IMG/VR virus record: IMGVR_UViG_3300032163_000003
Location: 32,001 to 96,000 of that record
DNA: 64,000 nt
DNA from: a virus
Direction: 5' to 3' (one strand)
Part shown: one piece after another, positions 1 to 64,000 of the stretch
How positions within the stretch are numbered: the first letter of the stretch is position 1
Layout of the letters: each line of letters begins with the position of its first letter
Translations under genes and position numbers: made by a program
The notes under the pieces: generated by a model
Seen by the model: the letters and a program-made list of their open reading frames with translations, nothing else
Database searches by the model: none
Told to the model about the DNA's origin: nothing

Positions 1-1199
1 GGAGACGGATTCTGGTACGCAGTAGGATCAACAGTACTGGTTGGTGTTCCTGGTGCTGTAACAATATCTTCGTCTGAAGGTATTCCTCTAGATGTTGAAG
101 TTACATTTGGTGCTCCTGGTTGGGGGCCATACATTTTTGGCGCTACAGTTCTTTCTCCCAACTGGTCTATATAGTCTCCAACTGATGGAACACTGGTAGA
201 GGTCCTCCGTCCCAACATAACAGAATGCAGCGGTTGGAACTCTAATCTGACATCAATCATGCTAGGTCTATTATTCCATGACATTTGGTTTTCGGGACCA
301 GGTTGTACTGTGATCCCTATGCATGATGCCATCTTCCACTTAAACAGTCCGGGACTCCAAATTTGATGAATATAAGGCCAACGATATAGATTATCTTGGT
401 CAGATAGTGGTGCTCCAAGCATTAAAAGTACAGTTAATGGTTCAATGATGTACTTATTGTAACATACATCACTAGCCTGATTTGGGTTATATAACCTTAC
501 CGGAATTGAGACCGGACCAGAGAATCCACTACCCATCCACACTTTAGGGAAATCAACTCTAGCACCAGTTAACATTTGACCTACTACACTTAACCCAGTA
601 CTGACCATGTTTCTTACACCTTGTTGTGTATTAGTTGGTAATTTATCTATTGCTTTTTCACCAAGACCTGCTATTCCTTTTATCAAATCGCCAATTTTTC
701 CGCTTGCCCATTCTCCTGCTCCTTTTCCCCTTTGTCCGGCAACCGCTCCCCCCAACTGTCCTGGGAGTTTTTGTGCTAAGCTTCCAAGACTAGTAGAACC
801 TGACATTTGGGCTAACTGTCCAAGTAGAGGTCCTCCAACTGATGTAATACTCTCTAAGAAACTAGCACCATAATCATTAGATAACTGAATGCCTGGAATA
901 GCTTCAGGAAGGAATGCAATAGGAATAGCATTAGAGTCTGTTTTTAACAAAATATCATAATCATTCATTAACATATCTTGAAATTCACCTAGTTTATCAT
1001 CAAAATGAAAAACATCTAAACCAGCAACAAATTGTCCTTGACCAGGTATAAGATACATAAGGGGAATGGATCCCTTTAAAACTTCATTAGAGAAATACAG
1101 TTCAACAGGAGGAAACCCAATTGGTAATCTAGTTGCTGTACTCTCTCCGGAAGATAGTGGATATCCCGGGGTTTTTGCTGCTTTAGCTGGATCTGCCAT
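1..1199 (-). CDS. Partial ORF running off the window edge; putative baseplate/tail-tube-junction structural protein
   Basis: Manual translation from ATG 1199 (SD AAGGAG): MADPAKAAKTPGYPLSSGE...GARVDFPKVWMGSGFSGPVSIPVRLYNP...RPSMIDVRLEFQPL. Absent from the ORF track because it is truncated. Function inferred from remembered resemblance and late-region position. Confidence 0.5.
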   Translation of the reverse strand, partial: MADPAKAAKTPGYPLSSGESTATRLPIGFPPVELYFSNEVLKGSIPLMYLIPGQGQFVAGLDVFHFDDKLGEFQDMLMNDYDILLKTDSNAIPIAFLPEAIPGIQLSNDYGASFLESITSVGGPLLGQLAQMSGSTSLGSLAQKLPGQLGGAVAGQRGKGAGEWASGKIGDLIKGIAGLGEKAIDKLPTNTQQGVRNMVSTGLSVVGQMLTGARVDFPKVWMGSGFSGPVSIPVRLYNPNQASDVCYNKYIIEPLTVLLMLGAPLSDQDNLYRWPYIHQIWSPGLFKWKMASCIGITVQPGPENQMSWNNRPSMIDVRLEFQPLHSVMLGRRTSTSVPSVGDYIDQLGERTVAPKMYGPQPGAPNVTSTSRGIPSDEDIVTAPGTPTSTVDPTAYQNPS

Positions 1200-1280
1200 T
1201 TATGTCTCCTTACTTAAAATTGCTCTAAAGTGAATTTTGTTTGTTTAAGCCTTAAAATCACTATGAATGGATTTGTGTTT

Positions 1281-1450
1281 GAACCCCAGTTCCGTGGACT
1301 TTGAAAATACACGATTGTGCGTGTATCCGGTTATGTGACCGGTCATGTGAAGGTACTAGTAGCACCGTTGTCCTGACAGTCTGACAAAACTGTCCTTTTG
1401 GTACGGTGGTGGTGTTTTTTACTTCGCCATCCCCGATCGTCCGATACCGA
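1281..1450. ncRNA. Candidate structured non-coding RNA
   Basis: GC-rich intergenic island with hairpins ATACACG/CGTGTAT, CCGGTT/GACCGG, and CACCGT/ACGGTG enclosing GACAGT/ACTGTC. Confidence 0.35.
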
Positions 1451-1472
1451 GATTTTTTACAAAAAAAATTTT

Positions 1473-1729
1473 TCAGTTTGAAACTGTTTCTTTTAACTTC
1501 GTTATTTCATCTCTAGCAGTAGATATCTCGTCATCCCAATGTCTCCGACAACTTTTTAAATCTGAATACTCATGCCCCCATTCTTTACCTTGTTTTACAA
1601 GTCTTGGACAATTCTTCTTTGCAATCTCACATTTCTTTATAAACCCTGTAAACGCTGAATCCGTTCTTTAGGGTCAGACTTGAAAAAGCCTTCTGTAAGT
1701 CCCTCTACTAGTCTATAAAATGAGAACAT
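1473..1729 (-). CDS. MFSFY-leader protein; 30-aa ORF extended to about 85 aa by a -1 frameshift at G GGT TTA
   Basis: ATG 1729 gives MFSFYRLVEGLTEGFFKSDPKERIQRLQGL* (stop 1639-1637); the -1 frame stays open to TGA at 1475-1473. Confidence 0.55.
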
Positions 1730-1732
1730 ATC

Positions 1733-2233
1733 TTATTCCTCTGTCTTAGCTGCTTTCTGGACCTTTTGTCTTTGTAATGCAAGGACTCTAATTGTTCTAA
1801 AAAAATTCTTCTTTGTTACTGGATCTTTAATTTCTGTTCCTGATTTTGCTAATCGTTTTATTGATGGACGTAAACTGGGATCTAGATAAAATTCGTCTAA
1901 TTGATCTGTTCTTTTTAATCCTTCTACTTTAGCTGCTTGCTGCGCAGCTGCTTTATTCTTTTGTGCTACCTCTCTAGAAGCTCTATATACTCCTGATAAA
2001 AAAGACGAAGCTCGTTTGCCACTAAGGGGGGTTGATCCTTTGAATACTTCTTTAACTCTCCCTGGATCTCGCATTCTAGCTCTAGCTTCCCATGACCTCT
2101 TTGTTTCTTTTTTGGCTTTTCTTAATGGAAAAAATACACTGGGTTTAAGTTTAGTCATTGTACTTATACCTTTTTCCCATTTGTATTCATTTAACTGATC
2201 TAACGTTTCTACTAGTCTATAGAATGAAAACAT
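1733..2233 (-). CDS. MFSFY-leader basic protein (putative internal head protein)
   Basis: N-terminus MFSFYRLVETLDQLNE, Lys/Arg-rich body. Confidence 0.65.
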   Translation of the reverse strand: MFSFYRLVETLDQLNEYKWEKGISTMTKLKPSVFFPLRKAKKETKRSWEARARMRDPGRVKEVFKGSTPLSGKRASSFLSGVYRASREVAQKNKAAAQQAAKVEGLKRTDQLDEFYLDPSLRPSIKRLAKSGTEIKDPVTKKNFFRTIRVLALQRQKVQKAAKTEE

Positions 2234-2235
2234 GA

Positions 2236-2451
2236 TTATGTCTCCTTACTTGATTTCATATGTGAATAATCTTTTAAGTATCTTGGATCTTTCCACATGC
2301 AAGTATCACAAACTATTATCTCACCAGAATTTGCATAGTTACCCCAGGGTTCACCAGTTGGCCCAACTGCATAAAATCCGGCCGTGGCTGTTTCGGTTCT
2401 AATTCCATCTATCATTTTTCCACATCGGTCGCACTTGACGGTTACTTTCAT
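2236..2451 (-). CDS. Small zinc-binding hypothetical protein
   Basis: CDRC...CDTC; tight gene packing. Confidence 0.6.
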   Translation of the reverse strand: MKVTVKCDRCGKMIDGIRTETATAGFYAVGPTGEPWGNYANSGEIIVCDTCMWKDPRYLKDYSHMKSSKET

Positions 2452-2693
2452 TAGAGTCTATTCCTTCTTCTATCATTACATATTATACCAGTTGAACTAA
2501 CATTAATATCTATATTAATAACTTTACCAAATAATCTTTCTAACCAGTCTAACTTTCCGTTTCCACCACATACATGACATAAATAGGGAATTTTTAATTC
2601 CCCGGTAAATTCGGTTCCTATCCCTTCACACTTTGGACATATGATGTCGGTCTTTTGGAGGTCTTCTTTTTGAACTCCAAGTTTACCGTTCAT
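2451..2693 (-). CDS. DnaJ-type zinc-finger family protein (CxxCxGxG...CxxCxGxGxxDW)
   Basis: CPKCEGIG...CHVCGGNGKLDWLERLFG. Confidence 0.7.
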   Translation of the reverse strand: MNGKLGVQKEDLQKTDIICPKCEGIGTEFTGELKIPYLCHVCGGNGKLDWLERLFGKVINIDINVSSTGIICNDRRRNRL

Positions 2694-2914
2694 TCTTCTA
2701 CTGGTCCTGCTAAATTCTTTTCTGCAGGTTCAGGTTCTGGCTCTTTAGTCTTTACTAGAGATAGTATTTTCTTCTTCCCTGGATTTTCTGGAGGATTGAT
2801 AGCTCCCGCTGCTGAAACTCCACTACTTGTTGGAAGTCCAGCAACTCCTGCGTCCCCTCCTGCGTCTTCATATAGTTTACCTAACGCTTCTACTAGTCTA
2901 TAAAATGAAAACAT
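2690..2914 (-). CDS. MFSFY-leader protein
   Basis: MFSFYRLVEALGKLYE. Confidence 0.65.
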   Translation of the reverse strand: MFSFYRLVEALGKLYEDAGGDAGVAGLPTSSGVSAAGAINPPENPGKKKILSLVKTKEPEPEPAEKNLAGPVEE

Positions 2915-2942
2915 ATCTTAATCTCCAATTGTTTTGTCTATG

Positions 2943-3335
2943 TTAAAATTTTAGAAGTGGGCCAGTCTTTATCTGTATGTCTGGTACTATGTTAACTAAA
3001 GTAGCAACTAAATATCTTGTGCTCTTGGTTCGTTCAGAGTTTTCCATCAGAATGGTACCTTCTAGTATTTTAAATTCGGATCCTTTGAAACTAAGAAGTC
3101 CCATGCTAAAACTTGTAACGTCATTTTTGTTTTCGTCTGTTAGCGTTACGACAAGATTTCCCTTTATGGGAATGTCAGTTTCATTCTGTATAGTTACTTT
3201 CCATTCTAATATACATCCGTCAGAACTACATGCAGCAGATAGTACTGCTGGAGTTATACTTACTTGACCATGTACTGCTGGAGCTATGAGTAATAGACTT
3301 AAGACTATTAACAATACTGCTAAGAATTTTTTCAT
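2943..3335 (-). CDS. Signal-peptide-bearing exported protein
   Basis: MKK, hydrophobic stretch, VHG cleavage-like site; SD AGGAG. Confidence 0.65.
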   Translation of the reverse strand: MKKFLAVLLIVLSLLLIAPAVHGQVSITPAVLSAACSSDGCILEWKVTIQNETDIPIKGNLVVTLTDENKNDVTSFSMGLLSFKGSEFKILEGTILMENSERTKSTRYLVATLVNIVPDIQIKTGPLLKF

Positions 3336-3346
3336 TTATATCTCCT

Positions 3347-3568
3347 CTATACTTCTGCTTCGTCTTTCTTCTCTACATAGCAAGGACAATTATGTTGCCT
3401 ATTTTTCTCGTTATTAAAATAGACACATCTACCAGCTTCTGAGACTCCTGCTTGTTTACACCCCGGAATACATAAGTTATCTTTCTTTTTCCATTTGGAA
3501 CAGACCTTACCATTTCCACAATAATCTTCTTGTTCTAATACTTCAAGTAATTTATAGAATGAAAACAT
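3347..3568 (-). CDS. MFSFY-leader Cys-rich protein
   Basis: MFSFYKLLEVLEQE followed by 7 Cys. Confidence 0.65.
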   Translation of the reverse strand: MFSFYKLLEVLEQEDYCGNGKVCSKWKKKDNLCIPGCKQAGVSEAGRCVYFNNEKNRQHNCPCYVEKKDEAEV

Positions 3569-3583
3569 GAGATTTAATCTCCT

Positions 3584-3782
3584 TTATTTATCACACTCTT
3601 TGCAATCTAACTCACTAGCGCCGATACCTGTAGTTCTGAATTCTTCTATGTGTCCACACTCAAGAGTTGTTTCTACTATGTGATATATTGTATGATGAAC
3701 TTCATTGCTTAGATAACCCGAACATCCCTGTGGGTCTGTCCATGTTCTATCTGTATGTTTATAAGATATAACTTTTCTAATC
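3584..3782 (-). CDS. Small hypothetical zinc-binding protein (probable start near MIRKV; start coordinate approximate)
   Basis: LECGH...CKEC; the longer ORF call overlaps the upstream gene. Confidence 0.45.
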
Positions 3783-3794
3783 ATTATTTTATTT

Positions 3795-4064
3795 CTATTC
3801 CTCTTCTGCTGGTTCCGCTTGCATTTTAAATCTTGACATTGCGGAAGATACTTTTTGTTTAGCATGTTGCGCTGCTTTGAAAGCGTTTACATATAATTGT
3901 TTATCTAGAGGAACTTTTGATTTCATATATGCTTTTCTACGTACTATCGCTGTTGCTATCTTATCTTTCCATGAAGAAAGAGATGGATTGTTTGAGCTTA
4001 AATTTCGATTCCATACCGCTTCTAGTAATTCTAGTTCTTCTATTAATTGGTAGAAACTAAACAT
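3795..4064 (-). CDS. MFSFY-leader protein
   Basis: MFSFYQLIEELELLE. Confidence 0.65.
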   Translation of the reverse strand: MFSFYQLIEELELLEAVWNRNLSSNNPSLSSWKDKIATAIVRRKAYMKSKVPLDKQLYVNAFKAAQHAKQKVSSAMSRFKMQAEPAEEE

Positions 4065-4357
4065 TACTTTCTATCTCCTTACATGCCCTACATTTAAGTC
4101 CTGGAATTACGCACCTTTTGAAAGTAATTCCTAAAATGAAGTCTAGTAAACAATATGTTATACCTAGATAGATTAGAATTTCCATTTTCTTAGATCTCCT
4201 ATGTGAACGTGAACCTACGGTGCTTGCGATCCTGCTTTAAAGATAATACACTTACCTACAATCTAGTCCACACCCACATGAACCAGCCCGAGTGAAAATC
4301 CTTAAAAGGATTTTCTTTATCCACACTTTTAGTTTAACAAAAAATACTTTCATATTT

Positions 4358-4918
4358 TTATTTCCGTATCTTTGAACCTTTATATTTTTCCGACGTTAAC
4401 TCTCTATATCTTTCTCTTAGTTCTAGAATTTTTTCCTCTGATGTGTCTACACAGTTCTGTCTGAGGAAAGCGCGTTCTTTACTAATTTTTGTATAACAAT
4501 TCTGAATTCGTTTTCTTAGAAGTCCTATTTGTACTTCTATTGCTTGCAACTTTAGTTTCTTTCTACATTCAAATCCTTCTACTCCTGTTTTAGAAAAACA
4601 TGTTTCTTTTTCTTTAGCTTCGAAATGAGCAGCTACCGCTCCTATAATAGCAGCAATTGTTATAATTCCTAACACTCCTAATGTACTTACTTTTTGTTTT
4701 TTCTTTCCTTCTAAAACATATGGAATAAAAGTTTCTTCAACTTCTTCGGGGTTTTCCGATTGTAGAATCATAGGTTCCTTATCTTTAGACTGTAGTATCG
4801 GTGCATTCGGAGCTATCTTAACTATTTTTGGATCTCTAACTTGTGGAGCTTCAGTTCTATCTAACTCAATAAGTTTTATAATTCTACTTATTCTCATTCT
4901 ACTGTCCTCCGACAACAC
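4358..4918 (-). CDS. Hypothetical virion-associated protein
   Basis: Acidic N-terminal part ending VLE, hydrophobic segment, Cys-spaced helical C-terminus resembling neighbours. Confidence 0.5.
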   Translation of the reverse strand: MLSEDSRMRISRIIKLIELDRTEAPQVRDPKIVKIAPNAPILQSKDKEPMILQSENPEEVEETFIPYVLEGKKKQKVSTLGVLGIITIAAIIGAVAAHFEAKEKETCFSKTGVEGFECRKKLKLQAIEVQIGLLRKRIQNCYTKISKERAFLRQNCVDTSEEKILELRERYRELTSEKYKGSKIRK

Positions 4919-5336
4919 TTACTTGTGACTTTTCTTTAACTTTTCTTGGGCTGCTCCACGGGGAAGTATTGATTATACCTTTTAGCTTATCTGACGCTAA
5001 AGTCTTTCCCGAGGAGTTTGGGGTTTTATCTCCCATATTGAATGAGTTTACGTTCTGAACTTCAGACACCTTCTTTTTCTTTGTTGCTTTATACGAATGC
5101 TGCATTATTGTAGCTTTTCGATTAAAACAATCGACCACGCATTTTTCCCACTCTTTTCTATCCAAGATACGAGAACACTCTGATTTACAAAACATCATCG
5201 CGTCACGTTCTTTCCCTTTTTTTATGAGATGACGTAATCCTAAAACACCAGCGATAGCTGCAATAGTTGGAGTAGCAAATAGTTCCTGCAGTTCTTGTTC
5301 TTCCAAATATTCTATTAATTGATAGAATGAAAACAT
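4899..5336 (-). CDS. MFSFY-leader protein (true start 5336)
   Basis: Internal MFSFYQLIEYLEEQELQE in ORF 4899..5453; the upstream extension overlaps the next gene. Confidence 0.65.
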   Translation of the reverse strand: MFSFYQLIEYLEEQELQELFATPTIAAIAGVLGLRHLIKKGKERDAMMFCKSECSRILDRKEWEKCVVDCFNRKATIMQHSYKATKKKKVSEVQNVNSFNMGDKTPNSSGKTLASDKLKGIINTSPWSSPRKVKEKSQVSVVGGQ

Positions 5337-5340
5337 GAAG

Positions 5341-5823
5341 TTATTCCTTATGTTGTTTCCAGGATTTAATTCCTGGTCCACCCAAGTTCTTAGTTGGTGC
5401 TCTGAATTTACCAGACCATTTATTCTTAATCCAATTATAACCTCTTGCTGCAATATTCGCGGCGTTTAACTTTTCATCCAACGACTGGAGATATTCGTCT
5501 AGTTGTGTAGTTTTTAGGAATTCTTGTTTATTTGTTTTTGAACTTTCTTCTACATTTTCTTCGTCTTTATCTTCTCTCTCGTAAGGCCTGAATGGATATC
5601 TTACCGCATTAACTGCGCCTTTTGCCACACCCTTAACTGCTCTGTATGCTCCGTATAATCCACCCGCTGCTAAGCCAGCAGTTCCTAAAGCACCAAGTCC
5701 TGCCACTTTTGCAGTTTTTTTAGCCGCGCTTTTTATTGCGGGAGCTGGTGGAACATATATTCCTTCCTCTTTCAGTAATAAGTCAAGGTCTCCTAAGAAC
5801 TGATAAAAGCTAAATCGTTTCAT
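5341..5823 (-). CDS. MFSFY-like leader protein
   Basis: MKRFSFYQFLGDLDLLLKEE; Gly/Ala-rich segment; internal FLKTTQLDEY motif. Confidence 0.6.
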   Translation of the reverse strand: MKRFSFYQFLGDLDLLLKEEGIYVPPAPAIKSAAKKTAKVAGLGALGTAGLAAGGLYGAYRAVKGVAKGAVNAVRYPFRPYEREDKDEENVEESSKTNKQEFLKTTQLDEYLQSLDEKLNAANIAARGYNWIKNKWSGKFRAPTKNLGGPGIKSWKQHKE

Positions 5824-6482
5824 ATATTTCCTCCTAGAATAACTTTTTGAATATCTCTTTTTACTTGATCTTTAGTTGGAAACTTATCGAACATTGTATA
5901 TCTTATAAATTTCCACCCATCTTCTTCAATTTCTTTTTGTCTTTTCTTGTGGTGTTCTTTGTGTTTCTCTGTATCAAAATGATACCAACCGTCAAATTCT
6001 ATAACTATTTTATGTTTAGACAAAGCGTTGTCAACTTCATAATCTTTATTTTCTAAAACTTTGTATGTATGTTCTGAAATTGGAAATAATTCTTTTACAA
6101 TTCCTCTAAGTTTAAGTTCTTGTTTTGATGGATTTTTGATTTGTTTTCTAGCTTTTCTAAGATTTTCTTTAACTTTCTCATTTCCTTTCATTTTTACTGA
6201 AACTTTTTCTGCTGCTCTTCTTCGCCCTTCATCATTCTCTTTAGTTCTACCGGTTATTTTTTCCGCTGCTCTTTCTCGAACCTTTTCAGTTTGAAAACTA
6301 AGAGCGTGAACTGCTCCTCCGTTTCTCATGTATTCTGCTTGTCTTTTAACGCTTTCATCATTCTCTTTTGTTTTTCCTCTTCTATTATGTCCAAGTATAA
6401 ATTTATTTCCTTCTTTAGTCACTTCTAATTCACATACTCCACAAGCACATAATTTCATTGATAATCTTCCTTCTTCATTCAT
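5820..6482 (-). CDS. Putative homing endonuclease, Vsr/DUF559-like nuclease with GRTKEN repeats
   Basis: C-terminal EVDNAL...IEFDGWYHF...GWKFIRY. Confidence 0.75.
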   Translation of the reverse strand: MNEEGRLSMKLCACGVCELEVTKEGNKFILGHNRRGKTKENDESVKRQAEYMRNGGAVHALSFQTEKVRERAAEKITGRTKENDEGRRRAAEKVSVKMKGNEKVKENLRKARKQIKNPSKQELKLRGIVKELFPISEHTYKVLENKDYEVDNALSKHKIVIEFDGWYHFDTEKHKEHHKKRQKEIEEDGWKFIRYTMFDKFPTKDQVKRDIQKVILGGNI

Positions 6483-6885
6483 AATTTGATTTAACCCTCC
6501 CAGTTCCTGAAACTGATTTAGACTGGTTCTCCCAGTTAGATCTGTTCATTCTAAATGTTTTAAAGTCACCAAACTTTTTATTTAACTTAACTATTTCTTT
6601 AGTCTTTCCTGAAAATCTTGGAGATTGTTCTTTACCTATTGTCGAAGGAAGTGGACGAATAGGACTTGCAGATTCACTTTCAACTGCGTCTCCAGTTTGT
6701 AATCTATTTGATCTTTCTGAATCAACATTTGACATAAACTTATTTAGTTTTAATTGCGCGCCAACTTTCTTCTTTCCGCTTAGATAGACCTCGTATTCAT
6801 CAAGTCTAGTAATTCTTAAGAACTGTTCCTTTGTCATATATAATTTGTTCCGTTTTGTGACAAGATCTGATTTAAATATTACCAC
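6475..6885 (-). CDS. Hypothetical basic protein with FLRITRLDEY motif
   Basis: Motif shared with two MFSFY-leader proteins. Confidence 0.5.
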   Translation of the reverse strand: MVIFKSDLVTKRNKLYMTKEQFLRITRLDEYEVYLSGKKKVGAQLKLNKFMSNVDSERSNRLQTGDAVESESASPIRPLPSTIGKEQSPRFSGKTKEIVKLNKKFGDFKTFRMNRSNWENQSKSVSGTGRVKSNYE

Positions 6886-9800
6886 TTAAAATTGCAGCGA
6901 TTTCAGGATCAAAAGATCCTTGTCCGCTTTGTCTTCCACCCCCACCGCCCTGTTGATTGCTTTGCATATTTGTGATTACGTTAGAGTTAGAAATTATCGC
7001 TGCGTTTACTCCTTTGAGACCTTTATCTATAGCTCCAACCATTGGGTTCATTGCTTTACTCATTCCATTGATTCCCATCATAGCATTTTCTACTTCTCCA
7101 TCAATCAAGTCTTTTCTTTTGTAAGGAACATTGAATTGTTTAGGATCTCCAACTTGTGGTTTCATTTGCAAATGCCATGGCTCATTTCCCATTGGCTGAT
7201 AAAATCCATACTTCTCCATCAGACCTTCTTTTTTCAAACCATAAGCATCTCCACTATTAATGTCTAACGCCAATCCTTTTCCGTGAGGAGATTTTCCTGG
7301 AGGAGCAGCGTATGGGTTAGTTTTGTACAACTCAGCTTGTTTTGCTGGAGACCTGTAGGCGGAGTTTAATTGAATCTCTTTTCCTGTTCCTTTCTTATAT
7401 TCTTCTGCCATCAAAGAGAAGTTTTTCCAAATTGGTTCTTGAACTCCACTTATATCAACATCAGGCATTTTCTTGATTCCAACTAAAGATCCAAGTCGTT
7501 CCCCAATCGTAGTAGCTCCAGAAACTATAGATTTTCCTATATCTGTTATTCCTACTTTTTCAGCTACTCTTTGAGCAAATCCAGTAGCTCCAGTTGCTGC
7601 TTGACCAATAGCCCCAGCGGCTTTTCCTAGTAAACTTTCTTTTTGATATTCTAGTTGGATTATTTTTCCTACGTCTGCGAAACCCTCTTTAATCGCTTCT
7701 CGAATAGTAATAGCTAAGTGAGATTCACTGCTTGCTGATTTACCAACACCATCCCCTACTTCTTTTATTTGACCATACTTTCTTGGTCCATATCCCGGAT
7801 CTCCAACTCCTCCCATTTGCATATATTTTTCATATTCCGCTTGCCCAGCACCAGGAGTAGTTTCTGGAGCTTTTTCCGGTCCACCTGTAACTTTCTCAAC
7901 AGCCCATCCAATCGCTTTTACAAGAGGATTCTTTTTAACTAAATCAACTATCCAATCTTTTGCTTTAACTGCTAAGTCCCACATAAAGTCAACTGGATAT
8001 AGAACCAAATCTTTTATCGCTATAGCCTTTTCTTTAACATAACCAACTACAGAATCTATAGATTTCGAAATTGTTTTACTAGCAGATTCAACTATATCAA
8101 AAACTAAGTCTCCGAGCCATCCAGGTCCTTTATATTTTCCTCCTGAAATCCACTCACCAAACATTCCAAATAATTCACCAACAAGAGTTTTTTCCCCTCG
8201 AAAAGCTTGTATCATTTCATAAACACCAAACGCAGCTGCTCCTACTGCAGCTCCCATTGGTAACATTCTTAATAAAGCACCACCCGCTTTACCCAGTCCT
8301 TTTAGCCCCAACCCACCAAGGGCTTTTAAGTATCTTAGAGGATTTAACTTTGTCATAAGACTCTTTACCCAACCACCGATTGCTCCAACAGTCATCAGCA
8401 AGTAGTCAGATATACTTTTAGTTCCTTTTTTAAGTATGTCTATAATTTTAGCTGTATCCTCTTTAATTGTTGCTACTATCTTTGAGGTAGGTTTTGCGAT
8501 ACCTATTATTTGTTTAGTTTGGTCTTTTGAAAGCTTTCCAAAATATCTTGAAATAAATCTAGCTGCTTTTCCTGATATTTCGGAAATAATTATCTTAGTT
8601 TCTAACTCCTTTTTTTCTCCTTCTTTGACTCCCATTCCAGCTTTTGCTGCTGCAAAAGGAATCTTGTAGTCTTTATAAGTCTTATCTTCTTTTACTTTAC
8701 CATGTTTTCCACCAAACAAAATTCTTTTTATGTTTTTTGGTCTTAAAGCTCCTAATCCTCCAACACCTCCAGCTTCCACTTCTCCAGCTCCAACCCCAGC
8801 GAAACCTAACATTGTTTCCCACGCTTTTTGAACTATGTCAGAAAAGAATCCACCACCCATTCCACCAACGGTAACTTTCTCTCTCTTCTTTTTAGCAGCT
8901 TTTTGACTAGGCGATTCCCAACCACCTTCTTCTGGAGCACCACCAAAACCAAGCATTCTTTTTATCTTATCAAACATTCCTTCTTCTTTTTTACCTGCCG
9001 GTTTCCACCAACGCTTGACTCCTCTAGCTCCAAGTCTTATTTTTTGAATTCCGGTTGCTTCCATCTTTTCTCTTGGTTCTCTAAATCGTTCCTGTTTTAT
9101 ATCAAGACCCATTCCAATAGCTTTTAGAGAAGAAAGTATGTGATCATATTTATGCATGAAGTCAGCATAAATCATTCCCAATGTAGTAGCAATATTTCCT
9201 AGAACGTTTGGACCTTTTGGAACTTTAGCTTTGTATTTGCTTTGAGTAGAGAATAACCACTTTAAAGGTTTAGCCATCCAATCGCTAATTTTTATAAATG
9301 TTTTGAACATAGGGATTTCTTTAAACATATCCCGTATCATGCCATATATTCCCCCCGGTTCTCCTTCCACATTCGGTTCAGAAATCGTTGTTAATTGTTC
9401 TCGAATTGCTCCTAACTCAGTCGTTACTGGTTTAATTGACCGTTTAAACATTAGGTTAAATTCTCTAAACAATTTTTGAGAAGGAACTACAACTTCTGCT
9501 GCATGCACTTGAGCTAGTCCTGTCTTTGCTACATATCCGCCTTTCTGTAGTTTTGGAATTCTTGTGTTTTCTCTAGCAGATTGACCAGCTCTAAACATTG
9601 ACTTAAACTTAGATCCAACCACACTAGCGGCGTCACTAAGTTTATTTTTAATTGCGTCACTAAATTTTCTGAAAACACCAGTTTCCATGAATTTAGCGGC
9701 GAAGTATCCAAATATAGGAGTAGCTCGACTCAGCGCCATTGCGACGGTATTTGGCGCGCTGATATTTAATTCTCTTTGTAAAATGTTTTTATAATTTTGG

Positions 9801-10132
9801 AGTGTTTCTTTTGTGATGGAAGATATCTTGACAACGCCTCTTCCCATTATGTCAAACACGTATCCAACTCTATTTAAGATACCAGAAACCGACTTTTCTA
9901 TTTCTCTAATTCCTTCAGTTCCAGCCATTCTTTCTACTTTAAGTCTTCTAGCTTTTTCTGTAATTCTTCTAATATCATTTCTAGCTCCGCCAAGTTCTTT
10001 TTGAAAGTCATCGTTATTTCTTTCTATAAAATTCGAAACAGCATTGATCCCTTTAGCTCGTTGGTTTCCTTCTGCCGTTGCTTCTCTTTCATTCTGACTC
10101 ATCATTCGTCTAATGTCTCGGTCATTAGCCAT
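6872..10132 (-). CDS. Tape-measure-like tail protein with C-terminal peptidase M15 (peptidoglycan hydrolase)
   Basis: 1086 aa helical and Gly/Ala-rich; PKLQKGGYV..VHAAEVVVP motif; M15 motifs SAYRS, SPHGKGLALD, EPWH. Confidence 0.75.
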   Translation of the reverse strand: MANDRDIRRMMSQNEREATAEGNQRAKGINAVSNFIERNNDDFQKELGGARNDIRRITEKARRLKVERMAGTEGIREIEKSVSGILNRVGYVFDIMGRGVVKISSITKETLQNYKNILQRELNISAPNTVAMALSRATPIFGYFAAKFMETGVFRKFSDAIKNKLSDAASVVGSKFKSMFRAGQSARENTRIPKLQKGGYVAKTGLAQVHAAEVVVPSQKLFREFNLMFKRSIKPVTTELGAIREQLTTISEPNVEGEPGGIYGMIRDMFKEIPMFKTFIKISDWMAKPLKWLFSTQSKYKAKVPKGPNVLGNIATTLGMIYADFMHKYDHILSSLKAIGMGLDIKQERFREPREKMEATGIQKIRLGARGVKRWWKPAGKKEEGMFDKIKRMLGFGGAPEEGGWESPSQKAAKKKREKVTVGGMGGGFFSDIVQKAWETMLGFAGVGAGEVEAGGVGGLGALRPKNIKRILFGGKHGKVKEDKTYKDYKIPFAAAKAGMGVKEGEKKELETKIIISEISGKAARFISRYFGKLSKDQTKQIIGIAKPTSKIVATIKEDTAKIIDILKKGTKSISDYLLMTVGAIGGWVKSLMTKLNPLRYLKALGGLGLKGLGKAGGALLRMLPMGAAVGAAAFGVYEMIQAFRGEKTLVGELFGMFGEWISGGKYKGPGWLGDLVFDIVESASKTISKSIDSVVGYVKEKAIAIKDLVLYPVDFMWDLAVKAKDWIVDLVKKNPLVKAIGWAVEKVTGGPEKAPETTPGAGQAEYEKYMQMGGVGDPGYGPRKYGQIKEVGDGVGKSASSESHLAITIREAIKEGFADVGKIIQLEYQKESLLGKAAGAIGQAATGATGFAQRVAEKVGITDIGKSIVSGATTIGERLGSLVGIKKMPDVDISGVQEPIWKNFSLMAEEYKKGTGKEIQLNSAYRSPAKQAELYKTNPYAAPPGKSPHGKGLALDINSGDAYGLKKEGLMEKYGFYQPMGNEPWHLQMKPQVGDPKQFNVPYKRKDLIDGEVENAMMGINGMSKAMNPMVGAIDKGLKGVNAAIISNSNVITNMQSNQQGGGGGRQSGQGSFDPEIAAILSGNI

Positions 10133-10135
10133 TTT

Positions 10136-11008
10136 TTACTTTCCTTCTACAAATTTTCTTATTTTATTTTCTACTTTTTCCATATCTTTTAGCTCATTTT
10201 CCCAAATTACTAAAGTCTTATACCCAAACTTTGCAAATATTTTCTTTCTTTCTTCTGGATCTTCTCCTTGATGATAATAATTTCCAAAATGTTCAATCAG
10301 TAACTTCTTACCATTGATACAAGTAAAGTCAGGATTTTTACCATTAATTAAGAAACTAAAATCTCCTGTATATTTCCATTCGTTGGGGTAAAACTTATTT
10401 AGAACATTCAAAATTTTAACTTCACATTTGTTTGGTCTAAGGTCTCGTGCTTCTTTTTGTTTTTGTTGATATTCTGGATCTTTCCAGTTTTCTAGTTGTT
10501 TTTCTGCCATTCTTTTAACACCTTTATTATTCTCTTTAGTTCTTCCCTTCTTTTTTTCTGCTCCTTTTCTACGTCCTTCTTCAGTTACAAAACTAGCTGC
10601 ATAAGTTGCTCCACCACTTTTCATTCGTTTCGATCGTTTTTTTATTTGTATTCTTTTACCTTCTTCGGTTACACAACTATTCATATAAGATGCATGACCA
10701 TTTTTCATTCTTATTCTTGTTTGTGATCTTTCCTCTTCTGTTACATCTCGAAAGTTTTTTATACCTTTATTCCACGGGATTTTTCCGAACATATGATTAT
10801 TCTCTCCTGTTATTTTTTCTGCCCCCTTTTTAACTCTCTCATCTGTTTCTTTTGTTAAATCTTTATTCCACGGAATTCTTCCTTTAAGATTTTCGCTATT
10901 TTTCTTTGAGACTTTTGGGCATTTCATAACATTTAAACTACAACACCATTTTTCGTTCTTGAATTGATATTTCGCTTCTTGACCACAACCATAATCACAT
11001 AATTTCAT
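10136..11008 (-). CDS. Putative homing endonuclease: CxYGCG zinc module, NUMOD3-like repeats, Vsr-like nuclease
   Basis: MKLCDYGCGQEAKYQFKN..CC; PWNKG repeats; NPDF...IEHFGNYYH...LVIWE. Confidence 0.75.
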   Translation of the reverse strand: MKLCDYGCGQEAKYQFKNEKWCCSLNVMKCPKVSKKNSENLKGRIPWNKDLTKETDERVKKGAEKITGENNHMFGKIPWNKGIKNFRDVTEEERSQTRIRMKNGHASYMNSCVTEEGKRIQIKKRSKRMKSGGATYAASFVTEEGRRKGAEKKKGRTKENNKGVKRMAEKQLENWKDPEYQQKQKEARDLRPNKCEVKILNVLNKFYPNEWKYTGDFSFLINGKNPDFTCINGKKLLIEHFGNYYHQGEDPEERKKIFAKFGYKTLVIWENELKDMEKVENKIRKFVEGK

Positions 11009-11021
11009 TAATAAATTCTCC

Positions 11022-11909
11022 TTACGTTAAACTTTTCATCATCGTTATAAACTTATCTTTTAGAATCTTTTTTTCCACATGTAAAGCTATAACTTCCTCT
11101 GGTCTCCATAACTCTTGAAAACATACATTCCCATACGTCGGCACGTCCAAAGCGTCATACGTTCGGTACATCGGAGATAAAATATGCATGTACCCGTTAT
11201 ATAAAATGTCTTGCGCTTTTCCGCCATACACAGTTACAAGTTTAATGCATTGTTTCATATCTTCTACATTCTTGTCAAACTTATCCGGATCTTTTGAATA
11301 CTTCTTTAGCGGTAACATAACTTTTGAATACTTGCTTATAACAGCTGCGATTGAAACCTCGGCCCCAAATTCGGTATGCATCTGAACAACTATCTTCCAA
11401 ACCTCATCGTCAATTTTTTGTCCTTTCAGAATCTTAAAAATATCTTTGAAAAATAGAATGTAGTAGTCTTTGATATAGTCTTTGAAAATTGTTAAGAACT
11501 TATTTGGTTCTCTATCAGTACAGTAATGGACTAGTTCATGACTAGTAACTCTAGCAAGAACTTTATTTGGATATGATAAGAACCAGTTGATGTAGTTATC
11601 AAGAACTATAAAGATCTTTCTTTGATTTGGTTCGTAAAAAGCTGCAAATCCCGGTCCTTCTATTGACTGTAGTATTTTCTTTGTGATAAACTTTATTGCA
11701 CTGCTTTCTTGCCAACATGGAACTATTGCTTGCTTTTTTCTAACAAGATTATCTATCTCTCGGATCACATCTGAAAAATAATCCGACTTCGCCAAAGCTT
11801 TTACAAATCTTTCTTGAATTCTTTCCGAAGTATAAAAAGGCACACCTTCAAGTTTCACAGCGATCCTTCCATTTTCCGGTAGTGCGAACAGTTCTTGAAC
11901 TTGTTCCAT
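11022..11909 (-). CDS. Putative zincin metallopeptidase-like protein
   Basis: HELVH (HExxH) motif. Confidence 0.45.
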   Translation of the reverse strand: MEQVQELFALPENGRIAVKLEGVPFYTSERIQERFVKALAKSDYFSDVIREIDNLVRKKQAIVPCWQESSAIKFITKKILQSIEGPGFAAFYEPNQRKIFIVLDNYINWFLSYPNKVLARVTSHELVHYCTDREPNKFLTIFKDYIKDYYILFFKDIFKILKGQKIDDEVWKIVVQMHTEFGAEVSIAAVISKYSKVMLPLKKYSKDPDKFDKNVEDMKQCIKLVTVYGGKAQDILYNGYMHILSPMYRTYDALDVPTYGNVCFQELWRPEEVIALHVEKKILKDKFITMMKSLT

Positions 11910-11915
11910 GTATCG

Positions 11916-13646
11916 TTATCCTTTTTCTATTCCGATAAACTTTCCTAGTTCTTCCTCTTCCTCTTCGTCCTTTGGGAGCAGATCTATGGCTTTTCTAGAT
12001 TCGATCTTGTATCCAGGAGCTGCTCTGCTTAGTTGAGTTGTGCCATCATAGAAAGAAAGAGTATTTAAAAACCCTTGGTTTGCAGATATGTTATCTTTTA
12101 CGAACTGCATAATGTCTTCATTAGTTAGATTAGATCTTTGGTTGTCGTTCATTTTCATTACATCATTAAACATTGTGTCAGATAAGAACTTACTAGATTC
12201 TACCCCCATTGGTGGGTCATACTTGCGGACGTAAAATGCGCAAGCAGTTGCGAGAGACAAGTCATCTCTACAACCTACATCTCCTTCAACTTTTCCAGCT
12301 TTAGTAATTAATCCAATTAGTTCTAATGAAAGTCTTTTTGATTTAACTAATTCTGGGAATTCAGTAATATAGGAATATAACGAATCTATAATTAAAGGTC
12401 TAGTTTTAGAGTTATTCGATAGTCCGGCAACTACTTTATTATCACCTTTTTTCTCTTTGTACAGCATGTTTGATAAATCGGATCTATCAATCTCTTCACA
12501 TACTTGGTTTCCATATCCTCCAGTATTTTCAACAACTAGAAGACCAGGATATTTAGTACAAGCTAACCTAACTACTTTACTAAACTCGGTAACAGCAAGT
12601 TTTCCTTCGTACTCCCAAACTTGTTCTAAAGTTACATAGTCCCAAACTGTAATTGCAGAATTGTCTACGCCGTGTTCTGCAGCGGTATCCACTCCAATCA
12701 AATAGTATCTTCCCTTCTCGGGCTTCTTAAACATCCACGATTCCCCACCAAATATCCTTACAATTTCTATTGGTTCAGATTTATCTCTTTGTAACTTCTC
12801 GCAAGTAATTTCATCAAAGAACGATCCTTTTGTAGGTAAAAAGATTAAATCTAGTTCTTGCTTGATCGACCTTTGGTCATTTGCAAACATTTCACATTGT
12901 GTTTTATACCAAGTAGGATCTCCCGCAAGTTCTGGAATTTGTTTCCAGTGAATTTCCATATATTTAAAAATATCATCACCGCTCATTGATCGTTGATATC
13001 TTTTATAAAACCACGCACCTAAACCAGTAGTTTTATTAGGAGTTGATAATATTAAAGTTCCATATGGAACATTTGCTTCTCTTGCGTGCTTTTGATTAGT
13101 TGATAAAGCTGGAACCATTCCAACCCATGCATCTTCAATGTGTGGAATGAACGCTGCTTCGTCAATTACTAAGAATGTTATTGCTTTACCACGGAGAGTT
13201 CTTTCTGGGTGGTTTGGGTTTACTGGAGTAGCATAACATTTGCACCCGTTGTCAAGAATAAATTGTTGTTCTGTTCTTTTCTTGAACTTTGGAGACAACC
13301 AAATAGGAAGTTTATCTATCATTGACATTATCGCTCTAGCAAAGTCAGTAGCTTCTTTTCCATCTTTGGAGATAATTCCGATAACTGCGTTCTTAAAGAA
13401 ACAAACCAACCATCCAATATATGCTTGAACTACTGTAGAAATTCCAATTTGTCTAGATTTTAGAACTAACATGTTATGAATGGTGTGAATTAAGTTAATT
13501 AATTCAGCCTGTTTCTGATAAGGTTTTATCAGACGATCTCCCCCAACTAGTTCAAGTTTGATATACTTTCTGCAAAAATACTCGAATGAACTCTTACACT
13601 TAAAGTATTCTTGGAGCCTATACTGCCTTTCTTTTTCGTCAGTCAT
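11916..13646 (-). CDS. terL: Terminase large subunit (T4 gp17-like)
   Basis: Walker A LKSRQIGIST, Walker B LVIDEAAF, coupling motif STP, RNase H-like IGVDTA...DNSA...VVEN...DDL. Confidence 0.92.
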   Translation of the reverse strand: MTDEKERQYRLQEYFKCKSSFEYFCRKYIKLELVGGDRLIKPYQKQAELINLIHTIHNMLVLKSRQIGISTVVQAYIGWLVCFFKNAVIGIISKDGKEATDFARAIMSMIDKLPIWLSPKFKKRTEQQFILDNGCKCYATPVNPNHPERTLRGKAITFLVIDEAAFIPHIEDAWVGMVPALSTNQKHAREANVPYGTLILSTPNKTTGLGAWFYKRYQRSMSGDDIFKYMEIHWKQIPELAGDPTWYKTQCEMFANDQRSIKQELDLIFLPTKGSFFDEITCEKLQRDKSEPIEIVRIFGGESWMFKKPEKGRYYLIGVDTAAEHGVDNSAITVWDYVTLEQVWEYEGKLAVTEFSKVVRLACTKYPGLLVVENTGGYGNQVCEEIDRSDLSNMLYKEKKGDNKVVAGLSNNSKTRPLIIDSLYSYITEFPELVKSKRLSLELIGLITKAGKVEGDVGCRDDLSLATACAFYVRKYDPPMGVESSKFLSDTMFNDVMKMNDNQRSNLTNEDIMQFVKDNISANQGFLNTLSFYDGTTQLSRAAPGYKIESRKAIDLLPKDEEEEEELGKFIGIEKG

Positions 13647-13678
13647 TTGTTGTATTACCCTCGCACCGTAAGATTCTC

Positions 13679-13692
13679 TATAGTTTGTTCTA
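13679..13692 (-). promoter_or_regulatory. Candidate late promoter GAACA-N5-TA upstream of terL
   Basis: TAGAACAAACTATA; motif recurs upstream of late genes and HEGs. Confidence 0.45.
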
Positions 13693-13712
13693 TTATTTAA
13701 CTAAGTTCTCAA

Positions 13713-13733
13713 CTATATATATCTCTTATTGAA
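13713..13733 (+). promoter_or_regulatory. Candidate promoter TATATATAT-YTCTW-ATTGAA
   Basis: Second copy at 20618-20640 on the minus strand; both are intergenic and upstream of a strong SD. Confidence 0.35.
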
Positions 13734-13776
13734 GTATTTAATGCGAAGATTGGATACTAAAAAAGGAGGTAAGAAA

Positions 13777-14073
13777 GTGGCAAAGTTTTCAATCTCAAGA
13801 GTGAGTGAAAGTCAGTCGTTGCTTCAAGTCACGATGTCTTTCATGATTCAATCTAACATGGAGTCCCTTTTAAAAAAGTCTCCAATTGTTTCCAAACTAT
13901 CAAAAGTTTTAACTTCAGATGGAATCCTAACTGGTCCGATATCTTCCAATATCAAGAAAGTCGAACCACTGGATATTAAGATTCCAAACGAGAGAAGAAA
14001 TCCGATGGCTCCAAGAAGTAAAGGTCGTAGTTTGAGAAAAGACTTTGATAACATGTTTGGAGAGGACTTGTAG
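13777..14073 (+). CDS. Hypothetical protein; the only convincing plus-strand gene
   Basis: SD AAGGAGGT before GTG 13777; fills the gap between minus-strand genes; followed by a terminator. Confidence 0.65.
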   Translation: MAKFSISRVSESQSLLQVTMSFMIQSNMESLLKKSPIVSKLSKVLTSDGILTGPISSNIKKVEPLDIKIPNERRNPMAPRSKGRSLRKDFDNMFGEDL

Positions 14074-14085
14074 AAAGAATTTCGA

Positions 14086-14131
14086 CAAAAAAATTTACTT
14101 GGGAATTTTAATATCCAAGTAAATTTTTTTG
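14086..14131. terminator. Bidirectional intrinsic terminator
   Basis: CAAAAAAATTTACTTGG / CCAAGTAAATTTTTTTG inverted repeat between convergent genes. Confidence 0.75.
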
Positions 14132-15376
14132 CTAAATTGTATTATTGCTGCGGAATAAGTCTAGTTTGCAAGTTGGAAACCACTCTCCAGCTTTTGTAAA
14201 AATGATATCACTGTTTTTGAGAATATATTTTCCCGCTAGATTTGTATACTGAAGATTCTTCGTTAACAATTTTACTGGTTCACCTACATTTAGAAGATTT
14301 AAGATTTTCAAGTTCTTTTCTATCTCAACTGAAATAGTAGTTATGTTGGATAGGTATTTTGATAACCTTGAATTTATAAAAGTTTCATTCTCTTGATATC
14401 CAAGATGATCTGTGTAATACTTGGTTCGGTCTGTTATTGGATCAGTAGATACTTTATCATACTTATAAACTACTCCATAATCAGAAGTAACTTCATCTAG
14501 ATCTTTATTAATTATATTATATAATGCATCTTTTGGTTTAACTAAGTGCTTTGTTTGTTTTGCTAAAAAAGAAAACTTTGTATTTCCAGAGAAGTCACTT
14601 TTTATCGGGGCGTATGTGTAGAAATTTTTTCCTTCTTCACATCGTTTAAAAATTTCATCCATTTCCTCTTTTGTAATATCTAAAGGAACTTGAAAAATTC
14701 CAAAAGTCTGATCTTTGTTTATTTCTTTTGATAGATTGTGTACACGAAACTCATTACTTAAGTTACAGTGTACTTCTAACATTCCATCAAAAATTCCAAA
14801 TGTTTCATCTAAATACAGAATTGCTTTGTATAAAGTGGTTGGAGGAATAACTACTTGATCTATCGTTTCTGTATTTGCACCAGTATTTGTAAAATTCAAA
14901 GTAGCATCTGTTTTTCCAGTTAGTGCTTGAACTATATCTTTTACTGTTTGACCAATAAAAACATCGTTGACTAAAGTAGTAATGGTTTTGAATGGTTTTC
15001 TTGGAACAGTAATTATTCTAAACAGAGATCTATCTCTTTGAGAAGTAGCTGAAATTCGAACTTGTGGAGCAGCGGCATAACTGGTTTTAAGATACATCAA
15101 ATCTAAATCTATTCGTTCTAAAGTTGCTTTCTCGGTTCCTCTTCCTTCTAGTTTAATACTTAGTTTTAGAGGATCTTTTGAAAAAACATTTTCTTTGAGA
15201 ACTTGTTCTGGATCAATTAGAATATCTAAAGTGATTATCTGGTAAGGCGCAAATATTGAAGATGTAATTCTCACAGAAAGTAATTCTGGCGTATAATCAT
15301 AATCCTTGATGATTAATTGCAGATCGTACCCTCTAGCGAGTACGTAACTTCTTGGGTCTTTTACTTGATCAGCCAT
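14132..15376 (-). CDS. Putative baseplate hub/tail protein
   Basis: 414 aa beta-rich; C-terminal GEPVKL...LAGKYIL pattern recalls hub proteins; structural neighbourhood. Confidence 0.45.
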   Translation of the reverse strand: MADQVKDPRSYVLARGYDLQLIIKDYDYTPELLSVRITSSIFAPYQIITLDILIDPEQVLKENVFSKDPLKLSIKLEGRGTEKATLERIDLDLMYLKTSYAAAPQVRISATSQRDRSLFRIITVPRKPFKTITTLVNDVFIGQTVKDIVQALTGKTDATLNFTNTGANTETIDQVVIPPTTLYKAILYLDETFGIFDGMLEVHCNLSNEFRVHNLSKEINKDQTFGIFQVPLDITKEEMDEIFKRCEEGKNFYTYAPIKSDFSGNTKFSFLAKQTKHLVKPKDALYNIINKDLDEVTSDYGVVYKYDKVSTDPITDRTKYYTDHLGYQENETFINSRLSKYLSNITTISVEIEKNLKILNLLNVGEPVKLLTKNLQYTNLAGKYILKNSDIIFTKAGEWFPTCKLDLFRSNNTI

Positions 15377-16161
15377 TACTTTGTTTCCTCAAACAATCTA
15401 AAAAGTTGTTCTTTTGTTATCCAACTTTTGTTTTTCTTTTTATCATTTTCATCCCAAGGAATAAGTTGAAGATTACATTTGTGACCGATTATGTATGGAG
15501 GAATATTACTTAAAAATCCGTCCTTAATACTAAAGGTATGATCTGCTTGAAAAGAATCTTTTACTCCACACCGGCCGGTTTTAGACAACTCTTCTGCCGA
15601 GAATTTGTCTTTTATTGATTTTTGTGTAAAGAAATAAACTTTTCTACGATATAAGTTAAAAAGTGATATTTTTTCATCTGGAAGCCATGTCCCATTTTTT
15701 ATTTTTGTTTCTCTCCCTTTCCTAATTACTTTTTCCTTTATCTCTGGGACAAGCATATTATGTGAAACACCATAATTTTTTAAGAAAGTTTTTACTTGTT
15801 TTTCTGTTATAAATTTGATTTCTTCTTCTGTCTTGTTCTTTTTGGTTTGTTTTATTTTTTCAGAAATCCAAGGAACTTGACTTATATTTTTTACACCGTA
15901 TTTTTCTAAAGTTTTTTGAATGTATATTTTTGTAGTCCCATATTTCTTTAAAATGGATTCTTTTCTTTTCTTAAAGATTTCTTTCTTTTCTTCTTCTGAT
16001 TTTCTTTTCCATTTTTCTCTTACTTTGGTTCTCCAGTTTTCTTTTTCTTTCTCATTTCTGGATAGTAACGTTTCGCTGCATTTTCCTCTGTTGTTGTAAA
16101 ACTCATTTCCATACTTTTCTAAACATGTATTTCTAGCTTTTTCTCTGTTTGTTTTACTCAC
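15376..16161 (-). CDS. Putative homing endonuclease (KYGV-N repeats, HNH-like C-terminus)
   Basis: Repeated EKYG/KNYGV; DHTFSIKDGF...NLQLIPWDEN. Confidence 0.65.
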   Translation of the reverse strand: MSKTNREKARNTCLEKYGNEFYNNRGKCSETLLSRNEKEKENWRTKVREKWKRKSEEEKKEIFKKRKESILKKYGTTKIYIQKTLEKYGVKNISQVPWISEKIKQTKKNKTEEEIKFITEKQVKTFLKNYGVSHNMLVPEIKEKVIRKGRETKIKNGTWLPDEKISLFNLYRRKVYFFTQKSIKDKFSAEELSKTGRCGVKDSFQADHTFSIKDGFLSNIPPYIIGHKCNLQLIPWDENDKKKNKSWITKEQLFRLFEETK

Positions 16162-16571
16162 TTCTTCTTTGCCTCAGATTCCATTTTCTTTAATAAATCA
16201 TAATAATTCCCTATTTCAGCAAGGTGGTCCTTTGCAATTTCTTTCGCTAGTTCTGGATCATCCGTATGCTCTTTTTCTACTTCGACTCCCATATTCAACT
16301 GCTCAGCATCAAACTGCTCATCTCCAATATCTCTATGTCTTCCAACTTGAAGAAGATTTGAGAGAAGACCATACGCAATAGTTTCAAGTCTATCAACTGG
16401 CATTCCAATTTTATCTGAAAATTCATGCACGTCTTTATCGCTTGGTTCTGGGTGTTCTATAAAGAAATTCTTTACAATTTCAATCGTATGGGGATCTTCT
16501 AGAGTCTGTTCTACAACTCTATATCTTCGTAATTGTTTTTTTAACTGTTCAAAATAATACATATCTTCCAT
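16158..16571 (-). CDS. DUF5661-family protein (probable start MEDMYY)
   Basis: QLNMGVEVEKEHTDDPELAKEIAKDHLAEIGNYY; SD GGAGGG. Confidence 0.75.
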   Translation of the reverse strand: MEDMYYFEQLKKQLRRYRVVEQTLEDPHTIEIVKNFFIEHPEPSDKDVHEFSDKIGMPVDRLETIAYGLLSNLLQVGRHRDIGDEQFDAEQLNMGVEVEKEHTDDPELAKEIAKDHLAEIGNYYDLLKKMESEAKKK

Positions 16572-16585
16572 AACGTTCCCTCCAT

Positions 16586-16597
16586 TATAATTTGTTC
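16586..16597 (-). promoter_or_regulatory. Candidate late promoter at the head of the structural block
   Basis: GAACAAATTATA directly after a terminator. Confidence 0.45.
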
Positions 16598-16612
16598 CCA
16601 AAAATGTACAAG

Positions 16613-16642
16613 AAAAGTGGGGGGTCATCCCCACCCACTTTT
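16613..16642 (-). terminator. Intrinsic terminator
   Basis: AAAAGTGGGTGGGG-ATGA-CCCCCCACTTTT hairpin with U tract. Confidence 0.7.
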
Positions 16643-17562
16643 TAGAAGGTTGATCCTCGGAGAGCTCTAATCATGCGCGTTGGTACAACTAACAATCTTT
16701 CTGCTATGTCATCCAACATCAGCTTTGCGTTCAAGTTTCCCTCCTTTGAGCTGAATTTTGCAATGGCTAAAAACAGATTCCAGTTTGTTATTTGGCTTCC
16801 TGCGCAGAGCTCGGAAAGAAAGGCAGATATACTATTCCGTCTATTCTTACCGGCTTTTTCTTCTATCATCGCAAGGGACTTTAAGATTTCTTCATCAGTA
16901 AGTATTTTAGAACTTGTCTCCGAAATTATGTCGACAATATTCTCATTGAAGATCTCAAAGAACGATCCGATGACACCACTTAAAACTGTTTTACTTTTTG
17001 ATGTGTGAATCTGATGGTAGGAACCCATCTTTTGTTTAAAGGTTACACGATACTCCCCCATTATGGAGAATCCAAAAGATACTCTTGCAACACCTGTGCC
17101 ATCATAGCTATTTTGCACAGTCAATTGTGGGACAACATCTCCGTCTCTTGGGGTAGTAACAACGTTTTCAATTTCAATTTCATGCCAAAAATGAGTAAAC
17201 CGAGGAGCGTTTAAAAAAGTTCTTTCTCTTAAAATTGGTTTTCCAGTTCCAACAATTGACTCTTTGATCATGCATACTACAATGTCATTACCAATGAACT
17301 TATAATCTTCTGATACAAATCCACCCATTCTTCCGAACGTTTGAGAAGTTGGTGAAGCAAAAACAGTGAAGTAGGGGATGGCTGTAAACTTGTCTGCGTC
17401 TTCAATGTATGACCCAATGTATCGAACTGCGCCATACTTGTCCTCATACAAAAAGGTTCTGTTGTTGATTTTCTTTAATCCATCTCTCACAGCTCGTTGT
17501 TCAAATGTTTCCATTCTTCCTCCGTTAATCATTGTTGTTGCTTCCGGAATCTGAACTTCCAC
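16642..17562 (-). CDS. DUF932/DUF945-like protein
   Basis: VSEDYKFIGN and LTVQNSYDGT motifs. Confidence 0.6.
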   Translation of the reverse strand: MEVQIPEATTMINGGRMETFEQRAVRDGLKKINNRTFLYEDKYGAVRYIGSYIEDADKFTAIPYFTVFASPTSQTFGRMGGFVSEDYKFIGNDIVVCMIKESIVGTGKPILRERTFLNAPRFTHFWHEIEIENVVTTPRDGDVVPQLTVQNSYDGTGVARVSFGFSIMGEYRVTFKQKMGSYHQIHTSKSKTVLSGVIGSFFEIFNENIVDIISETSSKILTDEEILKSLAMIEEKAGKNRRNSISAFLSELCAGSQITNWNLFLAIAKFSSKEGNLNAKLMLDDIAERLLVVPTRMIRALRGSTF

Positions 17563-17908
17563 TACTGGAATCAGATTCTAGGATTGATTCTTGTTCATGT
17601 AGATCACATGACTCACACTTCTTGTCGCAGTCATCAAAAGATCCACTTGCACCACCTCCGCCGCTTTCTCCACCTTTTCCAGAGAAAGCCTCTTCTGCTA
17701 AAAGATCTCCTGCGTTCGGTGGAACTTCATGAAGCATCTCCATCATTGAGAACATTAGTAAAAGAGATGATTCATTTAAAGACTCAATTCTTTCAACTTC
17801 TTGAATCTTCGCTCTTACCAACTGGGGATGCATTACTCGGAGATGCGCCCGAAAGTCTTTCATAAAAATTTCCTTCTTACAAAATCTACACTTTACCTTT
17901 CTGTCCAT
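17525..17908 (-). CDS. C2H2-like zinc-finger hypothetical protein with Gly/Ser tail
   Basis: CRFC...HLRVMH; FSGKGGESGGGGASGSF. Confidence 0.55.
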   Translation of the reverse strand: MDRKVKCRFCKKEIFMKDFRAHLRVMHPQLVRAKIQEVERIESLNESSLLLMFSMMEMLHEVPPNAGDLLAEEAFSGKGGESGGGGASGSFDDCDKKCESCDLHEQESILESDSSSGSSDSGSNNND

Positions 17909-18275
17909 TCCATAACTCCTTTGAATGATTTTGGTGTAACTTAAAATACATGCTTAGAAGATTTTCACAATCTTTGGAACAGTTTATTATTATAATACAA
18001 TCTTTACAAATCTCTTTTTTTGCTACTTTCCATATGATTACTTCTTGTGTTAAGTCTATCAACCGAACGTTTGTAAGATCTCCCTGGTATTTGTGTTCAA
18101 ATTTCCAAGAACAACGTTTGTCAACTTTTTCAACATGTGCTATATTCTCCTTGAAGAATTTGAAAAGAATCTTCCGGAAACCCAGTTGCTCCTTAGATGT
18201 CTTAGTAAGGGCTTCAGATATCTTTAAAGCAGTTTCATCTTTTATGGAAGGTAATTTTTCTTTACTCGATTTCAT
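17886..18275 (-). CDS. CxxC(I/L)(I/V)xxxC family protein
   Basis: ICKDCIIIINCSKDC. Confidence 0.55.
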   Translation of the reverse strand: MKSSKEKLPSIKDETALKISEALTKTSKEQLGFRKILFKFFKENIAHVEKVDKRCSWKFEHKYQGDLTNVRLIDLTQEVIIWKVAKKEICKDCIIIINCSKDCENLLSMYFKLHQNHSKELWNGQKGKV

Positions 18276-18476
18276 GAACTCGACCTCCCATCGCCTTTAC
18301 CCACGAAACCTGATCAGGAGTAGCCTCTTGAATGTAGGAACTCATAATAGTTCCAAACAATCTTAAAGCGTAAGTCTTTGCAAATTGTTTGGAACTAGAT
18401 CTCACAATGGAACAATTTCCTCCATCCAGGGTCACATAATAGTCCTTCTTCCTGAGTAATGATAATTCTTCTTTCA

Positions 18477-19634
18477 TTATCTATGTTTCTCCTTTTCTTT
18501 AATTAGTCCGGCTTGCTTCAAAACTATTGTTCCTACCTTGGACATCATACCTTTGGGAAAGTAATTGCTCATGAACCGCATTGTTTGGTTTTTGTCCTTT
18601 GTTACATCAAATCCCTCAGCCTTTGCTTTAACCCAAACTTCGTTAACATTCTTTACTAGAAGCATGTGCTCATTCGCCCAATCCCAAATCTTTTTGATCT
18701 TTAGTCGAGACTTATTTATTATGTCTTGAGCAAACTCTTCCAGAAGAAGGGTTTCTAAATCATCAACAGTTGGATCTTCTTTGTCCTCAAAAACATTCAA
18801 GGCAGTATTTTTTAGAATCAGGATCGGAATAGAACCAGAAGCAGCCCAGTGAATCTTCTCAATCTCTTCTGGTTTACATTTGAACATTCTCCAAGAAGGT
18901 TCTCCAACATGGGCATATAAAACCATTCCTTCGACAAATAGATCTTCATTATTTATTGCTGACATAACTTCACGCAATTGGTTATATCCTTCTGTAAGTT
19001 TTTCCCTTGTAGGATTAACCATTTCTCCACCCTTTGTTGGAAGTTTTGCTCCATCTATAAGATTAACAAGATTTGGAGGTTTAATTGCTCCGTCTTTTCT
19101 TCTGACGCCAAACAAGAAGTTTACTTCTAGCGGAACTTGATACTTGATGGTTATTGGATTTCTGGAACCAAATAGTTCAAAAGAAAGATTGAAGTCTGGA
19201 TTTGCTTTAATCAATTCTTTAATCCACTTGTTCTCACTCATATATTCTATCCACATGGACTTAAAGGAGACCAAAGTTGAGTCTTTAACAATTTGAGTCA
19301 ACCTTGTTTTGTATGTAATGAATTCTTGTTCTTTGTAAGAATATCTATATTCGAGAATGTTAGTTCCGTCAAGTTTATCCCAGACTCTTACTTCCTGAAT
19401 ATCTGGCCAGTTATAAGTTCCTTGCTTATCAAATGGATAGTGAAGCTTTGGTGTTCCAAATATTACTTGCTCACAAGGTTCATCGTTGACTTGAAAAATA
19501 ACCAAAGCTCCATATCTATGGTCTGGCTTTACGCACATAAATCCAGACAGTTTGTTGTTATTGTTGAATGAATCCTCAGATTCGAATGGACTAATTTCTT
19601 TTGTATCAAGTATTTCAATCGCTCTTTCTTTCAT
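18477..19634 (-). CDS. ATP-dependent RNA ligase-like nucleotidyltransferase
   Basis: Motifs KLDGTN, FELFG, EGMVL, FKCK; no OB domain evident. Confidence 0.7.
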   Translation of the reverse strand: MKERAIEILDTKEISPFESEDSFNNNNKLSGFMCVKPDHRYGALVIFQVNDEPCEQVIFGTPKLHYPFDKQGTYNWPDIQEVRVWDKLDGTNILEYRYSYKEQEFITYKTRLTQIVKDSTLVSFKSMWIEYMSENKWIKELIKANPDFNLSFELFGSRNPITIKYQVPLEVNFLFGVRRKDGAIKPPNLVNLIDGAKLPTKGGEMVNPTREKLTEGYNQLREVMSAINNEDLFVEGMVLYAHVGEPSWRMFKCKPEEIEKIHWAASGSIPILILKNTALNVFEDKEDPTVDDLETLLLEEFAQDIINKSRLKIKKIWDWANEHMLLVKNVNEVWVKAKAEGFDVTKDKNQTMRFMSNYFPKGMMSKVGTIVLKQAGLIKEKEKHR

Positions 19635-19644
19635 TATAAAACCC

Positions 19645-20148
19645 CTATAACAACTCGTTTAATTTTTCGATCATATTATCTTTTATCTTCTGAAACAACC
19701 TAGATCTTTTAGTTGGTTTGGGTTCAGGTATAGAAACATTAGTAACTGGAGGCGAATACTGTGGAATACTAATACTCGGTGGATGAATTATAGGAACTCC
19801 GTGTTGTATAGACGGTGGAGGACTAGGTCCAGACTGGAAAATATAAGATGAAAATCCACTAGTACCCTGATATCCGCTTACACCAGTATGTCCAGAAACG
19901 CCCTGATATCCGCTTACACCAGTATGTCCAGAAACGCCCTGATATCCGCTTACTCCAAAGATACCATACATTGGTTTATAATCTTTAGATCCAGTTATAT
20001 TTGAAACCCAGTCTGTCTTTCCTTTTCCCCAACAACGCGGACACATTATGTCTGAGTCACCTACAGAAATTATTCCTTCTCCCTTGCACTTACTACACTG
20101 AACTAGAGCTTCCTCCGGACATTGCTGGTCCTGATTCGACATTATCAT
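19645..20148 (-). CDS. DnaJ-type zinc-finger family protein with Gly-X-Y repeat and Pro-rich tail
   Basis: CSKCKGEG...CPRCWGKGKTDW then (GVSGYQGVSGHT)n. Confidence 0.7.
   Translation of the reverse strand: MIMSNQDQQCPEEALVQCSKCKGEGIISVGDSDIMCPRCWGKGKTDWVSNITGSKDYKPMYGIFGVSGYQGVSGHTGVSGYQGVSGHTGVSGYQGTSGFSSYIFQSGPSPPPSIQHGVPIIHPPSISIPQYSPPVTNVSIPEPKPTKRSRLFQKIKDNMIEKLNELL
19865..19953. repeat. 36-bp tandem repeat, about 2.5 copies
   Basis: CCCTGATATCCGCTTACACCAGTATGTCCAGAAACG twice plus a partial copy. Confidence 0.9.
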
Positions 20149-20587
20149 TGCTAAATCCCTTTGATCCTCCCACTACGTTTTGGATCCAGTCGACATATCC
20201 ACGGCCTCTACACCTCACACATGTTCCAGATGTATGATTTCTTTTGTGAATTCGAAGAAACCAATATCTACTAGATTTTGGAGTCCAACCATTTCCGTTA
20301 CAAGTTTTACATATAATGTTACCTTGTTTTTTGATTCTTCTTTTGATTAAAAAATCTCTGAAATATGATTCTACGATTTCAAGAGTAATTTCACATATGA
20401 TTCCAAGTGAAATAATTAGTATTGTTTTGAATGGAATTGTAAGGGAAATAAACTTTCCATTCAAATCAAAATTAACACTCATACCAATTATCAAAGCGAC
20501 TAGTCCCCATCTTATAACTGCGGTGGTAATTCTTTCTCTTCTTGAAGGTATTCGGAAAGGTCTCATGTTGGCCCATTCAATTGGCAT
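20093..20587 (-). CDS. Membrane-anchored DnaJ-type zinc-finger family protein
   Basis: Two hydrophobic segments then CKTCNGNG...CVRCRGRGYVDW. Confidence 0.7.
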   Translation of the reverse strand: MPIEWANMRPFRIPSRRERITTAVIRWGLVALIIGMSVNFDLNGKFISLTIPFKTILIISLGIICEITLEIVESYFRDFLIKRRIKKQGNIICKTCNGNGWTPKSSRYWFLRIHKRNHTSGTCVRCRGRGYVDWIQNVVGGSKGFSNDNVESGPAMSGGSSSSV

Positions 20588-20617
20588 ATTTTTCTCCTAA
20601 TAAAAATTATTTATCTT

Positions 20618-20640
20618 TTCAATTAGAAATATATATATAG
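20618..20640 (-). promoter_or_regulatory. Candidate promoter TATATATAT-TTCTA-ATTGAA
   Basis: Matches the 13713 copy. Confidence 0.35.
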
Positions 20641-21330
20641 AATTTACAATCCATACCTTACGAACTTAAAATCTTCTTTTAAAATTTCTACCATCTGGTC
20701 ATAGTCGCCAAATTTATAGAAATCTTTTACAACTGGATCCTTGATTCCACCGTATGACAACATATAGTCTGCGTCAAGAACAGTTTCAATTACTTCGTCT
20801 TTTTTCATGACTACTTTGTTAATATTTTTTCCCTCTGCTTCAGCAGTACATTGAAGACAATCATACGCAATTGTTTGCCACGTTGCTTGTGCTGCTCTTT
20901 GAAATTCTTTTATTTGTTTTGGTGTAAGATTAAACCTTTTTCTTTCTTTCATTTTTCTCCTTTATACTTTTTAAGTCTTTAAGAGTTTCTTCAACAACAG
21001 TAATAATTTTACTTGGTCTAGTTTTTATAACTCTTCCTTTGACTTTACATTCTTTGACTTGATCCCAAAGGTGACTTCCAATAATACCAAGATCTTTCGC
21101 AGTTCCTTTTGCAACTTCTTTATACTTTCCTTTTTTAATCCGTAAACTTACAGTCCATACGTTTTCAGCGTTAATATTCCAGTCACCTTTTTCCAAAAAC
21201 GCGCAGTATCCATTTCTCATTTTTCGTTTACCTTTTCGAATGGACCAGTATGGACAATTACCTTTGTCACTATAACAATAGGATCCGCGGGGTATCAGTC
21301 TCTTATCTTTTTTCATTTTTTGATTTCCTT

Positions 21331-21966
21331 TTATAAATACCTGTAGCGGTATTTTCTCATAAATTTTCTGCCGTTTCCAGAGTTTTTAAACCTATAGTTT
21401 TTTGTTAGTGAGTGACAGTTTGGACAAACTAGTTCTAAATTTTCAGGACGATTGTGTTTCCAGATTCCATCTTTGTGATGTAACTCAATAGGAATTGTTT
21501 TATAATATGGATTTTCTTTATTCCATCCACATTTCATACATTTGTTTCCATAAGTTTCAATAAAGTATCGTTTTATATGACTAGACGCTCCACCCTTCTT
21601 AGTTCCAGTTATCTTACCTTCAAACCACTGTTTAATAAAAACTTTGTATTTATAATCGTTAAAACAGTGAAGATTACAAAATTTCTTTTTACATGAGAGT
21701 TGTTTTCCACAAGATAAACAGTTTAAGAACTTTCTTTTTATTACGCCAGAACCGCCCAACGATTTACTTATTTTTACTCTAGTTTCTCTTTTATGTTTTC
21801 TTCCTGGTGTATTGAATTTTGCAGCGCAAATTCTACTGCAGAACTTTGGATTTTTTGTTTCTTTTTTGCATAACAAACATTTTCTGGTAGAGGTGCTTGG
21901 GCTCGAACCAAGAACCTGTTTCTTATAAGGAAACTGCTCTACCACCGTTGAGCTACACCTCCTCAT
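21331..21966 (-). CDS. HNH homing endonuclease; reading frame runs through tRNA-Ile(TAT)
   Basis: KFCSRIC zinc motifs; CMKCG...IELHHKDG...NLELVCPNCH. Confidence 0.8.
   Translation of the reverse strand: MRRCSSTVVEQFPYKKQVLGSSPSTSTRKCLLCKKETKNPKFCSRICAAKFNTPGRKHKRETRVKISKSLGGSGVIKRKFLNCLSCGKQLSCKKKFCNLHCFNDYKYKVFIKQWFEGKITGTKKGGASSHIKRYFIETYGNKCMKCGWNKENPYYKTIPIELHHKDGIWKHNRPENLELVCPNCHSLTKNYRFKNSGNGRKFMRKYRYRYL
21885..21962 (-). tRNA. tRNA-Ile(TAT)
   Basis: Cloverleaf; anticodon arm GTTTC-CTTATAA-GAAAC; TTCGA T-loop; CCA. Confidence 0.9.
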
Positions 21967-21990
21967 TTTAGATCTCCCTTCTAATAGTCT

Positions 21991-22341
21991 TTAACCAAGG
22001 TTGTTTACATCTACGGCAAGTTTTTTGTTTGGAAGAACAACAGCTCTCATGTCATCTACGAATAATGTTCCGTGAACAATTTGTGCTATTTTTATTGTTT
22101 TTCTTTTTAGCTTCCTAAGATCTTCAAACTTTATATCTATTCCATCTAGACTTTGCCAAAAGTATTTTAATAGTTCTCCTTTTGACACTCCATATTCTCC
22201 TTCTGCATCAAAATATGGATCGTCCTCAAATATCCAATTTATAACTTTCGTTCCATTTTTGACGATAGCAAGAGATTTGTAACATGGCTCAGAACAAATA
22301 GATTTTATTATACAGTTGTTACATATTTTAAGGTATTTCAT
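21991..22341 (-). CDS. CxxC(I/L)(I/V)xxxC family protein
   Basis: ICNNCIIKSICSEPC. Confidence 0.6.
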   Translation of the reverse strand: MKYLKICNNCIIKSICSEPCYKSLAIVKNGTKVINWIFEDDPYFDAEGEYGVSKGELLKYFWQSLDGIDIKFEDLRKLKRKTIKIAQIVHGTLFVDDMRAVVLPNKKLAVDVNNLG

Positions 22342-22531
22342 CTTCCGGAATCTCCTTCTGAAATATCTCTTCTATCCAAATGATTTTCCCCTCTCCTTGA
22401 CATCTTGGACAATCACATCCTTCACAGCCAACACAACCCAAAGCCTCGGTTTTTGGCCTTAACTTTCCAGTACCTTTGCACATAGGGCAATCAATCATTC
22501 CTTCTTGTTTTTCAGTCATAAAAATCTCCAA
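22328..22531 (-). CDS. DnaJ-type zinc-finger family protein
   Basis: CPMCKGTG...CPRCQGEGKIIW. Confidence 0.65.
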   Translation of the reverse strand: MEIFMTEKQEGMIDCPMCKGTGKLRPKTEALGCVGCEGCDCPRCQGEGKIIWIEEIFQKEIPEDEIP

Positions 22532-22797
22532 TCCATATAATCACTCGGTTCTTCAATTCTAACATTAAAAAAATTTCTATCGTAATATAGTTTTAATGTT
22601 TTTGGAATTATCATTGATTTTTTAACTCCAACTACTTTTTCAACCCAGTCAATTTCTTGATGTCCACGACATTGTTTGCATAATATAATTTCTAAATCCA
22701 CTTCATTAAGAATCCTAAATCCTCGTCCATTACATCTATTACACTTTTCCTTTATTCTCAATTTCTTCATCGGTTCCTCGATTAGAAAGTATATCAT
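22516..22797 (-). CDS. DnaJ-type zinc-finger family protein
   Basis: CNRCNGRG...CKQCRGHQEIDWVEKVVG. Confidence 0.7.
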   Translation of the reverse strand: MIYFLIEEPMKKLRIKEKCNRCNGRGFRILNEVDLEIILCKQCRGHQEIDWVEKVVGVKKSMIIPKTLKLYYDRNFFNVRIEEPSDYMDWRFL

Positions 22798-23091
22798 AAT
22801 CTCTCTTGGTTACAAAATATCTCCTAGCACTTTTGTATGCTATAATCTTTTTGGGATATAACTTTCCGTGTTTGATCACAGCGATATATACTTCTACTTC
22901 TTTGTAAGATTTCAAATTACTTTCTTCTGTCTCGGTATTGAAATCACTTGCTAACCAGAAAAGTTTTTCTAACTCAGCAGCGGGATAACCCAGTTTAACT
23001 TCCATGCTGGCTATCCCAGACCACCAACTATTCGCCTCTCTTTCCAGAACGTCATGTCCTCTTTCAATTGTAGAAATTAAGATTTTCATTT

Positions 23092-23316
23092 TCATCCATC
23101 TTTCTTAACAAAGGTTTTTCCTTCTTTTACATAGTACTGACCTAGTCCCATACCAAGTCCGACACCATGAGTCTTAAAACATTTTTTACATAATATTCCC
23201 CACCGCCACCACTTTCTACACGGATCCATTTTGGTTTTAGCGTCGTAGAATTGATGCAAATCTTTTCTACCACATTCGTTGCATTTTGGGTCACTTCCTG
23301 ACCATATTTTTGGCAT
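23092..23316 (-). CDS. Conserved phage hypothetical zinc-binding protein
   Basis: FYDAKT...WGILCKKCFKTHGVGLGMGLGQYY. Confidence 0.6.
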   Translation of the reverse strand: MPKIWSGSDPKCNECGRKDLHQFYDAKTKMDPCRKWWRWGILCKKCFKTHGVGLGMGLGQYYVKEGKTFVKKDG

Positions 23317-23501
23317 TCTTTATTTCCTTCTTTCACACTTTATAGCCTCTCGTAAAACTTGTAATCCATATGGAAATCTCTCTTTATCGTTAATATCTAA
23401 AAGAATTGTTCTGTCCAGATTACCTATTACTGGAAAAGTTTTTCCTACTAAATCCTTAAAGTCCAAGCTTATATACTTTTCATTAACTATGGTTGCTTGT
23501 T

Positions 23502-23933
23502 TCATAGAGGTTCTTCTCCAGGATATTTCTTGAACATTTTTTTGTTTTGATTTCTTTTAGTTGGGATTGCATCTTCTGGATATACCTCGTCTCGATAGTA
23601 ATTGTCAAAAACTGCCTCTAGTTTATCAATAGCTTTAAGTATTCTATTATAATCAGATTTTTTATTAGTTTCACACTTTCTATGAAATTTCGCGAACTTA
23701 CAAATTTTGCAATCTCCATCAGTGTCAATGCAAAAGTAGCACGTATCTCCGTATAATGGAAATATTTCATGCGCTAATTTTAAAAGAAGATCTTTTTTAT
23801 GTTCCATTACTGACTCTACTGTTTTGCATTCTGAAATTTGTTCAATGTAAAAATCGAAAGTATTTTGCGCACACTCTTTACAATATTCAAGACCTCTTAC
23901 CATTTGCTTAAGAACGTTTTTCTTTACTTCCAT
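23502..23933 (-). CDS. Hypothetical Cys-rich protein (start MEVKK)
   Basis: SD AAAGGAG before ATG 23933; CYFC...CKIC. Confidence 0.6.
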   Translation of the reverse strand: MEVKKNVLKQMVRGLEYCKECAQNTFDFYIEQISECKTVESVMEHKKDLLLKLAHEIFPLYGDTCYFCIDTDGDCKICKFAKFHRKCETNKKSDYNRILKAIDKLEAVFDNYYRDEVYPEDAIPTKRNQNKKMFKKYPGEEPL

Positions 23934-23947
23934 TTCTTCTCCTTTTG

Positions 23948-24022
23948 CGGAAGCGGGGAAGGGACTCGAACCCTCGACTTCGTGGTTATGAGCCACGCGT
24001 TCTACCTCTGAACTACCCCGCA
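23948..24022 (-). tRNA. tRNA-Met(CAT), initiator-like 1:72 mismatch, no encoded CCA
   Basis: CGTGG-CTCATAA-CCACG; TGCGGGG acceptor. Confidence 0.85.
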
Positions 24023-24027
24023 CATTT

Positions 24028-24390
24028 TTATTTCCTCTTCGCTAATTTTTTCTGACACACTTTACAATTGTCTGGACTATTGTCATTACCCTCTTCTAAA
24101 TCTGGATTTCCAATAATCATCCACTTTTCACAGAGAGATATTTTCTTAACAAAGTAATGCCACTTTCTCGTATTAACTAACCAAGTCCATCCTTCTCTTA
24201 CATTATTAGGCATGGGATATAAACAACCTCCTGCTGCGGTTTTTCTATGTTTAAATCTAGTTAGTATTTTGATATGCTTTGCTAGAAGTTTCAAATGATT
24301 GTTAAAGAAGGGACAGTTCATTCGTTTATTACAAATCATACCAACAATACAAGTCTTACATGGTTTAGTTGGATATTTTGAAGTTTTCAT
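24028..24390 (-). CDS. CxxC(I/L)(I/V)xxxC family protein
   Basis: PCKTCIVGMICNKRMNC. Confidence 0.6.
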   Translation of the reverse strand: MKTSKYPTKPCKTCIVGMICNKRMNCPFFNNHLKLLAKHIKILTRFKHRKTAAGGCLYPMPNNVREGWTWLVNTRKWHYFVKKISLCEKWMIIGNPDLEEGNDNSPDNCKVCQKKLAKRK

Positions 24391-25082
24391 TTTTTCTTCT
24401 TTTTTGACTTAAGTATCTTCATCTCGTTATAGTTTTTTTCGTCTCTGATTTTTCTTTCTTCATGCATCTTATCGATTTCTTTTTGATGTTGTCTTTCTTT
24501 GAAGATTTTGTTATCTAACATTTTATCTCGCTCGTCTTCTGTAAAGTCATCAGAAAGAAACAATTGTACAAAATAAGAAAGTTCTTTTGAATCTTGCGGT
24601 AACTCTGGAAATATGTTCGCGCCACATTTTTTACATTTATATTTTATGTTTAGAACTGCGTATGAACTACAGGCACAATCGCCCTCCAACTCGGCGTCGA
24701 TGTTAACTTCTATATCTCCATCGCATTCAACCATGTCTGGTTCTGGAGTAAACCTACCTAGTGATATATAGTACCTCGGATAAATCTTTACTGCTTTTTG
24801 ATAGGGCGCTCCAGATCCTTTTTTTCTGGCGGGAATAAATTTTACAAATGATTTACATTTCATATTACTTCCTCTTTTTCTTCTTGTCTTCTATAATTCC
24901 CCCATCTTTGATTTTTACGACTCTATCTTCCTTTAAAACTAAATGATCTTTTTTAACTTTGACACTATTAATAAAACAAGCTTCATCCCAACCTGAAGAT
25001 AGATCTGTTCCTCTATAACGATCTTCGGATGTTTTTCCGCAAGCTAAACATACCCAGATAGTTTTCATAAAACTTTCTCCTT

Positions 25083-25271
25083 TTATTTTAATATGTTACT
25101 AGCGTATATTAGAAACAAGGTCGCGAATATGCCAACTATTTGAAAAAAAGCTTTTATATTATTTTTAACATTCTTTTTTCTTTCTAACTTAAAATAGAAC
25201 TTAGTATAATCATTACAATCCTTACTACAAATCTTTTGAATTAAGCAAGTATTACAAGGATTTATTATCAT
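25083..25271 (-). CDS. CxxC(I/L)(I/V)xxxC family membrane protein
   Basis: PCNTCLIQKICSKDC plus C-terminal hydrophobic helix. Confidence 0.6.
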   Translation of the reverse strand: MIINPCNTCLIQKICSKDCNDYTKFYFKLERKKNVKNNIKAFFQIVGIFATLFLIYASNILK

Positions 25272-25503
25272 AAGACTTTTTCCTCTTTAATTGTAAAGTA
25301 ATAAGGACCGGAGTCCCACTCAAGTATTTTTATCCCGTTCCATTTATCTGCTTTTCGTTTAGCGTACTTCTCGGCGTATGTTTTGGCTTTGTCTCTATCG
25401 CTAAATAGTTTAACCCACATAAAGTCAGTATGTTCGGAACCCATAGGACCGCCGAGAGAACCAGCGTTTTCACAGATTAGTAGATAGATTTTGTTCATTT
25501 CTT

Positions 25504-26127
25504 TCACCATGTTAAAGATTGTTCTTTCCGTTCTAATTTTCTTCCTAAGAAGAAGTTTGTAAATTCTAACATTGGATGCATTTTTATGAAGTTAATTTCA
25601 TAATTCCATTCATCTGTAATTAATTGTTTATTCTTTGATGTTCCTTTTGGTGTTCCTGGGGGTGTTGGTTTTCCTCTAACTCTTTTATATTCCTCTTCTG
25701 TTAACCAACCAAATAATTCAATTACTTTGTAGTCATCATAACATCCACCAAAAATCCAATAGTTTGGTTTCTGATCATATCCCCTTAGAGGTATTAAAAT
25801 ACTCCAATCTAACTGCTGGGAATAATAACCTCTTACTTTTTTCGAAAGAATATTTTTAGTTTTAACTTCAGTTTTAAATCCTTGAGTTATTACATCACAA
25901 TCGTAATCCACTCGATCTTCGATAAAATCACAATGTCTAATTCCCATCTTTCTTACCCAGTCTTCGAATCCAGTACATACATATGCATGTCTTTTGCTTT
26001 CACCAACTGGATCTTTTAAACCTTCTTTATTGAGAATGTTTTTTTGATACCGTCTTTCCGATATTTCTTGAATTTCTTTTGTAGTTGGGAAACGAATCAT
26101 TTGGTTCACGGATTGTATGTAGGACAC
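25504..26127 (-). CDS. PD-(D/E)XK nuclease-like protein
   Basis: DCDVI...TEVKT; FGW. Confidence 0.45.
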   Translation of the reverse strand: MSYIQSVNQMIRFPTTKEIQEISERRYQKNILNKEGLKDPVGESKRHAYVCTGFEDWVRKMGIRHCDFIEDRVDYDCDVITQGFKTEVKTKNILSKKVRGYYSQQLDWSILIPLRGYDQKPNYWIFGGCYDDYKVIELFGWLTEEEYKRVRGKPTPPGTPKGTSKNKQLITDEWNYEINFIKMHPMLEFTNFFLGRKLERKEQSLTW

Positions 26128-26147
26128 CTATTCTCCTTTCAAAGTTG

Positions 26148-26675
26148 TTAAAACGTCTGAATTCTATCCGCAGGCTCTAAAATCGAAGTCTTCAAACTTC
26201 CCGCTTCAGTTGCTTTTTTAACCCAGTCTAGATCCCGAACTTTTGCTTTTAACTCTGAGACATCATTTTCCAATTTATCAGTTGTGTCTTCTAAGTCGGT
26301 TGTTCTTGAATCTAGATCTTCTTCAACCGTTTCTCTATCATCTGCCGATCCTTCTAGTTTATCTACTTTTTCCTTGATCTCGTCTCCGTTACATTCCAGT
26401 TTATCTGTTTTTGATTCTAGATCATCTAGTCTGGAATCAAGGCTTTGAGTTGTTGTCTCAAGTTCTTCTACTTTACTTTCAGCATCGTCTAATCCAGATT
26501 CCAGATCATCTAATCTGGTTTCTGAGTTTTCCGATGTTGGTTGAACTTCATCTAAGGTTGACTCTAAGTCACTTACTTTTGACTCAGCATCATCTACTCT
26601 AGATTCCATATCTTCAATTCTTTTTTCCAAAGTGTCGATTCTTTGGAATAGTTCTGTTTTTTCTTCGTCTGTCAT
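26148..26675 (-). CDS. Acidic coiled-coil repeat protein
   Basis: Heptad repeats RLDDLES/KVSDLES/KTDKLE. Confidence 0.7.
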   Translation of the reverse strand: MTDEEKTELFQRIDTLEKRIEDMESRVDDAESKVSDLESTLDEVQPTSENSETRLDDLESGLDDAESKVEELETTTQSLDSRLDDLESKTDKLECNGDEIKEKVDKLEGSADDRETVEEDLDSRTTDLEDTTDKLENDVSELKAKVRDLDWVKKATEAGSLKTSILEPADRIQTF

Positions 26676-27363
26676 TGTTTCTCCTCAATCTTCTTGACCA
26701 GCTCTTCTGCTGTCAGCATATTTTACTGTTCCATGTTTTAAAGAAACTCGATATCCTCTCCATCTTAGTTCTTCAGCTACTTTTCTTGTGAAGTTTGGGG
26801 ATAGACTTGTTTCAATTGGCGCAATAAGTTTCTTTAATTTTCTTGATTTCATTCTAGGAATACTTTGTTCTAAATTGTTCATTGTTTCTCCTTCTTCGGA
26901 TACAGTATGGTTACCCAGTCGGAATATGCTTTGTTGAATCCAACCAGGTAACCGTACCAGTACCCGAATAGTGCGATTACAAGTAGTAGGATAGGTAGCA
27001 TATCAATTATTTTCTTGCTCTTCGAATATCAGTAAGAGAAAGCCCATCTAATTCAGTAAGATTTAATCTTTTGTTTATGTTAATTAAAGGTTCAATATTT
27101 GGATAATATGCAGCATTTTTTATCAACTGCTCAAGGAAGAACTTAGACTTGATTGGATCTGAAAGTCTAAAATTATCGACTGCGTCTTGAGTTCTTTGGT
27201 CTAAGTTTCCTTCTTTATTAGAGTCTCTAAATTCTCTATAAGTAGTTTCTAAAAATTCTTGTCTAAGTTTTTGAATATCCAGTCGAGGTGTTAAAAGGTC
27301 CTCTAAAAACTGACTAATTCTTTCCAGCTCTTTCTCTATTTTTTCACTCATTCTTCTTTCCTT

Positions 27364-29883
27364 TCATTTTAAGAATCCAAACTTATAAACTCCCTCTCTT
27401 AATCGTTCACTAAACTTTTTATATAACTCATTAAACGTTTTTAACTCTTCTGGATAAATCTTCTTTAACATTGGTTTTAACTGAGCCCATCCAGAATCCC
27501 ACGCATTTAGGTGACACTCTTTATATTCTTCATGAAATGTTTGTCTTACAGACATAGACTTTCTAATTAACTCTTTTGCGTATTCTAAAATTCTTTTTGC
27601 GTCATCTGAAATATGAACTGTTTCTAGAAGTTTATATACATACCTATCTTCTGGGAATTGTTTGGAATCTTGATACATTTCATTAAATCCGCATTTATTC
27701 GCTAATTCTGACATCTCTTTGTTTGACATAAAAAAGAACTGGTTAAAGACTTTCCATAAATTATTTCTGTATGAAATATTTCTTAAACTAGATTGTTGGC
27801 TAGCACTTTCAAAAAGAGAGTAAATTATACAATCTAAATTCCATTGTTGATAATCTTTGTGATTGACATTTGGTTTTAAATATTCGTCATTAGAATTCGA
27901 CCAGTTATAGTAGAATGTTGATAACTTTCTTGCTGAGAATGCCGCTACAGTTTTTAGAAAATTTTCTTCGGTAATTGGGAATCCATTATATTCAACTGAG
28001 CCGGTTGCTGTAAGCATTGAAACTCGTAAAATACTTTCATACATTACATTCCCTGAATAATATAAAAATCCCAACTGATTTGGAAGACTTTTTCCTTTTC
28101 TTCCATCATCTGAAATAACTAAAGCACTTTTTAATCTTAAACCATCAGAAAACTTAAGACCTTTTATTTCTTCTCTAACCCAGTCAGCACAATTTTCTAG
28201 GGCATCAACATTGTATAAGATTTTCTTTCCTACGGTTTCTATTTCTCCAAATTTTGAAACGTCTTTTAGTTCAACCTCAAAAACGTTTTTTTCTTCACTA
28301 TTTCCTGATTCCCATACTGAAAACATTAATCCCCAATTTCCAGACACGTCGGCAAAATGGGAAGCATTGAATACCATTCCCCCTAAAAATTTAAACTTAC
28401 TTAAAAACTTACTTCTAAAATCTTTAAATGATCTGGTTGTTAGAAACGACGTTGGAGAAAAGAAAGCTATTTTTATATTTTCATTTTTGTACTGTTCTGG
28501 TAACTGTAGAATTCTGTATAAGAATTGAGCATATAGTTGAGAAGATGGAAGACCAAGTTTTTCTCTTAACATGCATTCATTTATTTTGTTTCTTGATATT
28601 CCAGATCTAGATTTTTTACTAATATTTTTACTTTTTAGCTCTCCGGCGGTTCCATACGGCGGATTCATTATTACTATAACAGATTTATTATCTTCTAAAT
28701 TTTTAACTAAACTTCCTGCAAATTTTCTCAACTTTTCTTCTTCAAATGTTGGTCTACCTTGATCCCAAACATCATCGTTTAAAAAGTCGTATTGAAAAGC
28801 TGGGGTTTTTTTATAATATCCCATATCATTAATTGTATCTACATCTCCATGCTCAAGAGTACATAGAAATAAATTTTCAATTGGATAATCTTTAGAAAGA
28901 TTTGCTGTTCCGCATCCAGGATAAAACCAAGTAAGATCGGTATAACAAGTTGATCCAAAAATTTTTGAAATCATTTTATGAATTTCATCTGCCCAGATCT
29001 TAGGTGTAAAGAAAGCTCCAGTTCGACGTCTATACAACTCTTCTAAAACTCTATCTTTACAAGAAGTTAGAATTCTCAACTCTTCAGATGTATAATCTTG
29101 TTTGAACTGAGAAAAGAAAGAAACAAACAGATTTGCGTTTACTTTAAATGAATCTCCTCTACAGATTAATGTATTCGCCTTTTTTGGATGCAAGAATACA
29201 TTATCTTTATCTGTTAAACAACTAAAGAAAATATCAACCAATCTACTTATTCTTTTATTTTCTTTAATCTCAGTTGGTGCTTTTCTTTCTGTAATAACGT
29301 TATCCTTAAAGTATGTGAAAATTGGGACAATATTAGTTGGGCTAATACTAATAGAAAACGTTTCACCAGAATAGATTGCTTTCATTTTTTCTACCACCTG
29401 AGAGAAATCAAAATTTTTATCAATATCATAAATAAATGGTTGAATTTCAATGTCCGTAGAAAGTTCTTTTACTAGATCTGGATACTTACCTGGAGCTTTT
29501 GATGGTGCTATGTTCCAATCTAAGTTTCTAGACAAATACTTAAAAATGGACTTGACTGAATTACAAAAACAACCGAACATATCACCTGCAAAAACTGAAG
29601 ATGGAAATCCAGTACCTTTCTCTTCTAGTTTCTTTAAGTAAAACAGAAGTTGAACAAGAATTTCTGCTTGGTTGATTTTTTCTTTTAAGTTAAATTTGTG
29701 TTTAAATTCCATTAAAAATACATAAGGCTCGGATTCGAGAAGTCCATCAACTTTATTTGGGGATGATATTGTTGATGGAAAGTAATGACTAAATGCTTGT
29801 CTATAAGCATTTTCTACATCTTTTTCACTCTTAGCTATTGACAAAGACTTAGCTAAATTTTTGTTCATACTTTTCTTTGTCAT
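27364..29883 (-). CDS. Type IIG-like restriction-modification fusion (N-terminal nuclease-like domain plus amino-methyltransferase)
   Basis: VDGLL...LMEFK; GAFFTP; PGCGTAN (motif I); NPPY (motif IV). Confidence 0.75.
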   Translation of the reverse strand: MTKKSMNKNLAKSLSIAKSEKDVENAYRQAFSHYFPSTISSPNKVDGLLESEPYVFLMEFKHKFNLKEKINQAEILVQLLFYLKKLEEKGTGFPSSVFAGDMFGCFCNSVKSIFKYLSRNLDWNIAPSKAPGKYPDLVKELSTDIEIQPFIYDIDKNFDFSQVVEKMKAIYSGETFSISISPTNIVPIFTYFKDNVITERKAPTEIKENKRISRLVDIFFSCLTDKDNVFLHPKKANTLICRGDSFKVNANLFVSFFSQFKQDYTSEELRILTSCKDRVLEELYRRRTGAFFTPKIWADEIHKMISKIFGSTCYTDLTWFYPGCGTANLSKDYPIENLFLCTLEHGDVDTINDMGYYKKTPAFQYDFLNDDVWDQGRPTFEEEKLRKFAGSLVKNLEDNKSVIVIMNPPYGTAGELKSKNISKKSRSGISRNKINECMLREKLGLPSSQLYAQFLYRILQLPEQYKNENIKIAFFSPTSFLTTRSFKDFRSKFLSKFKFLGGMVFNASHFADVSGNWGLMFSVWESGNSEEKNVFEVELKDVSKFGEIETVGKKILYNVDALENCADWVREEIKGLKFSDGLRLKSALVISDDGRKGKSLPNQLGFLYYSGNVMYESILRVSMLTATGSVEYNGFPITEENFLKTVAAFSARKLSTFYYNWSNSNDEYLKPNVNHKDYQQWNLDCIIYSLFESASQQSSLRNISYRNNLWKVFNQFFFMSNKEMSELANKCGFNEMYQDSKQFPEDRYVYKLLETVHISDDAKRILEYAKELIRKSMSVRQTFHEEYKECHLNAWDSGWAQLKPMLKKIYPEELKTFNELYKKFSERLREGVYKFGFLK

Positions 29884-29914
29884 TTCTCCTCCTTTGTGGT
29901 AAGATTATTTCTTA

Positions 29915-30688
29915 TCAAATGAATTCCTTGACTATACTCTTCGCAAATCCCTCAAAGTAAAACTTCCAATAATGGTCACGATCTATATCGCCAGCATCCA
30001 TCACTCTCGCCATCGTCTTAGAGATCCTCGTGGGTCCATATCCTTTTAACATCACAGATCCTTCTTTGTCATCCTCCGGTACATAGTACAATAGAGAATT
30101 TTTAGAAGTAAAAACCTCTTCTCGGATCTTCTGTAATGACTCAAATACCGCCCACTTACTCAGAAAGTTTATTTTAAGAATTTTGGCAAAAATTTCATCA
30201 ATCATTTCATACCTTTGGGGTACCCCTTTTATGGAGATCTCACTGTTCTGGTAAAGTGCCAAGAACTTATCTCGGTTAAAGGACGACAGAAAAGTTTGAA
30301 TGATTCCCCGCAGTTCCAAAGGTAAAAATTCGTCAGTTCCAACCATCGGTTTCGACACGATTATACCATCATACTGTCTTAAGATCACCGACGATTCATC
30401 AATATTATTTCTCGTCAGATACTCGTTTATTGTTGATTCCGTTATTGTCCTCAGCATGGATGTTAGATTTGGATTGTCTCGCATTAGTAGCCCGATTCGA
30501 ATATTTCTTTGCTCTTTATTATTCGGGTCAAGACCAGATAAGTCTACTCCAAGTCCTTTTAGAATATTGTAGTGACAAGATGATACGTCGTATAGAAATA
30601 AATCTCTTAAGAAAAGTTTCTCACTATTTATTTTCATTTCGGTTTTGGATCCAGTGTTCTTGCAAATTCTGGTGTATGACCATACCAA
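29915..30688 (-). CDS. Divergent family-B DNA polymerase-like palm-domain protein
   Basis: YDVSSCHY (motif A-like), QYDGII (motif C-like), IKGV. Confidence 0.45.
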   Translation of the reverse strand: MVWSYTRICKNTGSKTEMKINSEKLFLRDLFLYDVSSCHYNILKGLGVDLSGLDPNNKEQRNIRIGLLMRDNPNLTSMLRTITESTINEYLTRNNIDESSVILRQYDGIIVSKPMVGTDEFLPLELRGIIQTFLSSFNRDKFLALYQNSEISIKGVPQRYEMIDEIFAKILKINFLSKWAVFESLQKIREEVFTSKNSLLYYVPEDDKEGSVMLKGYGPTRISKTMARVMDAGDIDRDHYWKFYFEGFAKSIVKEFI

Positions 30689-30834
30689 TTTTCTCGACGA
30701 CTTACTGCTACATCAAAGGATTTTAAGCAACCCGTTAAAAATTGAGCAAGAATAAAATCTGGAGTGTCTGATCCATTTTCCTTGCTATATCTATTAATTA
30801 AAAACTCCAGTTCCTTTTTAAACGTTACTTTCAT
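30634..30834 (-). CDS. Conserved phage hypothetical protein
   Basis: INRYSKENGSDTPDFILA motif. Confidence 0.6.
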   Translation of the reverse strand: MKVTFKKELEFLINRYSKENGSDTPDFILAQFLTGCLKSFDVAVSRRENWYGHTPEFARTLDPKPK

Positions 30835-31189
30835 TTTTCTTGTCCTCTATTCGTCTCAAAAGTTTCCTACGTTTTTGTTCCATCACAATTCCATCTGTTC
30901 CAAAAATATTACCTTCTGTGATTAATTTTCGAACTAGTTCTGTTAGTTGTCCTAGAAATGGAAGATCACAACCAGCAGGTCGAGAACCGGTAATTCTACT
31001 TACCCAGTCTATCTTTCCTGTTCCTTTACATTTTGGGCATAGAAGGTAGTAGTATTCTTTCTTTTCTTTCTCTTTTTTTCTGCTGTCCCAACCTAGTACA
31101 GTCATTCGTCCAGGACCACATCCTTCCCCAGAACATAGATTACATTCTTCAGTATTGATTTTCATATGGTTCACCAAATGCCCAGTCAT
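30818..31189 (-). CDS. DnaJ-type zinc-finger family protein
   Basis: MKINTEECNLCSGEG...CPKCKGTGKIDW. Confidence 0.7.
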   Translation of the reverse strand: MTGHLVNHMKINTEECNLCSGEGCGPGRMTVLGWDSRKKEKEKKEYYYLLCPKCKGTGKIDWVSRITGSRPAGCDLPFLGQLTELVRKLITEGNIFGTDGIVMEQKRRKLLRRIEDKKNESNV

Positions 31190-31415
31190 TTCCTGTACTC
31201 ATAATGAAAAAACCATACCCAGTTTCCTTTTCCCACCTTTTAACTAATGTTGTCATAAACGGAACTTCTCTTGGATCAAAAGATCTGGTAACTTTCTTTA
31301 CCCAATCTATTTCACCAAAACCACAGCAACTCTTACATCTATAGATTGTACGTTCTTTTTTGAATACATATCCTCTGCCGTTACATTCTTTACAATCTTC
31401 AGTATTTATTTCCAT
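31149..31415 (-). CDS. DnaJ-type zinc-finger family protein
   Basis: MEINTEDCKECNGRG...CKSCCGFGEIDW. Confidence 0.7.
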   Translation of the reverse strand: MEINTEDCKECNGRGYVFKKERTIYRCKSCCGFGEIDWVKKVTRSFDPREVPFMTTLVKRWEKETGYGFFIMSTGNDWAFGEPYENQY

Positions 31416-31642
31416 TTTGTTTTCTTCCAGTCGTAAAGCGTTATTGTATTAGTTTCATAATACCTATCAAGTAACTGAGAATCGGATGGAAATCTTCTTT
31501 CTCTATTTGGTCCAACAACATTTTCTAACCAATCTAATCCTCCGCAGCCAAGACATTTTGGACATCTTCGAAGAACTTTCTTGCGACTTAACAAATACCC
31601 TTTTCCGTTACATTTTTCACAGTCTTCAGTGTTTATTTTCAT
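31406..31642 (-). CDS. DnaJ-type zinc-finger family protein
   Basis: MKINTEDCEKCNGKG...CPKCLGCGGLDW. Confidence 0.7.
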   Translation of the reverse strand: MKINTEDCEKCNGKGYLLSRKKVLRRCPKCLGCGGLDWLENVVGPNRERRFPSDSQLLDRYYETNTITLYDWKKTKWK

Positions 31643-31645
31643 TTC

Positions 31646-31906
31646 TCACTCATATTTACTTACTCGGTAAGTAACTACTTTTCTAAGGAACTTTTCTTCT
31701 CCACCATTGTCTATTTCATATAGTCTAATTAACTGATCCGAACTTGGTATTCTTCCGGTTCTTTTTGGTCCAACAACTACTTCTACCCAATCCAGCTCTC
31801 TCTTTCCATAACATTTTGAACAACGAGTAATAGTATTTTCTTTAACTATTAAATATCCTTTTCCGTTGCATTTTCTACACTTTTCTCTTTCTTCGTAATT
31901 TTTCAT
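31646..31906 (-). CDS. DnaJ-type zinc-finger family protein
   Basis: CRKCNGKG...CSKCYGKRELDW. Confidence 0.7.
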   Translation of the reverse strand: MKNYEEREKCRKCNGKGYLIVKENTITRCSKCYGKRELDWVEVVVGPKRTGRIPSSDQLIRLYEIDNGGEEKFLRKVVTYRVSKYE

Positions 31907-31915
31907 ATCTTCTCC

Positions 31916-31948
31916 AAAAGTGGACGTCCAGATTTCTCCAGACGCCCA
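31916..31948 (-). terminator. Intrinsic terminator
   Basis: GGGCGTCTGGA-GAAA-TCTGGACGTCC followed by ACTTTT. Confidence 0.65.
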
Positions 31949-31954
31949 ACTCGG

Positions 31955-32710
31955 TTATTGTTTTGTCAACATAAAGATAATTACTGAATCTATCATAACA
32001 AGATGATTTGTATCCCTTGTAATTTTAATTCTTTCTGCAAACCAGTCAAACAAGTCTTTCTTTGTTTTGATCTTACTTACATCCGCTTTCATTAGTTGTC
32101 TATATAAAATTTGTATTCCTTCAATATCGACGGGTTTTTCCAGTTCCTTCGCAATACGTTCAGGATCTGTGAAAACATATTTAATTCCTTTATCTTTATT
32201 CTTAATCTTTGTTTGAAAATAAGGAATTAATTTACCTTCAATATTGAGGCAGTATGATATAATGAGTCCAGTTTTAATTCGATAAACTTTTAATGTAACT
32301 CCTTGAACTTCAGTCTCCATAATCGTAGTGTAAATACCGTCATTGAAAACATCGAAATACATTGGTTTGCTATCGAGAATTGGAACGTGAGATGCATTCC
32401 TAAATAAGAATAAATCTCTAGTTGTTTCGTTCTTTTCTACTGATACGCAAATTGTATTTCTTGAATTTACTTTGTCAATGACCATTTTTACAGATTTGAC
32501 TCTTGGAGCAATTTCGTTCTTGTACTTCTCAATCCAATCAACAAACGGAACTGTTCGAAGATCATAACCTAATTGTCGAACCTCTTCTTCCATCTTTATT
32601 TGTTCCTCTTTTGGAAGTTCTGGTTCTTTTGGAGTTAGATCTTCTTTTGGTTTAGATTTGTGTTTGATTGATGTGTCTTTAATCAACTCAGATAAATTTT
32701 CTGTCATCAA
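31955..32710 (-). CDS. Hypothetical protein
   Basis: 251-aa ORF with SD GGAGG. Confidence 0.6.
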   Translation of the reverse strand: MMTENLSELIKDTSIKHKSKPKEDLTPKEPELPKEEQIKMEEEVRQLGYDLRTVPFVDWIEKYKNEIAPRVKSVKMVIDKVNSRNTICVSVEKNETTRDLFLFRNASHVPILDSKPMYFDVFNDGIYTTIMETEVQGVTLKVYRIKTGLIISYCLNIEGKLIPYFQTKIKNKDKGIKYVFTDPERIAKELEKPVDIEGIQILYRQLMKADVSKIKTKKDLFDWFAERIKITRDTNHLVMIDSVIIFMLTKQ

Positions 32711-32728
32711 CGGAATACCTCCAACTGT

Positions 32729-33100
32729 TTAGTTATCGTCTGTCACTTTTATCCTGATCTTTTTAAATCCGTGGCTTATTTCTACATTCTCTGAATCTAC
32801 TAACCAATGAAGATATAGAGCTTGCATATAGTGAGGAATATCATCAACAGCATAATTAAACATAGAAGTGTAATCTTCTACTTGGAACCAACCATCACTT
32901 GTCTTTGTCATTTTGCATCCATCCCAAAAATGCATTGACTGAGATGTTCCCCATTCCCCAGCTTTGTACTCCTCTATGTACTTATTAAACTCTTCTCTAA
33001 ATTCTTCAACTGTTTTATGTTTGGATTTAATAATTAAGAAGATAGACGCAGAAGAACTATTTGTCACAAAATCTAATTTGCTTTTCATCCGTCCATCCAA
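32729..33100 (-). CDS. DFVTNSSS-motif protein
   Basis: MKSKLDFVTNSSS. Confidence 0.65.
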   Translation of the reverse strand: MDGRMKSKLDFVTNSSSASIFLIIKSKHKTVEEFREEFNKYIEEYKAGEWGTSQSMHFWDGCKMTKTSDGWFQVEDYTSMFNYAVDDIPHYMQALYLHWLVDSENVEISHGFKKIRIKVTDDN

Positions 33101-33471
33101 CTTTCAACGATTGATTCAATTTGGTTATTTATCCCAAGTTCTTTAAATTTGACTTGAAGATTTTCTTTAAACTGTTTTAATGTTTCATCTTCTTTCATTG
33201 AGAAGGGAGACCTGCCAATATAAATTCCACTCCCATCGTAGTCAGAATGGGTATCAAGATCAAACTTTGATAGTAGCTCACCTATTACATATGTGAGACC
33301 TTCTTCCAAATCTTCTGTTACGTCTTCTGTTACGTCTTCTTTTTCTGCCAATTCTTTTATTTTTGTCATCAATGTTTCATTTTCACGAATCTGCGACTCG
33401 TCTAAATAAGTTCCCCACATTACTACGCTTGTAGATGAACTATTCGTTACAAAATCCAACTTATGTTTCAT
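33085..33471 (-). CDS. DFVTNSSS-motif protein
   Basis: MKHKLDFVTNSSS. Confidence 0.65.
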   Translation of the reverse strand: MKHKLDFVTNSSSTSVVMWGTYLDESQIRENETLMTKIKELAEKEDVTEDVTEDLEEGLTYVIGELLSKFDLDTHSDYDGSGIYIGRSPFSMKEDETLKQFKENLQVKFKELGINNQIESIVESWMDG

Positions 33472-33986
33472 TAAATCCTCCTAGCTTTGAAATACAGTTT
33501 GTGCATAATGGATAAAAAATTGTAGATGTTAACGGGGAAGAAAGCTTTTCAATACAATGAAGTTTGTTTGGTTTTATTTCATTCCCGCACATAAAACATA
33601 AAATTCCTTCCAATTCTATTGAAGGAAATAACAGTATCTCACCCTGGCTATCAGTCTGTTTTTGTGTCTCTGCTATCATCTTTTCCTCCATAGGGTTCGA
33701 AAGTGAATTTTTTCTTTTTCATGTCAAGGTATGTAACTAAGTATTCTGTTCCCTTGAACATGAAAGTTCTTCCGATTAGAGGAAGGTCAGAATCAGTTAA
33801 ACACTTACATGTGAATCTTAGCTTCCCAATATTAATATATATAACTTCATACTCATTTCTTTCGATTAGAAATTTTTCTCCGATCAAGGGGATTTCAATC
33901 TTTTCTTCTGGTGGTCTAAGATCAATTCCTTTTCTCTTTATATCTTCCATAACATGTTCAGAAACAATGTCGCTATAACTTTTTGT

Positions 33987-34352
33987 TCATTCATTTTTCT
34001 CTTCTTTCTTAATCCACTTTTCTTTAACTCCTTCGGACCTCCACTCTTCTGGATTCATTGCTAAGAAAATTTCTAAAGCAGCTCCTGTTAACGCAAAAAC
34101 TTTTATCAAATGTTCATACGTTCTAATTGGAAAAGAACTCATAACCGTAGATTCATTACAATGTTCGAACCAAGGAGGTTTATTCGGAGTCCAATCATAT
34201 ACATACGCTTTCTTTGCTTTCTCTAAATATTCTTCTATGAAAGTTAAGAAACTAGCAATATTTAAAGTATAATTTAATCTGTAATCACCGAAGGCTTCTC
34301 TTTGATATTCCCTTTCTTTCTTGTACACTTCAAATAGTTCTTCTACTGTCAT
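33987..34352 (-). CDS. MazG-like all-alpha NTP pyrophosphatase-like protein
   Basis: EREYQ...FIEEYL...LIKVFALTGAALE pattern. Confidence 0.4.
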   Translation of the reverse strand: MTVEELFEVYKKEREYQREAFGDYRLNYTLNIASFLTFIEEYLEKAKKAYVYDWTPNKPPWFEHCNESTVMSSFPIRTYEHLIKVFALTGAALEIFLAMNPEEWRSEGVKEKWIKKEEKNE

Positions 34353-34698
34353 CTACACCTCCACCCGTTTTTCATTTTCTTTCTTTCGTTCTAAGTAATA
34401 TTCTAAACCACCCCAAAACTTCAACCATCCCATCGGTTTTTTTGGACTTGCAAAATCGTCCATCAATGTTAACGATACATTTGGAATTTCTTTTATTACT
34501 TGATATCTTCCTCTTCCTATCGTTTTTAGATATCCAGCTTTTTGTAGAATCAGTCTATAAGTGTCTCTTGAATCTAATCTATACCTTCCAAATCGTTTAA
34601 CATTATTAAAAAACCCTTTTCTGGTTACTTCTTGATTTACTTTAGTATTAAAGAATTTGATAGTTTCTCGCCATATGTTGTAAGGATTCTTTTTCTTT

Positions 34699-35559
34699 TT
34701 ATAAGAACTTACTTCCGTTGAATCCACCTTGTACTCCTTTCCAGCATGTAGCTATAGCATTTGAAGTATGAATATTTTCTTCATGCACACATCGAATAAT
34801 CCAATCAAAGATTAATTCTTCTTGATTCAAAGCATTACATATTCTTCTTATTGAATCTTCTACAAATTGCATATTTGATGCAGCGATCCTAGCCACATCT
34901 TGTTCGTCCATTCTTCTCAATAGAGGATAAACTTTATTAGATACAGAATTTTCAACTAATTCTATTAGAGTTTCTAACCAAACAGTATGTTCTGGTTTAA
35001 CTTCGACTAGTAATTCTGCATAAGCTCTTTGAGCATGAGGTATCCCATTTAGTCCTTTCTCTTTCAAATCGTTACATAATGAAAAACTACAAGGACAATA
35101 TGATGCATAAGGAACACGAACCTTTTGGGTAAATCGAAAATCATCGTAATCTAATCTTCCTGTAAAAGAACATTGATAATATTGTGGAAATACTAAATTA
35201 GATTTGGGTGCTTTTTTATTTAAGGGCATTTCAAATTCGAATTTGATTAGACTGTGATTAGAATTAGTTTCTACAGCCGTTTTAAATTCTTTGAGAATAT
35301 GTTTAATCAAATTATGTTTTAAAGGTTTATCTAAGTAGTTAGAAAGAGTTCTTAGAAGTTGAGACATCGAGATTCCTTTTATCTTAGGATCTAAGTCAGT
35401 TACCATTTCAACTTTAGATACCATTTCATGTGTTCCACCATATAAAGAATCAAGTTTAAAAGGGACTGATACATTAGAAACGCCTACTTGGTTGATGTAA
35501 ATTGGATAGTTTGAAGTTTCTGAATGTTGGATATCTGGAAGATTATCAATATCATTCAT
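34699..35559 (-). CDS. folE2: GTP cyclohydrolase I type B
   Basis: LPDIQ, INQVGV, KGISMS, YCPCS, PHAQR, FVEDSIR, ENIH. Confidence 0.9.
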   Translation of the reverse strand: MNDIDNLPDIQHSETSNYPIYINQVGVSNVSVPFKLDSLYGGTHEMVSKVEMVTDLDPKIKGISMSQLLRTLSNYLDKPLKHNLIKHILKEFKTAVETNSNHSLIKFEFEMPLNKKAPKSNLVFPQYYQCSFTGRLDYDDFRFTQKVRVPYASYCPCSFSLCNDLKEKGLNGIPHAQRAYAELLVEVKPEHTVWLETLIELVENSVSNKVYPLLRRMDEQDVARIAASNMQFVEDSIRRICNALNQEELIFDWIIRCVHEENIHTSNAIATCWKGVQGGFNGSKFL

Positions 35560-35563
35560 TTTT

Positions 35564-36277
35564 TTAACTCCTCATTAAAATTTCTATATCTTTTTTTAGT
35601 TGTTCTAACGACGGGACTATATCCCGATTTTTTAGGCCTCCATATCTTATAAATTTCCATCCTTGCTCTTCACATCTTTTCTGTCTTTCTATATCTTTTT
35701 TGGGGTCTCCCAATGGACCTTCATGATAATACCACCCATCATACTCAACTACAATTTTATGTTCAAGAATCACAGTATCTAAACTATAATTTAAAAATGG
35801 ATAATTGATAATTATAGTTAGGTTAGGAAATAATAATTCAACGTTCTTACAAATTGTAGATTGTGGAATAGAAGGATTTTTAATAAAACTAAGAGCATGT
35901 GAAGCTCCACCATTTTTCATCCGATGTCTTAGATTTTCTTTTCTTTTTTGGTTGATTCTCCAAGATTTTATTTGACTATCTATACATCTGTTCCTTACCT
36001 CAAGATCTTTCCAAGACTTCTTATGTGATTTTGATTGTTTTTCTTTTACATCCAGTTTATTTTGAATTTTTCTTTGTATTTTAGACATTTTTCTTTTCAT
36101 TTTTGGAGTATTAAGAAACTTCTTTCTGATTTTAGATAACTTATCTTTTACTTTATTCAAAGATTTTGAATTCTTTTTCCTTAAAACTGGACAAGAATTT
36201 TTACTCTCGCTGCAGCACCACTTACCATTCCCAAACTGTTTTATTGCTTCTTGACCACAACCATAATTACATAACAC
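35564..36277 (-). CDS. Putative homing endonuclease: CxYGCG module plus Vsr-like nuclease
   Basis: MLCNYGCGQEA..WCCS; YSLD..VEYDGWYYH..GWKFIRY. Confidence 0.75.
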   Translation of the reverse strand: MLCNYGCGQEAIKQFGNGKWCCSESKNSCPVLRKKNSKSLNKVKDKLSKIRKKFLNTPKMKRKMSKIQRKIQNKLDVKEKQSKSHKKSWKDLEVRNRCIDSQIKSWRINQKRKENLRHRMKNGGASHALSFIKNPSIPQSTICKNVELLFPNLTIIINYPFLNYSLDTVILEHKIVVEYDGWYYHEGPLGDPKKDIERQKRCEEQGWKFIRYGGLKNRDIVPSLEQLKKDIEILMRS

Positions 36278-36301
36278 TTTTCTTCCTCCAATATACTAGT
36301 T

Positions 36302-36313
36302 TATTATTTATTC
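36302..36313 (-). promoter_or_regulatory. Candidate late promoter variant GAATA-N5-TA upstream of HEG
   Basis: GAATAAATAATA. Confidence 0.35.
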
Positions 36314-36336
36314 CCATTATCGATTTTTCTTTCTTT

Positions 36337-36545
36337 TAAAAAATCCCCAACCAAGGTCTCTCGTCAACATATCTTCCTCCGCCCATCATATTATCTAACC
36401 AGTTTAACTTTCCAGCTCCATGACATTTTGTGCATTCTGCAAGTGCCTTATCTTGGATTGTTTTTATAGTAACTCTCCACAAAACACCTTCTCCATGACA
36501 ATTGTTATATAAAACTTCTTCCTCTTCTAGAACTACTAGTTGACA
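36337..36545 (-). pseudogene. Degenerate DnaJ-type zinc-finger family copy
   Basis: Manual translation YNNCHGEG...CTKCHGAGKLNWLDNMMG; first Cys replaced by Tyr; no canonical start upstream of the motif. Confidence 0.5.
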
Positions 36546-36611
36546 TGTAAATTGATTGAATGTTCCTTTTATCTTTTTCTTTTTAGTCGTTTGTATCGAG
36601 GGAAAAGATAG

Positions 36612-37361
36612 TTAGTTTTCTCCTTTTGTTTGGTCCATCCCACAGACATTTTCTTTATCCTCTAGCAACTTTTTAATATCTTCTTTTACTTGATCTAGAG
36701 TTGGAAATTTCTGAAAAATATTGTATCTTAAGAACTTCCATCCCTCTTCTTCAATTTCTTGTTGTCTTCTCTTATCGTATTCTTTTCGATCTTCTTTGTA
36801 AAAATGATACCAACCATCAAATTCTAAAATAATTCCTAAACTAGAATCAGCTATATCTACAACATAATTTCTTTTTCCTTTTCCTCTATAAATAGGAAAT
36901 TTATGAATTGGTCGTGGAAGAAGTGTACAAGTCATATAGAAAAGTTCGTTTTCTGGTTTAGAATCATCTGAAATACAAGAACACATATAGACCGCTTGCC
37001 AATCCTTCATTCGTTTTGATTGTCTCTTCCTGCTTTCTTTCGTTACGAAACTAGCTGTGTAACTCGCTCCTCCATTTTTCATATATTCTGATTGAATTCT
37101 ACATTCCTCGTGAGTTTCTTTAGTTCTACCAGTTATTTTTTCTGCTTGAATTCTTCTTCCTTCATGGTTCTCTTTTGTTCTTCCTATAAGTTTTTCTGCT
37201 TGTTTCTTTCGTCCTTCGTTATTTTCTTTCGTTCTTCCTCTTTTTGGGTCTCCTGTTCTTTTCTTTATTACTGGACAAGAATTCTGACTCTCACTACAAC
37301 ATCGTTTGCCATTCTTTAACGTATGCTTCCCTTCTTGTCCACAACCATATTCACAAAGCAT
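36612..37361 (-). CDS. Putative homing endonuclease: CxYGCG module, GRTKEN repeats, Vsr-like nuclease
   Basis: Three 18-aa GRTKE repeats; VVDIA..LEFDGWYHF. Confidence 0.75.
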   Translation of the reverse strand: MLCEYGCGQEGKHTLKNGKRCCSESQNSCPVIKKRTGDPKRGRTKENNEGRKKQAEKLIGRTKENHEGRRIQAEKITGRTKETHEECRIQSEYMKNGGASYTASFVTKESRKRQSKRMKDWQAVYMCSCISDDSKPENELFYMTCTLLPRPIHKFPIYRGKGKRNYVVDIADSSLGIILEFDGWYHFYKEDRKEYDKRRQQEIEEEGWKFLRYNIFQKFPTLDQVKEDIKKLLEDKENVCGMDQTKGEN

Positions 37362-37672
37362 TTTAAGATTCCTCTGATAAGTATCTAATAATTTCTTCTT
37401 CTACTTTATCCATATATGAAATATCAATATCTCCAATTTCATGTTCTCTATCTTCTGAACAATAGAAGACTACATATGGACCATCTCCTCTGGGCTCCCA
37501 GGAATCGTTATTGTCATCTCGAACTATTTCTCCATCTTCAATCCTAAATGACATACAAGGTTTAATATAGTCCACTGCAACGTCCGCGCCACATTCTTTA
37601 CATTTCTTTGTTTCTATCATTTTTTACTACTCCTTACTACTAGTTTTGTTTGTGTTCTCATCTTCCCTTCAG

Positions 37673-37747
37673 AGGCGGCAGAGGGACTCGAACCCCCGAT
37701 GTCGGTTTTGCAGACCGATGCTTTAAAACCACCTTAGCTATACCGCC
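37673..37747 (-). tRNA. tRNA-Cys(GCA)
   Basis: TCGGT-CTGCAAA-ACCGA; U73. Confidence 0.9.
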
Positions 37748-38031
37748 ACATCCTTTACATTTTCCATTCTTTTTCCAACAATTCTTTCAACCCAGTCAAG
37801 ACGTCCATCTCCCAAACATTTTGGACAACGTCTTTTAAAGATTAATTCAGTTGAAGACAATTGGATCCACTCTCGTTCTATTTCTATAAATTCAGTTGTA
37901 GTAACAAGATCTTGAGATTTTACATATATATATCTCCACTCCTTTCCTCTATATATTTCTAGAATCTTATCAAATGTTGTAAGTGGACCAAACGTTCCTG
38001 CGCCTTCACAATATTCGCATATATAATCCAT
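37738..38031 (-). CDS. DnaJ-type zinc-finger family protein with long insert
   Basis: CEYCEGAG...CPKCLGDGRLDW; stop codon lies in tRNA-Cys. Confidence 0.7.
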   Translation of the reverse strand: MDYICEYCEGAGTFGPLTTFDKILEIYRGKEWRYIYVKSQDLVTTTEFIEIEREWIQLSSTELIFKRRCPKCLGDGRLDWVERIVGKRMENVKDVAV

Positions 38032-38040
38032 TTTAAACTC

Positions 38041-38367
38041 CTACCTATGAAAACTAATATTTAAAGTACCACTTAGATCACCTCCATCTACTAATTTAAA
38101 TTCTTCTAATATTTCTTTTAATTGTAATTGTATATAAGATTTTTCCTTTTCCATCATTCTCAGGTCCCCCCAATAAATTTCTTTACGTATTATTCTATCT
38201 ATCCATAAAACTTGTCCAAGTCCTCCACATACTGGGCAAATATCTATTAGTATATTTTTACATGAACCCGGATGGTCACATCTTTTATTGCCTATCCAAT
38301 GATTTCTTAATGTATTGAGTAAAACTCCTCTACCGTTGCATTTATCACATGTATAATATCCTTCCAT
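38041..38367 (-). CDS. DnaJ-type zinc-finger family protein (start MEGYY)
   Basis: CDKCNGRG...CPVCGGLGQVLW. Confidence 0.65.
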   Translation of the reverse strand: MEGYYTCDKCNGRGVLLNTLRNHWIGNKRCDHPGSCKNILIDICPVCGGLGQVLWIDRIIRKEIYWGDLRMMEKEKSYIQLQLKEILEEFKLVDGGDLSGTLNISFHR

Positions 38368-38392
38368 TTTTTGTCCTTTTATTTGTAAGTTT

Positions 38393-38469
38393 TGGGGCGA
38401 TCGATGAGATTCGAACTCATAACTCCTTGGGCCACAACCAAGTGTGGTAACCATTCCACTACGACCGCC
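38393..38469 (-). tRNA. tRNA-His(GTG)
   Basis: CTTGG-TTGTGGC-CCAAG; G-1:C73; CCA. Confidence 0.9.
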
Positions 38470-38792
38470 GTTTTTATTTTCTCTAACCATTTTTTTCTCT
38501 CATGTTTTTATTAAGTTTGAAAACTCTCAACATATAATCATACTTCTTTTTTGGGAGACGACTTTTAAGAGGAATAAAATCTCCAACAAAAGTATGCCAT
38601 GCCTTTCCTGTTCTTAAATTATAAGTTACATAATAGTAATCCATCTCATCTTCTTCAAAACCCAAAACCATTTCAACTTCGAAGAAGTTAAGAACCAGTT
38701 GTCCCTTATATTTCTTACATCTTTTTTGAAAAAGTTTTTTATTATCCATTCACACTTCCTTAACAATTTTTTACTTCTCCATTCTTTTGTTT

Positions 38793-38869
38793 TGGCTGCC
38801 ACAGCAGGATTCGAACCTGCGCATAATTCGGTTAACAGCCGAATGCCTTACCAGCTTGGCTATGTGGCA
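38793..38869 (-). tRNA. tRNA-Asn(GTT)
   Basis: TTCGG-CTGTTAA-CCGAA; CCA. Confidence 0.92.
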
Positions 38870-38873
38870 ACAT

Positions 38874-39452
38874 CTATTTTTCTCGTAGGTTAAATTTATA
38901 ATTGGGTGTTAGCGAGTGACAGTTTGGGCACAGAAGTTCTAAATTTCCTTCTTTCGAATTAAATTTGTTTCCATCAATATGATGAAGATCTATTGGAACT
39001 TTCCCTGTAAATTGATTGATTTCTTCCCACCCGCATTTAGAACATTTGTTCCTGTGTTTTTCAATCATGTATCTTTTAACCATTCCGCTTGTACCATTTT
39101 TTACAGTTCCTGAAATTTCTCCGCTCAACCACTTTTTTATAAAATCATTATATCTAAATATTTCGTAACACTCATAACTACAAAATTTTGGATAGCTTAT
39201 TTCTTTTCCGCAATTTTTACAGAAATACTTTCCTTTTATTTTATTTGGTTTCTTACTATTGGAATAGATTCCTGCGCATGACCTATTACAAAAGTTACTA
39301 GTTTTACTTATTACTTTCTTTCCACAGTGTAGACAAAATCTTTCATTAATAGGATTTAAAACGCAGAATTTTTCGTGAGATCTTATAGTTTGTGGGGTAG
39401 TTTTCCTTCCACAAAATCTACATACTGATTTAATTTTTGGTTGAGCTCTCAT
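38874..39452 (-). CDS. HNH homing endonuclease abutting tRNA-Asn
   Basis: CSKCG...IDLHHIDGN...NLELLCPNCH. Confidence 0.85.
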   Translation of the reverse strand: MRAQPKIKSVCRFCGRKTTPQTIRSHEKFCVLNPINERFCLHCGKKVISKTSNFCNRSCAGIYSNSKKPNKIKGKYFCKNCGKEISYPKFCSYECYEIFRYNDFIKKWLSGEISGTVKNGTSGMVKRYMIEKHRNKCSKCGWEEINQFTGKVPIDLHHIDGNKFNSKEGNLELLCPNCHSLTPNYKFNLREK

Positions 39453-39456
39453 ATTT

Positions 39457-39801
39457 TCACCACCACAAATTTTGAAAATACTTTCCGAACAACCTGAATC
39501 CTTTACTAATTCTTTTCCAATCCTTTTTGGTTAGAACACATCCATAGTACAACTCTTCGTTTGAACAAACTTCCATAGAATATATTATATGGTCTAATAT
39601 TTCGTTCCATTCTTCTATAGAAGATAGAAAACCAGGATAACCACAATTTACTTCTTTGAATCTTTTCAATCGCGGAAGAACAAATCTAGCTATTGTTGAA
39701 TCCAAAGACCAAGTGTCGCTATCATCCCAACCTCTTTCCTTTCTTTGTTTTCTAAATAATCTTGCTCTTTTTGCTAGATCTCGTTTTTCTTTTTTATTCA
39801 T
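39457..39801 (-). CDS. Conserved phage hypothetical protein
   Basis: WSLDSTIARFVLPRLKRFK...GYP...EWNEIL...LFGKYFQNLWW. Confidence 0.65.
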   Translation of the reverse strand: MNKKEKRDLAKRARLFRKQRKERGWDDSDTWSLDSTIARFVLPRLKRFKEVNCGYPGFLSSIEEWNEILDHIIYSMEVCSNEELYYGCVLTKKDWKRISKGFRLFGKYFQNLWW

Positions 39802-40035
39802 TCTTTCTTTTCCTTTTATCTTTTAATAGACACCAGTTTGGTATTCCTTCTCCTTCCCGAGAATCAAGAACTTTATTTTCCCAACTATCTACTCTTTTTT
39901 CTTCATCTAGTTCTTCTACTCTAGAACAAAAAGAATGAAATTCAGTCTCAAATTTACTATGACATTCCCAACAATTTGATATTAGAAGTAGTTTTATTCT
40001 TCCAGTTCTTATTCCCATTGATTCTCCTTTTTGTT

Positions 40036-40166
40036 TGGTGGCGGCGGGTGATTTCGAACCACCATTACCTAACTGAGGATTTCACTTCACAGTTCCAGAA
40101 GTACCGCGAATCCTCCATGTCTATCCCAACTAGGTAGGCTTGTTACCCCCTTAGCCGACAACCGCC
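40036..40166 (-). ncRNA. tRNA-like RNA with structured insertion replacing the anticodon loop
   Basis: GGCGGT/GCCGCC acceptor with ACCA end, D-like arm, T arm GGTGG-TTCGAAA-TCACC, 10-bp anticodon-position stem enclosing further hairpins. Confidence 0.7.
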
Positions 40167-40173
40167 TTTAGTT

Positions 40174-40251
40174 TGGTAGCCCATGCAGGACTCGAACCTG
40201 CGACCTAGGACTTAGAAGGACCTTGCTCTATTCCACCTGAGCTAATGGGTC
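40174..40251 (-). tRNA. tRNA-Arg(TCT)
   Basis: Loop CTTCTAA; CCA; single mismatches in acceptor and anticodon stems. Confidence 0.85.
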
Positions 40252-40932
40252 TTTTCTATGAGTCTTTAAGTTAAACTTATAGTTCTTAGTTAAAGAATGA
40301 TGATTTGGACACAAAAGTTCTAAATTTTCTTCTATTGAACTAAATCTATTTCCATCTATATGATGTAGTTCTAGAGGAATTAGATTAGTAAATTGATTTA
40401 CTTCTGACCATCCACATACAGAACATTTATTGTTGTATTTTTTTAGGATGTACTTCCTTATAAGAGTAGAAGCACCACCTGATGTATTTCCAGAAATTTT
40501 TCCGTCTTTCCATTTACTTATATATTCTTTATATTTATACTCACTATGACAAAAACCATTGCAAAACTGTTTCATCCACTTAATAACTTTCCCGCAATTT
40601 TTACAGTAGCTTATTCTAAAAAATTTTGGTATTCTATTTTTGTTGTTATAGAAAGCAGCACATGTACTATTACAAAATTTTTTATTGTGGTTTATTTCCT
40701 TGTTACACCATAGGCAATATTCTATCGTACATGTTTTTTTATGAAGAGGAAAAGCCATTGATCCAACTGTCTTATTACACACCGGACATAAAACTCTAGG
40801 TTTGGATTTAAGCGAGATTGAACTTCGATTTCTTTTTCCTGGACATTTATTAATACTATTACTACAACATCGTTTCTTTCCAATTTTAAACTTTGATTCT
40901 TGACCACATCCGTATTCGCATAACATATACAT
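40228..40932 (-). CDS. HNH homing endonuclease with CxYGCG module; ends inside tRNA-Arg
   Basis: MLCEYGCGQE; CSVCG...LELHHIDGN...NLELLCPNHH. Confidence 0.85.
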   Translation of the reverse strand: MYMLCEYGCGQESKFKIGKKRCCSNSINKCPGKRNRSSISLKSKPRVLCPVCNKTVGSMAFPLHKKTCTIEYCLWCNKEINHNKKFCNSTCAAFYNNKNRIPKFFRISYCKNCGKVIKWMKQFCNGFCHSEYKYKEYISKWKDGKISGNTSGGASTLIRKYILKKYNNKCSVCGWSEVNQFTNLIPLELHHIDGNRFSSIEENLELLCPNHHSLTKNYKFNLKTHRKDPLAQVE

Positions 40933-40941
40933 ATCTCCTTT

Positions 40942-40953
40942 TAGTATATGTTC
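40942..40953 (-). promoter_or_regulatory. Candidate late promoter upstream of HEG
   Basis: GAACATATACTA. Confidence 0.45.
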
Positions 40954-40983
40954 TATATACGAATACGAATGGGAACACTCCTT

Positions 40984-41061
40984 TGGTCGGGGCGAAGAGA
41001 TTTGAACTCTCGACTTGCAGTTTAAAAGACTGCTACTCTAAACCATCTGAGTTACGCCCCA
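40984..41061 (-). tRNA. tRNA-Lys(TTT)
   Basis: GCAGT-CTTTTAA-ACTGC; CCA. Confidence 0.9.
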
Positions 41062-41300
41062 ATTTTCTTTACATAGACTACTGATCCATCATGCCATATT
41101 TCTCTGTTAAATATTTCAATATCTCTTTCTGGAATATAACCTTTAGGTTTAATTACATTAGTAACCCAATCTACCTTTTTCTTTCCATAACAAACTGTAC
41201 ATGTTGCTATTCCTGTTGTTGTGAGAGTAGAAGCATTATACGGGTCGGTAAAAAATATACTCCCCTTTCCATTACAGAATTCGCATTTGTAGAATTCCAT
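41052..41300 (-). CDS. DnaJ-type zinc-finger family protein
   Basis: CEFCNGKG...CTVCYGKKKVDW; stop codon lies in tRNA-Lys. Confidence 0.7.
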   Translation of the reverse strand: MEFYKCEFCNGKGSIFFTDPYNASTLTTTGIATCTVCYGKKKVDWVTNVIKPKGYIPERDIEIFNREIWHDGSVVYVKKIGA

Positions 41301-41316
41301 TTATTTCTCCCAAGAG

Positions 41317-41388
41317 TGTTCCCAGCGGGATTTGAACCCGCGTTGCCGAATTGAAAGTCCGGTATCCTGGCCTCTAGATGATGGGAAC
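41317..41388 (-). tRNA. tRNA-Glu(TTC)
   Basis: CCGGA-CTTTCAA-TTCGG; no encoded CCA. Confidence 0.88.
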
Positions 41389-41395
41389 ATTTGGC

Positions 41396-41824
41396 TTATA
41401 GTTCTCTATTAGGAATTTCTTCTACGCATTCATATGGATATACAATCCAATCTGTGTTCAGACATTGGTCAACAAAGTAAGTTGGTCTAACAGGTGACCT
41501 TGGTTTGTAATGGATTGTTGCTATACCATGATTTCCCCTTGTGTAGTAAGGATCTTTGAAATCATATATACTTACCAATTCTTGTAACGTCTTTCCTGTA
41601 TCAGTTATATCATCTACTATTAGCATATCTTTGTCTAAAGAATTTAAAAAGTTAGTTGTCAAGGTCAGATTACAATAATGACTCAAGTAGACAGCCACAA
41701 TCAATCCGCCTCTTGGAATTCCATATACATGAGTGTACTTACCTTTTGGAATCATTGCTACTAACTTCAAAATCTTATCATGAAACTCTTGTGGAGATAA
41801 AATAATTTTATTCCATTCGTGCAT
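41396..41824 (-). CDS. Type I phosphoribosyltransferase (purine PRTase-like)
   Basis: YGIPRGG; LIVDDITDTGKT; WIVYPYE. Confidence 0.88.
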   Translation of the reverse strand: MHEWNKIILSPQEFHDKILKLVAMIPKGKYTHVYGIPRGGLIVAVYLSHYCNLTLTTNFLNSLDKDMLIVDDITDTGKTLQELVSIYDFKDPYYTRGNHGIATIHYKPRSPVRPTYFVDQCLNTDWIVYPYECVEEIPNREL

Positions 41825-42395
41825 TGTTCTCTCCTCTATTGTTCATACTTCTTTTTTAACTTTTCTAATTGTTTCCTTTCTTCTTTCTCTAAACTTTTTG
41901 ATATCCATTCGGACCTCCTTTTAAACAATTAAATCTAACTCAATTTTTTCTAGTTCATAATATTTCTTGTACGCATCAACGAAAGTTTTAAGACTGCTGA
42001 TAAATTCCTTACCGCGTCCACGATCGTCGTCTTGTACTGCCCACGGTAGAGAAATGCGAATATGAGGATCTTCCGAGTTTACTGCTTTATTCAGTTTCTC
42101 CAAAGCATCGTGAATCTTTACTATTTTTGACTTCTTTATTCTTTTCATTAACAACTCCTTTGTGCTATTTCCTGTGTAAAAAGATTAAAGAAACGACCAG
42201 GTATGACTTTTTTAGCACACGGATCACACAAGTATTTGTCTACCCCACCAACTCGTCGATTGAAAGTAATTCGAATCAAACTTCGTTGTATGTGTAAGCA
42301 CTTGTTACACTTTCCATCAAATCCACTACGTTTTATATCTGTGATAAGGTTGGAATAAATTGTTGACATTATTTACCTCTTTTCAAACTGACAAA

Positions 42396-42480
42396 TGGTG
42401 CCCAAGGAGGGATTCGAACCCTCACAGGTTTCCCCACCGCTTTTTGAAAACGGCGCGTTTGCCAGTTACGCCACCTGGGC
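42396..42480 (-). tRNA. tRNA-Leu(CAA)
   Basis: Loop TTCAAAA, variable arm, CCA. Confidence 0.9.
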
Positions 42481-42502
42481 TAAATTAATGTTTCTACAAA
42501 TT

Positions 42503-42886
42503 TTAAAACCTTAATTTTTCTTTCTTTACACTCTTTTTCCCAAGAAGAAATCCTTTCTTTAAACACATCTCTTAAAGCTGCTTTCGCTTCTCCCACAGAA
42601 GAGAATTGATATTTATATGCATTTCCCCTACCGTTTGACAAAATAAATACTTTTTGTTTAGTAATTTTATTTGTCGCTTCTATTATGTCAAAATATTCAA
42701 GACCATTATTGCAAACATTCGGTGCTCTTATTTCTTCAACTTCTTTTACTTCTAAACATTCTTCTACTTTTCTCGATTACATGCTGGAAGAACTAAGCAG
42801 TTGGTGCATAGTCTTTTTGGGATAATAGGTTTGTCACCATATCGTGCTCTGAAATAAGAATCAGAGAACGGAATCTTTTTCTTCAT
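42503..42886 (-). pseudogene. Frameshifted CxxC(L)(V)xxxC family gene
   Basis: MKKKIPF...LCTNCLVLPACNRE then frame change near 42770 into VEECLEVKEVEE...KLRF*. Confidence 0.5.
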
Positions 42887-42905
42887 TGATATTTCTCCAT
42901 TATCA

Positions 42906-42981
42906 TGGTGGAACCGGAAGGTATCGATCCTTCGACCTCTTGCTCTTCAGGCAAGCGCTCTACCAGCTGAGCTACAGTTCC
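42906..42981 (-). tRNA. tRNA-Phe(GAA)
   Basis: CTTGC-CTGAAGA-GCAAG; atypical T-loop ATCGATA; CCA. Confidence 0.88.
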
Positions 42982-42987
42982 ATTTAA

Positions 42988-43120
42988 TTACATGTGATAG
43001 GGAGTCCCGATTCTCCACCCCACTCTTTCTACCTTAACAGGTCCGTTCATCCTGTTTATTCTGGATTGCTTACCAAGCAGACGTGCAATTTATTGATCGT
43101 CTCGTACACCACACATGTAA
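42988..43120 (-). ncRNA. Candidate structured RNA between tRNA-Val and tRNA-Phe
   Basis: Terminal stem TTACATGTG/CACATGTAA enclosing several hairpins. Confidence 0.45.
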
Positions 43121-43125
43121 AGATT

Positions 43126-43204
43126 TGGTGCACCCTGCAGGATTCGAACCTGCGAAACCTTTCGGATGTAAGCCGAATGCTCTACGCAACTGAGCTAAGG
43201 GTGC
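43126..43204 (-). tRNA. tRNA-Val(TAC)
   Basis: TTCGG-CTTACAT-CCGAA; CCA. Confidence 0.9.
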
Positions 43205-43211
43205 AGTGCTC

Positions 43212-43298
43212 TGGCGGAGAGAGAAGGATTCGAACCTTCGGTTCTTTCGAACGCCGACTTAGCAGATCGGTACCTTTTAGCCTCTCGGTCATCTCTCC
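43212..43298 (-). tRNA. tRNA-Ser(GCT)
   Basis: CCGAT-CTGCTAA-GTCGG; long variable arm; G73; CCA. Confidence 0.92.
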
Positions 43299-43334
43299 GG
43301 TTTATTTTTTCTATCTAAGCATTCCTCATTCTTC

Positions 43335-43516
43335 TCAACCTTCAAGTCTTGCATACATATACCAAGATGGTGTTTCTTTCTTGGGTGGATTATATTCATT
43401 ATTGTAATCTCTACAATACTTCTCAGCTTCTGCTTTAGTTTTAAACTCTATAGTTTCGTCAACTCTTTGTCCCAACCAGCTTCAGATTCGATGATAAATA
43501 CTTTTACCTTTTTCAA
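43335..43516 (-). pseudogene. Frameshifted small phage gene
   Basis: MKKVKVFIIESEAGW then -1 shift to GQRVDETIEF...WYMYARLEG*. Confidence 0.5.
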
Positions 43517-43531
43517 TATTCCCCTTTGAGA

Positions 43532-43661
43532 TATAGCCTCAAACCCTAATAGTCTTTTGGGCGTCCTTTGTTAAGGTCTACTTTCTTAAACCGACCCTGC
43601 GCAAGGTGTCAGCAAAATACTATTTCGAACCTACTCAGAGTGTTTGGCGTCTGAGGCTATA
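43532..43661 (-). ncRNA. Candidate rod-like structured RNA
   Basis: 13-bp stem TATAGCCTCAGAC/GTTTGAGGCTATA, second stem AATAGTATTTTG/CAAAAGACTATT, apical hairpins. Confidence 0.55.
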
Positions 43662-43673
43662 CAATATTTTCGA

Positions 43674-43749
43674 TGGTGGAGGCGGACGGGGTCGAACCGT
43701 CGCTTTCTTGCGTGCAAGACAAGTGTTTTCCCAGTTAAACTACGCCCCC
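43674..43749 (-). tRNA. tRNA-Ala(TGC)
   Basis: Loop CTTGCAC; G3:U70; CCA. Confidence 0.92.
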
Positions 43750-43759
43750 GTTTTATTTT

Positions 43760-43834
43760 TGGCTGAGGGAGAAGGGGTCGAACCTTCAATTTCTCGGGTC
43801 AAAGCCGGGCGTCTTTCCATTAGACAATCCCTCA
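43760..43834 (-). tRNA. tRNA-Gln(TTG)
   Basis: Loop CTTTGAC; U1:A72; CCA. Confidence 0.9.
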
Positions 43835-43862
43835 ATAAATTTTTAACATAGTTATCTACTTG

Positions 43863-43887
43863 TTCTTTCCCATTAGACGACCGGTCA
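43863..43887 (-). pseudogene. Orphan 5' fragment of a tRNA-Gln-like gene
   Basis: TGACCGG TC GTCT AATGGGAA AGA resembles the 5' end and D arm of the downstream tRNA-Gln. Confidence 0.45.
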
Positions 43888-44388
43888 GTGAGCGGTTAAG
43901 AAGAATTCTGCAAACTCTTCCTTACCAAATCCGTCAAGAAGTTCCCAAAGTTCTGTTCTTGTAATAGAATTTTCTTTATCGGTTGCCACAGAACCATATG
44001 AAGATTTTCCAGTAGAAAGATCTAAAAGAGTCATCTCTTTTGGATCAGTAGAGATCAACATAACTTCCTGCTTTCTATCAAAGAACTTTGTTTTGAGGAT
44101 ATATGATTCTTCTCCAAGTTCTTTAATAAACTTTTGTGTTGTCAACCATTTAAAGTTTTCACTCCAGTCATTCCATTCATAATCCTCTAAGAAACTTACA
44201 ACATTTTTAAGAGGAATATCTTTGTCTGTTCCAAATTCTATTGCAAAGTCAGTAAGAAGACCCTTTATGTCGTCACATAAATCATGAACTTTAATAAGAT
44301 TTTGAAATGTAATGGGTTTTATTTTTACAAATTCTTGACTTCCGTGGGCGTATCTTTCACCTTGAATTTCCTTCTTCGCTTTTGCCAT
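43885..44388 (-). CDS. Hypothetical protein
   Basis: 167-aa ORF with SD AGGAG. Confidence 0.6.
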   Translation of the reverse strand: MAKAKKEIQGERYAHGSQEFVKIKPITFQNLIKVHDLCDDIKGLLTDFAIEFGTDKDIPLKNVVSFLEDYEWNDWSENFKWLTTQKFIKELGEESYILKTKFFDRKQEVMLISTDPKEMTLLDLSTGKSSYGSVATDKENSITRTELWELLDGFGKEEFAEFFLTAH

Positions 44389-44416
44389 TCTTATTCTCCT
44401 TTTGTTTCTTCCTGTG

Positions 44417-44623
44417 TCAATTTCTTTTCATGGATAGAAGAAAAATAACCGCGTAATCGCATGAATATTTACTAGATCTTAACCAGTTCTCCCTATTTAA
44501 TCCACTAAGATAATTACTAACTTCGTCAAAATAAGTTGTACATATTGTAGAACATACGGGAAAAACTATACAATTAGAGCAAATTTTATTAATTATTTCC
44601 TTTGCTTGTCTTTCGATGTCCAT
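44417..44623 (-). CDS. CxxC(I/L)(I/V)xxxC family protein
   Basis: ICSNCIVFPVCSTIC. Confidence 0.6.
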   Translation of the reverse strand: MDIERQAKEIINKICSNCIVFPVCSTICTTYFDEVSNYLSGLNRENWLRSSKYSCDYAVIFLLSMKRN

Positions 44624-44631
44624 AAATATAC

Positions 44632-45735
44632 CTATTCATAATCTCTAATGGCAATTCCTACTCCAAAAATAGGAACTCCTTCTTCGCTAAGTTCTTGATA
44701 TCTAACAGTTAGTTCTTTACCGATGATATTATTTAAATCTTTCAACCACTCTCTTCTAAGCTCTCTAGAACCTCTGGGTCGGACTTTAAGAGTTTTTCCA
44801 TTTTCAAGATCACACACAAAAATTACACAACCTTCTTCTAATCCTTCTCCCTCACAACCGCCCACGATTTTGAACTCTTTATCTTCAAAGGTTTTGTATT
44901 TTTGTAAGTCTTTTGATCTATGATCAAAGATATATTTTCCATTTGCATTTCTTATAATTATTCCTTCAAATCCTTGACTAACAAAAGCTTTATGCCAACC
45001 ATATATTTCTTTTTCATTTTGAATTTCGACTGTAGGAACTCTTACTATATTAGCTTGATATCCATGAATAGCAGTTGAGAACCAGTCATACCTCTCTCGA
45101 AAAGTCATACTAGGATCTGCCTTATCATATACCCAGTATTGTAATTGTTTTGTTGTTTCTCTCTCTTTTTTTAGATTTCTAATTATCTCTTGAAACGACC
45201 ACCCAAATACAAAAATTTCACCATCCAAAATATCTTCTATATTTGCTGCTTTTGATATATCTGTAGTTAAGTGTCTTAGAGTAGTAAATTCTTTTCCCCC
45301 GCGACTTATGTATTTTATTTTATCTTCAGAAATTTTCTGAGCTAAACATCTCACTCCGTTTAATTTTGGTTGAGCGAAACATGGATATTTAATTTCACGT
45401 TTTCTATCTTGGAACTTTTGAGCAAGCATAGGAAGAATAATATCAGACTTTGTTTCCTCAGTTGGAATAGTTTCTATGTACTTTTGATCCTTCTTTGAAG
45501 TCCATAGAGATTTCGCGTCTGCACAAGCTTGTTCAAATGATGTTGTTTCATTTGACTTACCAATATTTTTTCCAGACTTTATATCTTTTGCTGATACTAT
45601 AACTTTTCCATCTACATAACCATGACTTATTTCAATTGCAGGAGTCCCGTAATTATCTATTACTCGGACTTTCCATTGTTTTAATTTTTTTGTAGAGCTT
45701 ATTCCATACAACGTAGGAAATTCTTTTGTTTGCAT
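44632..45735 (-). CDS. ATP-dependent DNA ligase
   Basis: PMLA, KLNGVR, LDGEI, YWVYD, EGIIIR, LQKYK, OB-fold TVRYQE. Confidence 0.92.
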   Translation of the reverse strand: MQTKEFPTLYGISSTKKLKQWKVRVIDNYGTPAIEISHGYVDGKVIVSAKDIKSGKNIGKSNETTSFEQACADAKSLWTSKKDQKYIETIPTEETKSDIILPMLAQKFQDRKREIKYPCFAQPKLNGVRCLAQKISEDKIKYISRGGKEFTTLRHLTTDISKAANIEDILDGEIFVFGWSFQEIIRNLKKERETTKQLQYWVYDKADPSMTFRERYDWFSTAIHGYQANIVRVPTVEIQNEKEIYGWHKAFVSQGFEGIIIRNANGKYIFDHRSKDLQKYKTFEDKEFKIVGGCEGEGLEEGCVIFVCDLENGKTLKVRPRGSRELRREWLKDLNNIIGKELTVRYQELSEEGVPIFGVGIAIRDYE

Positions 45736-46002
45736 ATTATCCTTTCAATATAAACTACGAATAACAGTACTGATCTTTTTTCCAATTATAGATTGATCTA
45801 TTCTACAATTTGCTCTTACATTTTCCCAATCTCTATTTTTTTCTTCGATATATCCACAAGAAGTACATACTATTACTTTATCGACTAAATTATTATGTAA
45901 CCACACCTCTGTAGTTTTTCCACAGTTAGGGCATTCTATGTTATTAATCATCCATCCCATCTTTATCCTCCACACCACAAGTACAAACAGCCATTTTCAC
46001 CT

Positions 46003-46188
46003 CTACTTATTCTTATGGTCAGTAGCGTACCAACCAGAACCTTTTAAATGGAAGGTACTTTTAGAAATGATTTTCTTCATGTTTCCTAAACAGACTGGAC
46101 AACATTTCTCACATGTTCCATTTGAATCTTTTTCTAACTTTTCTATAATCTTTCCACATTTAATGCATTCATATTCGTAAACTGGCAT
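46003..46188 (-). CDS. FmdB-family zinc-ribbon protein
   Basis: MPVYEYECIKCG...CPVC...FHLKGSGWYATD. Confidence 0.85.
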   Translation of the reverse strand: MPVYEYECIKCGKIIEKLEKDSNGTCEKCCPVCLGNMKKIISKSTFHLKGSGWYATDHKNK

Positions 46189-46456
46189 TACACCTCCATA
46201 AATCTGGAGAATGATTCTAGCATGTTACTTTTATTTTTATCCAATTGAAACTTAGTACAATATCCAAAAATAGAAACGCTTAGTTTTCTTACTTGGTTGT
46301 GCTTTATATGTAAATATGAATTACTTGAACAAGTTCCAAAAACGCTGTTTTCGACATTTCCTTTTTCAAAGAAAGAACACAAAGCACAACAATTTAAAAC
46401 TTTATATCCAATTAGATTTAGTTCTTTTAGTTTATTCTCATCCATTTATAACCTCT

Positions 46457-46539
46457 TGGTGCCGAAGAGGAGACTCGAACTCCTATGGTTTCCCGCTACT
46501 TTCTAAGAGTAGTATGTATACCAATTCCATCACTCCGGC
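46457..46539 (-). tRNA. tRNA-Leu(TAG)
   Basis: CTACT-CTTAGAA-AGTAG; CCA. Confidence 0.9.
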
Positions 46540-47130
46540 ATCTTAATTTAACATACTCTTTTTATTAACCGAACTTTCTTAGCCATTTTAGTGCCTTTTG
46601 GCCAAGTGCCACTTGACTTAAAAATAATTTTTCCATACTTCAAATCATTATAACCAAACTTTTGTTCAGAAGAAGGTTTAAAAACGTCCAGAACTTGAAC
46701 TGACCAAATTTGCTCATCTTCTGTGTATAATTTAAAAATTTTTGCTGAACGAAGACTAGTAAAAAATGTTAAATAGTTTCCCATTTTTACTAGCCACTTC
46801 GGAGCGGTATTAAATCTATTTCGTCTATATCTTACTAGAGCTTTTCCTTCAACTATACAAGATTTTAAACCACCTTTCGGTCCTACTTTTACAACTTTGT
46901 ATCCTTTCATTATTCACCTCAAACCTGTTATTGTTACATTATCAGCTAAACCAACGTTATCAAATATTTCTGTGAGTGTTCCTTCAACAGTAATCAGTTT
47001 TCTTTCGTTATTTGGAAGTAGTTCACCTGTTAAAGTTTCAAGCAGTTCTATAACTTTGTCTTCATCTTTCTTGTTTTTTAAAGTCAGTTCTATAATATAC
47101 TTTCTAATCATTTTTCCTCCATAAAAAATT

Positions 47131-47218
47131 TGGTGCCCGAGACCGGACTCGAACCGGTATGGCGTTTAACGCCGAGGAGTTTTAAGCCCCTTGTGCAAAC
47201 CAATTCCACCACTCGGGC
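47131..47218 (-). tRNA. tRNA-Leu(TAA)
   Basis: AGGGG-CTTAAAA-CTCCT; variable arm; CCA. Confidence 0.9.
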
Positions 47219-47559
47219 ATATTTACTACCTACAGTCCCATATTCGATATTGATATTTTTTATCTTTCTTTTGAAGTTTCTGCGCTTCTAACATAGCATT
47301 TTCATATGTTCCCTCTACTTCTTTAATAAATGTCCACTCTTTGTCTTTTCCTTGTTTGCTGATCGGAAATTTTTTCATATTATTCTCCTTCAGTAGTTTT
47401 TCTACATGTCTAAAAGAAAGCAGAACACAATCCGGATCACAAGAAAACCCATCGCATTCTGTAACGTGTCCAACAAACTTATAATCCGGACATACTTTCT
47501 CTGCAAATTCAACAAATATTTTACATACTGGAGTTTCCATGATATTCTCCTTTTATTTT

Positions 47560-47637
<78 letters not shown>

Positions 47638-47792
47638 ATTTTATGCTTCAAACACATGTTTACATTCAGGACACGTTCGTTTTTCTTTTATCCCATTATC
47701 AACAGCTTTGAATTTATAACCGCATTTAGGACATTGCACCCTACTTATATCAAAACCATTCATTATTCTATCTCCTCTTCTTATAAAGTTAG

Positions 47793-47866
47793 TAGCAGTG
47801 GGTGGAGTCGAACCATCTACCTAAGCCTTATCAGGACTTTGCTCTAACCAGTTGAGCTACACTGCT
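47793..47866 (-). tRNA. tRNA-Ile(GAT)
   Basis: AAGTC-CTGATAA-GGCTT. Confidence 0.9.
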
Positions 47867-48399
47867 AATTTCCTTTCTTCTTTCGCCATCCTGTCATACA
47901 AAACTATATAAACTGCTGCTGACAAGTTCGTACAATGGATACTAGGAATAACTATAAATCTATGACAATGCCTCAAGAAAGTTTGCGGTATTCCCCCATC
48001 TTCAGGACCAAAAACATACACAGCATTTTTTGGATGCTCAAAGTGTACTAGATTTTCAGAATTTTCTCTTACTTCGACTGCTACAGGAACAATACCTTTT
48101 GGAAAACGATTGAAGGGATATTCGTCGCTAATGATTTGTATTTCCTTATAATCCTTCATTCTCTCTTCTCTTGGTAATCGATACTTTCCATTTTCTGTTT
48201 CTAAGTTTAATCTGTTCCCAGTAAAAATCACTGCCTTCGCACCAAAACAAGAACAAGCTCTTACTACATTTCCCAAGTTATGAATGTATTTTGGATTGTA
48301 GAGAATAATAGAGGGGGCTATATCTTCTTCAAATAGTTCACCTTCTTTTTTAACTTTAATCAAATCGCCGAACGTAAAATCTTGTAACGTTGCTTTCAT
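47857..48399 (-). CDS. SpoU/TrmH-family (SPOUT) RNA 2'-O-methyltransferase
   Basis: NLGNVVRAC, YVFGPEDGG, IPS...NLSAAVYIVLYD. Confidence 0.88.
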   Translation of the reverse strand: MKATLQDFTFGDLIKVKKEGELFEEDIAPSIILYNPKYIHNLGNVVRACSCFGAKAVIFTGNRLNLETENGKYRLPREERMKDYKEIQIISDEYPFNRFPKGIVPVAVEVRENSENLVHFEHPKNAVYVFGPEDGGIPQTFLRHCHRFIVIPSIHCTNLSAAVYIVLYDRMAKEERKLAV

Positions 48400-48410
48400 T
48401 ATTCACCCCA

Positions 48411-48842
48411 CTATTTATTAACAAGTATTATCGTTCCGCCATAGTCAATACAAACTTTATTTTCGTATATGAAAGAATCATCTTCATCTTTACTATTTCC
48501 AACAACATAATGATTCAGAACTTTTCTAAGATTATAATCTTCATCGGGTTTGTGAATCATCTTTTTTAACCAGTCTTTCTTTATAACTGAACTAAGTTTA
48601 TTAATTTCATGATCAACTTCGTCAGTTATAATTTCTATAAATTTTTTTCCTTTATCTATTAAGATATATTCGAATGACATAGTAGAAGATGATCGATCAG
48701 TACTACCAGAAATCCACATTACTTCTGGATCTTTTAAACATATTTCATTAATTAAGGTATCTTCTTTGCAATCTTTTGATGAGCAACATGGTTTGACTAA
48801 ACATGTTTTGCAAACTAAAGTCTTTTTCACTTTTTTCTCCAT
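48411..48842 (-). CDS. CxxC(I/L)(I/V)xxxC family protein
   Basis: VCKTCLVKPCCSSKDC. Confidence 0.6.
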   Translation of the reverse strand: MEKKVKKTLVCKTCLVKPCCSSKDCKEDTLINEICLKDPEVMWISGSTDRSSSTMSFEYILIDKGKKFIEIITDEVDHEINKLSSVIKKDWLKKMIHKPDEDYNLRKVLNHYVVGNSKDEDDSFIYENKVCIDYGGTIILVNK

Positions 48843-48848
48843 TCTTGT

Positions 48849-48924
48849 TGGAGCGGGTAACGAGATTTGAACTCGTAAGCAACCAGTTTGGAAAACTGGC
48901 GTTCTACCATTGAACTATACCCGC
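48849..48924 (-). tRNA. tRNA-Gly(TCC)
   Basis: CCAGT-TTTCCAA-ACTGG; U73; CCA. Confidence 0.9.
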
Positions 48925-48935
48925 TTTAGTTTGTC

Positions 48936-49022
48936 TGGCGGAGGGTGCAAGACTCGAACTCGCAAGTCTGTTACAACGGTGGGGTTCAGACCCACTCCCT
49001 TACCAATTAGGGTTAACCCTCC
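48936..49022 (-). tRNA. tRNA-Ser(TGA), C33 variant
   Basis: GTGGG-TCTGAAC-CCCAC; long variable region; G73; CCA. Confidence 0.8.
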
Positions 49023-49729
49023 TCATATAATTTAATAAAATCTTTTCCATATGTGTCTATTACATACGAAAATATATTTTTCATTTCTTCTTTCATTAAT
49101 ACTACTAATTTTCCTGGAAATTGTTTAATCTTTTCGTTAGTTTGCTCACATAGAAATGATTTTACTTCTATATAGGTATCATCAGGATATTTATAGTCTG
49201 GAACATATTTATAAACTTTTCCGTTCCAAAAGTAATCAAACTTTTTAGAATTTCTTTTAAACTGAATTTTGTTATCTAAATGATAGATAACAAAAGCCAA
49301 TTCCCAAGATGAGTCACACCAGAATCCTTTGTACCAGCCTTTCTTCCCGATTCCAGATCCTTGTCTGTATCCTCCATTATTAGATATTAAAGCTTTCTCT
49401 TTTATTTTTCTTCTTCGCTCTTTCTCTTTCTCTTCAGTTTTGGCCATTCCAGTAAGATGTAAACTAGAGATTGACTTAGAAAGTTTCTTTTTAACTTCTA
49501 TACTTCTTTCTTTTCCAAATATCTCCTCGTAATTTTTTCCTTTAAGTGGAGACAATTTTCCTAACCATGGTTTTGGATGCCCATTTTTCCACTTTGGACA
49601 TTTTCCTTTTTTCTTTAAACTATCAAGTCTTCGTTTTTCTGGACATTTATTCATACTATTAGAACAGCACCACTTTCCGTTCTTAAACTGATATTTTGCT
49701 TCTTTTTTACAACCATATAAACATAACAT
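49013..49729 (-). CDS. Putative homing endonuclease: CxYGC module plus PD-(D/E)XK nuclease; ends inside tRNA-Ser
   Basis: MLCLYGCKKEAKYQFKNGKWCCS; DSSWE...YVPDY...YIEVK. Confidence 0.8.
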   Translation of the reverse strand: MLCLYGCKKEAKYQFKNGKWCCSNSMNKCPEKRRLDSLKKKGKCPKWKNGHPKPWLGKLSPLKGKNYEEIFGKERSIEVKKKLSKSISSLHLTGMAKTEEKEKERRRKIKEKALISNNGGYRQGSGIGKKGWYKGFWCDSSWELAFVIYHLDNKIQFKRNSKKFDYFWNGKVYKYVPDYKYPDDTYIEVKSFLCEQTNEKIKQFPGKLVVLMKEEMKNIFSYVIDTYGKDFIKLYEEG

Positions 49730-49730
49730 A

Positions 49731-49768
49731 TTTTGATCTCCTATTTATTTGTTCTAAGAAGATCAAAA
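49731..49768 (-). promoter_or_regulatory. RBS-sequestering hairpin with candidate late promoter in its loop
   Basis: TTTTGATCTTCT pairs with AGGAGATCAAAA; loop TAGAACAAATAAAT. Confidence 0.6.
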
Positions 49769-49801
49769 CTTGCGCCATAAACCAGACTCGGCCAACTCTC
49801 C
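49763..49801 (-). pseudogene. Orphan 5' half of tRNA-Ser(TGA)
   Basis: GGAGAGT TG GCCG AGTCTGGTTTA TGGC G CAAGT TT TGA, with no matching 3' half. Confidence 0.75.
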
Positions 49802-49809
49802 GTTTTCTT

Positions 49810-50127
49810 TTAAGAACTTATAGCTCCTGGTTGTCCTTCTACTGCAGGACCTACAGGTTCATATAAATACCAACCAATTAAAATTATCGGAACAACTACT
49901 GTTTCAAAAAGAATTACACTCCAGATTATGTTTCCAACAATAACTCTGTACTCGACTTTTGGATTTCTTTTGTCTATATTAAAAAGACCGTATTGCTGAA
50001 ACTTATATGTTTTTACAATCTCTTCTTCTCCTTCTTTAACCTTAACCGAAATATTCCTATCAAATCCACAAGAAATCGTAGCAAGTAAAAACACTACCAT
50101 TATTAAACAACAAATAATCTTTTTCAT
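49810..50127 (-). CDS. Putative lipoprotein/membrane protein
   Basis: Signal peptide with TISCG lipobox-like motif; C-terminal hydrophobic segment. Confidence 0.65.
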   Translation of the reverse strand: MKKIICCLIMVVFLLATISCGFDRNISVKVKEGEEEIVKTYKFQQYGLFNIDKRNPKVEYRVIVGNIIWSVILFETVVVPIILIGWYLYEPVGPAVEGQPGAISS

Positions 50128-50464
50128 AATTCTCCTTTCAGATCTTCATCTAAAATTTTGCTTCTTGTTTTATATCCATACTCGCAAAGCATATTTATTC
50201 TACTTTCCATACTTTAACTGAGAAGTTATCGTGAGGATAATTGTGCCATTCTCTCCAGTCGTTTGAACTAAGATTTTTGATCATTCTCTCATACATTTCA
50301 GAAGAAGAATGTTCTTCTTTACAAAAATCAACCATTCTTTTCCATTCAGAAACTAAACGATCTCTCTCTTCTAGAATAGCTTTTTCAGCTTTTTCTTGCG
50401 ACGACAAAATTCTTACTACGTGTCCACTCTCACAGTCATATTCTTGAATAATCCAAACTTCCAT

Positions 50465-50896
50465 TTAGTTTCTCCTCAGTTCTTCTCTTACTTTCATCAA
50501 AATTTTTCCTAAATTATTCTCTCCTTTTCCTGTTCTTAAGTCTATTCCCCAATATGTATCATTCCAATAGTTTCCTTCTTGGAGAATAGAATCTCCAGTG
50601 TTTAGAAGCATCTGTTTTAGAACTAGGTTGTTCATAAACTTCTTACGAACTAATTCGTACATAATCCCATACTTTATCTCGTTCCATCCGTTTCTTAGTT
50701 TTACTTTCTTTCCTAGTCTTTTTGTGTCACCTGGAGTTTCACAAACTAGAATTTGTTGTCTATAATTCTTGTCAAGAGATTTTGCTGCTTGATATGCGTG
50801 TTCCAAAGTTTTATATACAACCTCGTCATAGCTTACCAAAGAAGGATAGAAGTTTGAAAGGAACCTAAACTCTTTCTGAAACTCTTTTACTATCAT
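50465..50896 (-). CDS. NADAR-family protein
   Basis: FLSNFY, TLEHAYQAAK, LLNTG, DTYWG, GENNLGKILMKVR. Confidence 0.92.
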   Translation of the reverse strand: MIVKEFQKEFRFLSNFYPSLVSYDEVVYKTLEHAYQAAKSLDKNYRQQILVCETPGDTKRLGKKVKLRNGWNEIKYGIMYELVRKKFMNNLVLKQMLLNTGDSILQEGNYWNDTYWGIDLRTGKGENNLGKILMKVREELRRN

Positions 50897-51867
50897 TATT
50901 TCTCCTTTAACAAATACTTATTCGAAAGCCTCTTCAACCACTTTCTTCCCACATAGTTGTCTAACTGTTCCTTCTCAGACCTAATCACAATGCCTTCTCG
51001 AATGTGACAGCCGTTCCCAAGAACAGTTAATCCATCTGCTAGTTCTTCAATTACTTTTAATGAAAAAGGTCCTCTATATAGAACCGGAGGTGTCTTGAAA
51101 TCTAGTTCCTTACAAATAGACTCTACCTCATCCCAGTCAAGAAACTTTCCATTTACCTGAATATCGAAAACTATGAAGTTCTGGTTAGTAAGACCATATG
51201 TAAGATTCTGTACTGACTTTCCGTAAATCTCTGCGTATGGGATTGCGTCTTCCGAACGCCATTTATTTAGAACTTTGTCTTCTAATCCATACTTTGTAGC
51301 TATTAAAGAATATATGCTTCCACCCGGATGTTTCTTGATATTGAAATGACTTCCAACGTAAAAAACATTTTCGACAACACCAAATCTAAAGTTGGTTCCA
51401 TGAATCTTTTCTGTTATGAAAACCTCTTCTCCAACCTTGAAAACGTCTGGAAAGTTTTGAATTCTTTCAATGTCTGTCTTGTATGAAAATCCAGCTACGT
51501 TAGGAGCATTATCTCCACCAAAACTAACTGGATCTGGTGGTTCGTATTTTTTAACTCCTAATTCTTCTGTGACATCTTGTCCTTCTATCCAACCTTCCTT
51601 AGATGGAACTAGAAGACCCTGACTAAGAATCTTTCTTAGTTTAATAGTTTTGATTCTAAAGTGTCTATCTCTCAAAAACTCCCATTCAGAAGTTTCAGGA
51701 AGGATAGAATCAATTGGTATATAAGCGCCCAAACTTTTTCCTTCGAAGTCAGTTGTTTTTACTACACACTGCCATTGTGTTTCACCTACAGTTGCTATAG
51801 ATAGGGTATCAGCGTTTGGATGCTTTTCAAGTTTGAAAGAAACAACTTTAACTGAAAATTGACTCAT
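50896..51867 (-). CDS. RNA ligase, DRB0094 family
   Basis: HPNADTL N-terminus, LSQGL, TEKIHGTN, YAEIYG, FDI, REGIVIR. Confidence 0.88.
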   Translation of the reverse strand: MSQFSVKVVSFKLEKHPNADTLSIATVGETQWQCVVKTTDFEGKSLGAYIPIDSILPETSEWEFLRDRHFRIKTIKLRKILSQGLLVPSKEGWIEGQDVTEELGVKKYEPPDPVSFGGDNAPNVAGFSYKTDIERIQNFPDVFKVGEEVFITEKIHGTNFRFGVVENVFYVGSHFNIKKHPGGSIYSLIATKYGLEDKVLNKWRSEDAIPYAEIYGKSVQNLTYGLTNQNFIVFDIQVNGKFLDWDEVESICKELDFKTPPVLYRGPFSLKVIEELADGLTVLGNGCHIREGIVIRSEKEQLDNYVGRKWLKRLSNKYLLKEK

Positions 51868-52366
51868 TGATTTTTTCCTCCTTTTTACTTCCCGAATCTA
51901 GTCTCATTCTGTGACATTTAGCGCAAGTAGTTATCCAATTTGATTGTTCCATCAAAGTATAATCTTTTGCGATAGATGTACAATGCATTGATAAAGACTG
52001 TTGTGTGTCTTGAATTTCTTCTTCATTTATTTTTCCACATAATTCACAGTTTTGTTTCCCAAACAACTCTTTAGCTTTGTCATGCTAGTAAAGACTACAT
52101 CCTCCTTTCCATGACGAATGACTTTCTCCATATTTTCCAAATAAATAGTTATTTTTTCCAGAATTAGATAGATTTTTTCTTCCAAGTTTTAATTCTCTAA
52201 TCCTTCTTCTAACTTCTAATCTTTTAGTTGGGTTATTTTCCCCAGAAAAAGCTTTCCTTCTTTCTGAACATTTTTTGTAATGATCTGAACAGCATAACCT
52301 TCCATTCTTAAATTGATATTTTGCTTCTTGTCCACAACCATAATCACACAATCTCATTAAAGTCAC
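51848..52366 (-). pseudogene. CxYGCG-module HNH-like endonuclease interrupted by one in-frame TAG
   Basis: ORFs 52085..52366 and 51848..52066 are in the same frame: GCSLY*HDKAKELFGKQNCELCG...MHC...NWITTCAKCH. Confidence 0.7.
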
Positions 52367-52368
52367 CT

Positions 52369-52848
52369 TTACATAAAACTTTCTACCATCGATGGTCTAT
52401 TACTTTTTAAATAATGAGCGATGAGTTTTCCAATTTCCTTCGCTTCAGCTTCAACATATCCGTCTTTTATTAAATCTTGTTGAAATCTCAATACCGTCAG
52501 ATATAAAGCATCTTGACTAATCCACTCTCTTCCAAGACTAGCTAAGAACATTTGAAAGATTTTTGGAATTACTACGCCCTTATGCTTCCATTCAATCTCT
52601 CTTCTCTTTTGTACGTCTTTTCTCCAGCTGTTTAGATTCATACAACATCCTTCTTCAGCATAGAGTTCCTTTCGATAGATCTCTCCAAGATTTCCTGGAA
52701 GTTGCATGAGCATACATATATATCTTTTTCTATCTTCGTTCCATTCTAAAGCCGGACAAACTTCAGCTGAAGTATAAAGTCTAACTGCTGCTCCGCATTT
52801 AGCTTTGAAGCAGCAGAATCCACATCCAATACATTCATCTATTTTCAT
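52369..52848 (-). CDS. Cys-cluster (YkgJ-like, possible Fe-S) protein
   Basis: CIGCGFCC...C...CPAL...C...GCC. Confidence 0.55.
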   Translation of the reverse strand: MKIDECIGCGFCCFKAKCGAAVRLYTSAEVCPALEWNEDRKRYICMLMQLPGNLGEIYRKELYAEEGCCMNLNSWRKDVQKRREIEWKHKGVVIPKIFQMFLASLGREWISQDALYLTVLRFQQDLIKDGYVEAEAKEIGKLIAHYLKSNRPSMVESFM

Positions 52849-53060
52849 TTTTTACCTACGACTTTCTCAACCCAGTCCAAGTGTCCGGTCCCATTACATT
52901 TTTCACAAAACACCTCTGCTTTCCAAGAAATGTACCCAGAAAATCCAACAATATCAAAATCATGTTTTGTGTATCTTCCTTTTCCTTTACATCTTGGGCA
53001 GTTGTACTTGGGTTCTCCAATAAGAACATCGCACAACCAGAAAATTATTCTCTCTAACAT
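52845..53060 (-). CDS. DnaJ-type zinc-finger family protein
   Basis: CPRCKGKG...CEKCNGTGHLDW. Confidence 0.7.
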   Translation of the reverse strand: MLERIIFWLCDVLIGEPKYNCPRCKGKGRYTKHDFDIVGFSGYISWKAEVFCEKCNGTGHLDWVEKVVGKK

Positions 53061-53083
53061 TTTCTCCCCCCTTAGTAATTTTT

Positions 53084-53158
53084 TGGAGCCACCAGAAGGA
53101 TTCGAACCCTCGAAAGTTGATTACAGGTCAACCATTTTTCCATCTAAATTATAGTGGC
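53084..53158 (-). tRNA. tRNA-Thr(TGT), C33 variant with weak D arm
   Basis: GTTGA-CCTGTAA-TCAAC; GCCACTA/TGGTGGC acceptor; CCA. Confidence 0.78.
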
Positions 53159-53753
53159 TAAACTTTTCTAAGAATTCTTTTTCATATTTTTCTACTTTTT
53201 CAATTATTACTTCTTTAAACTTACAATGTATATACTTATGATGAGTTGGACAAAGAGGAATCAAATTTTCCGGATTTATATTTTGTTTATTTTCGTCTAA
53301 GTGATGAACATCAACAATAAGATTCTCTTCACATATTATGCATTTTTTTTCATGAAATTGAAAGCAAACTTCTCTATACTTATACTTTCCATTATCCTCT
53401 TCATAGTTTTTGTTGAAAAACCTCCTGGCGCATCTATTAGAACATGTTTCAGTTAAAGTATAATATTTTATAGGTTTTTCACAAATTGGGCAAAGTTTTA
53501 AATTTTTAGGGTTTAAGTAGCATGTTTCAGAATGTTTACTAATATTGGATGAAGTTTTTTCTTTTTTACAAAATTCACACGGAACTTTTTTATATTGTCC
53601 ATTGCTTTTAGTCCCATTCTTATACATTTGAAACTGACGTTCTGAATTCTTTTTTCTTAAAGATGGACATCGTTGATAAATTTCATTACAACACATCTTT
53701 CCACTTTTTAGTTGATAAATCCCTTCTCTTCCACACCCATATTGACATAACAT
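53121..53753 (-). CDS. HNH homing endonuclease with CxYGCG module; stop codon in the tRNA-Thr anticodon loop
   Basis: MLCQYGCGRE; CIIC...VDVHHLD...NLIPLCPTHH. Confidence 0.85.
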   Translation of the reverse strand: MLCQYGCGREGIYQLKSGKMCCNEIYQRCPSLRKKNSERQFQMYKNGTKSNGQYKKVPCEFCKKEKTSSNISKHSETCYLNPKNLKLCPICEKPIKYYTLTETCSNRCARRFFNKNYEEDNGKYKYREVCFQFHEKKCIICEENLIVDVHHLDENKQNINPENLIPLCPTHHKYIHCKFKEVIIEKVEKYEKEFLEKFSHYNLDGKMVDL

Positions 53754-53779
53754 GGTGTATTCCTCTCTATTTAGATCTT

Positions 53780-53791
53780 TATTATATGTTC
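53780..53791 (-). promoter_or_regulatory. Candidate late promoter upstream of HEG
   Basis: GAACATATAATA. Confidence 0.45.
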
Positions 53792-53832
53792 TAACTTAAG
53801 GAGAAATTGGTAGAGTGCCAGATCTTCAACTC

Positions 53833-53869
53833 TACCAATCAACCGTTCCTATCATTAGACAATTCGGGC
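53833..53869 (-). pseudogene. Orphan 5' half of a tRNA-Thr(GGT)-like gene
   Basis: GCCCGAA TT GTCT AATGATAGGAACG GTTGA TT GGT A; same GTTGA stem as the downstream tRNA-Thr. Confidence 0.55.
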
Positions 53870-54125
53870 TTTTATCTTTTAATTCTTTCAGAAGCATCCA
53901 ACACTTCTGACAATTCTTTTCCGATTAAGTCACTCGAACTTTTATCTTTTACTTCTGCTAGAGGTTTTGCGCACCAAGGACAAAACTTAAAAACTTTTCC
54001 TGTGTACTTTGTTCCCCAAGAATGAATAGTTGGAGACACCATTACTTGAGCTGATATTATCTGGGGCATTCCAATTTTAAAATCTTTACAATCACATTCC
54101 ATACCCACAGTTTTCTCCTTTTAGA

Positions 54126-54193
54126 AAAGGGTGGGGAGATTTTACTCCCATCTTCTCATCTACCAGATGAGGCTTTAATTAAGCTACACCCTT
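54126..54193 (-). ncRNA. Non-canonical tRNA-like cloverleaf (anticodon position GGT)
   Basis: All four stems pair, but the D loop lacks GG, the T loop lacks TTC and there is no CCA. Confidence 0.55.
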
Positions 54194-54195
54194 GT

Positions 54196-54271
54196 TGGTC
54201 GGGGTGGCAGGACTTGAACCTGCGACATCTCGGTCCCAGGCCGAGGACTCTACCAACTGAGCTACACCCCG
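54196..54271 (-). tRNA. tRNA-Pro(TGG), C33 variant
   Basis: CTCGG-CCTGGGA-CCGAG; C1:G72; CCA. Confidence 0.88.
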
Positions 54272-54276
54272 ATAGT

Positions 54277-54744
54277 TTAACAAATCTTAAATCCACCACA
54301 ATCCAAAAGAAAGTTTCGAAACTCCTTTACATTTTCCTCGCTGAATGGATATTCAACATCGAGAGCCTCCCTTTTCCCTTTTCCTTTACACCCGTTACAT
54401 TCCATATCTCCTGGACCAATATTTGGTGGGGGTTGTCTCTTTCCTGTACCTCCACAAACAGTACAATCTTCTAGAGGAATCTCCTCTAACATTTTGATAT
54501 ACTCTACCTCATACTTTTTCACTTCACCTGAATCTAAAAGTTCTGTGAGTCTTTTACTCAGTGCGAGAGACCTAGTGCAATTTAGACCCCACCCATCATT
54601 ACTATGTCCACCGTTGTCTTTTGAAATTAAGTCTGGTGCTGCTTGTACACAATAGTTCCATAAAGGTCTCCACCACCAAACATTGTTTCTAAAATATTCT
54701 CCAGTCTTAGATTTTGGTTTTCTTCCGTAAACATCCATTCCCAT
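54277..54744 (-). CDS. Conserved phage hypothetical protein with inserted CxxCxGxG pair
   Basis: MGMDVYG..YFRNNVWWWRPLW; CTVCGGTG..CNGCKGKG. Confidence 0.65.
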   Translation of the reverse strand: MGMDVYGRKPKSKTGEYFRNNVWWWRPLWNYCVQAAPDLISKDNGGHSNDGWGLNCTRSLALSKRLTELLDSGEVKKYEVEYIKMLEEIPLEDCTVCGGTGKRQPPPNIGPGDMECNGCKGKGKREALDVEYPFSEENVKEFRNFLLDCGGFKIC

Positions 54745-55193
54745 TATTCATCATCCTCTTTTCTATCAGTTAAAAGTTCAAAAGATTTGGCGTTCTCCAA
54801 CGAAGAAGGGTATGAACCACCAAGACGCCTAAAAAATATCTGCTCTCCTTTGATGTTATATTGATACTCTGCCCAATCTCCGTAATGTTCTATATCACCA
54901 ATTTCATAATCATCTGAGCAAATTATATTACCTCTTCTAGTACCATTTTTAATTTCTTGTTCTGTCAATGAATGTTTTTTAGTTAATTCTTCTACACGTT
55001 CTTTATTTAATTCTTCCCTAATGGTTTTGTCTGCGAAATCGATTGAATGTTTCTTAGCAACAACAATGATACTTTTCAGACTTTTGTCACATTCAAGAAG
55101 ATCTATTCCTAACGAGCCAGGATATCCATCCCAGTGGGTAGCAATCATTAGTTTATCATCTATTGAAATTATTGCTCTTGTTCCAATATCCAC
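54744..55193 (-). CDS. Conserved phage hypothetical protein
   Basis: GTRA...HWDGYP..LG motif. Confidence 0.6.
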   Translation of the reverse strand: MDIGTRAIISIDDKLMIATHWDGYPGSLGIDLLECDKSLKSIIVVAKKHSIDFADKTIREELNKERVEELTKKHSLTEQEIKNGTRRGNIICSDDYEIGDIEHYGDWAEYQYNIKGEQIFFRRLGGSYPSSLENAKSFELLTDRKEDDE

Positions 55194-55405
55194 GGAATTC
55201 CTTTCTTCTCAAACTCTCTAATATTCTTGACTCGACTTTCAATAATATCATAAGAAAATCTAGCTCCAAAAATTTTTTGAATCCAGTCAAGACTTCCTAC
55301 ACCCCAACAAGTTTGACAAAGGATTCCCATTGGTTTGTTTTCATAACTTTTCAATAAGAATCCTTTGCCATTACATCTTTCACAAATTTGCTCGTAGATT
55401 TCCAT
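55169..55405 (-). CDS. DnaJ-type zinc-finger family protein
   Basis: MEIYEQICERCNGKG...CQTCWGVGSLDW. Confidence 0.7.
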   Translation of the reverse strand: MEIYEQICERCNGKGFLLKSYENKPMGILCQTCWGVGSLDWIQKIFGARFSYDIIESRVKNIREFEKKGIPWILEQEQ

Positions 55406-55410
55406 TATAT

Positions 55411-55764
55411 CTACTCCATAATCTTTTTCACTATCTCGATTGGATCTCCAAGAGTTTTTCTTAGTTCTTTTGCTCTTTCTTGTTTCTCTTTGTACTTCTT
55501 TCTCAGTTCATCTAATCTTTCCTCTTTGGTTCTAGGATATGAATTAAAGACAGGAATTCCTTCTAAGTTCAGTTTCCATGAATTCCGACGTCTCTTTTTA
55601 AGAACATCAAAAGACCACTTTACACCCATAACTCTTTGAACCCAATCAATACTTCCAGCACCAAGACAAACTTTGCAGAGGACACCTATCTTTTCGCCTT
55701 TACAGTCTTGAATTAGGTATCCTCTGCCATTACATTTATCACAAATTTGGTCATAAATTTCCAT
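55411..55764 (-). CDS. DnaJ-type zinc-finger family protein
   Basis: MEIYDQICDKCNGRG...CKVCLGAGSIDW. Confidence 0.7.
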   Translation of the reverse strand: MEIYDQICDKCNGRGYLIQDCKGEKIGVLCKVCLGAGSIDWVQRVMGVKWSFDVLKKRRRNSWKLNLEGIPVFNSYPRTKEERLDELRKKYKEKQERAKELRKTLGDPIEIVKKIME

Positions 55765-55767
55765 GAG

Positions 55768-58700
55768 TTAATCCTTACTATCTAACCCGATTACTTGTAA
55801 ATACTTGTCAAATAATTTCACAGATTCGGGCACTTTATCTAAAGTTTCTGGTTTCCTGATAAACTCAGATTCAACTACAGAACGTATATAGTCATTCTTT
55901 AAGTCTGTGCAATCTGACTTGGTAGTTAAAAACTCATGTAAGTTATATGTTGAGCCATGCGCAATCAAACATGCTGTTTCCATTTCACCGCATCTTTGTC
56001 CACCTCGATTTTTTCTACCACCAAGAGGTTGTAGGGTTCTTTTATTGTAAACTCCAATTCCTCTTCCTGCTAATTTGGTCTCAGCAATATGGATCATTTT
56101 GAAGAAATACATATATCCGACTGCTATTGGATTTAAGACCCAACGATTAGAAATCGAGTCAAACATCTTATACTCTGACGGTGTATTTGTATACTCCAAT
56201 GCTTTCAAAACCATCTCTGCTGTGGTAGATTCAAACGGTGGTTCTACAACTGACAATTTATAAATGAATGTTTCATCCACAGTGGTTTTATTTAATTGTT
56301 CTTCGAACTGCTTATAGTACCAGTTATCTTCTGTATTATCAATAATTTTTATGTAATCTAAGATGTATTTCTTTAATTCTTCTTGAGTCTTTTCTTCTGT
56401 TAACATAGTAACCAACTGCCGTTTCAAATCAACCAAAGACATCCCAAGATGTAGTTCAAAGATCTGACCTAAGTTCATTCTGGATATAACACTCAATGGA
56501 CTGATGCAAATATCTACATATTTTCCATCTTCCATTCGTGGCATTTTTTCTTTTGGAAGAATTTTAACTACACCTTTATTTCCGTGACGATTCCCAATTT
56601 TATCGCCAACTTCAATCTTTCTCATGTAGATTCCATACATCTCTACATAAACACCTTTAACTTCTTCTCCTTTGATTTTGTATTTTCTTCCTTTTTCTGT
56701 CTTAGAGAACATATTCAAATTATTCTCTTTTAGGAATTTTTTTACATCTTCTGGTGGTAAATGTTCCAACAGAGTTTCTTCAATTTTCTTTTCTTCCTCT
56801 AGTTGTTTTTCTTTTATCTGTTCCACCCACTTATTATACTCTGGAATTGACCTGTTCCAATTATTTGGATAAACTTTTAAATGAAATACGTACGCTGGTT
56901 TGTTAAATGAGTGTTTCGTTTCTTCTTCAAAAATAGACGAAAAGTTAACTGGTCCATCTGGTATTTCTTTCATGACTGCGTATGGAATATTTTCTTGGAT
57001 GGCTGCTAGTTTAACTCTTTCGTTCTTATTATCTTCTCGATCTAGAATAGGAAGAGGTGTATACTTCTTTCTGTCAACACTCAAATCTAGAAGAACTTTA
57101 TTCGGTGGTATTTCAAAAGACAAGTCAACAAAGTGCACGGAAGTAAACATTTGTTCTTGGACTCGTTCGGAAATGATAATTGAGTCCTCATAATTAAGTC
57201 CATGATATGGCATTACCGCTGTTAAATAGTTTCTTCCAAACTTTATTTGACCATTCTCGCAGAAGTTACTTTCCGCTAGAATTTGTCCAGCTTTAACTCT
57301 TTCTCCAAGTTTAACATATGATGTCATGTAGTCTATATTTTCTACATGTGTATTTCTTATCGATATGTCAAAGGTATCATAGTCTTTATCGTCATATAAA
57401 AGAACTAAAAATTCGTCGTTCAAGAAGATAACTTGCCCATCTTTTCTAGCTACTTTTATGAACTGAGTCTTGTCAGTATATAACCGCTCGCAACCAGACT
57501 CAACCAATGGAAGTTCCGGTTTTTCTAACATAATCGCCTGTCTCATTTGAGAAGACGCCATTTGTAATCTGGTCTGGTCGTCATGTTCAGAAAATGGAAC
57601 CATCGAAACCGGAATGGAGATAGTAGATTTCTCTTCTAGTTCTTCAGAAAATCTAAGATTAGGATCTAGTTTCGTATTAACTAAAAGGTTCTGCAGAACT
57701 CCACAGTTTTCCCTATCTGGTGTATCTACTGGACAAATTCTTCCAAACATTGATGGCCACAAGTCCCGTAAATGAACCGGAACATTTTCTTTTGTAAAAC
57801 CATCTGGACCAACTAAACTTATTCTAGTTAGTTTAGATAACTCGTCAATCGGATTGATTGAAAAATCAAACTGAATTATATTTGAGACGTTACAATCTTG
57901 GATGATTTGCTTTGAATTTACATTAAATTTTGGACTGCTTGATTTGAAGCACGCCAAACATAAGTTAAACAAGTTCTTTGCAATTTTGGATAAAACTACA
58001 TACTCAAAGCATCTAATTCTTTTATTTCTATAATCTTTATCGTCAACTGGATTTGAAATCGCATATAACAGTTCTTCTATAACAGAATCTTTATGGAAAA
58101 ACTGACTGCTCATTAAGTCAATTCTAGGAAGAAGATCTAAGGAGTATATTATTTTCTCCCCCCTTGTTAGGGGATCGATCGTTGAGTAATTTTTTCCTAC
58201 ATCGGTAATGAAATCTTCTTTACTATATCCAACTGATGATTCGTGATAAACTTTTAAGTCATATAAAAGTTTATCAGCGATGGAACTAGAATCTGTAATT
58301 ATTGGCGCCTCAATTTTGTCTAATTCAAATCTTTTTTCAATTTCTTCGTATCCATAATATGCGAATAGAAGAATTGCAAAAGGAATTTTCTTACCCAAAA
58401 TTGTTACATAGACGTAATCTACAAAAGTTGAGTCTGGCTCTTTTCTATGAGAAACCATTATAGTTCCAACATTCGTTCTTAGTTTAATATCAGCTCCTCT
58501 TGTAACAATTGGAATATCAAACAACTGGAAAATTGGAACCTTCTTCTTTCCAGAAACTTTGATATAGTTTCCATCAACCAGTTTTGGAATCGCCATGGAC
58601 AAATCAAAGTCGTGATTCCCTTTGCCAAGTAAAATAACTATACTTTTCTTTAAAGTTTTTTCAAGTTCGTCTGTTGATGGTCTTAAATCTTTAATCTCAA

Positions 58701-58842
58701 ACTCTTTAATTACAAAACCAGAATCTTCTACTGGTCTTAGCATTTCTCGAATCTTGTCTTTTAGCTCGAGATATTCCTGTTCTCTAATTTTGAAAATATC
58801 TAAACTATTTTTTATTACAAAATTTGGATTTACTATTTTCAA
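55768..58842 (-). CDS. rpoB: Phage multisubunit RNA polymerase beta-like subunit
   Basis: GRICPVDTPDRENCG, MASSQMRQA, GLNYEDS, GDKIGNRHGNKGVV, SRMNLGQ, GGQRCGEME. Confidence 0.93.
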   Translation of the reverse strand: MKIVNPNFVIKNSLDIFKIREQEYLELKDKIREMLRPVEDSGFVIKEFEIKDLRPSTDELEKTLKKSIVILLGKGNHDFDLSMAIPKLVDGNYIKVSGKKKVPIFQLFDIPIVTRGADIKLRTNVGTIMVSHRKEPDSTFVDYVYVTILGKKIPFAILLFAYYGYEEIEKRFELDKIEAPIITDSSSIADKLLYDLKVYHESSVGYSKEDFITDVGKNYSTIDPLTRGEKIIYSLDLLPRIDLMSSQFFHKDSVIEELLYAISNPVDDKDYRNKRIRCFEYVVLSKIAKNLFNLCLACFKSSSPKFNVNSKQIIQDCNVSNIIQFDFSINPIDELSKLTRISLVGPDGFTKENVPVHLRDLWPSMFGRICPVDTPDRENCGVLQNLLVNTKLDPNLRFSEELEEKSTISIPVSMVPFSEHDDQTRLQMASSQMRQAIMLEKPELPLVESGCERLYTDKTQFIKVARKDGQVIFLNDEFLVLLYDDKDYDTFDISIRNTHVENIDYMTSYVKLGERVKAGQILAESNFCENGQIKFGRNYLTAVMPYHGLNYEDSIIISERVQEQMFTSVHFVDLSFEIPPNKVLLDLSVDRKKYTPLPILDREDNKNERVKLAAIQENIPYAVMKEIPDGPVNFSSIFEEETKHSFNKPAYVFHLKVYPNNWNRSIPEYNKWVEQIKEKQLEEEKKIEETLLEHLPPEDVKKFLKENNLNMFSKTEKGRKYKIKGEEVKGVYVEMYGIYMRKIEVGDKIGNRHGNKGVVKILPKEKMPRMEDGKYVDICISPLSVISRMNLGQIFELHLGMSLVDLKRQLVTMLTEEKTQEELKKYILDYIKIIDNTEDNWYYKQFEEQLNKTTVDETFIYKLSVVEPPFESTTAEMVLKALEYTNTPSEYKMFDSISNRWVLNPIAVGYMYFFKMIHIAETKLAGRGIGVYNKRTLQPLGGRKNRGGQRCGEMETACLIAHGSTYNLHEFLTTKSDCTDLKNDYIRSVVESEFIRKPETLDKVPESVKLFDKYLQVIGLDSKD

Positions 58843-59977
58843 TAGTTGAGTCTCCTTTCTGGAGAAGAGTTGTTAGTTCTAATTTACTACTAACAACTCT
58901 TTTTTGTTTTACAATATTTTTAAAGAAACTTTCTAATTCTACTGATTTTATTTCTTTAATTAACTTTTTAAGAGAAATTGAGCAATTCTCTCGCTTACTT
59001 TTATTAGATAATTCTGGTATTACTTCTAAATTCTTCCAGTGACTTATTATTTTAGGGTGTACCTTATTTTTGAATCCCTGAAATATTGAGAATTTGTGGT
59101 CCAAGTTGTTGGTTTTACTTCGTAAACTAGAATGTGGAATTTTATCTTTATGTAGTTTGAAAGAGATATAAGTTTCTTTTTCTACATCTTGTTTATATCT
59201 TGCGTAGATAGATAGTATTTCTGGATCTTTCTTTCTATAGTACTGAGGACAGGTTTTCTTACAAATATTTGAGCAATACATAAATCCATGTCCATATCGT
59301 TTATCTTTTACTTGTAAGGTTTTAGCTCTCCAGTAAATTTGATATGATGCTGGTTCAAACCAAGTTCTACACACTTTACATCTAACTAAGATCTTTCCGT
59401 TTTCTTCTTTAATCTCCTCAAATTCAGAAAACCATGGATATCGTTTTGAGAACCTTTTGAATGTAAGTTTTGCTTGTTTCTTTCCCTTCATTCTAATGCT
59501 AATAGAAAGTTTAATCTCATCAGTATGTGTTTTATTAAACATTGGATGATTAAATCCAACCATTTTTCCTTTAACTCCAGCACCAATCTTTAATTTAATT
59601 ATTGGGCATGAATTCTGAATTTCTGAACAACACAATTTTTCATTTTTTAGTTTGTATTTGGCAACATTTCCACAACCATAAAAACATAATATATTTTCTG
59701 TATTTTCGAGCTTGCAGCTTTTGTGTCGATTCCCTGTTTTCTTTCCTTCATGTTTTTCTCGATTTTTCTTTTTTGATTCTTTAGTGTGGTGCTTTCCATA
59801 CATTGAATTCTTAGACCCTGGATTTCCGTATAACTTTCTAACAGATGAACATTTTCTGTAACTTTCACTGCAGCAAAATTTCTCTTGTAGTCCAACTTTA
59901 AACTTTGCCAACTGTCCACACCCATATCCACAGTAAATAGTTCCATCATTTTCAATTTTATAACTAATTTCCTTCAT
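58805..59977 (-). CDS. Putative homing endonuclease between RNAP genes (two CxYGCG modules, NUMOD3, HNH-like C-terminus)
   Basis: YCGYGCGQ and LCFYGCGN; MYGKHHT; LDHKFSIFQGF...NLEVIP..N. Confidence 0.75.
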   Translation of the reverse strand: MKEISYKIENDGTIYCGYGCGQLAKFKVGLQEKFCCSESYRKCSSVRKLYGNPGSKNSMYGKHHTKESKKKNREKHEGKKTGNRHKSCKLENTENILCFYGCGNVAKYKLKNEKLCCSEIQNSCPIIKLKIGAGVKGKMVGFNHPMFNKTHTDEIKLSISIRMKGKKQAKLTFKRFSKRYPWFSEFEEIKEENGKILVRCKVCRTWFEPASYQIYWRAKTLQVKDKRYGHGFMYCSNICKKTCPQYYRKKDPEILSIYARYKQDVEKETYISFKLHKDKIPHSSLRSKTNNLDHKFSIFQGFKNKVHPKIISHWKNLEVIPELSNKSKRENCSISLKKLIKEIKSVELESFFKNIVKQKRVVSSKLELTTLLQKGDSTIENSKSKFCNKK

Positions 59978-62697
59978 TAAATTATCTCTCCACGAAGGAT
60001 TTTATTTAGAATACCTTTATATTCTCCAGAATAAAGAATTCCTTGTAGAATATGTTTCTTTGGGTCAGAAAATCCAACACCGAGAAGCCAGTTTTCTTTT
60101 TCTGGAACGCTTTGTACACTATAAAAGATCGGTGCTACTGTATCTCTAACTTCTAGTAATCTCCACTTCTTATGACCAACCCACATCATCTGCGCAACAA
60201 TGCATTCAAAATGAACATGGTAAATAGCTCGTTTATCGTTATACACTTTAAATAATTTCGCAACTGTTTCATGGGGTTTGTGCTTTCCACCAGATTGATG
60301 TAATAAATTTGACGCTTCTGACAAATCTGCTACGATATCTTTCTGGACCATTTCACCGTCTTCATCATCTTCTTTTGTTTGTCCTTTTGTTTTTGCTGCA
60401 CCGCTTGTGTGGAATGTGCGCAGGATCAACTGCGTATTGGCTTCTCCAAGGCTCTGCGCTGCAATAATCCCAATATACTTACTATGTAAATTCTTTAGAT
60501 CGCCATAACACTTTTTACAGACTTCTGGCGATTTACAAAAGATCGGACTTCGAACATAGATAAGTTTGTTAACGAAAGATACACAATTCTCAGGAGTTAT
60601 TAGTTCTAACTTTTTATCTTTTGTTATATGGTATTTATAAACTAGCATTTTTGCTTTTCTCTCATCATTAACATAAACTTCGAGGGTATCTTCAGTTTCA
60701 CAATCATCTAATGTTTCACTCATCTGCAAATTGGCGCAGGTAAATATTAGTTTTCTAGAAAGATATCCAGATGCTCCAGTTTTTAAAGCAACATCAAGAA
60801 GACCTTTTCTAGACCCATAAGAAGACGTAAAAAATTCTCTTTGAGTAAGTCCGTCTAAATAACTATTCTTAATTGGAATTGGAACAATCTGACAATCATA
60901 ATTAGAAACAAATCCTCTAGTTAGAACTATCTGTCGAACTTGTTCCCAACTACCTCTAGCACCAGATTCTACCATATAAGAATAAGCAAAGTTCTTTTTC
61001 AGAAGATTCTCAATTTCCTTACTTTCGATAAGTTGCTGTTGTCCGAACATGTCATCAGCTTCGTATATTTTATCTCGAATTTTATCATGATCTTTAATTC
61101 TACAAGACGCTAGAGACAACGTTGTTCCGAATAATGTCGCATACTCAAAACCAAGTTGTTTGATATTGTCTAAAACAATTTTAGTAACATCTTCATTGTA
61201 TTTTTCTTTAACATCAGTAAGGATAGAAATCAACTCTTTCTTTCTTACTGGTTTGTTAACTAAAGGATAATCTTTTGGAAGATACTCATTAAACGTATAA
61301 ATTCCTTCTGTAACTTCTTCCCCTTTATACATTAGTTTTTTCTGTAAGTGCGGAAATTTATTTGCTGTTAAAGCATAAACTCCAAGAATAATATCTTGAC
61401 TTGGAAGCGTAGATAACTCTCCATTCGCTGGATTTGTAAGATTTTTAGTAATTAGAAATTTATCTGTTATTTCTTGTTTTGCTTCTTGAGTAATTGGAAT
61501 GTATACGGCCATCTGATCGCCGTCAAAGTCCGCATTATATCCGCTACAAACTAAAGGATGAATTTTAATTACGTCATCCATTGTAACTTTAATTTTAAAT
61601 CCAATCATGCTTAGTCTGTGTAGAGATGGTTGTCTATTTAGTAAACAAACTTCTGTCTCAGCCATCTTTTCACAAGTTTGAAACAAATCCAAGTTTTTAG
61701 AATTTATGGATTCATCGATAAAATCCACCGCTTCATTTAAAAGTTTAAATCTTCCCTGTTCAATTAACTTTTGTGCAATTGGGAGTTTATAAATCTCCAA
61801 GAAAACTAAATACGGTATGTAACACTCATCCAGATTAAGAGTTGGATCTGGTGTAATAATCGCTCTACCAGAAAAGTCAATTCTTTTACCTAGAATATTT
61901 TTCCTAATTAATCCTTCTTTTTTAGAAAGTTTTGAGATAATAAAATCATACAAAGTATCTACTACTTTTTGAAGCTTACTATAATACGCATAGAATAACT
62001 GTGGGCTATTCAATACGTTTACAGCTGTTCGCGCCATAGTAACTTTATTTTGTAGAATGTACATATAGCACTGATTGATTGTATCTGCTCTCCAAAAACT
62101 TTTCTCAATATCTTTTGTTGTTGGTCTTAAATCTGGTGGTAACACTATGATATAATTAATAATTAACTTATCAATATTATTCTTGATGATTCTCCAGTTT
62201 CTATCAATTTGTCCTAGTTTAGTAGATGAATCCTTAATCAGTTCATAAACAGCTTCTAATTTATCCCAACTTCTTTGCGCCTGTGATGGCACACTTCCGC
62301 GATTTGTAATTACCAGTTCTCCATTTGTATCCAAATACAAAACTTTGTCTTCATTTTTCAAAAGACTATCAATCATTTCTCTTAACTGGGATTTACTAAC
62401 ACTCATAATCAAATCATAAAACAATGGATTGATTACTGGGATTGGAAGTACAATTCTAGCAAATCTTTTCCTTCTTTCATCTGCACTTACAATATCTACA
62501 TGACAGATGCTACAAGTTCCACCCGATTTTGAAATTCCATGATATGTACCGCATTGACAAGTATAATTTTTTAATGGTCCAAAAATCTGCTCAGAAAATA
62601 ATCCTTCTGGGTGGAACTTCTTTTTATTCATGACTTTTTCTGTAGTGACTTCTTTTAAGTCTTTACAAAATTCATTAATATCAAGAAGTTTTGGCAT
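59977..62697 (-). CDS. rpoC: Phage multisubunit RNA polymerase beta'-like subunit
   Basis: GLFSEQIFGP, zinc finger, VLPPDLRP, LGKRIDFSGR, LNRQPSLH, NADFDGD, AQSLGE..TQ..LRTFH. Confidence 0.95.
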   Translation of the reverse strand: MPKLLDINEFCKDLKEVTTEKVMNKKKFHPEGLFSEQIFGPLKNYTCQCGTYHGISKSGGTCSICHVDIVSADERRKRFARIVLPIPVINPLFYDLIMSVSKSQLREMIDSLLKNEDKVLYLDTNGELVITNRGSVPSQAQRSWDKLEAVYELIKDSSTKLGQIDRNWRIIKNNIDKLIINYIIVLPPDLRPTTKDIEKSFWRADTINQCYMYILQNKVTMARTAVNVLNSPQLFYAYYSKLQKVVDTLYDFIISKLSKKEGLIRKNILGKRIDFSGRAIITPDPTLNLDECYIPYLVFLEIYKLPIAQKLIEQGRFKLLNEAVDFIDESINSKNLDLFQTCEKMAETEVCLLNRQPSLHRLSMIGFKIKVTMDDVIKIHPLVCSGYNADFDGDQMAVYIPITQEAKQEITDKFLITKNLTNPANGELSTLPSQDIILGVYALTANKFPHLQKKLMYKGEEVTEGIYTFNEYLPKDYPLVNKPVRKKELISILTDVKEKYNEDVTKIVLDNIKQLGFEYATLFGTTLSLASCRIKDHDKIRDKIYEADDMFGQQQLIESKEIENLLKKNFAYSYMVESGARGSWEQVRQIVLTRGFVSNYDCQIVPIPIKNSYLDGLTQREFFTSSYGSRKGLLDVALKTGASGYLSRKLIFTCANLQMSETLDDCETEDTLEVYVNDERKAKMLVYKYHITKDKKLELITPENCVSFVNKLIYVRSPIFCKSPEVCKKCYGDLKNLHSKYIGIIAAQSLGEANTQLILRTFHTSGAAKTKGQTKEDDEDGEMVQKDIVADLSEASNLLHQSGGKHKPHETVAKLFKVYNDKRAIYHVHFECIVAQMMWVGHKKWRLLEVRDTVAPIFYSVQSVPEKENWLLGVGFSDPKKHILQGILYSGEYKGILNKILRGEII

Positions 62698-62733
62698 TAA
62701 GCACTCTCCTTTAGGTTGTTGGTTTATCGTCTG

Positions 62734-63021
62734 TTATTGGTCCAAATCTTCTCTTCTCTGGTTCTCTACATCTTTAAAACTAGATGTGATAACGATTGGT
62801 CCTTCTTCTGTTTCTTTTACTAAGTCCCAAGAAATTACATCCATCGCTAATCTTCTTACGAGTTTGTTAACTTTGGCTGTAACTATCCTATCAATTTCTG
62901 GCAATAAAACTTGCGCAATAATTTTTGCGTCTTCTAACTTAACTTGATTCACATCTTTCGAAACTTCTTCTTTGATAATTTGCTTTATCTCTTCAAGAAC
63001 CACGTCATTAAGAAGTGACAT
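62734..63021 (-). CDS. Hypothetical protein (start MSLLND)
   Basis: SD AGGAGG before ATG 63021. Confidence 0.55.
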   Translation of the reverse strand: MSLLNDVVLEEIKQIIKEEVSKDVNQVKLEDAKIIAQVLLPEIDRIVTAKVNKLVRRLAMDVISWDLVKETEEGPIVITSSFKDVENQRREDLDQ

Positions 63022-63250
63022 TCTGTTTCTCCTCCTGTTTAGTCTTAATTCTTTTTCTCTTCTTCTCAATTTGTTTTGTAAGATCTTCTTGAATTGCCTC
63101 TCCAAGAGACTTTGTAAATCCCAAAACAATCTTATTAATTCCATCAGTTATTGTTGGAATTGTTTTATCTATTACTTCTTTTGTAGTATTTAATAGTTCA
63201 TTTTTTACCCTATCCATTTCTTTGTGGATTCCTCTTCTTTTTTTTGCCAT
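63008..63250 (-). CDS. Hypothetical protein
   Basis: SD AAGGA; tight gene packing. Confidence 0.55.
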   Translation of the reverse strand: MAKKRRGIHKEMDRVKNELLNTTKEVIDKTIPTITDGINKIVLGFTKSLGEAIQEDLTKQIEKKRKRIKTKQEEKQNVTS

Positions 63251-63262
63251 AAACGATCCTTT

Positions 63263-63586
63263 CTACTTTACTATTTTAAATTTTTCCCACGGTTTAAAGT
63301 AAGAGTAAGTTAAGTTATAAGTACAAATCAACGAAACTATCATTGGAAGTCCATCAACTTCGAACGGTCTTCCAACTACCTTATCAGATAAACAAAGAAC
63401 ATTCGTACCAGGATCTGCGTTTGGATGTTTCCCGTCTATAACTACTTTTTCAATATTTCTATTTTCATCCAGGTATACTTCAAATCCTTTGATCCAAAGA
63501 CTCTTGTCTAGTTCTATCATTTCATAAATTTCGCCGGCGAATATTATCTTATCTGGAATCATTTTCATTTTCTTTTTTATTATCAT
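63263..63586 (-). CDS. Hypothetical protein with HPN...C motif
   Basis: GKHPNADPGTNVLCL. Confidence 0.55.
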   Translation of the reverse strand: MIIKKKMKMIPDKIIFAGEIYEMIELDKSLWIKGFEVYLDENRNIEKVVIDGKHPNADPGTNVLCLSDKVVGRPFEVDGLPMIVSLICTYNLTYSYFKPWEKFKIVK

Positions 63587-63594
63587 AACTTCCC

Positions 63595-63975
63595 CTACGC
63601 TACTGCTTGTTCTGCGATCAATTCAATGGTCCTACTTCTTTCGTTTATCAGGATTACATAATTTTTGTAATCAAGTGGATTAATCATTGTTATGAGACTT
63701 GAGATAACATCATTAAAAGACTTGAGAGCATTTTTTGGAAAGGGTTTCTGTGAGACAGGAAACTTTTTATTTCCAACGTATATAATCACTCTAGATAATT
63801 TATTCATAAAAATAATTGGATCGATACAATCCAGTAGATTTGAAAATCTTTCTATCTCTTTTGAAGAAACGTCGAATAAAATATCTTTTCTTTTAGTTAG
63901 TTGATTTAGACTTCTAGACATCATTGTTTCCAGGTAGTCTAACTCAATCGCGTAAACTTTCTGTTTTTCAACCAT
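63595..63975 (-). CDS. Hypothetical protein
   Basis: 126-aa ORF upstream of the RNAP cluster. Confidence 0.55.
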   Translation of the reverse strand: MVEKQKVYAIELDYLETMMSRSLNQLTKRKDILFDVSSKEIERFSNLLDCIDPIIFMNKLSRVIIYVGNKKFPVSQKPFPKNALKSFNDVISSLITMINPLDYKNYVILINERSRTIELIAEQAVA

Positions 63976-64000
63976 CTTTTCAATTAGGTTCTTTCTTACC

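Follow-up and report, generated by a model that had tools for sequence, protein, structure and literature searches.

A portable FSFYxLxE leader on unrelated small proteins of an uncultured T4-related phage: a candidate head-targeting propeptide

The principle that a short N-terminal capsid-targeting sequence (CTS) directs proteins into a phage head has already been described for the T-even phages (PMC3012670, PMC9026906). T-even internal-protein genes encode diverse proteins of which the conserved CTS is the sole common part, the T4 internal proteins being described as basic (PMC3012670), and the motif of the T4 protease gp21 is L/I-x-E (PMC9026906). In the T4 genome (NC_000866), ipII and ipIII share 30 identical leader nucleotides, and internal-protein genes are also found away from the head genes. 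Capsid targeting has likewise been mentioned for the Dar proteins of phage P1 (PMC9024508), and the encapsulated ferritin EncFtn is otherwise a cargo of HK97-fold encapsulin shells (PMC5012862).

We analysed a stretch of 64,000 nucleotides (hereafter the window) of a 110 kb contig, a fragment that we estimate at about 35% of the genome of a large uncultured T4-related phage; the only run that contains this DNA is its source DNA run, no RNA run with it being listed. The original prediction was that seven genes of the window share a leader ending in L-x-E. All seven starts are indeed present: as read from the open reading frames, seven minus-strand genes between 1637 and 5823 (g1 to g7) open with M(F|KR)FSFYxLxE. 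The number holds for the window but not as a total, since an eighth member (g8) lies elsewhere in the contig, and the FSFYxLxE tag is common to at least eight unrelated small proteins of the contig. In each of the eight leader genes, the tag stands at the extreme N-terminus and is preceded by its own Shine-Dalgarno site. A degenerate DNA pattern for FSFYxLx(E/G) has eight matches in the window, where shuffled sequence would give 0.02; seven of them are the leaders, and the eighth (39808, plus strand) falls in a non-coding frame.

The genes of the locus, all on the minus strand, are described here by increasing coordinate. g1 (1637-1729) is a leader ORF of 30 aa (MFSFYRLVEGL) with a TAA stop right after the heptamer G_GGT_TTA; in the -1 frame, 54 open codons (1479..1640) continue into a Cys/His-containing body. 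This body may represent the rest of a g1 broken by a frameshift, or else be made by programmed -1 frameshifting; a homologue search with it returned no match. g2 (1733-2233; MFSFYRLVETL) encodes 166 aa with a basic body (pI 10.4); in its orthologues the leader is retained and the protein stops near residue 109, just ahead of an internal TDQLDEF motif. Two leaderless genes come next, for a zinc-ribbon-like protein of 71 aa (2236..2451) and a DnaJ-type CxxCxGxG zinc-finger protein of 80 aa (2451..2693), the latter adjoining g3 also in the relative L055. g3 (2690-2914; MFSFYRLVEAL; 74 aa) has an acidic, Pro/Gly/Ala-rich body and orthologues in L055, L122 and P0013. Between g3 and g4 lies, in relatives as well, a leaderless 130-aa protein (2943..3335) with a Sec-type signal peptide, as judged by eye. 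g4 (3347-3568; MFSFYKLLEVL; 73 aa) has a Cys-rich body (7 Cys) and orthologues in L109 (extended at the C-terminus, 122 aa), in L055 and L122 (both with the leader variant MISFY) and in P0007. The leaderless, putatively zinc-binding small Cys/His protein that follows (3584..3784, listed as an ORF to 3865) probably starts at M28 (3784), 10 nt after the stop of g5 (3795-4064; MFSFYQLIEEL; 89 aa), whose body is basic. Beyond g5 come a leaderless hydrophobic membrane peptide of 42 aa (4057..4185), which L109 also has, immediately ahead of its g4 orthologue, and a leaderless 186-aa protein (4358..4918) with one strongly hydrophobic, transmembrane-like segment. g6 (4899-5336; MFSFYQLIEYL; 145 aa) is basic, with a hydrophobic Gly/Ala segment, four Cys and L-x-E sites ending at residues 9, 13 and 18; its ATG (5336) lies 4 nt beyond the stop of g7. 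Finally, g7 (5341-5823; 160 aa) bears the variant leader MKRFSFYQFLGDL on a basic protein with a Gly/Ala-rich hydrophobic segment and an internal motif, KQEFLKTTQLDEY, at residues 99-111. The alternation of leader genes with leaderless ones is as predicted, the latter comprising the two zinc-finger proteins, the signal-peptide protein, the zinc-binding ORF, the 42-aa peptide and the 186-aa protein.

Directly upstream of g7 is a homing-endonuclease-like gene (5820..6482, minus strand) with a DUF559/Vsr-like C-terminal domain, and upstream of that, on the same strand, a gene for a basic 120-aa protein (6475..6837; probable start at M17 of the listed ORF). The N-terminus of the latter, MTKEQFLRITRLDEY, matches the internal motif of g7 and may represent another type of tag, with L-D-E at its end. 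Further upstream, a 1086-aa tape-measure-like or ejection-like protein carries a VanY/M15 peptidase domain (6872..10132, minus strand). Downstream of the locus, the window includes the N-terminal portion of a 'virion structural protein' of 724 aa (3..1199, minus strand; PHROG 20401); tail-spike genes are found downstream as well. g8 (contig 20313-20585, L001:8313-8585, plus strand; MKAFSFYQLLEKL; 90 aa) belongs to the baseplate module, where it comes after a gp6-like baseplate wedge gene.

The leaders of g1 to g6 have an L-x-E ending at residue 9; g7 has G for E9, so that its first L-x-E is LKE19. L-[VIL]-E occupies residues 7-9 in six of the eight tags and residues 9-11 in g8 (a two-residue offset), and a second L-x-E within residues 10-20 is present in six of eight; the first 20 residues hold 15 L-x-E sites in all, against 4.7 in shuffles. 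The bodies show no depletion of the motif (3 observed, 4.5 expected, P=0.31), and conservation is absent at the residue after the proposed cut (P1'). In length, charge and composition the bodies are diverse; they show no similarity to one another and have no Pfam, PHROG or GenBank-phage relatives. The predicted description of them as unrelated applies to all eight, and that of them as often basic to five (g1, g2, g5, g6 and g7, body pI 9.6-10.7), g3 being acidic, g4 Cys-rich and g8 near neutral; the suggested anti-defence function gains no support from them. A leader HMM, the search proposed with the original prediction, was run against 1.84 billion proteins and matched in this lineage only; hence no characterised phage has the FSFYxLxE tag.

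The same leader is grafted, in short contigs of relatives outside the window, onto a genuine EncFtn (PDB 5n5e, E=1.8e-18, with 2e0z also matched; PF22277, 30.1 bits for a cut-off of 27; PF02915, 36.2 bits). This protein is a two-helix half-ferritin in which the E..Y and ExxH metal-site motifs are present, and the alignment shows no variation within ELDAxNLYEQ and EEKTHxGEF. Its cellular homologues, of 94 aa, start with MLSKIPIDL; the tagged form has 15-18 extra residues, the last being (V/I)LNE, and continues directly with LLSKIPIDL. L-N-E, the second L-x-E of the tagged protein, thus falls exactly where the cellular homologues begin. AlphaFold2 predicts the tag as a low-confidence helix (residues 4-16), then a linker and a confident hairpin (pLDDT above 90); in g2, the internal LDE114 is predicted within a low-confidence, non-helical stretch.

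The terminase large subunit (TerL) of the contig is of the T4 superfamily, and its closest cultured relative is that of Flavobacterium phage immuto. In immuto, the gene order is TerL, gp20 portal, gp21-like protease and gp23, and a leader of its own, MKKS(Q/E)L..II.KE, is carried by four unrelated proteins, one of them encoded between portal and protease. In the contig, an estimated 35% of a genome, no gene for a prohead protease, a capsid, portal or scaffold protein or a sheath is present, and PF03420, PF07068, PF07230 and PF04586 have no match in it; both the protease and its specificity are therefore assumptions here. The leader has no significant similarity to the T4 CTS (MKTYQEFIAE / MKTFKEF...), only a loose aromatic-Q-hydrophobic-x-E resemblance in another register. 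'A different targeting code', as originally proposed, is for this reason a fair description, the principle itself having been described before. The T4-like logic of the proposal finds partial, indirect support in a tag with L-x-E on unrelated cargo, the T4-type TerL, the EncFtn graft with L-N-E at the domain boundary and the prediction of the tag as a detached helix.

The modular grafting of the tag and the cassette differences at leader boundaries are observed. With moderate confidence, we interpret the FSFYxL(V/I/L)E leader (about 9-19 residues) as a portable, T4-CTS-like head-targeting propeptide, cut off after L-x-E. The amphipathic-helix tag would bind the prohead scaffolding core or the inner shell, so that the attached protein becomes enclosed, and a Glu-specific prohead protease of the T4 gp21 type would then remove it, with a first site at residue 9 and a back-up site 4-10 residues beyond; the protease may also cut the internal x-L-D-E-(Y/F) module junctions of g2 and g7. 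The freed bodies, mostly small and basic, would remain in the head with the DNA and probably be delivered to the next host. We infer prohead binding, cleavage, virion presence and host delivery of the tagged proteins alike. A bolder proposal, which we put forward as possible though rather doubtful, is that the head of this lineage is partly encapsulin-like: the cleavable label would load a changeable set of proteins that includes EncFtn and would double as a mobile joint at which recombination exchanges cassettes, the endonuclease genes carrying a leader copy with which any downstream gene could be converted to head cargo.

Several features fit a CTS-like propeptide poorly and lead to the alternative that the leader is an uncleaved docking helix. 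Its partner could be the tape-measure or tail-lumen complex, an assembly chaperone of the baseplate or tail, or a target in the host, and the proteins would be tail-associated or cytoplasmic accessory factors. The locus is flanked by the gene of the tape-measure-like protein, directly upstream, and by virion and tail-spike genes downstream, and g8 follows the baseplate wedge gene, positions that would suit a tail role equally well. L11, and often L14, is conserved past the proposed first cut, as for a longer functional amphipathic helix; P1' is variable and g7 has no E9. The Gly/Ala-rich hydrophobic segments of g6 and g7 resemble tape-measure or ejection proteins, and these two could also be membrane proteins. 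However, position is weak evidence, because T4 internal-protein genes also lie apart from head genes; the EncFtn fusion points to the interior of a shell; and a docking helix gives no role to the doubled L-x-E or to the L-x-E at the EncFtn domain boundary. To our knowledge, no N-terminal tag has been described by which a variety of proteins is loaded into a tail. We regard this alternative as unlikely.

More improbable still is a paralogous duplication family, in which gene conversion, recombination or translation initiation would keep the leader alike while the bodies diverged, with no address function. The DNA resemblance noted among three leaders is confirmed (g1, g2 and g3, 77-94% over 35 nt; g2 and g3, 84% over 51 nt), the assembly in Logan breaks at the g1 leader repeat, and endonuclease-linked duplication of the leader is visible, all of which such a family would explain. 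Yet the conserved Ser3 switches codon class (TCA nine times, AGT twice, with g5 as one example, and AGC once, in g7), synonymous variation occurs at all five of F4, Y5, L7, E9 and L11, and the only common feature upstream of the leader ATGs is the Shine-Dalgarno site. Conservation is thus not confined to the DNA, as it would be for the regulatory element considered in the original prediction: selection on the leader acts at the protein level. The tag is moreover grafted on a foreign EncFtn whose cellular homologues start exactly after it, and the bodies retain no residual similarity.

The repeated leader DNA would also be a recombination joint by which cassettes are gained, lost or moved; two of them would have travelled along with a homing-endonuclease gene. 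Cassette content of relatives changes exactly at leader boundaries: L109 lacks exactly one leader-to-leader unit of about 490 nt (g5 and the next ORF, 3584..3784), and L122 has a different cassette at this position. Two paralogous homing-endonuclease genes (43% identity) are each followed by a leader gene, g7 and g8, and at both junctions the DNA homology runs on into the leader, where it stops after about 13 codons. Together with the indel bounded by leaders, these junctions hint at how cargo sets turn over, and they agree with the predicted role of the DNA repeat in cassette shuffling.

That the tag serves in export, in membrane insertion or in the maturation of a peptide (as a bacteriocin- or RiPP-like leader, for example) is very improbable: despite the small, Cys-rich g4, the Gly-Gly at residues 19-20 of g3, the signal-peptide protein and small membrane peptides encoded in the locus, and Radical-SAM-like genes elsewhere in the contig (judged by N-terminal sequence only), the tag is acidic and amphipathic with no hydrophobic core, and neither bodies as long as 160 aa nor a folded EncFtn resemble RiPP cores. 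A double-glycine leader was also considered and rejected, GG occurring in g3 only and no C39 peptidase transporter, maturation or modification gene being adjacent.

If the tag loads the head, it marks the proteins that this uncultured giant phage delivers to its host with the DNA, a first-minute arsenal otherwise not visible from sequence data. The T4 CTS principle would then reach well outside the T-even phages, each lineage having its own code, and the EncFtn fusion of the relatives would be a functional link between phage heads and encapsulins. The T4 CTS has already been used to package foreign proteins in capsids, and a portable short loading tag could be of practical use for the same purpose. 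Flavobacterium phage immuto is cultivable and apparently has a sister system, which opens an experimental route.

Among known systems, the Dar anti-restriction proteins of phage P1, of an unrelated lineage, are likewise accessory proteins that are packaged in the head and enter the host along with the DNA; we know of no common short cleavable tag on them. The giant phages phiKZ, 201phi2-1 and SPN3US, with their processed inner-body and ejection proteins (PMC9026906, PMC5694885, PMC7411985), share with the system proposed here a large phage with many head-internal proteins, cleavage after Glu at a very short motif and propeptides with several redundant sites. However, the motif of their protease gp175/gp245 is S/A/G-x-E (PMC9026906, PMC5694885, PMC7411985), with a small residue and not Leu/Ile at P3, their propeptides are long and have no common short tag, and the terminase here is T4-type, not phiKZ-type. 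In family 1 encapsulins (P. furiosus EncFtn 5n5e, fused shell 2e0z; PMC5012862), cargo is directed into an HK97-fold shell by a short peptide, and it is an EncFtn cargo domain that bears the tag of this lineage in relatives; encapsulin tags are usually C-terminal and not removed, whereas the tag here is N-terminal with protease-type sites. From the T4 CTS the present system differs in its motif (FSFYxLxE versus MKTYQEFIAE), in the second L-x-E of most tags, in the number of its clients (at least eight in a single fragment, mostly arrayed together with untagged genes in between) and in the link of two clients to homing-endonuclease genes; its protease, packaging and cleavage are postulated. Nevertheless, the T4 CTS of IPI, IPII, IPIII and Alt, which is removed by gp21 (PMC9026906, PMC3012670), is likewise a short N-terminal tag (about 10-19 aa) that ends in L/I-x-E on unrelated, small and mostly basic cargo; as with ipII and ipIII, leader DNA is near-identical between some genes; and both systems combine cargo genes that vary among related phages with a T4-superfamily terminase.

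All seven leader starts put forward in the original prediction (1729, 2233, 2914, 3568, 4064, 5336 and 5823) are present on the minus strand, where seven genes, hereafter g1 to g7, begin with M-F-S-F-Y-x-L-x-E-x-L, g7 in the variant form MKRFSFYQFLGDL. Scanning the entire contig in all six frames added an eighth leader gene, g8 (MKAFSFYQLLEKL, 90 aa; contig 20313-20585), which lies outside the window, past a gp6-like baseplate gene. The degenerate DNA pattern of the leader matches the window 8 times, versus 0.02 expected. Every leader gene is preceded by its own Shine-Dalgarno site, and the regions upstream of the ATG have nothing else in common. We saw no enrichment of the T4 late-promoter motif TATAAATA, which has 12 occurrences where 21-29 are expected and is missing upstream of the leader genes; a sigma-70 scan remained at chance level, and Rfam gave no match in window 1-7000.

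We compared the codons of 12 leaders, eight from the contig and four from relatives. Residues S3, F4 and Y5 are invariant in 12/12, and F2, L7, E9 and L11 nearly so, while synonymous variation is evident: Ser3 is encoded by TCA (nine leaders), AGT (two) or AGC (one), Phe4 by TTT or TTC, Leu by CTA, TTA, CTG, CTT or TTG, and Glu by GAA or GAG. Since the codons of the conserved residues vary, the leader is not conserved at the DNA level alone; such DNA-only conservation is what the original prediction had named as speaking against it. A second L-x-E is found at residues 10-20 in g1, g2, g3, g5, g6 and g7 (i.e. not in g4 and g8); redundant cleavage sites have been described in phiKZ propeptides (PMC9026906). 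The best-supported mechanism, which we regard as probable, if only slightly so, is that the leader is a head-targeting propeptide akin to the capsid targeting sequence (CTS) of T4 and is removed after L-x-E.

A short relative metagenome contig, L122, encodes a tagged protein of 112 aa. Behind the leader, its body is a true encapsulated ferritin (EncFtn), with PF22277 and PF02915 both above cut-off; the closest solved structures are P. furiosus EncFtn (5n5e, E=1.8e-18) and the encapsulin-fused form 2e0z. Among nearly 2,000 EncFtn homologues, the cellular ones (e.g. from Methanosarcinales) are 94 aa long and start with MLSKIPIDL. By contrast, the three tagged forms (P0014-P0016) carry 15-18 extra residues, made of MFSFYKLLE, a short variable spacer and (V/I)LNE, the last abutting LLSKIPIDL, so that the second L-x-E falls right on the domain boundary. 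Because the tagged forms extend ahead of the cellular domain start, the tag is, on sequence grounds, an add-on to a ready-made domain. AlphaFold2 models the tag of the tagged EncFtn as a low-confidence helix (residues 4-16), followed by a linker and a confident two-helix hairpin. Four other EncFtn homologues (P0017, P0019, P0032 and P0057; 104-114 aa) have different N-terminal extensions before (L/V/M)(L/M/I)S.(I/V)PIDL, and in two of them the last residues ahead of this boundary are x-x-E (QNE, LSE); other phages may use these extensions as tags. No publication linking EncFtn with phage capsid targeting was found in the library searched.

The window (bases 32001-96000) belongs to a 110,069-bp linear IMG/VR virus contig of 34.6% G+C. 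CheckV puts the completeness of the whole contig at 35%, from which a phage of about 300 kb can be deduced. Its large terminase (TerL; window 11916-13646, minus strand) is of the T4 superfamily. It is most similar, with 28-30% identity, to those of Flavobacterium phage immuto, Microcystis phage Mel-JY01 and a 595-kb uncultured phage; hundreds of T-even phages and cyanomyophages rank next. Near the leader locus lie genes for a 1086-aa tape-measure-like protein (window 6872-10132, minus strand), a 724-aa 'virion structural protein' and a tail-spike-like protein, with baseplate hub and wedge genes of the gp25 and gp6 type on the opposite strand. The tape-measure-like protein contains a VanY/M15 D-Ala-D-Ala carboxypeptidase domain (residues ~899-964), a sign of a bacterial, peptidoglycan-containing host, despite the archaeal best cellular EncFtn matches of the relatives. 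In the baseplate module, the gene that follows g8 (plus strand; L001:8507-9376 on the stretch of the contig that carries g8, contig 20507-21376) encodes an M14/AstE-AspA-like zinc carboxypeptidase (PF24827, 27.3 bits; PF00246, 23 bits). Capsid, portal, sheath and prohead-protease genes were not found in the whole 110 kb, so the head module must sit in the missing part of the genome. That tail genes surround the leader locus, and that L11 is conserved past the proposed cut, would fit an uncleaved helix by which the proteins dock to the tail or to another partner, a reading that we consider unlikely.

The leader profile HMM (first 30 residues), run against 1.84 billion representative proteins, recovered the families of the locus itself and nothing beyond them, these accounting for all eight hits at E <= 1e-3; the tag is thus confined to a rare lineage. 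The g2 orthologues (P0002-P0006) all retain MFSF(Y/F)RL(V/I)E, position 10 alone being free. In IMG/VR, exact and degenerate leader DNA patterns gave only chance, non-coding matches. Among the matches listed in a metagenome scan with the DNA pattern, the true relatives are three short contigs (L055, L109 and L122), most of the others stemming from a gut gene that is unrelated and has MFSFYALMEGLG in its interior. When related loci were searched for by TerL, a single 9-kb relative was obtained, which lacks the leader locus; neither the 724-aa protein near the locus nor an alignment of the g2 family retrieved anything from viral or metagenome contigs. A search of sequencing runs found the stretch in its probable source DNA run only, and no RNA run was listed; the contigs of the source run yielded endonuclease paralogues and no cassette variants.

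The relatives differ at leader boundaries. The alignment of L109 with the window falls into two blocks, 4227-4075 and 3584-3349: this contig lacks ~490 nt, exactly one leader-to-leader unit (g5 and a small Cys/His ORF), and the g4 orthologue stands where g5 would. L122 has, upstream of the g4 orthologue, the EncFtn cassette, which the contig under study does not contain. The g2 N-domain is fused to a different C-terminal module in P0006; a likeness of this C-terminal half to g6 or to a 186-aa ORF received no support from BLASTP. In all relatives, the array includes, between g4 and g3, an untagged 130-aa protein with a Sec-type signal peptide (window 2943-3335, minus strand; L055:271-678; L109:718-1089), which is probably exported. 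Leader genes g7 and g8, of the MKxFSFYQ subtype, are each directly downstream of a DUF559/Vsr-like homing-endonuclease gene (window 5820-6482, minus strand; L001:7583-8326, plus strand). These two genes are paralogues (43% identity), and their DNA homology spans the 3' half of the nuclease, the junction and ~13 leader codons, then ends, a pattern that suggests joint movement of endonuclease and leader or, alternatively, a role of the leader DNA as a homing target. Note that independent Logan contigs from the source run are interrupted precisely at the g1 leader, where they overlap by 30 nt (window 1710-1739). The assembly graph divides at the leader repeat, and the g2-to-g1 adjacency therefore depends on how the original assembler resolved the repeat.

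As predicted, the bodies behind the leader are unrelated, with no similarity among themselves or to Pfam, PHROG or GenBank-phage proteins, and the analysis gave no support to the anti-defence role that the original prediction had held possible; that the leader genes form a paralogue family homogenised by recombination is, in our estimate, quite improbable. Their description as often basic holds for five (pI 9.6-10.7) and fails for g3, which is acidic; g4 contains 7 Cys, and g6 and g7 have Gly/Ala-rich hydrophobic segments. We give hardly any credence to an export or RiPP-type leader. An ESM Atlas search with g7 returned nothing informative, and L-x-E is not significantly depleted in the bodies. 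The g1 gene (window 1476-1729, minus strand) has its TAA stop directly behind a perfect X_XXY_YYZ heptamer, G_GGT_TTA, past which the -1 frame is open for 54 codons (chance estimate ~0.02 at this A+T content). Either one base has been lost in the T-run at 1640-1643, or a programmed -1 frameshift would yield 30-aa and ~84-aa products; no homologue of the -1 continuation was found.

The motif K(E/Q)xFL(R/K)xT(R/Q)LDE(Y/F) has three occurrences. One is N-terminal, in a basic protein of 120 aa (window 6475-6837, minus strand), and the other two are internal, at apparent module junctions in g7 (residues 99-111) and g2 (residues 108-115). The KxxFLxxTxLDEY segments of g7 and the 120-aa protein match each other with a pairwise E=6e-4, and g2 runs past the end of its orthologues from TDQLDEF on, a junction modelled as non-helical with low confidence. 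These L-D-E sites are possible cut sites at module junctions, and the motif may be a second tag or cut site.

In T4, the N-terminal 10 residues of IPIII are enough to bring it into the head; residues 4 and 7 act in targeting, and residues 8 and 10 in processing by gp21, which cleaves after L/I-x-E; the CTS is possibly a general loading route for varied proteins in T4-like phages (PMC9026906). The T-even internal proteins are a diverse set with the CTS alone in common (PMC3012670). IPII and IPIII start with MKTYQEFIAE, encoded by 30 identical nucleotides, and IPI with MKTFKEF... (NC_000866). The logic of the FSFYxLxE leader is alike, whereas its sequence and register differ. Immuto, the closest cultured relative by TerL, has the gene order TerL, gp20 portal, gp21-like protease and gp23. 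In the 41 kb examined, four of its proteins with unrelated bodies (immuto136C_175, 176, 190 and 198; MW353177.1, locus 3278-3853, 3864-4343, 14172-14930 and 24339-24560) start with MKKS(Q/E)(L/I)..(I/L/V)(I/V).(K/E)E, one being encoded between portal and prohead protease. Since immuto has a shared leader of its own, lineage-specific leaders seem common across the wider clade. The principle is thus already known; the novelty lies in the motif, in the doubling of the L-x-E sites, in EncFtn as a client and in the link to endonuclease genes.

Follow-up and report, generated by a model that had tools for sequence, protein, structure and literature searches.

Homing endonucleases are thought to persist in essential genes by way of self-splicing introns or inteins, or else to settle between genes. 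Here we describe a cassette in a 64,000-nucleotide stretch of viral DNA (hereafter the window) and compare it with the described systems that it most resembles. In phage T4, the free-standing GIY-YIG homing endonuclease SegB lies in the tRNA gene cluster, recognizes tRNA-gene sequence, and spreads with neighbouring tRNA genes in mixed infections (PMC2330249). The window element is likewise a free-standing endonuclease gene in a phage tRNA cluster; however, its enzyme is of the PD-(D/E)XK type rather than GIY-YIG. The SegB site is a T-arm motif common to many tRNAs, and neither a split tRNA gene nor a matched replacement is described for SegB. In contrast, the window family is associated with one amino-acid class, a break in the anticodon loop, and a retained remnant of the resident gene.

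I-Ssp6803I offers another comparison—it is the homing endonuclease of the group I intron that interrupts tRNA-fMet in Synechocystis (Bonocora and Shub 2001, cited in PMC3984707). Its element sits in the anticodon loop, and the harm done to the gene is undone by RNA splicing, whereas the window cassette has no ribozyme or 3' exon and carries a whole spare tRNA gene instead. I-Ssp6803I is a PD-(D/E)XK enzyme, a type that it shares with the window enzyme along with its location at the anticodon region of a tRNA gene.

Two further systems break or displace protein-coding genes. Fungal mitochondrial mORFs bring a foreign copy of the gene end that they displace, as in Allomyces atp6 and in Glomus atp6, atp9, cox2, and nad3 (PMC3630166). 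The likeness to the window is one of design only: intron-less invasion by an endonuclease ORF, a divergent replacement, and a native remnant left unexpressed (PMC3630166). The mORFs are LAGLIDADG or GIY-YIG enzymes that replace only the C-terminal part of a protein-coding gene, often in frame (PMC3630166); the window cassette, in contrast, involves a phage tRNA gene and a PD-(D/E)XK enzyme, follows the mirrored order (remnant, nuclease, replacement), and supplies the whole gene. In "fractured genes", free-standing endonuclease genes are found between the halves of split-intein genes (PMC2677866). As in the window, a host gene is divided by the free-standing endonuclease gene within it. The same can be said of mobE in phage Aeh1, which splits nrdA; in both cases, however, the two products are rejoined or cooperate as proteins, whereas the tRNA gene of the window is replaced and not rescued.

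The minus strand of the window carries a four-part layout—a tRNA-Ser 5' half, a hairpin, an ORF of 238 amino acids, and a complete, divergent tRNA-Ser(UGA). An earlier note, made from the sequence alone, had listed a half gene, a hairpin with a promoter motif, a nuclease, and a complete tRNA in this order, and all four were found where it had placed them (Table 1). Apart from the nuclease gene, no ORF lies between half and complete tRNA. An ORF of 105 aa (49810-50127) precedes the half on the map, and a tRNA-Gly (48849-48924) lies next to the complete tRNA. The setting is the tRNA cluster of a large phage, and genes for an RNA ligase, a NADAR protein, and a SpoU methylase lie near the cassette.

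Table 1. Positions in the window of the parts of the cassette, with the evidence on which each was placed.
Feature	Positions	Strand	Evidence
Orphan 5' half of a canonical tRNA-Ser(UGA) gene, tRNA positions 1-36	49763..49801	-	sequence, L012 identity, HMM
13-bp hairpin, 49769-49757 paired with 49742-49730	49730..49769	-	RNA fold
Motif TAGAACAAATAAAT in the hairpin loop	49743..49756	-	pattern count in window
Free-standing endonuclease ORF, 238 aa	49013..49729	-	ORF list, profile, structure model
Complete non-canonical tRNA-Ser(UGA) with encoded CCA ("cargo" tRNA)	48936..49022	-	ARAGORN, Rfam

The 5' half is 39 nt long and consists of the acceptor strand, a canonical tRNA-Ser D arm, the 5' strand of the anticodon stem, and the loop letters T-T-TGA, the last three being the anticodon. 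Its first 30 nt are identical to those of an intact tRNA-Ser(GCU) on an unrelated GC-rich phage contig (L012). The half also matches a tRNA-Ser 5'-half HMM over positions 1-37 of 37, with an E value of 0.013 for the 110-kb genome on both strands; the HMM was trained without the window's own genome, so that the match is out-of-sample, and the half is one of only two orphan matches genome-wide. The half (49801-49763) ends directly after the anticodon TGA, where the earlier note had placed its end. A 3' partner or remnant for the half was not found in the window, where the gap from the complete tRNA to a tRNA-Gly is only 11 nt.

The complete tRNA is called by ARAGORN as tRNA-Ser(UGA) and scores 41.7 bits with the Rfam tRNA model, against a gathering score of 29. 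Its acceptor, D, and anticodon stems are present in the RNA fold, and its anticodon loop reads T-C-TGA-A-C, with C33 in place of the usual U33. The first 10 nt of this tRNA are the final 10 nt of the endonuclease ORF, the stop codon TAA occupying tRNA positions 8-10. Only 26 of 43 aligned columns are identical to the half, and the tRNA gave no match to an HMM of non-cassette tRNA-Ser 5' parts; overlap and divergence are both as the earlier note had them. It is the sole tRNA-Ser(UGA) of the 110-kb record. A possible second cassette near 53084-53870 (Thr half, HNH gene, tRNA-Thr) is plausible by eye, but its half lacks HMM support.

The endonuclease gene has its own start codon and Shine-Dalgarno sequence, and tRNA sequence lies on both of its flanks. 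The protein begins with a Cys-rich module (aa 1-45) and ends in a PD-(D/E)XK nuclease domain (aa ~118-238), the linker between them being modelled with low confidence; D139, E143, D178, E188, and K190, the catalytic residues, are invariant among 26 relatives. Searched alone, the window protein matched no Pfam model at an E of 1 or below. A profile of the family aligns with chains of T7 endonuclease I over about 50 residues (E 2.2e-5), and precomputed PF05367 (Phage_endo_I) matches exist on some relatives; structural comparison (VIA) to 2pfj gave a Z of only 3.6, and the profile does not match I-Ssp6803I at E up to 10. The AlphaFold2 model has a pLDDT of 92-98 in the nuclease domain, and among the PD-(D/E)XK folds that it resembles are TnsA (Z 6.1) and I-Bth0305I (Z 5.4). 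A Foldseek search of the PDB returned nothing at E 0.001 or better, the weak rows all being PD-(D/E)XK nucleases. Judged by model and alignment, the nuclease fold is intact and the catalytic residues are in place. At least 407 homologues are known to us from this analysis; relatives have exchanged the DNA-binding module at the N-terminus, which in some contains NUMOD3 or zinc fingers.

The hairpin between half and ORF is unusually stable (-13.6 kcal/mol, z -5.1), a value equalled by none of 200 shuffles. Its 5' arm overlaps the end of the tRNA half, TGA included, and its 3' arm holds the Shine-Dalgarno AGGAG of the endonuclease ORF (49742-49738). Comparable hairpins are present in three relatives (L149, L129, and L187), while most relatives are without one; we therefore rejected a hairpin hiding the ribosome-binding site as a trait of the family, in which the median z is -0.2 and only this locus and a few relatives stand out. 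The loop motif TAGAACAAATAAAT matches nine times in the window against 3.3 expected, and three of the matches lie directly upstream of endonuclease start codons (40932, 49729, and 53753). The motif also precedes both cassettes of L128, and we infer that it is a candidate promoter or regulatory element common to endonuclease genes. The T4 late-promoter motif TATAAATA occurs exactly before the family's nuclease ORFs at 12 of 127 loci, compared with 1% of background windows; as a signal in the window it was rejected, since it shows no overall enrichment there and matches at only 7 of 8 positions at this ORF.

To place the locus in a wider setting, we surveyed 134 loci, from phages and metagenomes, at which this nuclease domain is encoded. 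Downstream tRNAs were counted with ARAGORN at the 125 loci with at least 120 nt 3' of the nuclease gene, and at 51 of them a tRNA starts no more than 50 nt from the end of the nuclease ORF. Most of these adjoining tRNAs are tRNA-Ser (36/51, 25 of them UGA; p 8e-17), against a background of 98 among the 565 tRNAs in the same loci; nhmmer alone detected at least seven further non-canonical tRNA-Ser(UGA). A search of 851 kb gave 23 orphan tRNA 5' halves. Every one is on the strand of the nuclease gene, and for 16 of the 23 the distance from the end of the half to the start codon of the nuclease is 22-80 nt (p 6e-28). A detectable half is retained in only about 13% of the surveyed loci, detection being biased to well-preserved halves; an HMM of all type I tRNA 5' halves proved too insensitive for use.

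Most orphan halves stop right after TGA in the anticodon loop, and the same junction is present in at least 12 loci. In five loci (L013, L081, L140, L192, and L077) a matching 3' remnant lies beyond the cargo tRNA, its acceptor strand pairing 7 of 7 with the upstream half of its own locus; the halves differ from locus to locus, each pairing with its own remnant. These nested remnants indicate that one resident gene was split by the nuclease and tRNA together, and where both remnants are kept about nt 37-47 of the resident tRNA are absent. The earlier note had proposed an attack on the tRNA gene at its anticodon, and insertion at the anticodon loop is supported: the orphan halves of 16 related loci stop at the same place, and five loci hold nested remnants. 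One refinement is that the break follows TGA in Ser, Phe, and Gln halves alike, and so tracks the letters of the loop and not tRNA position 36 as such.

The amino acid of the half agrees with that of the complete tRNA in 14 of 14 scorable loci—Ser in 11, Phe in L092, Gln in L108/L109, and, weakly, Glu in L103. A wider survey without such matching had been named in advance as grounds for giving up the idea of a replacement cargo, and the agreement, Phe-Phe and Gln-Gln pairs included, supports it. The cargo tRNAs are also divergent as a group: in their 5' parts they depart from the canonical form significantly more than the orphan halves do (Mann-Whitney p 3.7e-5). Other arrangements are found as well: at about 10 loci the nuclease gene is preceded by a complete tRNA-Ser instead of a half, and in L116 about 183 nt are inserted into a tRNA-Ser at the same loop. 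A sister design is present at one locus and absent from another: where L016 has a canonical tRNA-Ser(UGA), L015/L017 have in its exact place a divergent tRNA-Ser(UGA) and an HNH gene, and the flanks are 95-96% identical.

Searches for relatives of the phage itself gave less. Protein searches of viral contigs with both flanking ORFs returned distant, non-syntenic loci only and no cassette-free relative; the upstream ORF has a 74%-identical homologue (P0122) on a 3.2-kb JGI contig. An exact-pattern search for an intact version of the half found L012 alone in viral contigs and none in genome contigs, an intact L081 allele was searched for and not found, and contigs of two sequencing runs, the probable source run and one with a small share, contained no piece spanning the stretch and no joints. 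Between loci, cassette DNA is 65-76% similar in the nuclease domain only, and no pair of nearly identical cassettes in different contexts, as recent transfer would leave, was found among the surveyed loci. With L128, the nearest full-length relative, the window shares DNA similarity across spacer and ORF that breaks off where the tRNA begins, and the tRNAs linked to the two nuclease genes do not resemble each other. Over long times, then, the cargo tRNA is not inherited stably with the rest of the cassette.

In our judgement the locus is probably a homing-endonuclease cassette without an intron, one that inserts into tRNA-Ser(UGA) genes and supplies a replacement tRNA. As best explained, the cassette measures about 0.83 kb, consists of a regulatory spacer, the PD-(D/E)XK endonuclease gene, and the linked tRNA-Ser(UGA), and occupies a resident tRNA-Ser(UGA) gene. 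In a mixed infection, the nuclease would cut the intact canonical tRNA-Ser(UGA) of phages that lack the cassette, its site being in the region of the anticodon loop immediately after ..TTGA, and repair of the break by recombination with a cassette-bearing genome would copy the cassette in. The front half of the resident gene, and in some phages its tail, would be left as dead remnants flanking the cassette, where they may act as built-in homology arms for the next invasion. The cargo tRNA would make good the loss of a useful tRNA gene. The nuclease is expected to cut intact tRNA-Ser genes and spare the cargo, which should escape because it departs from the target in the D arm and the anticodon stem. 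In the window, nuclease levels are probably kept low by the hairpin, which would hide the ribosome-binding site; moreover, since the ORF overlaps the cargo tRNA, processing by RNase P would be predicted to remove the stop codon of the ORF.

A tentative extension, which we consider doubtful, is that the orphan half, with the 3' remnant where one is present, is not mere debris but a portable set of homology arms matching a conserved target, and that cargo tRNAs may resist host anticodon nucleases. The cassette could then home into any phage with a canonical tRNA-Ser(UGA), whatever its flanks, and would behave as an intron-like mobile element with a spare gene in place of splicing. The C33 and altered D and anticodon arms of the cargo may confer resistance to host anticodon nucleases, in which case cassettes would spread defence-proof tRNAs among unrelated large phages.

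Several other accounts must be weighed against an invading cassette with a replacement tRNA. Classical intronless homing would have the nuclease gene inserted just upstream of a resident tRNA-Ser that became resistant by mutation, the 5' half being a scrap of a donor or neighbouring tRNA-Ser, co-transferred or derived from imprecise repair, and not a split target. Such an origin would suit the 51 of 125 loci at which the nuclease ORF abuts or overlaps a tRNA gene, the similarity between window and L128 that stops exactly where their unlike tRNAs start, and the majority of loci that have no half. We nonetheless consider it unlikely: the five loci with a half and a matching 3' remnant around nuclease plus tRNA are as joint insertion predicts, the halves are locus-specific and pair with their own remnants, and an identical junction is present in at least 12 loci. 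Tandem tRNA-Ser genes with a nuclease gene between them, as in L002, could also give the present layout if the 3' half of the upstream copy were later lost to a random deletion with no targeting of the anticodon. A complete tRNA-Ser about 50 nt upstream and another downstream are present in L002, L133, L067, L089, L152, L175, and L194, and the complete upstream tRNA-Ser of about 10 loci indicates that a tandem-gene origin fits some of them; random deletions, however, end anywhere, whereas most halves end after TGA (Ser, Phe, and Gln alike), and matching 3' remnants lie beyond the downstream tRNA and not before the nuclease gene, which makes this origin decidedly improbable for the window.

That the half is the 5' exon of a degenerate or unusual intron, or of a split tRNA joined in cis or trans, with the ORF inside the intervening sequence, deserves next to no credence. 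Group I introns of bacterial tRNA genes classically sit in the anticodon loop, and I-Ssp6803I is encoded by one of them (cited in PMC3984707); the L116 insertion of about 183 nt is in the same loop. Against this, an Rfam search of 48500-50200 at E up to 10 gave two tRNAs and chance matches, with no group I match or other ribozyme; the non-coding space amounts to 33 nt before the ORF and none after it, the ORF running into the next tRNA; nothing downstream pairs with the anticodon stem of the half; the acceptor strand of the half finds at best a partner pairing at 6 of 7 positions, and this partner belongs to the complete tRNA; and related loci with both remnants lack nt 37-47. With no ribozyme and no 3' exon, the element is not an intron, as the earlier note had also held. 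Alternatively, the phage may keep enzyme and odd tRNA for its own benefit, for example to reshuffle or amplify tRNA genes that resist host anticodon nucleases, the half being a by-product. SegB of T4/T6 is reported to amplify anti-defence tRNA loci (PMC13096335), and anticodon-loop variants of phage tRNAs have been proposed to evade host nucleases (PMC10264068); in the window, C33 replaces U33 in the cargo, and the RNA ligase, NADAR, and SpoU methylase genes are nearby. As a full account this seems very improbable—patchy spread, swapped N-terminal modules, and gene debris are typical of selfish endonuclease genes—and a benefit to the phage would add to the invading cassette without excluding it. 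An integrase-type element in a tRNA gene was rejected, there being no integrase gene and no repeat relation between half and cargo (26/43 columns).

We found no published description of this "break it and bring a spare" layout in the searchable literature, and it recurs in many other phages. Beside introns or inteins and residence between genes, there appears to be a third solution in wide use for RNA genes: the gene is broken and a resistant spare is brought. If confirmed, this would mark out a large family of nucleases, so far uncharacterised, with at least 407 members that are probably tRNA-gene-specific, and would provide natural pairs of sensitive and resistant targets with which to study how PD-(D/E)XK homing enzymes recognize their sites. 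It would also carry a warning for annotation, as tRNA finders miss many cargo tRNAs and leave half genes unreported. For large phages themselves, confirmation would account for much of the debris, the unusual tRNAs, and the fast turnover found in their tRNA arrays.

The simplest account of the cassette is an intron-less homing element, and the evidence supports this first reading. In such an element, the nuclease would cut near the anticodon loop of canonical tRNA-Ser(UGA) genes; a cassette-bearing genome would then template the repair, so that the nuclease gene is copied in together with the divergent tRNA-Ser linked to it; and the ends of the resident gene would stay as remnants flanking the cassette. 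All 22 tRNA genes of the source record, an IMG/VR virus sequence from a sediment metagenome (110 kb, ~35% complete, 34.6% G+C), lie on the minus strand—the strand on which we see all four parts described in the earlier note, namely a tRNA-Ser 5' half, a hairpin spacer, a nuclease gene, and a complete tRNA-Ser overlapping the nuclease stop.

Parts of the cassette and other ORFs carrying its N-terminal Cys module (window positions)
Feature	Position	Strand	Remarks
tRNA-Ser 5' half	49801-49763	minus	39 nt; acceptor strand, canonical tRNA-Ser D arm, anticodon-stem 5' strand, loop T-T-TGA, then tRNA ends
Spacer, half to ORF		minus	33 nt
Nuclease ORF	49729-49013	minus	ATG start, 238 aa
Complete tRNA-Ser(UGA)	49022-48936	minus	CCA encoded; Rfam 41.7 bits; G73, long variable arm, C33 replacing U33, unusual D arm
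Cys-module ORF	35564-36277	minus	
Cys-module ORF	36612-37361	minus	
Cys-module ORF	40228-40932	minus	
Cys-module ORF	52085-52366	minus	
Cys-module ORF	53121-53753	minus	
Cys-module ORF	58805-59977	minus	
Cys-module ORF	~10856-11002	minus	

The ORF and the complete tRNA (the cargo) overlap by 10 nt: nt 1-10 of the tRNA close the ORF, with the stop TAA at tRNA positions 8-10; a tRNA-Gly starts 11 nt past the cargo. The cargo, a candidate functional tRNA, is the single tRNA-Ser(UGA) of the record. The first 30 nt of the half are identical to an intact tRNA-Ser(GCU) on an unrelated GC-rich phage contig (L012), and the half matches a tRNA-Ser 5'-half HMM over its full length (E 0.013; whole genome, both strands); training tRNAs for these amino-acid-specific models came only from loci other than the window. 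The sole other orphan in the genome is a 23-nt Gln stub (43865-43887, minus), which matches the first 22 positions of the tRNA-Gln model (E 0.049) and sits 30 nt upstream of a complete tRNA-Gln(UUG), at the end of ORF 43885-44388. Next to the cassette (47857-48399 and 50465-51867, minus) are genes for a SpoU-type RNA methylase, a NADAR-domain protein, and an RNA ligase (PF09414 with a PHA02142 OB fold), which suggest a neighbourhood of tRNA repair or modification.

The window protein has no match in Pfam and only weak 'endonuclease' matches in PHROGs; its residues 110-238 are matched by at least 407 proteins (E 1e-5 or better). Its proposed identity as a PD-(D/E)XK nuclease is borne out by an alignment of 26 proteins in which D139, S140, S141, E143, P177, D178, E188, and K190 are invariant—an E...PD...ExK signature—and by the match of the resulting profile to T7 endonuclease I structures (E 2.2e-5). 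The AlphaFold2 model of the domain (pLDDT 92-98) has PD-(D/E)XK structural neighbours throughout, at modest Z scores: TnsA 6.1, Bax1 5.7, the homing endonuclease I-Bth0305I 5.4, then VRR-NUC and Vsr. The nuclease shares its N-terminal Cys module (aa 1-45) with eight other ORFs in the genome, in which it is joined to HNH, DUF559 (Vsr-like), or NUMOD3-bearing bodies, and relatives of the nuclease domain carry different N-terminal modules. Homing endonucleases typically exchange domains in this way. Modular endonuclease genes crowd the tRNA region of the window. In-frame TAG occurs in relatives of the nuclease gene from Lak phages and in-frame TGA in one from LR756508 (L001, L003), in keeping with the recoded stop codons of those huge phages.

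The earlier note also argued that the cassette is not an intron, and we likewise reject that explanation: Rfam gives no ribozyme family match, a ribozyme core would not fit, and no 3' exon lies downstream of the half. Separately, a tRNA-Ser at L116:885-1160 has a ~183-nt anticodon-loop insertion at the site where tRNA-Ser genes are broken by cassettes; this insertion matches no Rfam intron or ribozyme family.

Collection of 160 nuclease-domain loci from IMG/VR and JGI metagenomes, pooled with earlier loci, gave 134 non-redundant loci, of which 125 extend for 120 nt or more past the end of the nuclease gene. In 51 of these 125, an ARAGORN tRNA begins no more than 50 nt from the conserved C-terminal LYE, and 36 of the 51 tRNAs are tRNA-Ser (25 UGA, 7 GGA, 2 GCU, 2 CGA), against a background of 98 among 565 tRNAs of the same loci (binomial p 8e-17). 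At least 7 more loci have a non-canonical tRNA-Ser(UGA) at the ORF end, detected by nhmmer alone. In a search space of 851 kb, the tRNA-Ser 5'-half HMM finds 23 orphan halves outside complete tRNAs, every one in the nuclease orientation. In 16 the distance from the end of the half to the nuclease start codon downstream is 22-80 nt (p 6e-28), and most halves end directly after ..TTGA, followed by T-rich cassette sequence.

Four loci (L013, L081, L140, L192) have a 3' remnant—half a variable arm, T arm, and acceptor strand—directly after the complete tRNA, and in L077 it lies 310 nt further downstream. In each of the five, the remnant acceptor strand forms 7 of 7 pairs with the upstream half, so a single resident gene was split by a nuclease gene plus a tRNA gene. 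These residents lack ~nt 37-47, which again excludes splicing. Amino-acid matching of half and cargo, named beforehand as a point on which the proposal could fail, is found in all 14 scorable loci: Ser in 11, Phe-Phe in L092 (E 2e-6), Gln-Gln in L108/L109, and, weakly, Glu-Glu in L103. The Phe and Gln halves also break after the letters TGA, and the junction thus follows a loop sequence common to these tRNAs, not a fixed tRNA position. Across 2.2 kb, L108 and L109 share 99.55% identity, and their differences fall almost entirely within a 9-nt block (1399-1407) exactly where half meets cassette; with one version of the block the tRNA-Gln half regains its anticodon stem, and the other equals the cassette start of L081.

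Scored with an HMM of tRNA-Ser genes unlinked to the nuclease, 19 of 35 cargo tRNAs, the window's included, give no match and 13 of 13 orphan halves score (Mann-Whitney p 3.7e-5). This comparison has two limits: a similar model had served to find the orphans, and the model was trained on the non-cassette set. U at tRNA position 33 is near-universal; both endonuclease-linked tRNAs, Ser(UGA) (loop T-C-TGA-A-C) and Thr(UGU) at 53084-53158 (loop C-C-TGT-A-A), have C33. HNH ORF 53121-53753 overlaps this tRNA-Thr by 38 nt, and HNH ORF 40228-40932 overlaps tRNA-Arg(UCU) (40174-40251) by 24 nt; the acceptor stem of this tRNA-Arg then has a G1-U72 pair and an A2-C71 mismatch. Upstream of the former ORF, ~53830-53870 (minus) resembles, on visual inspection, the 5' half of a tRNA-Thr(GGU), after which comes a perfect 10-bp inverted repeat; the general and Thr-specific 5'-half HMMs give it no support (E above 5). 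If a Thr half, it would make a second half-nuclease-tRNA triplet.

The spacer forms a 13-bp hairpin (49769-49757 with 49742-49730; -13.6 kcal/mol, z -5.1, 0 of 200 shuffles equally stable) that pairs the last bases of the half, TGA included, with the Shine-Dalgarno AGGAG, and may limit nuclease translation as in T4 endonuclease genes. Its loop contains TAGAACAAATAAAT, a candidate promoter; a degenerate form has 9 matches in the window (3.3 expected), 3 of them immediately upstream of endonuclease ORFs (40932, 49729, 53753), and the motif also precedes both cassettes of the related contig L128. In this 2.7-kb contig the two cassettes (L128:560-700 and L128:2632-2738) have the spacer motif and N-terminal module in common; the tRNA-Ser half of the first is decayed and that of the second well preserved. 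A weak HDV-like ribozyme match (33 bits, gathering score 44) lies at L055:1356-1422, ~80 nt upstream of the nuclease ORF.

Two other histories, both of low probability, could leave a similar arrangement: classical homing beside a resident, already resistant tRNA, and a tandem tRNA pair with a later deletion. Nested remnants of one split gene sit on the side of insertion; both rivals nonetheless stay alive because our search for a cassette-free relative of the window phage found none, the window has no 3' remnant, only ~13% of family loci keep a recognisable half, and in ~10 loci the place of the half upstream of the nuclease gene is taken by a complete tRNA-Ser. The window and its nearest full-length relative, L128, also have unlike cargos despite 66% DNA identity between their ORFs, so the tRNA partner has been exchanged or evolves fast. 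Presence and absence are seen in a sister design among closely related phage contigs: in L015 and L017, a divergent tRNA-Ser(UGA) and an HNH endonuclease gene stand exactly in place of the canonical tRNA-Ser(UGA) of L016 (L015:1894-2491, 598 nt, versus L016:2401-2490, 90 nt; flanks 95-96% identical). In L015 and L017 the tRNA is upstream of the nuclease gene, the mirror of the window order.

The cited passages on T4 SegB describe a free-standing GIY-YIG homing endonuclease in a tRNA cluster that recognises a T-arm motif and takes neighbouring tRNA genes along (PMC2330249). Nearest in logic are fungal mitochondrial mORFs, which supply a foreign copy of the displaced gene end and leave the native end unexpressed (PMC3630166). 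In none of the known systems compared does a free-standing PD-(D/E)XK enzyme occur with both a broken tRNA gene and an entire tRNA to replace it, and a full-text literature search found no description of the design, which the evidence supports as intronless homing with compensating cargo. Since the ORF ends within the tRNA, the mRNA would lose its stop codon when RNase P processes the tRNA; any one transcript should thus yield either a mature tRNA or a translated nuclease, the two processes being in competition. The remnants may not be just debris: they match a conserved target to either side of the break and so could act as homology arms. That role would explain the constant junction and why halves look no less canonical than functional genes, and it would open phages whose flanks are unrelated to entry by the cassette.

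Follow-up and report, generated by a model that had tools for sequence, protein, structure and literature searches.

Homing endonucleases in essential genes normally hide within self-splicing introns or inteins, and bacterial tRNA genes can carry group I introns with homing endonucleases in the anticodon loop. Other homing endonucleases are free-standing. Those encoded within phage tRNA clusters include the GIY-YIG enzyme SegB of T4 and the F-Tfl HNH enzymes of T5 (PMC2330249; PMC13096335). SegB cuts the tRNA genes of phages that lack segB and takes neighbouring tRNA genes along (PMC2330249; PMC13096335). The segB stop codon is lost when the downstream tRNA-Arg matures, which has been proposed as a means of expression control (PMC2330249). 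Endonuclease ORFs of fungal mitochondria (Allomyces macrogynus atp6; Glomus atp6, atp9, cox2 and nad3) insert and supply a divergent gene end, and the displaced native part stays beside the insert as an unused duplicate (PMC3630166).

Here we describe a locus in the tRNA array of a large uncultured phage recorded in IMG/VR. The source record is 110 kb long and about 35% complete by estimate; its bases 32001-96000, a stretch of 64,000 nucleotides, are referred to as the window. On the minus strand the locus contains, in order of transcription, a tRNA-like 5' half (the orphan), an HNH nuclease gene and an intact tRNA-Thr(UGU). We believe that at this Thr locus a free-standing HNH homing-endonuclease cassette has probably disrupted a resident tRNA gene and brought a spare, a reading drawn from sequence comparison.

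The locus resembles T4 segB in that the nuclease gene lies amid tRNA genes and its ORF likewise ends within a tRNA, here tRNA-Thr. However, SegB belongs to another nuclease family (GIY-YIG). Its recognition site is a T-arm motif and its cuts fall close to the 3' ends of tRNA genes, whereas the breaks seen here are at the anticodon arm. Nor does the published account of SegB mention orphan tRNA halves on either side of the nuclease gene, or a same-isotype spare of divergent sequence. The fungal mitochondrial ORFs are similar in that an endonuclease insert carries a divergent replacement with the native remnant adjoining, but they occupy protein genes whose 3' end is replaced in frame. The present case is in a phage, where the insert supplies a complete tRNA and what remains of the old gene is mainly a 5' half. 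Group I tRNA introns share the insertion point in the anticodon loop and the endonuclease-driven spread; in contrast, no intron RNA or 3' exon was detected here, the downstream tRNA is complete and its acceptor does not pair with the orphan. In the literature on phage and tRNA topics, of which our coverage is incomplete, no account came to light of a nuclease cassette that splits a phage tRNA gene and brings a spare.

The nuclease gene and its array

The window has a G+C content of about 34% and is transcribed almost entirely from the minus strand. ARAGORN finds 22 tRNA genes on that strand, with small ORFs between them. At least seven of the small ORFs share an N-terminal module, MLCxYGCGxE..Y..KNGK.CCS....CP, joined to various nuclease domains (35564-36277, 36612-37361, 40228-40932, 49013-49729, 52085-52366, 53121-53753 and 58805-59977, all minus strand). 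The Cys module (L-C-x-Y-G-C ... C-C ... C) is found on HNH and on DUF559/Vsr-like domains, and a NUMOD3-bearing protein has it twice. From this distribution it looks like a shared module for DNA binding or targeting that has moved between homing endonucleases.

Other genes of the array are of the same kind. The HNH nuclease at 40228-40932 (minus strand; PHROG 1271, E 3e-16) runs 24 nt into tRNA-Arg(UCU) (40174-40251, minus strand); it has an exact TAGAACATATACTAAA motif upstream and is preceded by an intact tRNA-Lys with no orphan. At 51848-52366 (minus strand), what looks like a homing endonuclease gene split in two comprises a 93-aa ORF, which has the N-terminal module and matches NUMOD3 weakly, and after it a separate 72-aa ORF that matches HNH weakly. 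An RNA ligase gene lies at the edge of the array (50896-51867, minus strand; Pfam RNA_ligase, E 5e-25, plus a PHA02142 OB fold), and a possible role for its product is tRNA repair.

The nuclease ORF of the Thr locus (53121..53753, minus strand) encodes 210 amino acids beginning with MLCQYGCG and matches PHROG 1271, 'HNH endonuclease' (E 3.3e-9). It comprises the N-terminal CxYGCG..CC..CP module, two zinc-finger-like Cys/His clusters and a C-terminal HNH (His-Me finger) domain. Pfam HNH families match below threshold only (HNH_3, 19.1 bits against a cut-off of 24.8). A large protein collection yielded 152 homologues, the best of them 51% identical. An alignment of 29 homologues shows an invariant N-terminal Cys module, two more Cys/His clusters and the core CxxC..HH.D..N..N.L.P.C..H..H, in which C138, C141, H150, H151, D153, N158, N163, C168, H171 and H176 are invariant. 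The HNH (His-Me finger) fold is a beta-beta-alpha-metal motif with conserved His and Asn residues and usually CxxC zinc ligands. As the ORF has these residues, and as its motif aligns with the HNH domain of an IscB chain, the product is a predicted HNH endonuclease. The first-pass annotation, made from the letters of the window, had named a CxYGCG plus HNH nuclease, and this assignment holds.

The gene has its own ATG start, a purine-rich sequence like a ribosome-binding site (GAGAGGAA) and an upstream motif. It is free-standing and does not lie inside an intron or intein. Rfam finds no intron family in the 36-56 kb part of the window or in five related loci.

A tRNA-like 5' half upstream of the nuclease gene

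The ORF upstream (54108..53872, minus strand) has its stop at 53872, just 5' of the orphan. The orphan itself (53832..53869, minus strand) is 38 nt long and sits on the nuclease-gene strand in the 116-nt spacer immediately upstream of that gene. It can be laid out as an acceptor strand GCCCGAA (7 nt), TT, GTCT, a D loop, GGA(A)C, G, GTTGA and the loop TTGGTAG. U8, a 5-nt anticodon-stem strand and the loop UUGGUAG are present. The D arm forms four pairs provided that one A bulges, and G18G19 is missing from the D loop; the imperfection of this arm had been pointed out at first sight of the sequence.

The Rfam tRNA model does not match the orphan, either in a 20-kb scan (window 36-56 kb) or as a cut-out piece. 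It is also silent on a cut-out true tRNA-Thr 5' half and on the cut-out Ser orphan described below. As the model misses genuine 5' halves it is powerless for halves, and we therefore built half-tRNA models. R1 is a 5'-half covariance model with a D stem, built from 140 aligned tRNA 5' halves (positions 1-38) of other phage loci, and was run across the entire window with filters off (128 kb of strand). R2 is the matching 3'-half model; it finds 22 of the 22 true 3' halves in the window (16.4-37 bits).

R1 scores the orphan at 13.9 bits over model positions 1-38, within the range of the 22 true 5' halves of the window (13.3-32.1 bits) and above every other match outside tRNAs. The next two such matches tie at 11.6 bits: AT-rich noise where two ORFs meet, and a stretch in the spacer upstream of the Ser-locus nuclease (49801..49761). 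The E-value of the orphan is 0.0045 for the 600-nt neighbourhood and 0.48 over the whole window, so the match alone is not significant. The covariance-model check that the first-pass annotation had called for gives a score within the range of true halves, with a window-wide E-value that does not confirm it.

That E-value favours the leading alternative, in which an ordinary free-standing homing endonuclease occupies an array spacer as T4 segB does, tRNA-Thr(UGU) is a resident gene and the 'half tRNA' is a chance likeness beside a terminator hairpin and a promoter. The failure of the Rfam model to find the orphan would count in the same direction, but that test also fails on the true tRNA-Thr 5' half. 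Against chance stands the position of the orphan: the best non-tRNA match of the whole window falls on the correct strand in one specific 116-nt spacer. We regard the alternative as unlikely, and return to it with the evidence from relatives.

The isotype of the orphan is a separate matter. Among 664 phage tRNAs, tRNA-Thr is among its best matches, level with Asp and Trp. A Thr-type remnant is plausible from the GCC start, U33 and A37. The first-pass annotation had described a Thr-like 5' half ending at anticodon GGT, of which the tRNA-like layout stands. The Thr(GGU) identity is not secure because the 'anticodon' lies inside a hairpin arm; the replacement of Thr(GGU) by Thr(UGU) depends on a loop that doubles as that arm and is equally insecure. 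A remnant of tRNA-Pro(UGG), with the register ATTGGTA, was rejected, as position 37 would be U and the acceptor starts with GCC, not CGG or CTC. The orphan is identical to the 5' half of the adjacent intact tRNA-Thr at 21 of 38 positions. The two share the 6-nt anticodon-stem strand GGTTGA.

R2 finds no 3' half in the window to partner the orphan, the best remaining non-tRNA score being 8.8 bits or less apart from 40073..40036. This last, at 40036-40073 (minus strand, 20.8 bits), is the sole R2 match outside called tRNAs in the window. Taken with the order of the parts and with the related loci below, the orphan would in our judgement rather likely be the decayed 5' scar (53869..53832) of a tRNA gene broken on the arrival of the nuclease and tRNA-Thr(UGU).

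A further tRNA-like gene lies 2 nt after tRNA-Pro(UGG), at 54126-54193 (minus strand). It scores 42 bits with the Rfam model and was missed by ARAGORN. It has the anticodon loop CUGGUAG (GGU, Thr), a very short D loop without GG and the T loop UAAAAUC, and both R1 and R2 score it poorly. Its features are those of either a pseudo-tRNA or a non-canonical tRNA-Thr(GGU). The orphan has only TGGTAGA and GAAGAT in common with it (54193..54126).

The intact tRNA-Thr(UGU) and its overlap with the nuclease ORF

The intact tRNA-Thr(UGU) (53084..53158, minus strand) is called by ARAGORN and scores 56.4 bits with the Rfam tRNA model, 20.3 bits with R1 and 29.0 bits with R2. Its nearest neighbours among the 664 phage tRNAs are all tRNA-Thr. 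A special kinship with the nuclease-fused tRNA-Thr of L082 finds no support, as that tRNA is a top-three match but is not distinct from other tRNA-Thr.

The nuclease ORF overlaps this tRNA by 38 nt, that is, 12 codons (SHYNLDGKMVDL) and the stop TAA at tRNA positions 36-38, so that the last 12 codons do run inside a complete tRNA-Thr(TGT) as first noted. Conservation in the alignment of 29 homologues does not extend to the final 20 or so residues of the nuclease, 12 of which the tRNA encodes. The tail therefore appears to come from read-through up to the first stop codon and not to be a functional peptide. The long ORF/tRNA overlap as such is probably no more than read-through; overlaps of 10-53 nt are usual in the nuclease family. 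The first stop codon of the ORF lies within the tRNA, so maturation of the tRNA by RNase P would strip the nuclease mRNA of it, and this loss probably holds nuclease expression low.

U33 is near-universal in tRNAs. In the window, C33 takes its place in tRNA-Ser(UGA) (48936-49022), tRNA-Thr(UGU) (53084-53158) and tRNA-Pro(UGG) (54196-54271), all on the minus strand. C33 occurs in 14 of the 664 phage tRNAs; eight of these 14 are tRNA-Pro, and several adjoin an HNH gene (e.g. L100, L106 and L129). It may confer immunity to the nuclease, or to anticodon nucleases of the host.

The hairpin and motif upstream of the nuclease gene

A perfect 11-bp hairpin (ATTGGTAGAGT/ACTCTACCAAT) with a 12-nt loop lies between the orphan and the nuclease gene (53806-53816 and 53829-53839, minus strand), its 5' arm beginning inside the loop of the orphan. 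The hairpin overlapping the orphan anticodon had been reported from the sequence with coordinates one base off. Markov simulations predict 0.6 perfect hairpins of such size for the window, which has six, and the fold energy of the spacer has a z of -2.3. The hairpin would likely act as a terminator or insulator before the nuclease promoter.

Downstream of both hairpin arms is the promoter-like motif TAGAACATATAATAAA (53778..53793, minus strand), which marks the left control region of the cassette. The promoter motif that the first reading had proposed is a conserved upstream motif (53793..53778), copies of which lie upstream of other nuclease genes. Its exact copies in the window are this one and 40955..40940, upstream of another nuclease gene, and a copy with two mismatches precedes the Ser-locus nuclease. 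A TAGAACA core 25-40 nt upstream of the start is kept in the homologues L081-L084 of other phages and in three nuclease genes of the window. Scans for sigma-70 and terminator consensus sequences gave no signal at the hairpin or the motif.

At L084 and at the Ser locus of the window a hairpin holds the motif in its loop and spans the ribosome site with its 3' arm. T4 endonuclease genes have the same set-up, by which read-through transcripts are silenced and transcripts from an internal late promoter are translated (PMC2330249). At the Thr locus, where the two arms precede the motif, the terminator or insulator role is the likelier one. Hairpins beside the TAGAACA motif are also found in relatives whose upstream tRNAs are intact.

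The Ser locus of the same array has the better-formed remnant, a tRNA-Ser 5' half at 49761-49801 (minus strand) that ends at TTTGA. There the repeat TTTTGATCT/AGATCAAAA pairs the anticodon region of the orphan with the ribosome site of the next nuclease gene, with TAGAACA in the hairpin loop. The nuclease ORF (49013-49729, minus strand) overlaps tRNA-Ser(UGA) by 10 nt, and its C-terminal domain matches no Pfam or PHROG family. The Thr locus has the same order of parts and the same break at the anticodon loop as the Ser locus and as the tRNA-Pro orphans described next.

Relatives of the nuclease and broken tRNA-Pro genes

A profile scan of IMG/VR with the nuclease family gave 80 loci, or 66 once identical proteins were removed. 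A tRNA on the same strand starts between -60 and +20 nt from the ORF stop in 45 of the 66, and the ORF overlaps its tRNA by 10-53 nt in 37. The ORF-end tRNA is tRNA-Pro(UGG) in 35 of the 45 loci. A tRNA-Pro lies within 100 nt upstream in 14 of the 66 loci, and beside the nuclease gene on any side or strand in 52.

We scanned 31 loci of the family with R1 and R2 and also inspected their sequences. R1 finds tRNA-Pro 5' halves that run through the loop TTTGGGA in L093 (24.3 bits), L099 (25.5), L101 (17.6) and L102 (15.7); L094 and L096 are as L093. In all six, the half joins a conserved stretch (AAATCTCGTTTTT...) that continues up to the nuclease start. Shorter tRNA-Pro 5' fragments are present in L092, which breaks in the anticodon, in L098, L124 and L139, which break after the D arm, and in L104 and L109, which break in the D loop. 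L134 breaks after the anticodon stem, and its 5' piece (22.0 bits) and 3' piece (28.3 bits) make up one tRNA-Pro that is split by the nuclease and a second tRNA-Pro. For an enrichment control, called tRNAs were masked and each sequence window was scored by local matching against all tRNA-Pro 5' halves, the top score being kept, with a threshold of 40. A tRNA-Pro 5' fragment was found in 9 of 66 sequence windows upstream of the nuclease versus 2 of 961 elsewhere in the same loci.

The intact tRNA-Pro at the ORF end is far from the orphan in sequence; it starts with CTCCGG versus CGGAGT in the orphan, and the stems differ. It is near-identical in L093, L098, L101 and L102 though their orphans differ. 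Straight after the intact tRNA-Pro follows a 38-nt 3' tRNA piece in L098 (R2, 21.6 bits), L104 (21.4 bits), L109 (20.9 bits) and L099. The acceptor strand of the 3' fragment pairs with the 5' strand of the orphan in L099, L104, L109 and L134. From these comparisons, the layout of a broken tRNA, a nuclease and an intact spare tRNA is supported as one that recurs at tRNA-Pro(UGG) in many unrelated viral contigs. Between the cassette tRNA-Pro and the 3' orphan, L093 (2979-3130) and L101 (3006-3160) have about 150 nt of conserved DNA with hairpin-like repeats that ends in CCACCA; no Rfam family matches this stretch.

The family also includes plain arrangements, which favour the spacer-resident alternative. 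The five closest full-length homologues (L081-L085) lie in spacers between intact, unrelated tRNAs of other isotypes, with hairpins next to the same motif, so the nuclease subfamily also lives as a plain spacer resident. One of them, L082, speaks for the cassette in another respect, as its nuclease, 42% identical over the full length, overlaps a tRNA-Thr(UGU) as in the window. On the side of the alternative, tRNA-Thr(UGU) follows a homologue of ORF 54744..54277 (ORF155), with no nuclease, in the distant relatives L004, L007 and L172; the window tRNA-Thr could therefore be a resident gene and not cargo. Set against this, the same nuclease family demonstrably leaves tRNA fragments at this very position, and the break point of the Thr orphan is that of the tRNA-Pro orphans and the Ser locus. 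This weighs with us in placing the resident reading well below the cassette.

Empty sites were sought through the flanking genes. In relatives found through ORF 54744..54277 the nuclease is absent at the corresponding site, but they are only 45-68% identical in that protein and the synteny is thus weak. The best matches by this route were 57% in IMG/VR and 68% in metagenome contigs, where the best contig stops at the gene. Phage records searched at the DNA and protein level gave distant matches only, with no close relative or empty-site allele, and IMG/VR searched with ORF 52848..52369 or with the nuclease alone gave no close relative. The flank of L099 used as a query matched only itself.

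The same surroundings are seen in two cultured jumbo phages. In Xanthomonas phage XbC2 (L161, 1163-1404) the tRNA genes Pro-Val-Pro are followed 63 nt on by the HNH gene, and the two tRNA-Pro(UGG) genes differ from each other. In Serratia phage BF a tRNA-Pro and an annotated 'tRNA-Pseudo' precede the nuclease homologue, which begins 64 nt on. This 'tRNA-Pseudo' (L163, 1176-1250) is a CTCC-type tRNA-Pro that resembles the spare tRNA of the metagenomic cassettes.

Duplicates of tRNA-Pro flank the nuclease in L100, L120 and XbC2. They bear on a second alternative, in which the fragment is a by-product of rearrangement provoked by the nuclease (partial tandem duplication or amplification at microhomology, followed by decay) and not of cassette insertion into a working gene. 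SegB drives amplification of units made of a tRNA and a truncated segB, by way of microhomology that the 5' end of the tRNA shares with the 3' end of segB (PMC13096335), and GGTTGA is common to the orphan and the intact tRNA of the window. However, identity of 21/38 is too low for a recent duplicate. In the relatives the orphan and the spare tRNA-Pro differ throughout, whereas the 5' and 3' orphans match one another. Such an origin is in our view very unlikely.

Discussion

An intron-containing tRNA gene can be dismissed, as there is no orphan 3' half and no intron match, and the acceptor TGGTGGC of the downstream tRNA does not pair with GCCCGAA. We adopt the cassette reading of the Thr locus because of the evidence from the nuclease family and because the order of parts and the break point in the anticodon loop are those of the Ser locus. 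The Thr locus is one of the weaker examples of a tRNA-breaking cassette. The first-pass annotation had proposed a recurring strategy from the likeness of the Ser and Thr loci; the proposal is borne out at the tRNA-Pro(UGG) loci of relatives, where 5' and 3' fragments are found, and is less secure at the Thr locus itself, where the orphan is degenerate and no 3' half is present.

The proposed cassette would consist of its own promoter-like motif, the nuclease gene and, joined to the ORF end, the intact tRNA-Thr(UGU). On co-infection with a phage that lacks the cassette, the nuclease would cut that phage's tRNA gene, either within the anticodon arm or immediately 3' of it. Repair off the cassette-bearing genome would then install the nuclease together with the divergent tRNA, which is presumably resistant to cutting. 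The supplied tRNA is divergent from the putative native fragment, both in the window (21/38) and at the tRNA-Pro loci; this divergence and the rare C33 of the spare are the hints of such resistance. As this spare would be copied in with the nuclease, the phage would retain a working tRNA without an intron. Pieces of the old gene would stay as flanking scars, which, where both persist, may provide the homology arms for a further round. In the window, the 5' scar alone would remain, in a decayed state.

A bolder extension, which we hold tentatively and would sooner doubt than assert, is that such cassettes are intron-free homing elements for RNA genes. Their tRNA would be recoded to resist cutting (C33-type immunity), the orphan halves would act as homology arms for hopping between unrelated arrays, and the cassettes would be among the chief influences on what the tRNA arrays of large phages contain, including their duplicates and pseudo-tRNAs.

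By destroying a tRNA gene yet supplying a functional tRNA of divergent sequence, such a cassette would offer a third solution beside introns and inteins. If true, it would account for the duplicate and 'pseudo' tRNAs beside HNH genes in phage arrays, and for oddly rewired phage tRNAs. It would also indicate candidate nucleases with specificity for tRNA genes. For annotation, tRNA fragments adjoining nuclease genes should not be discarded as noise, and nuclease ORFs that end within tRNAs should be taken as real.
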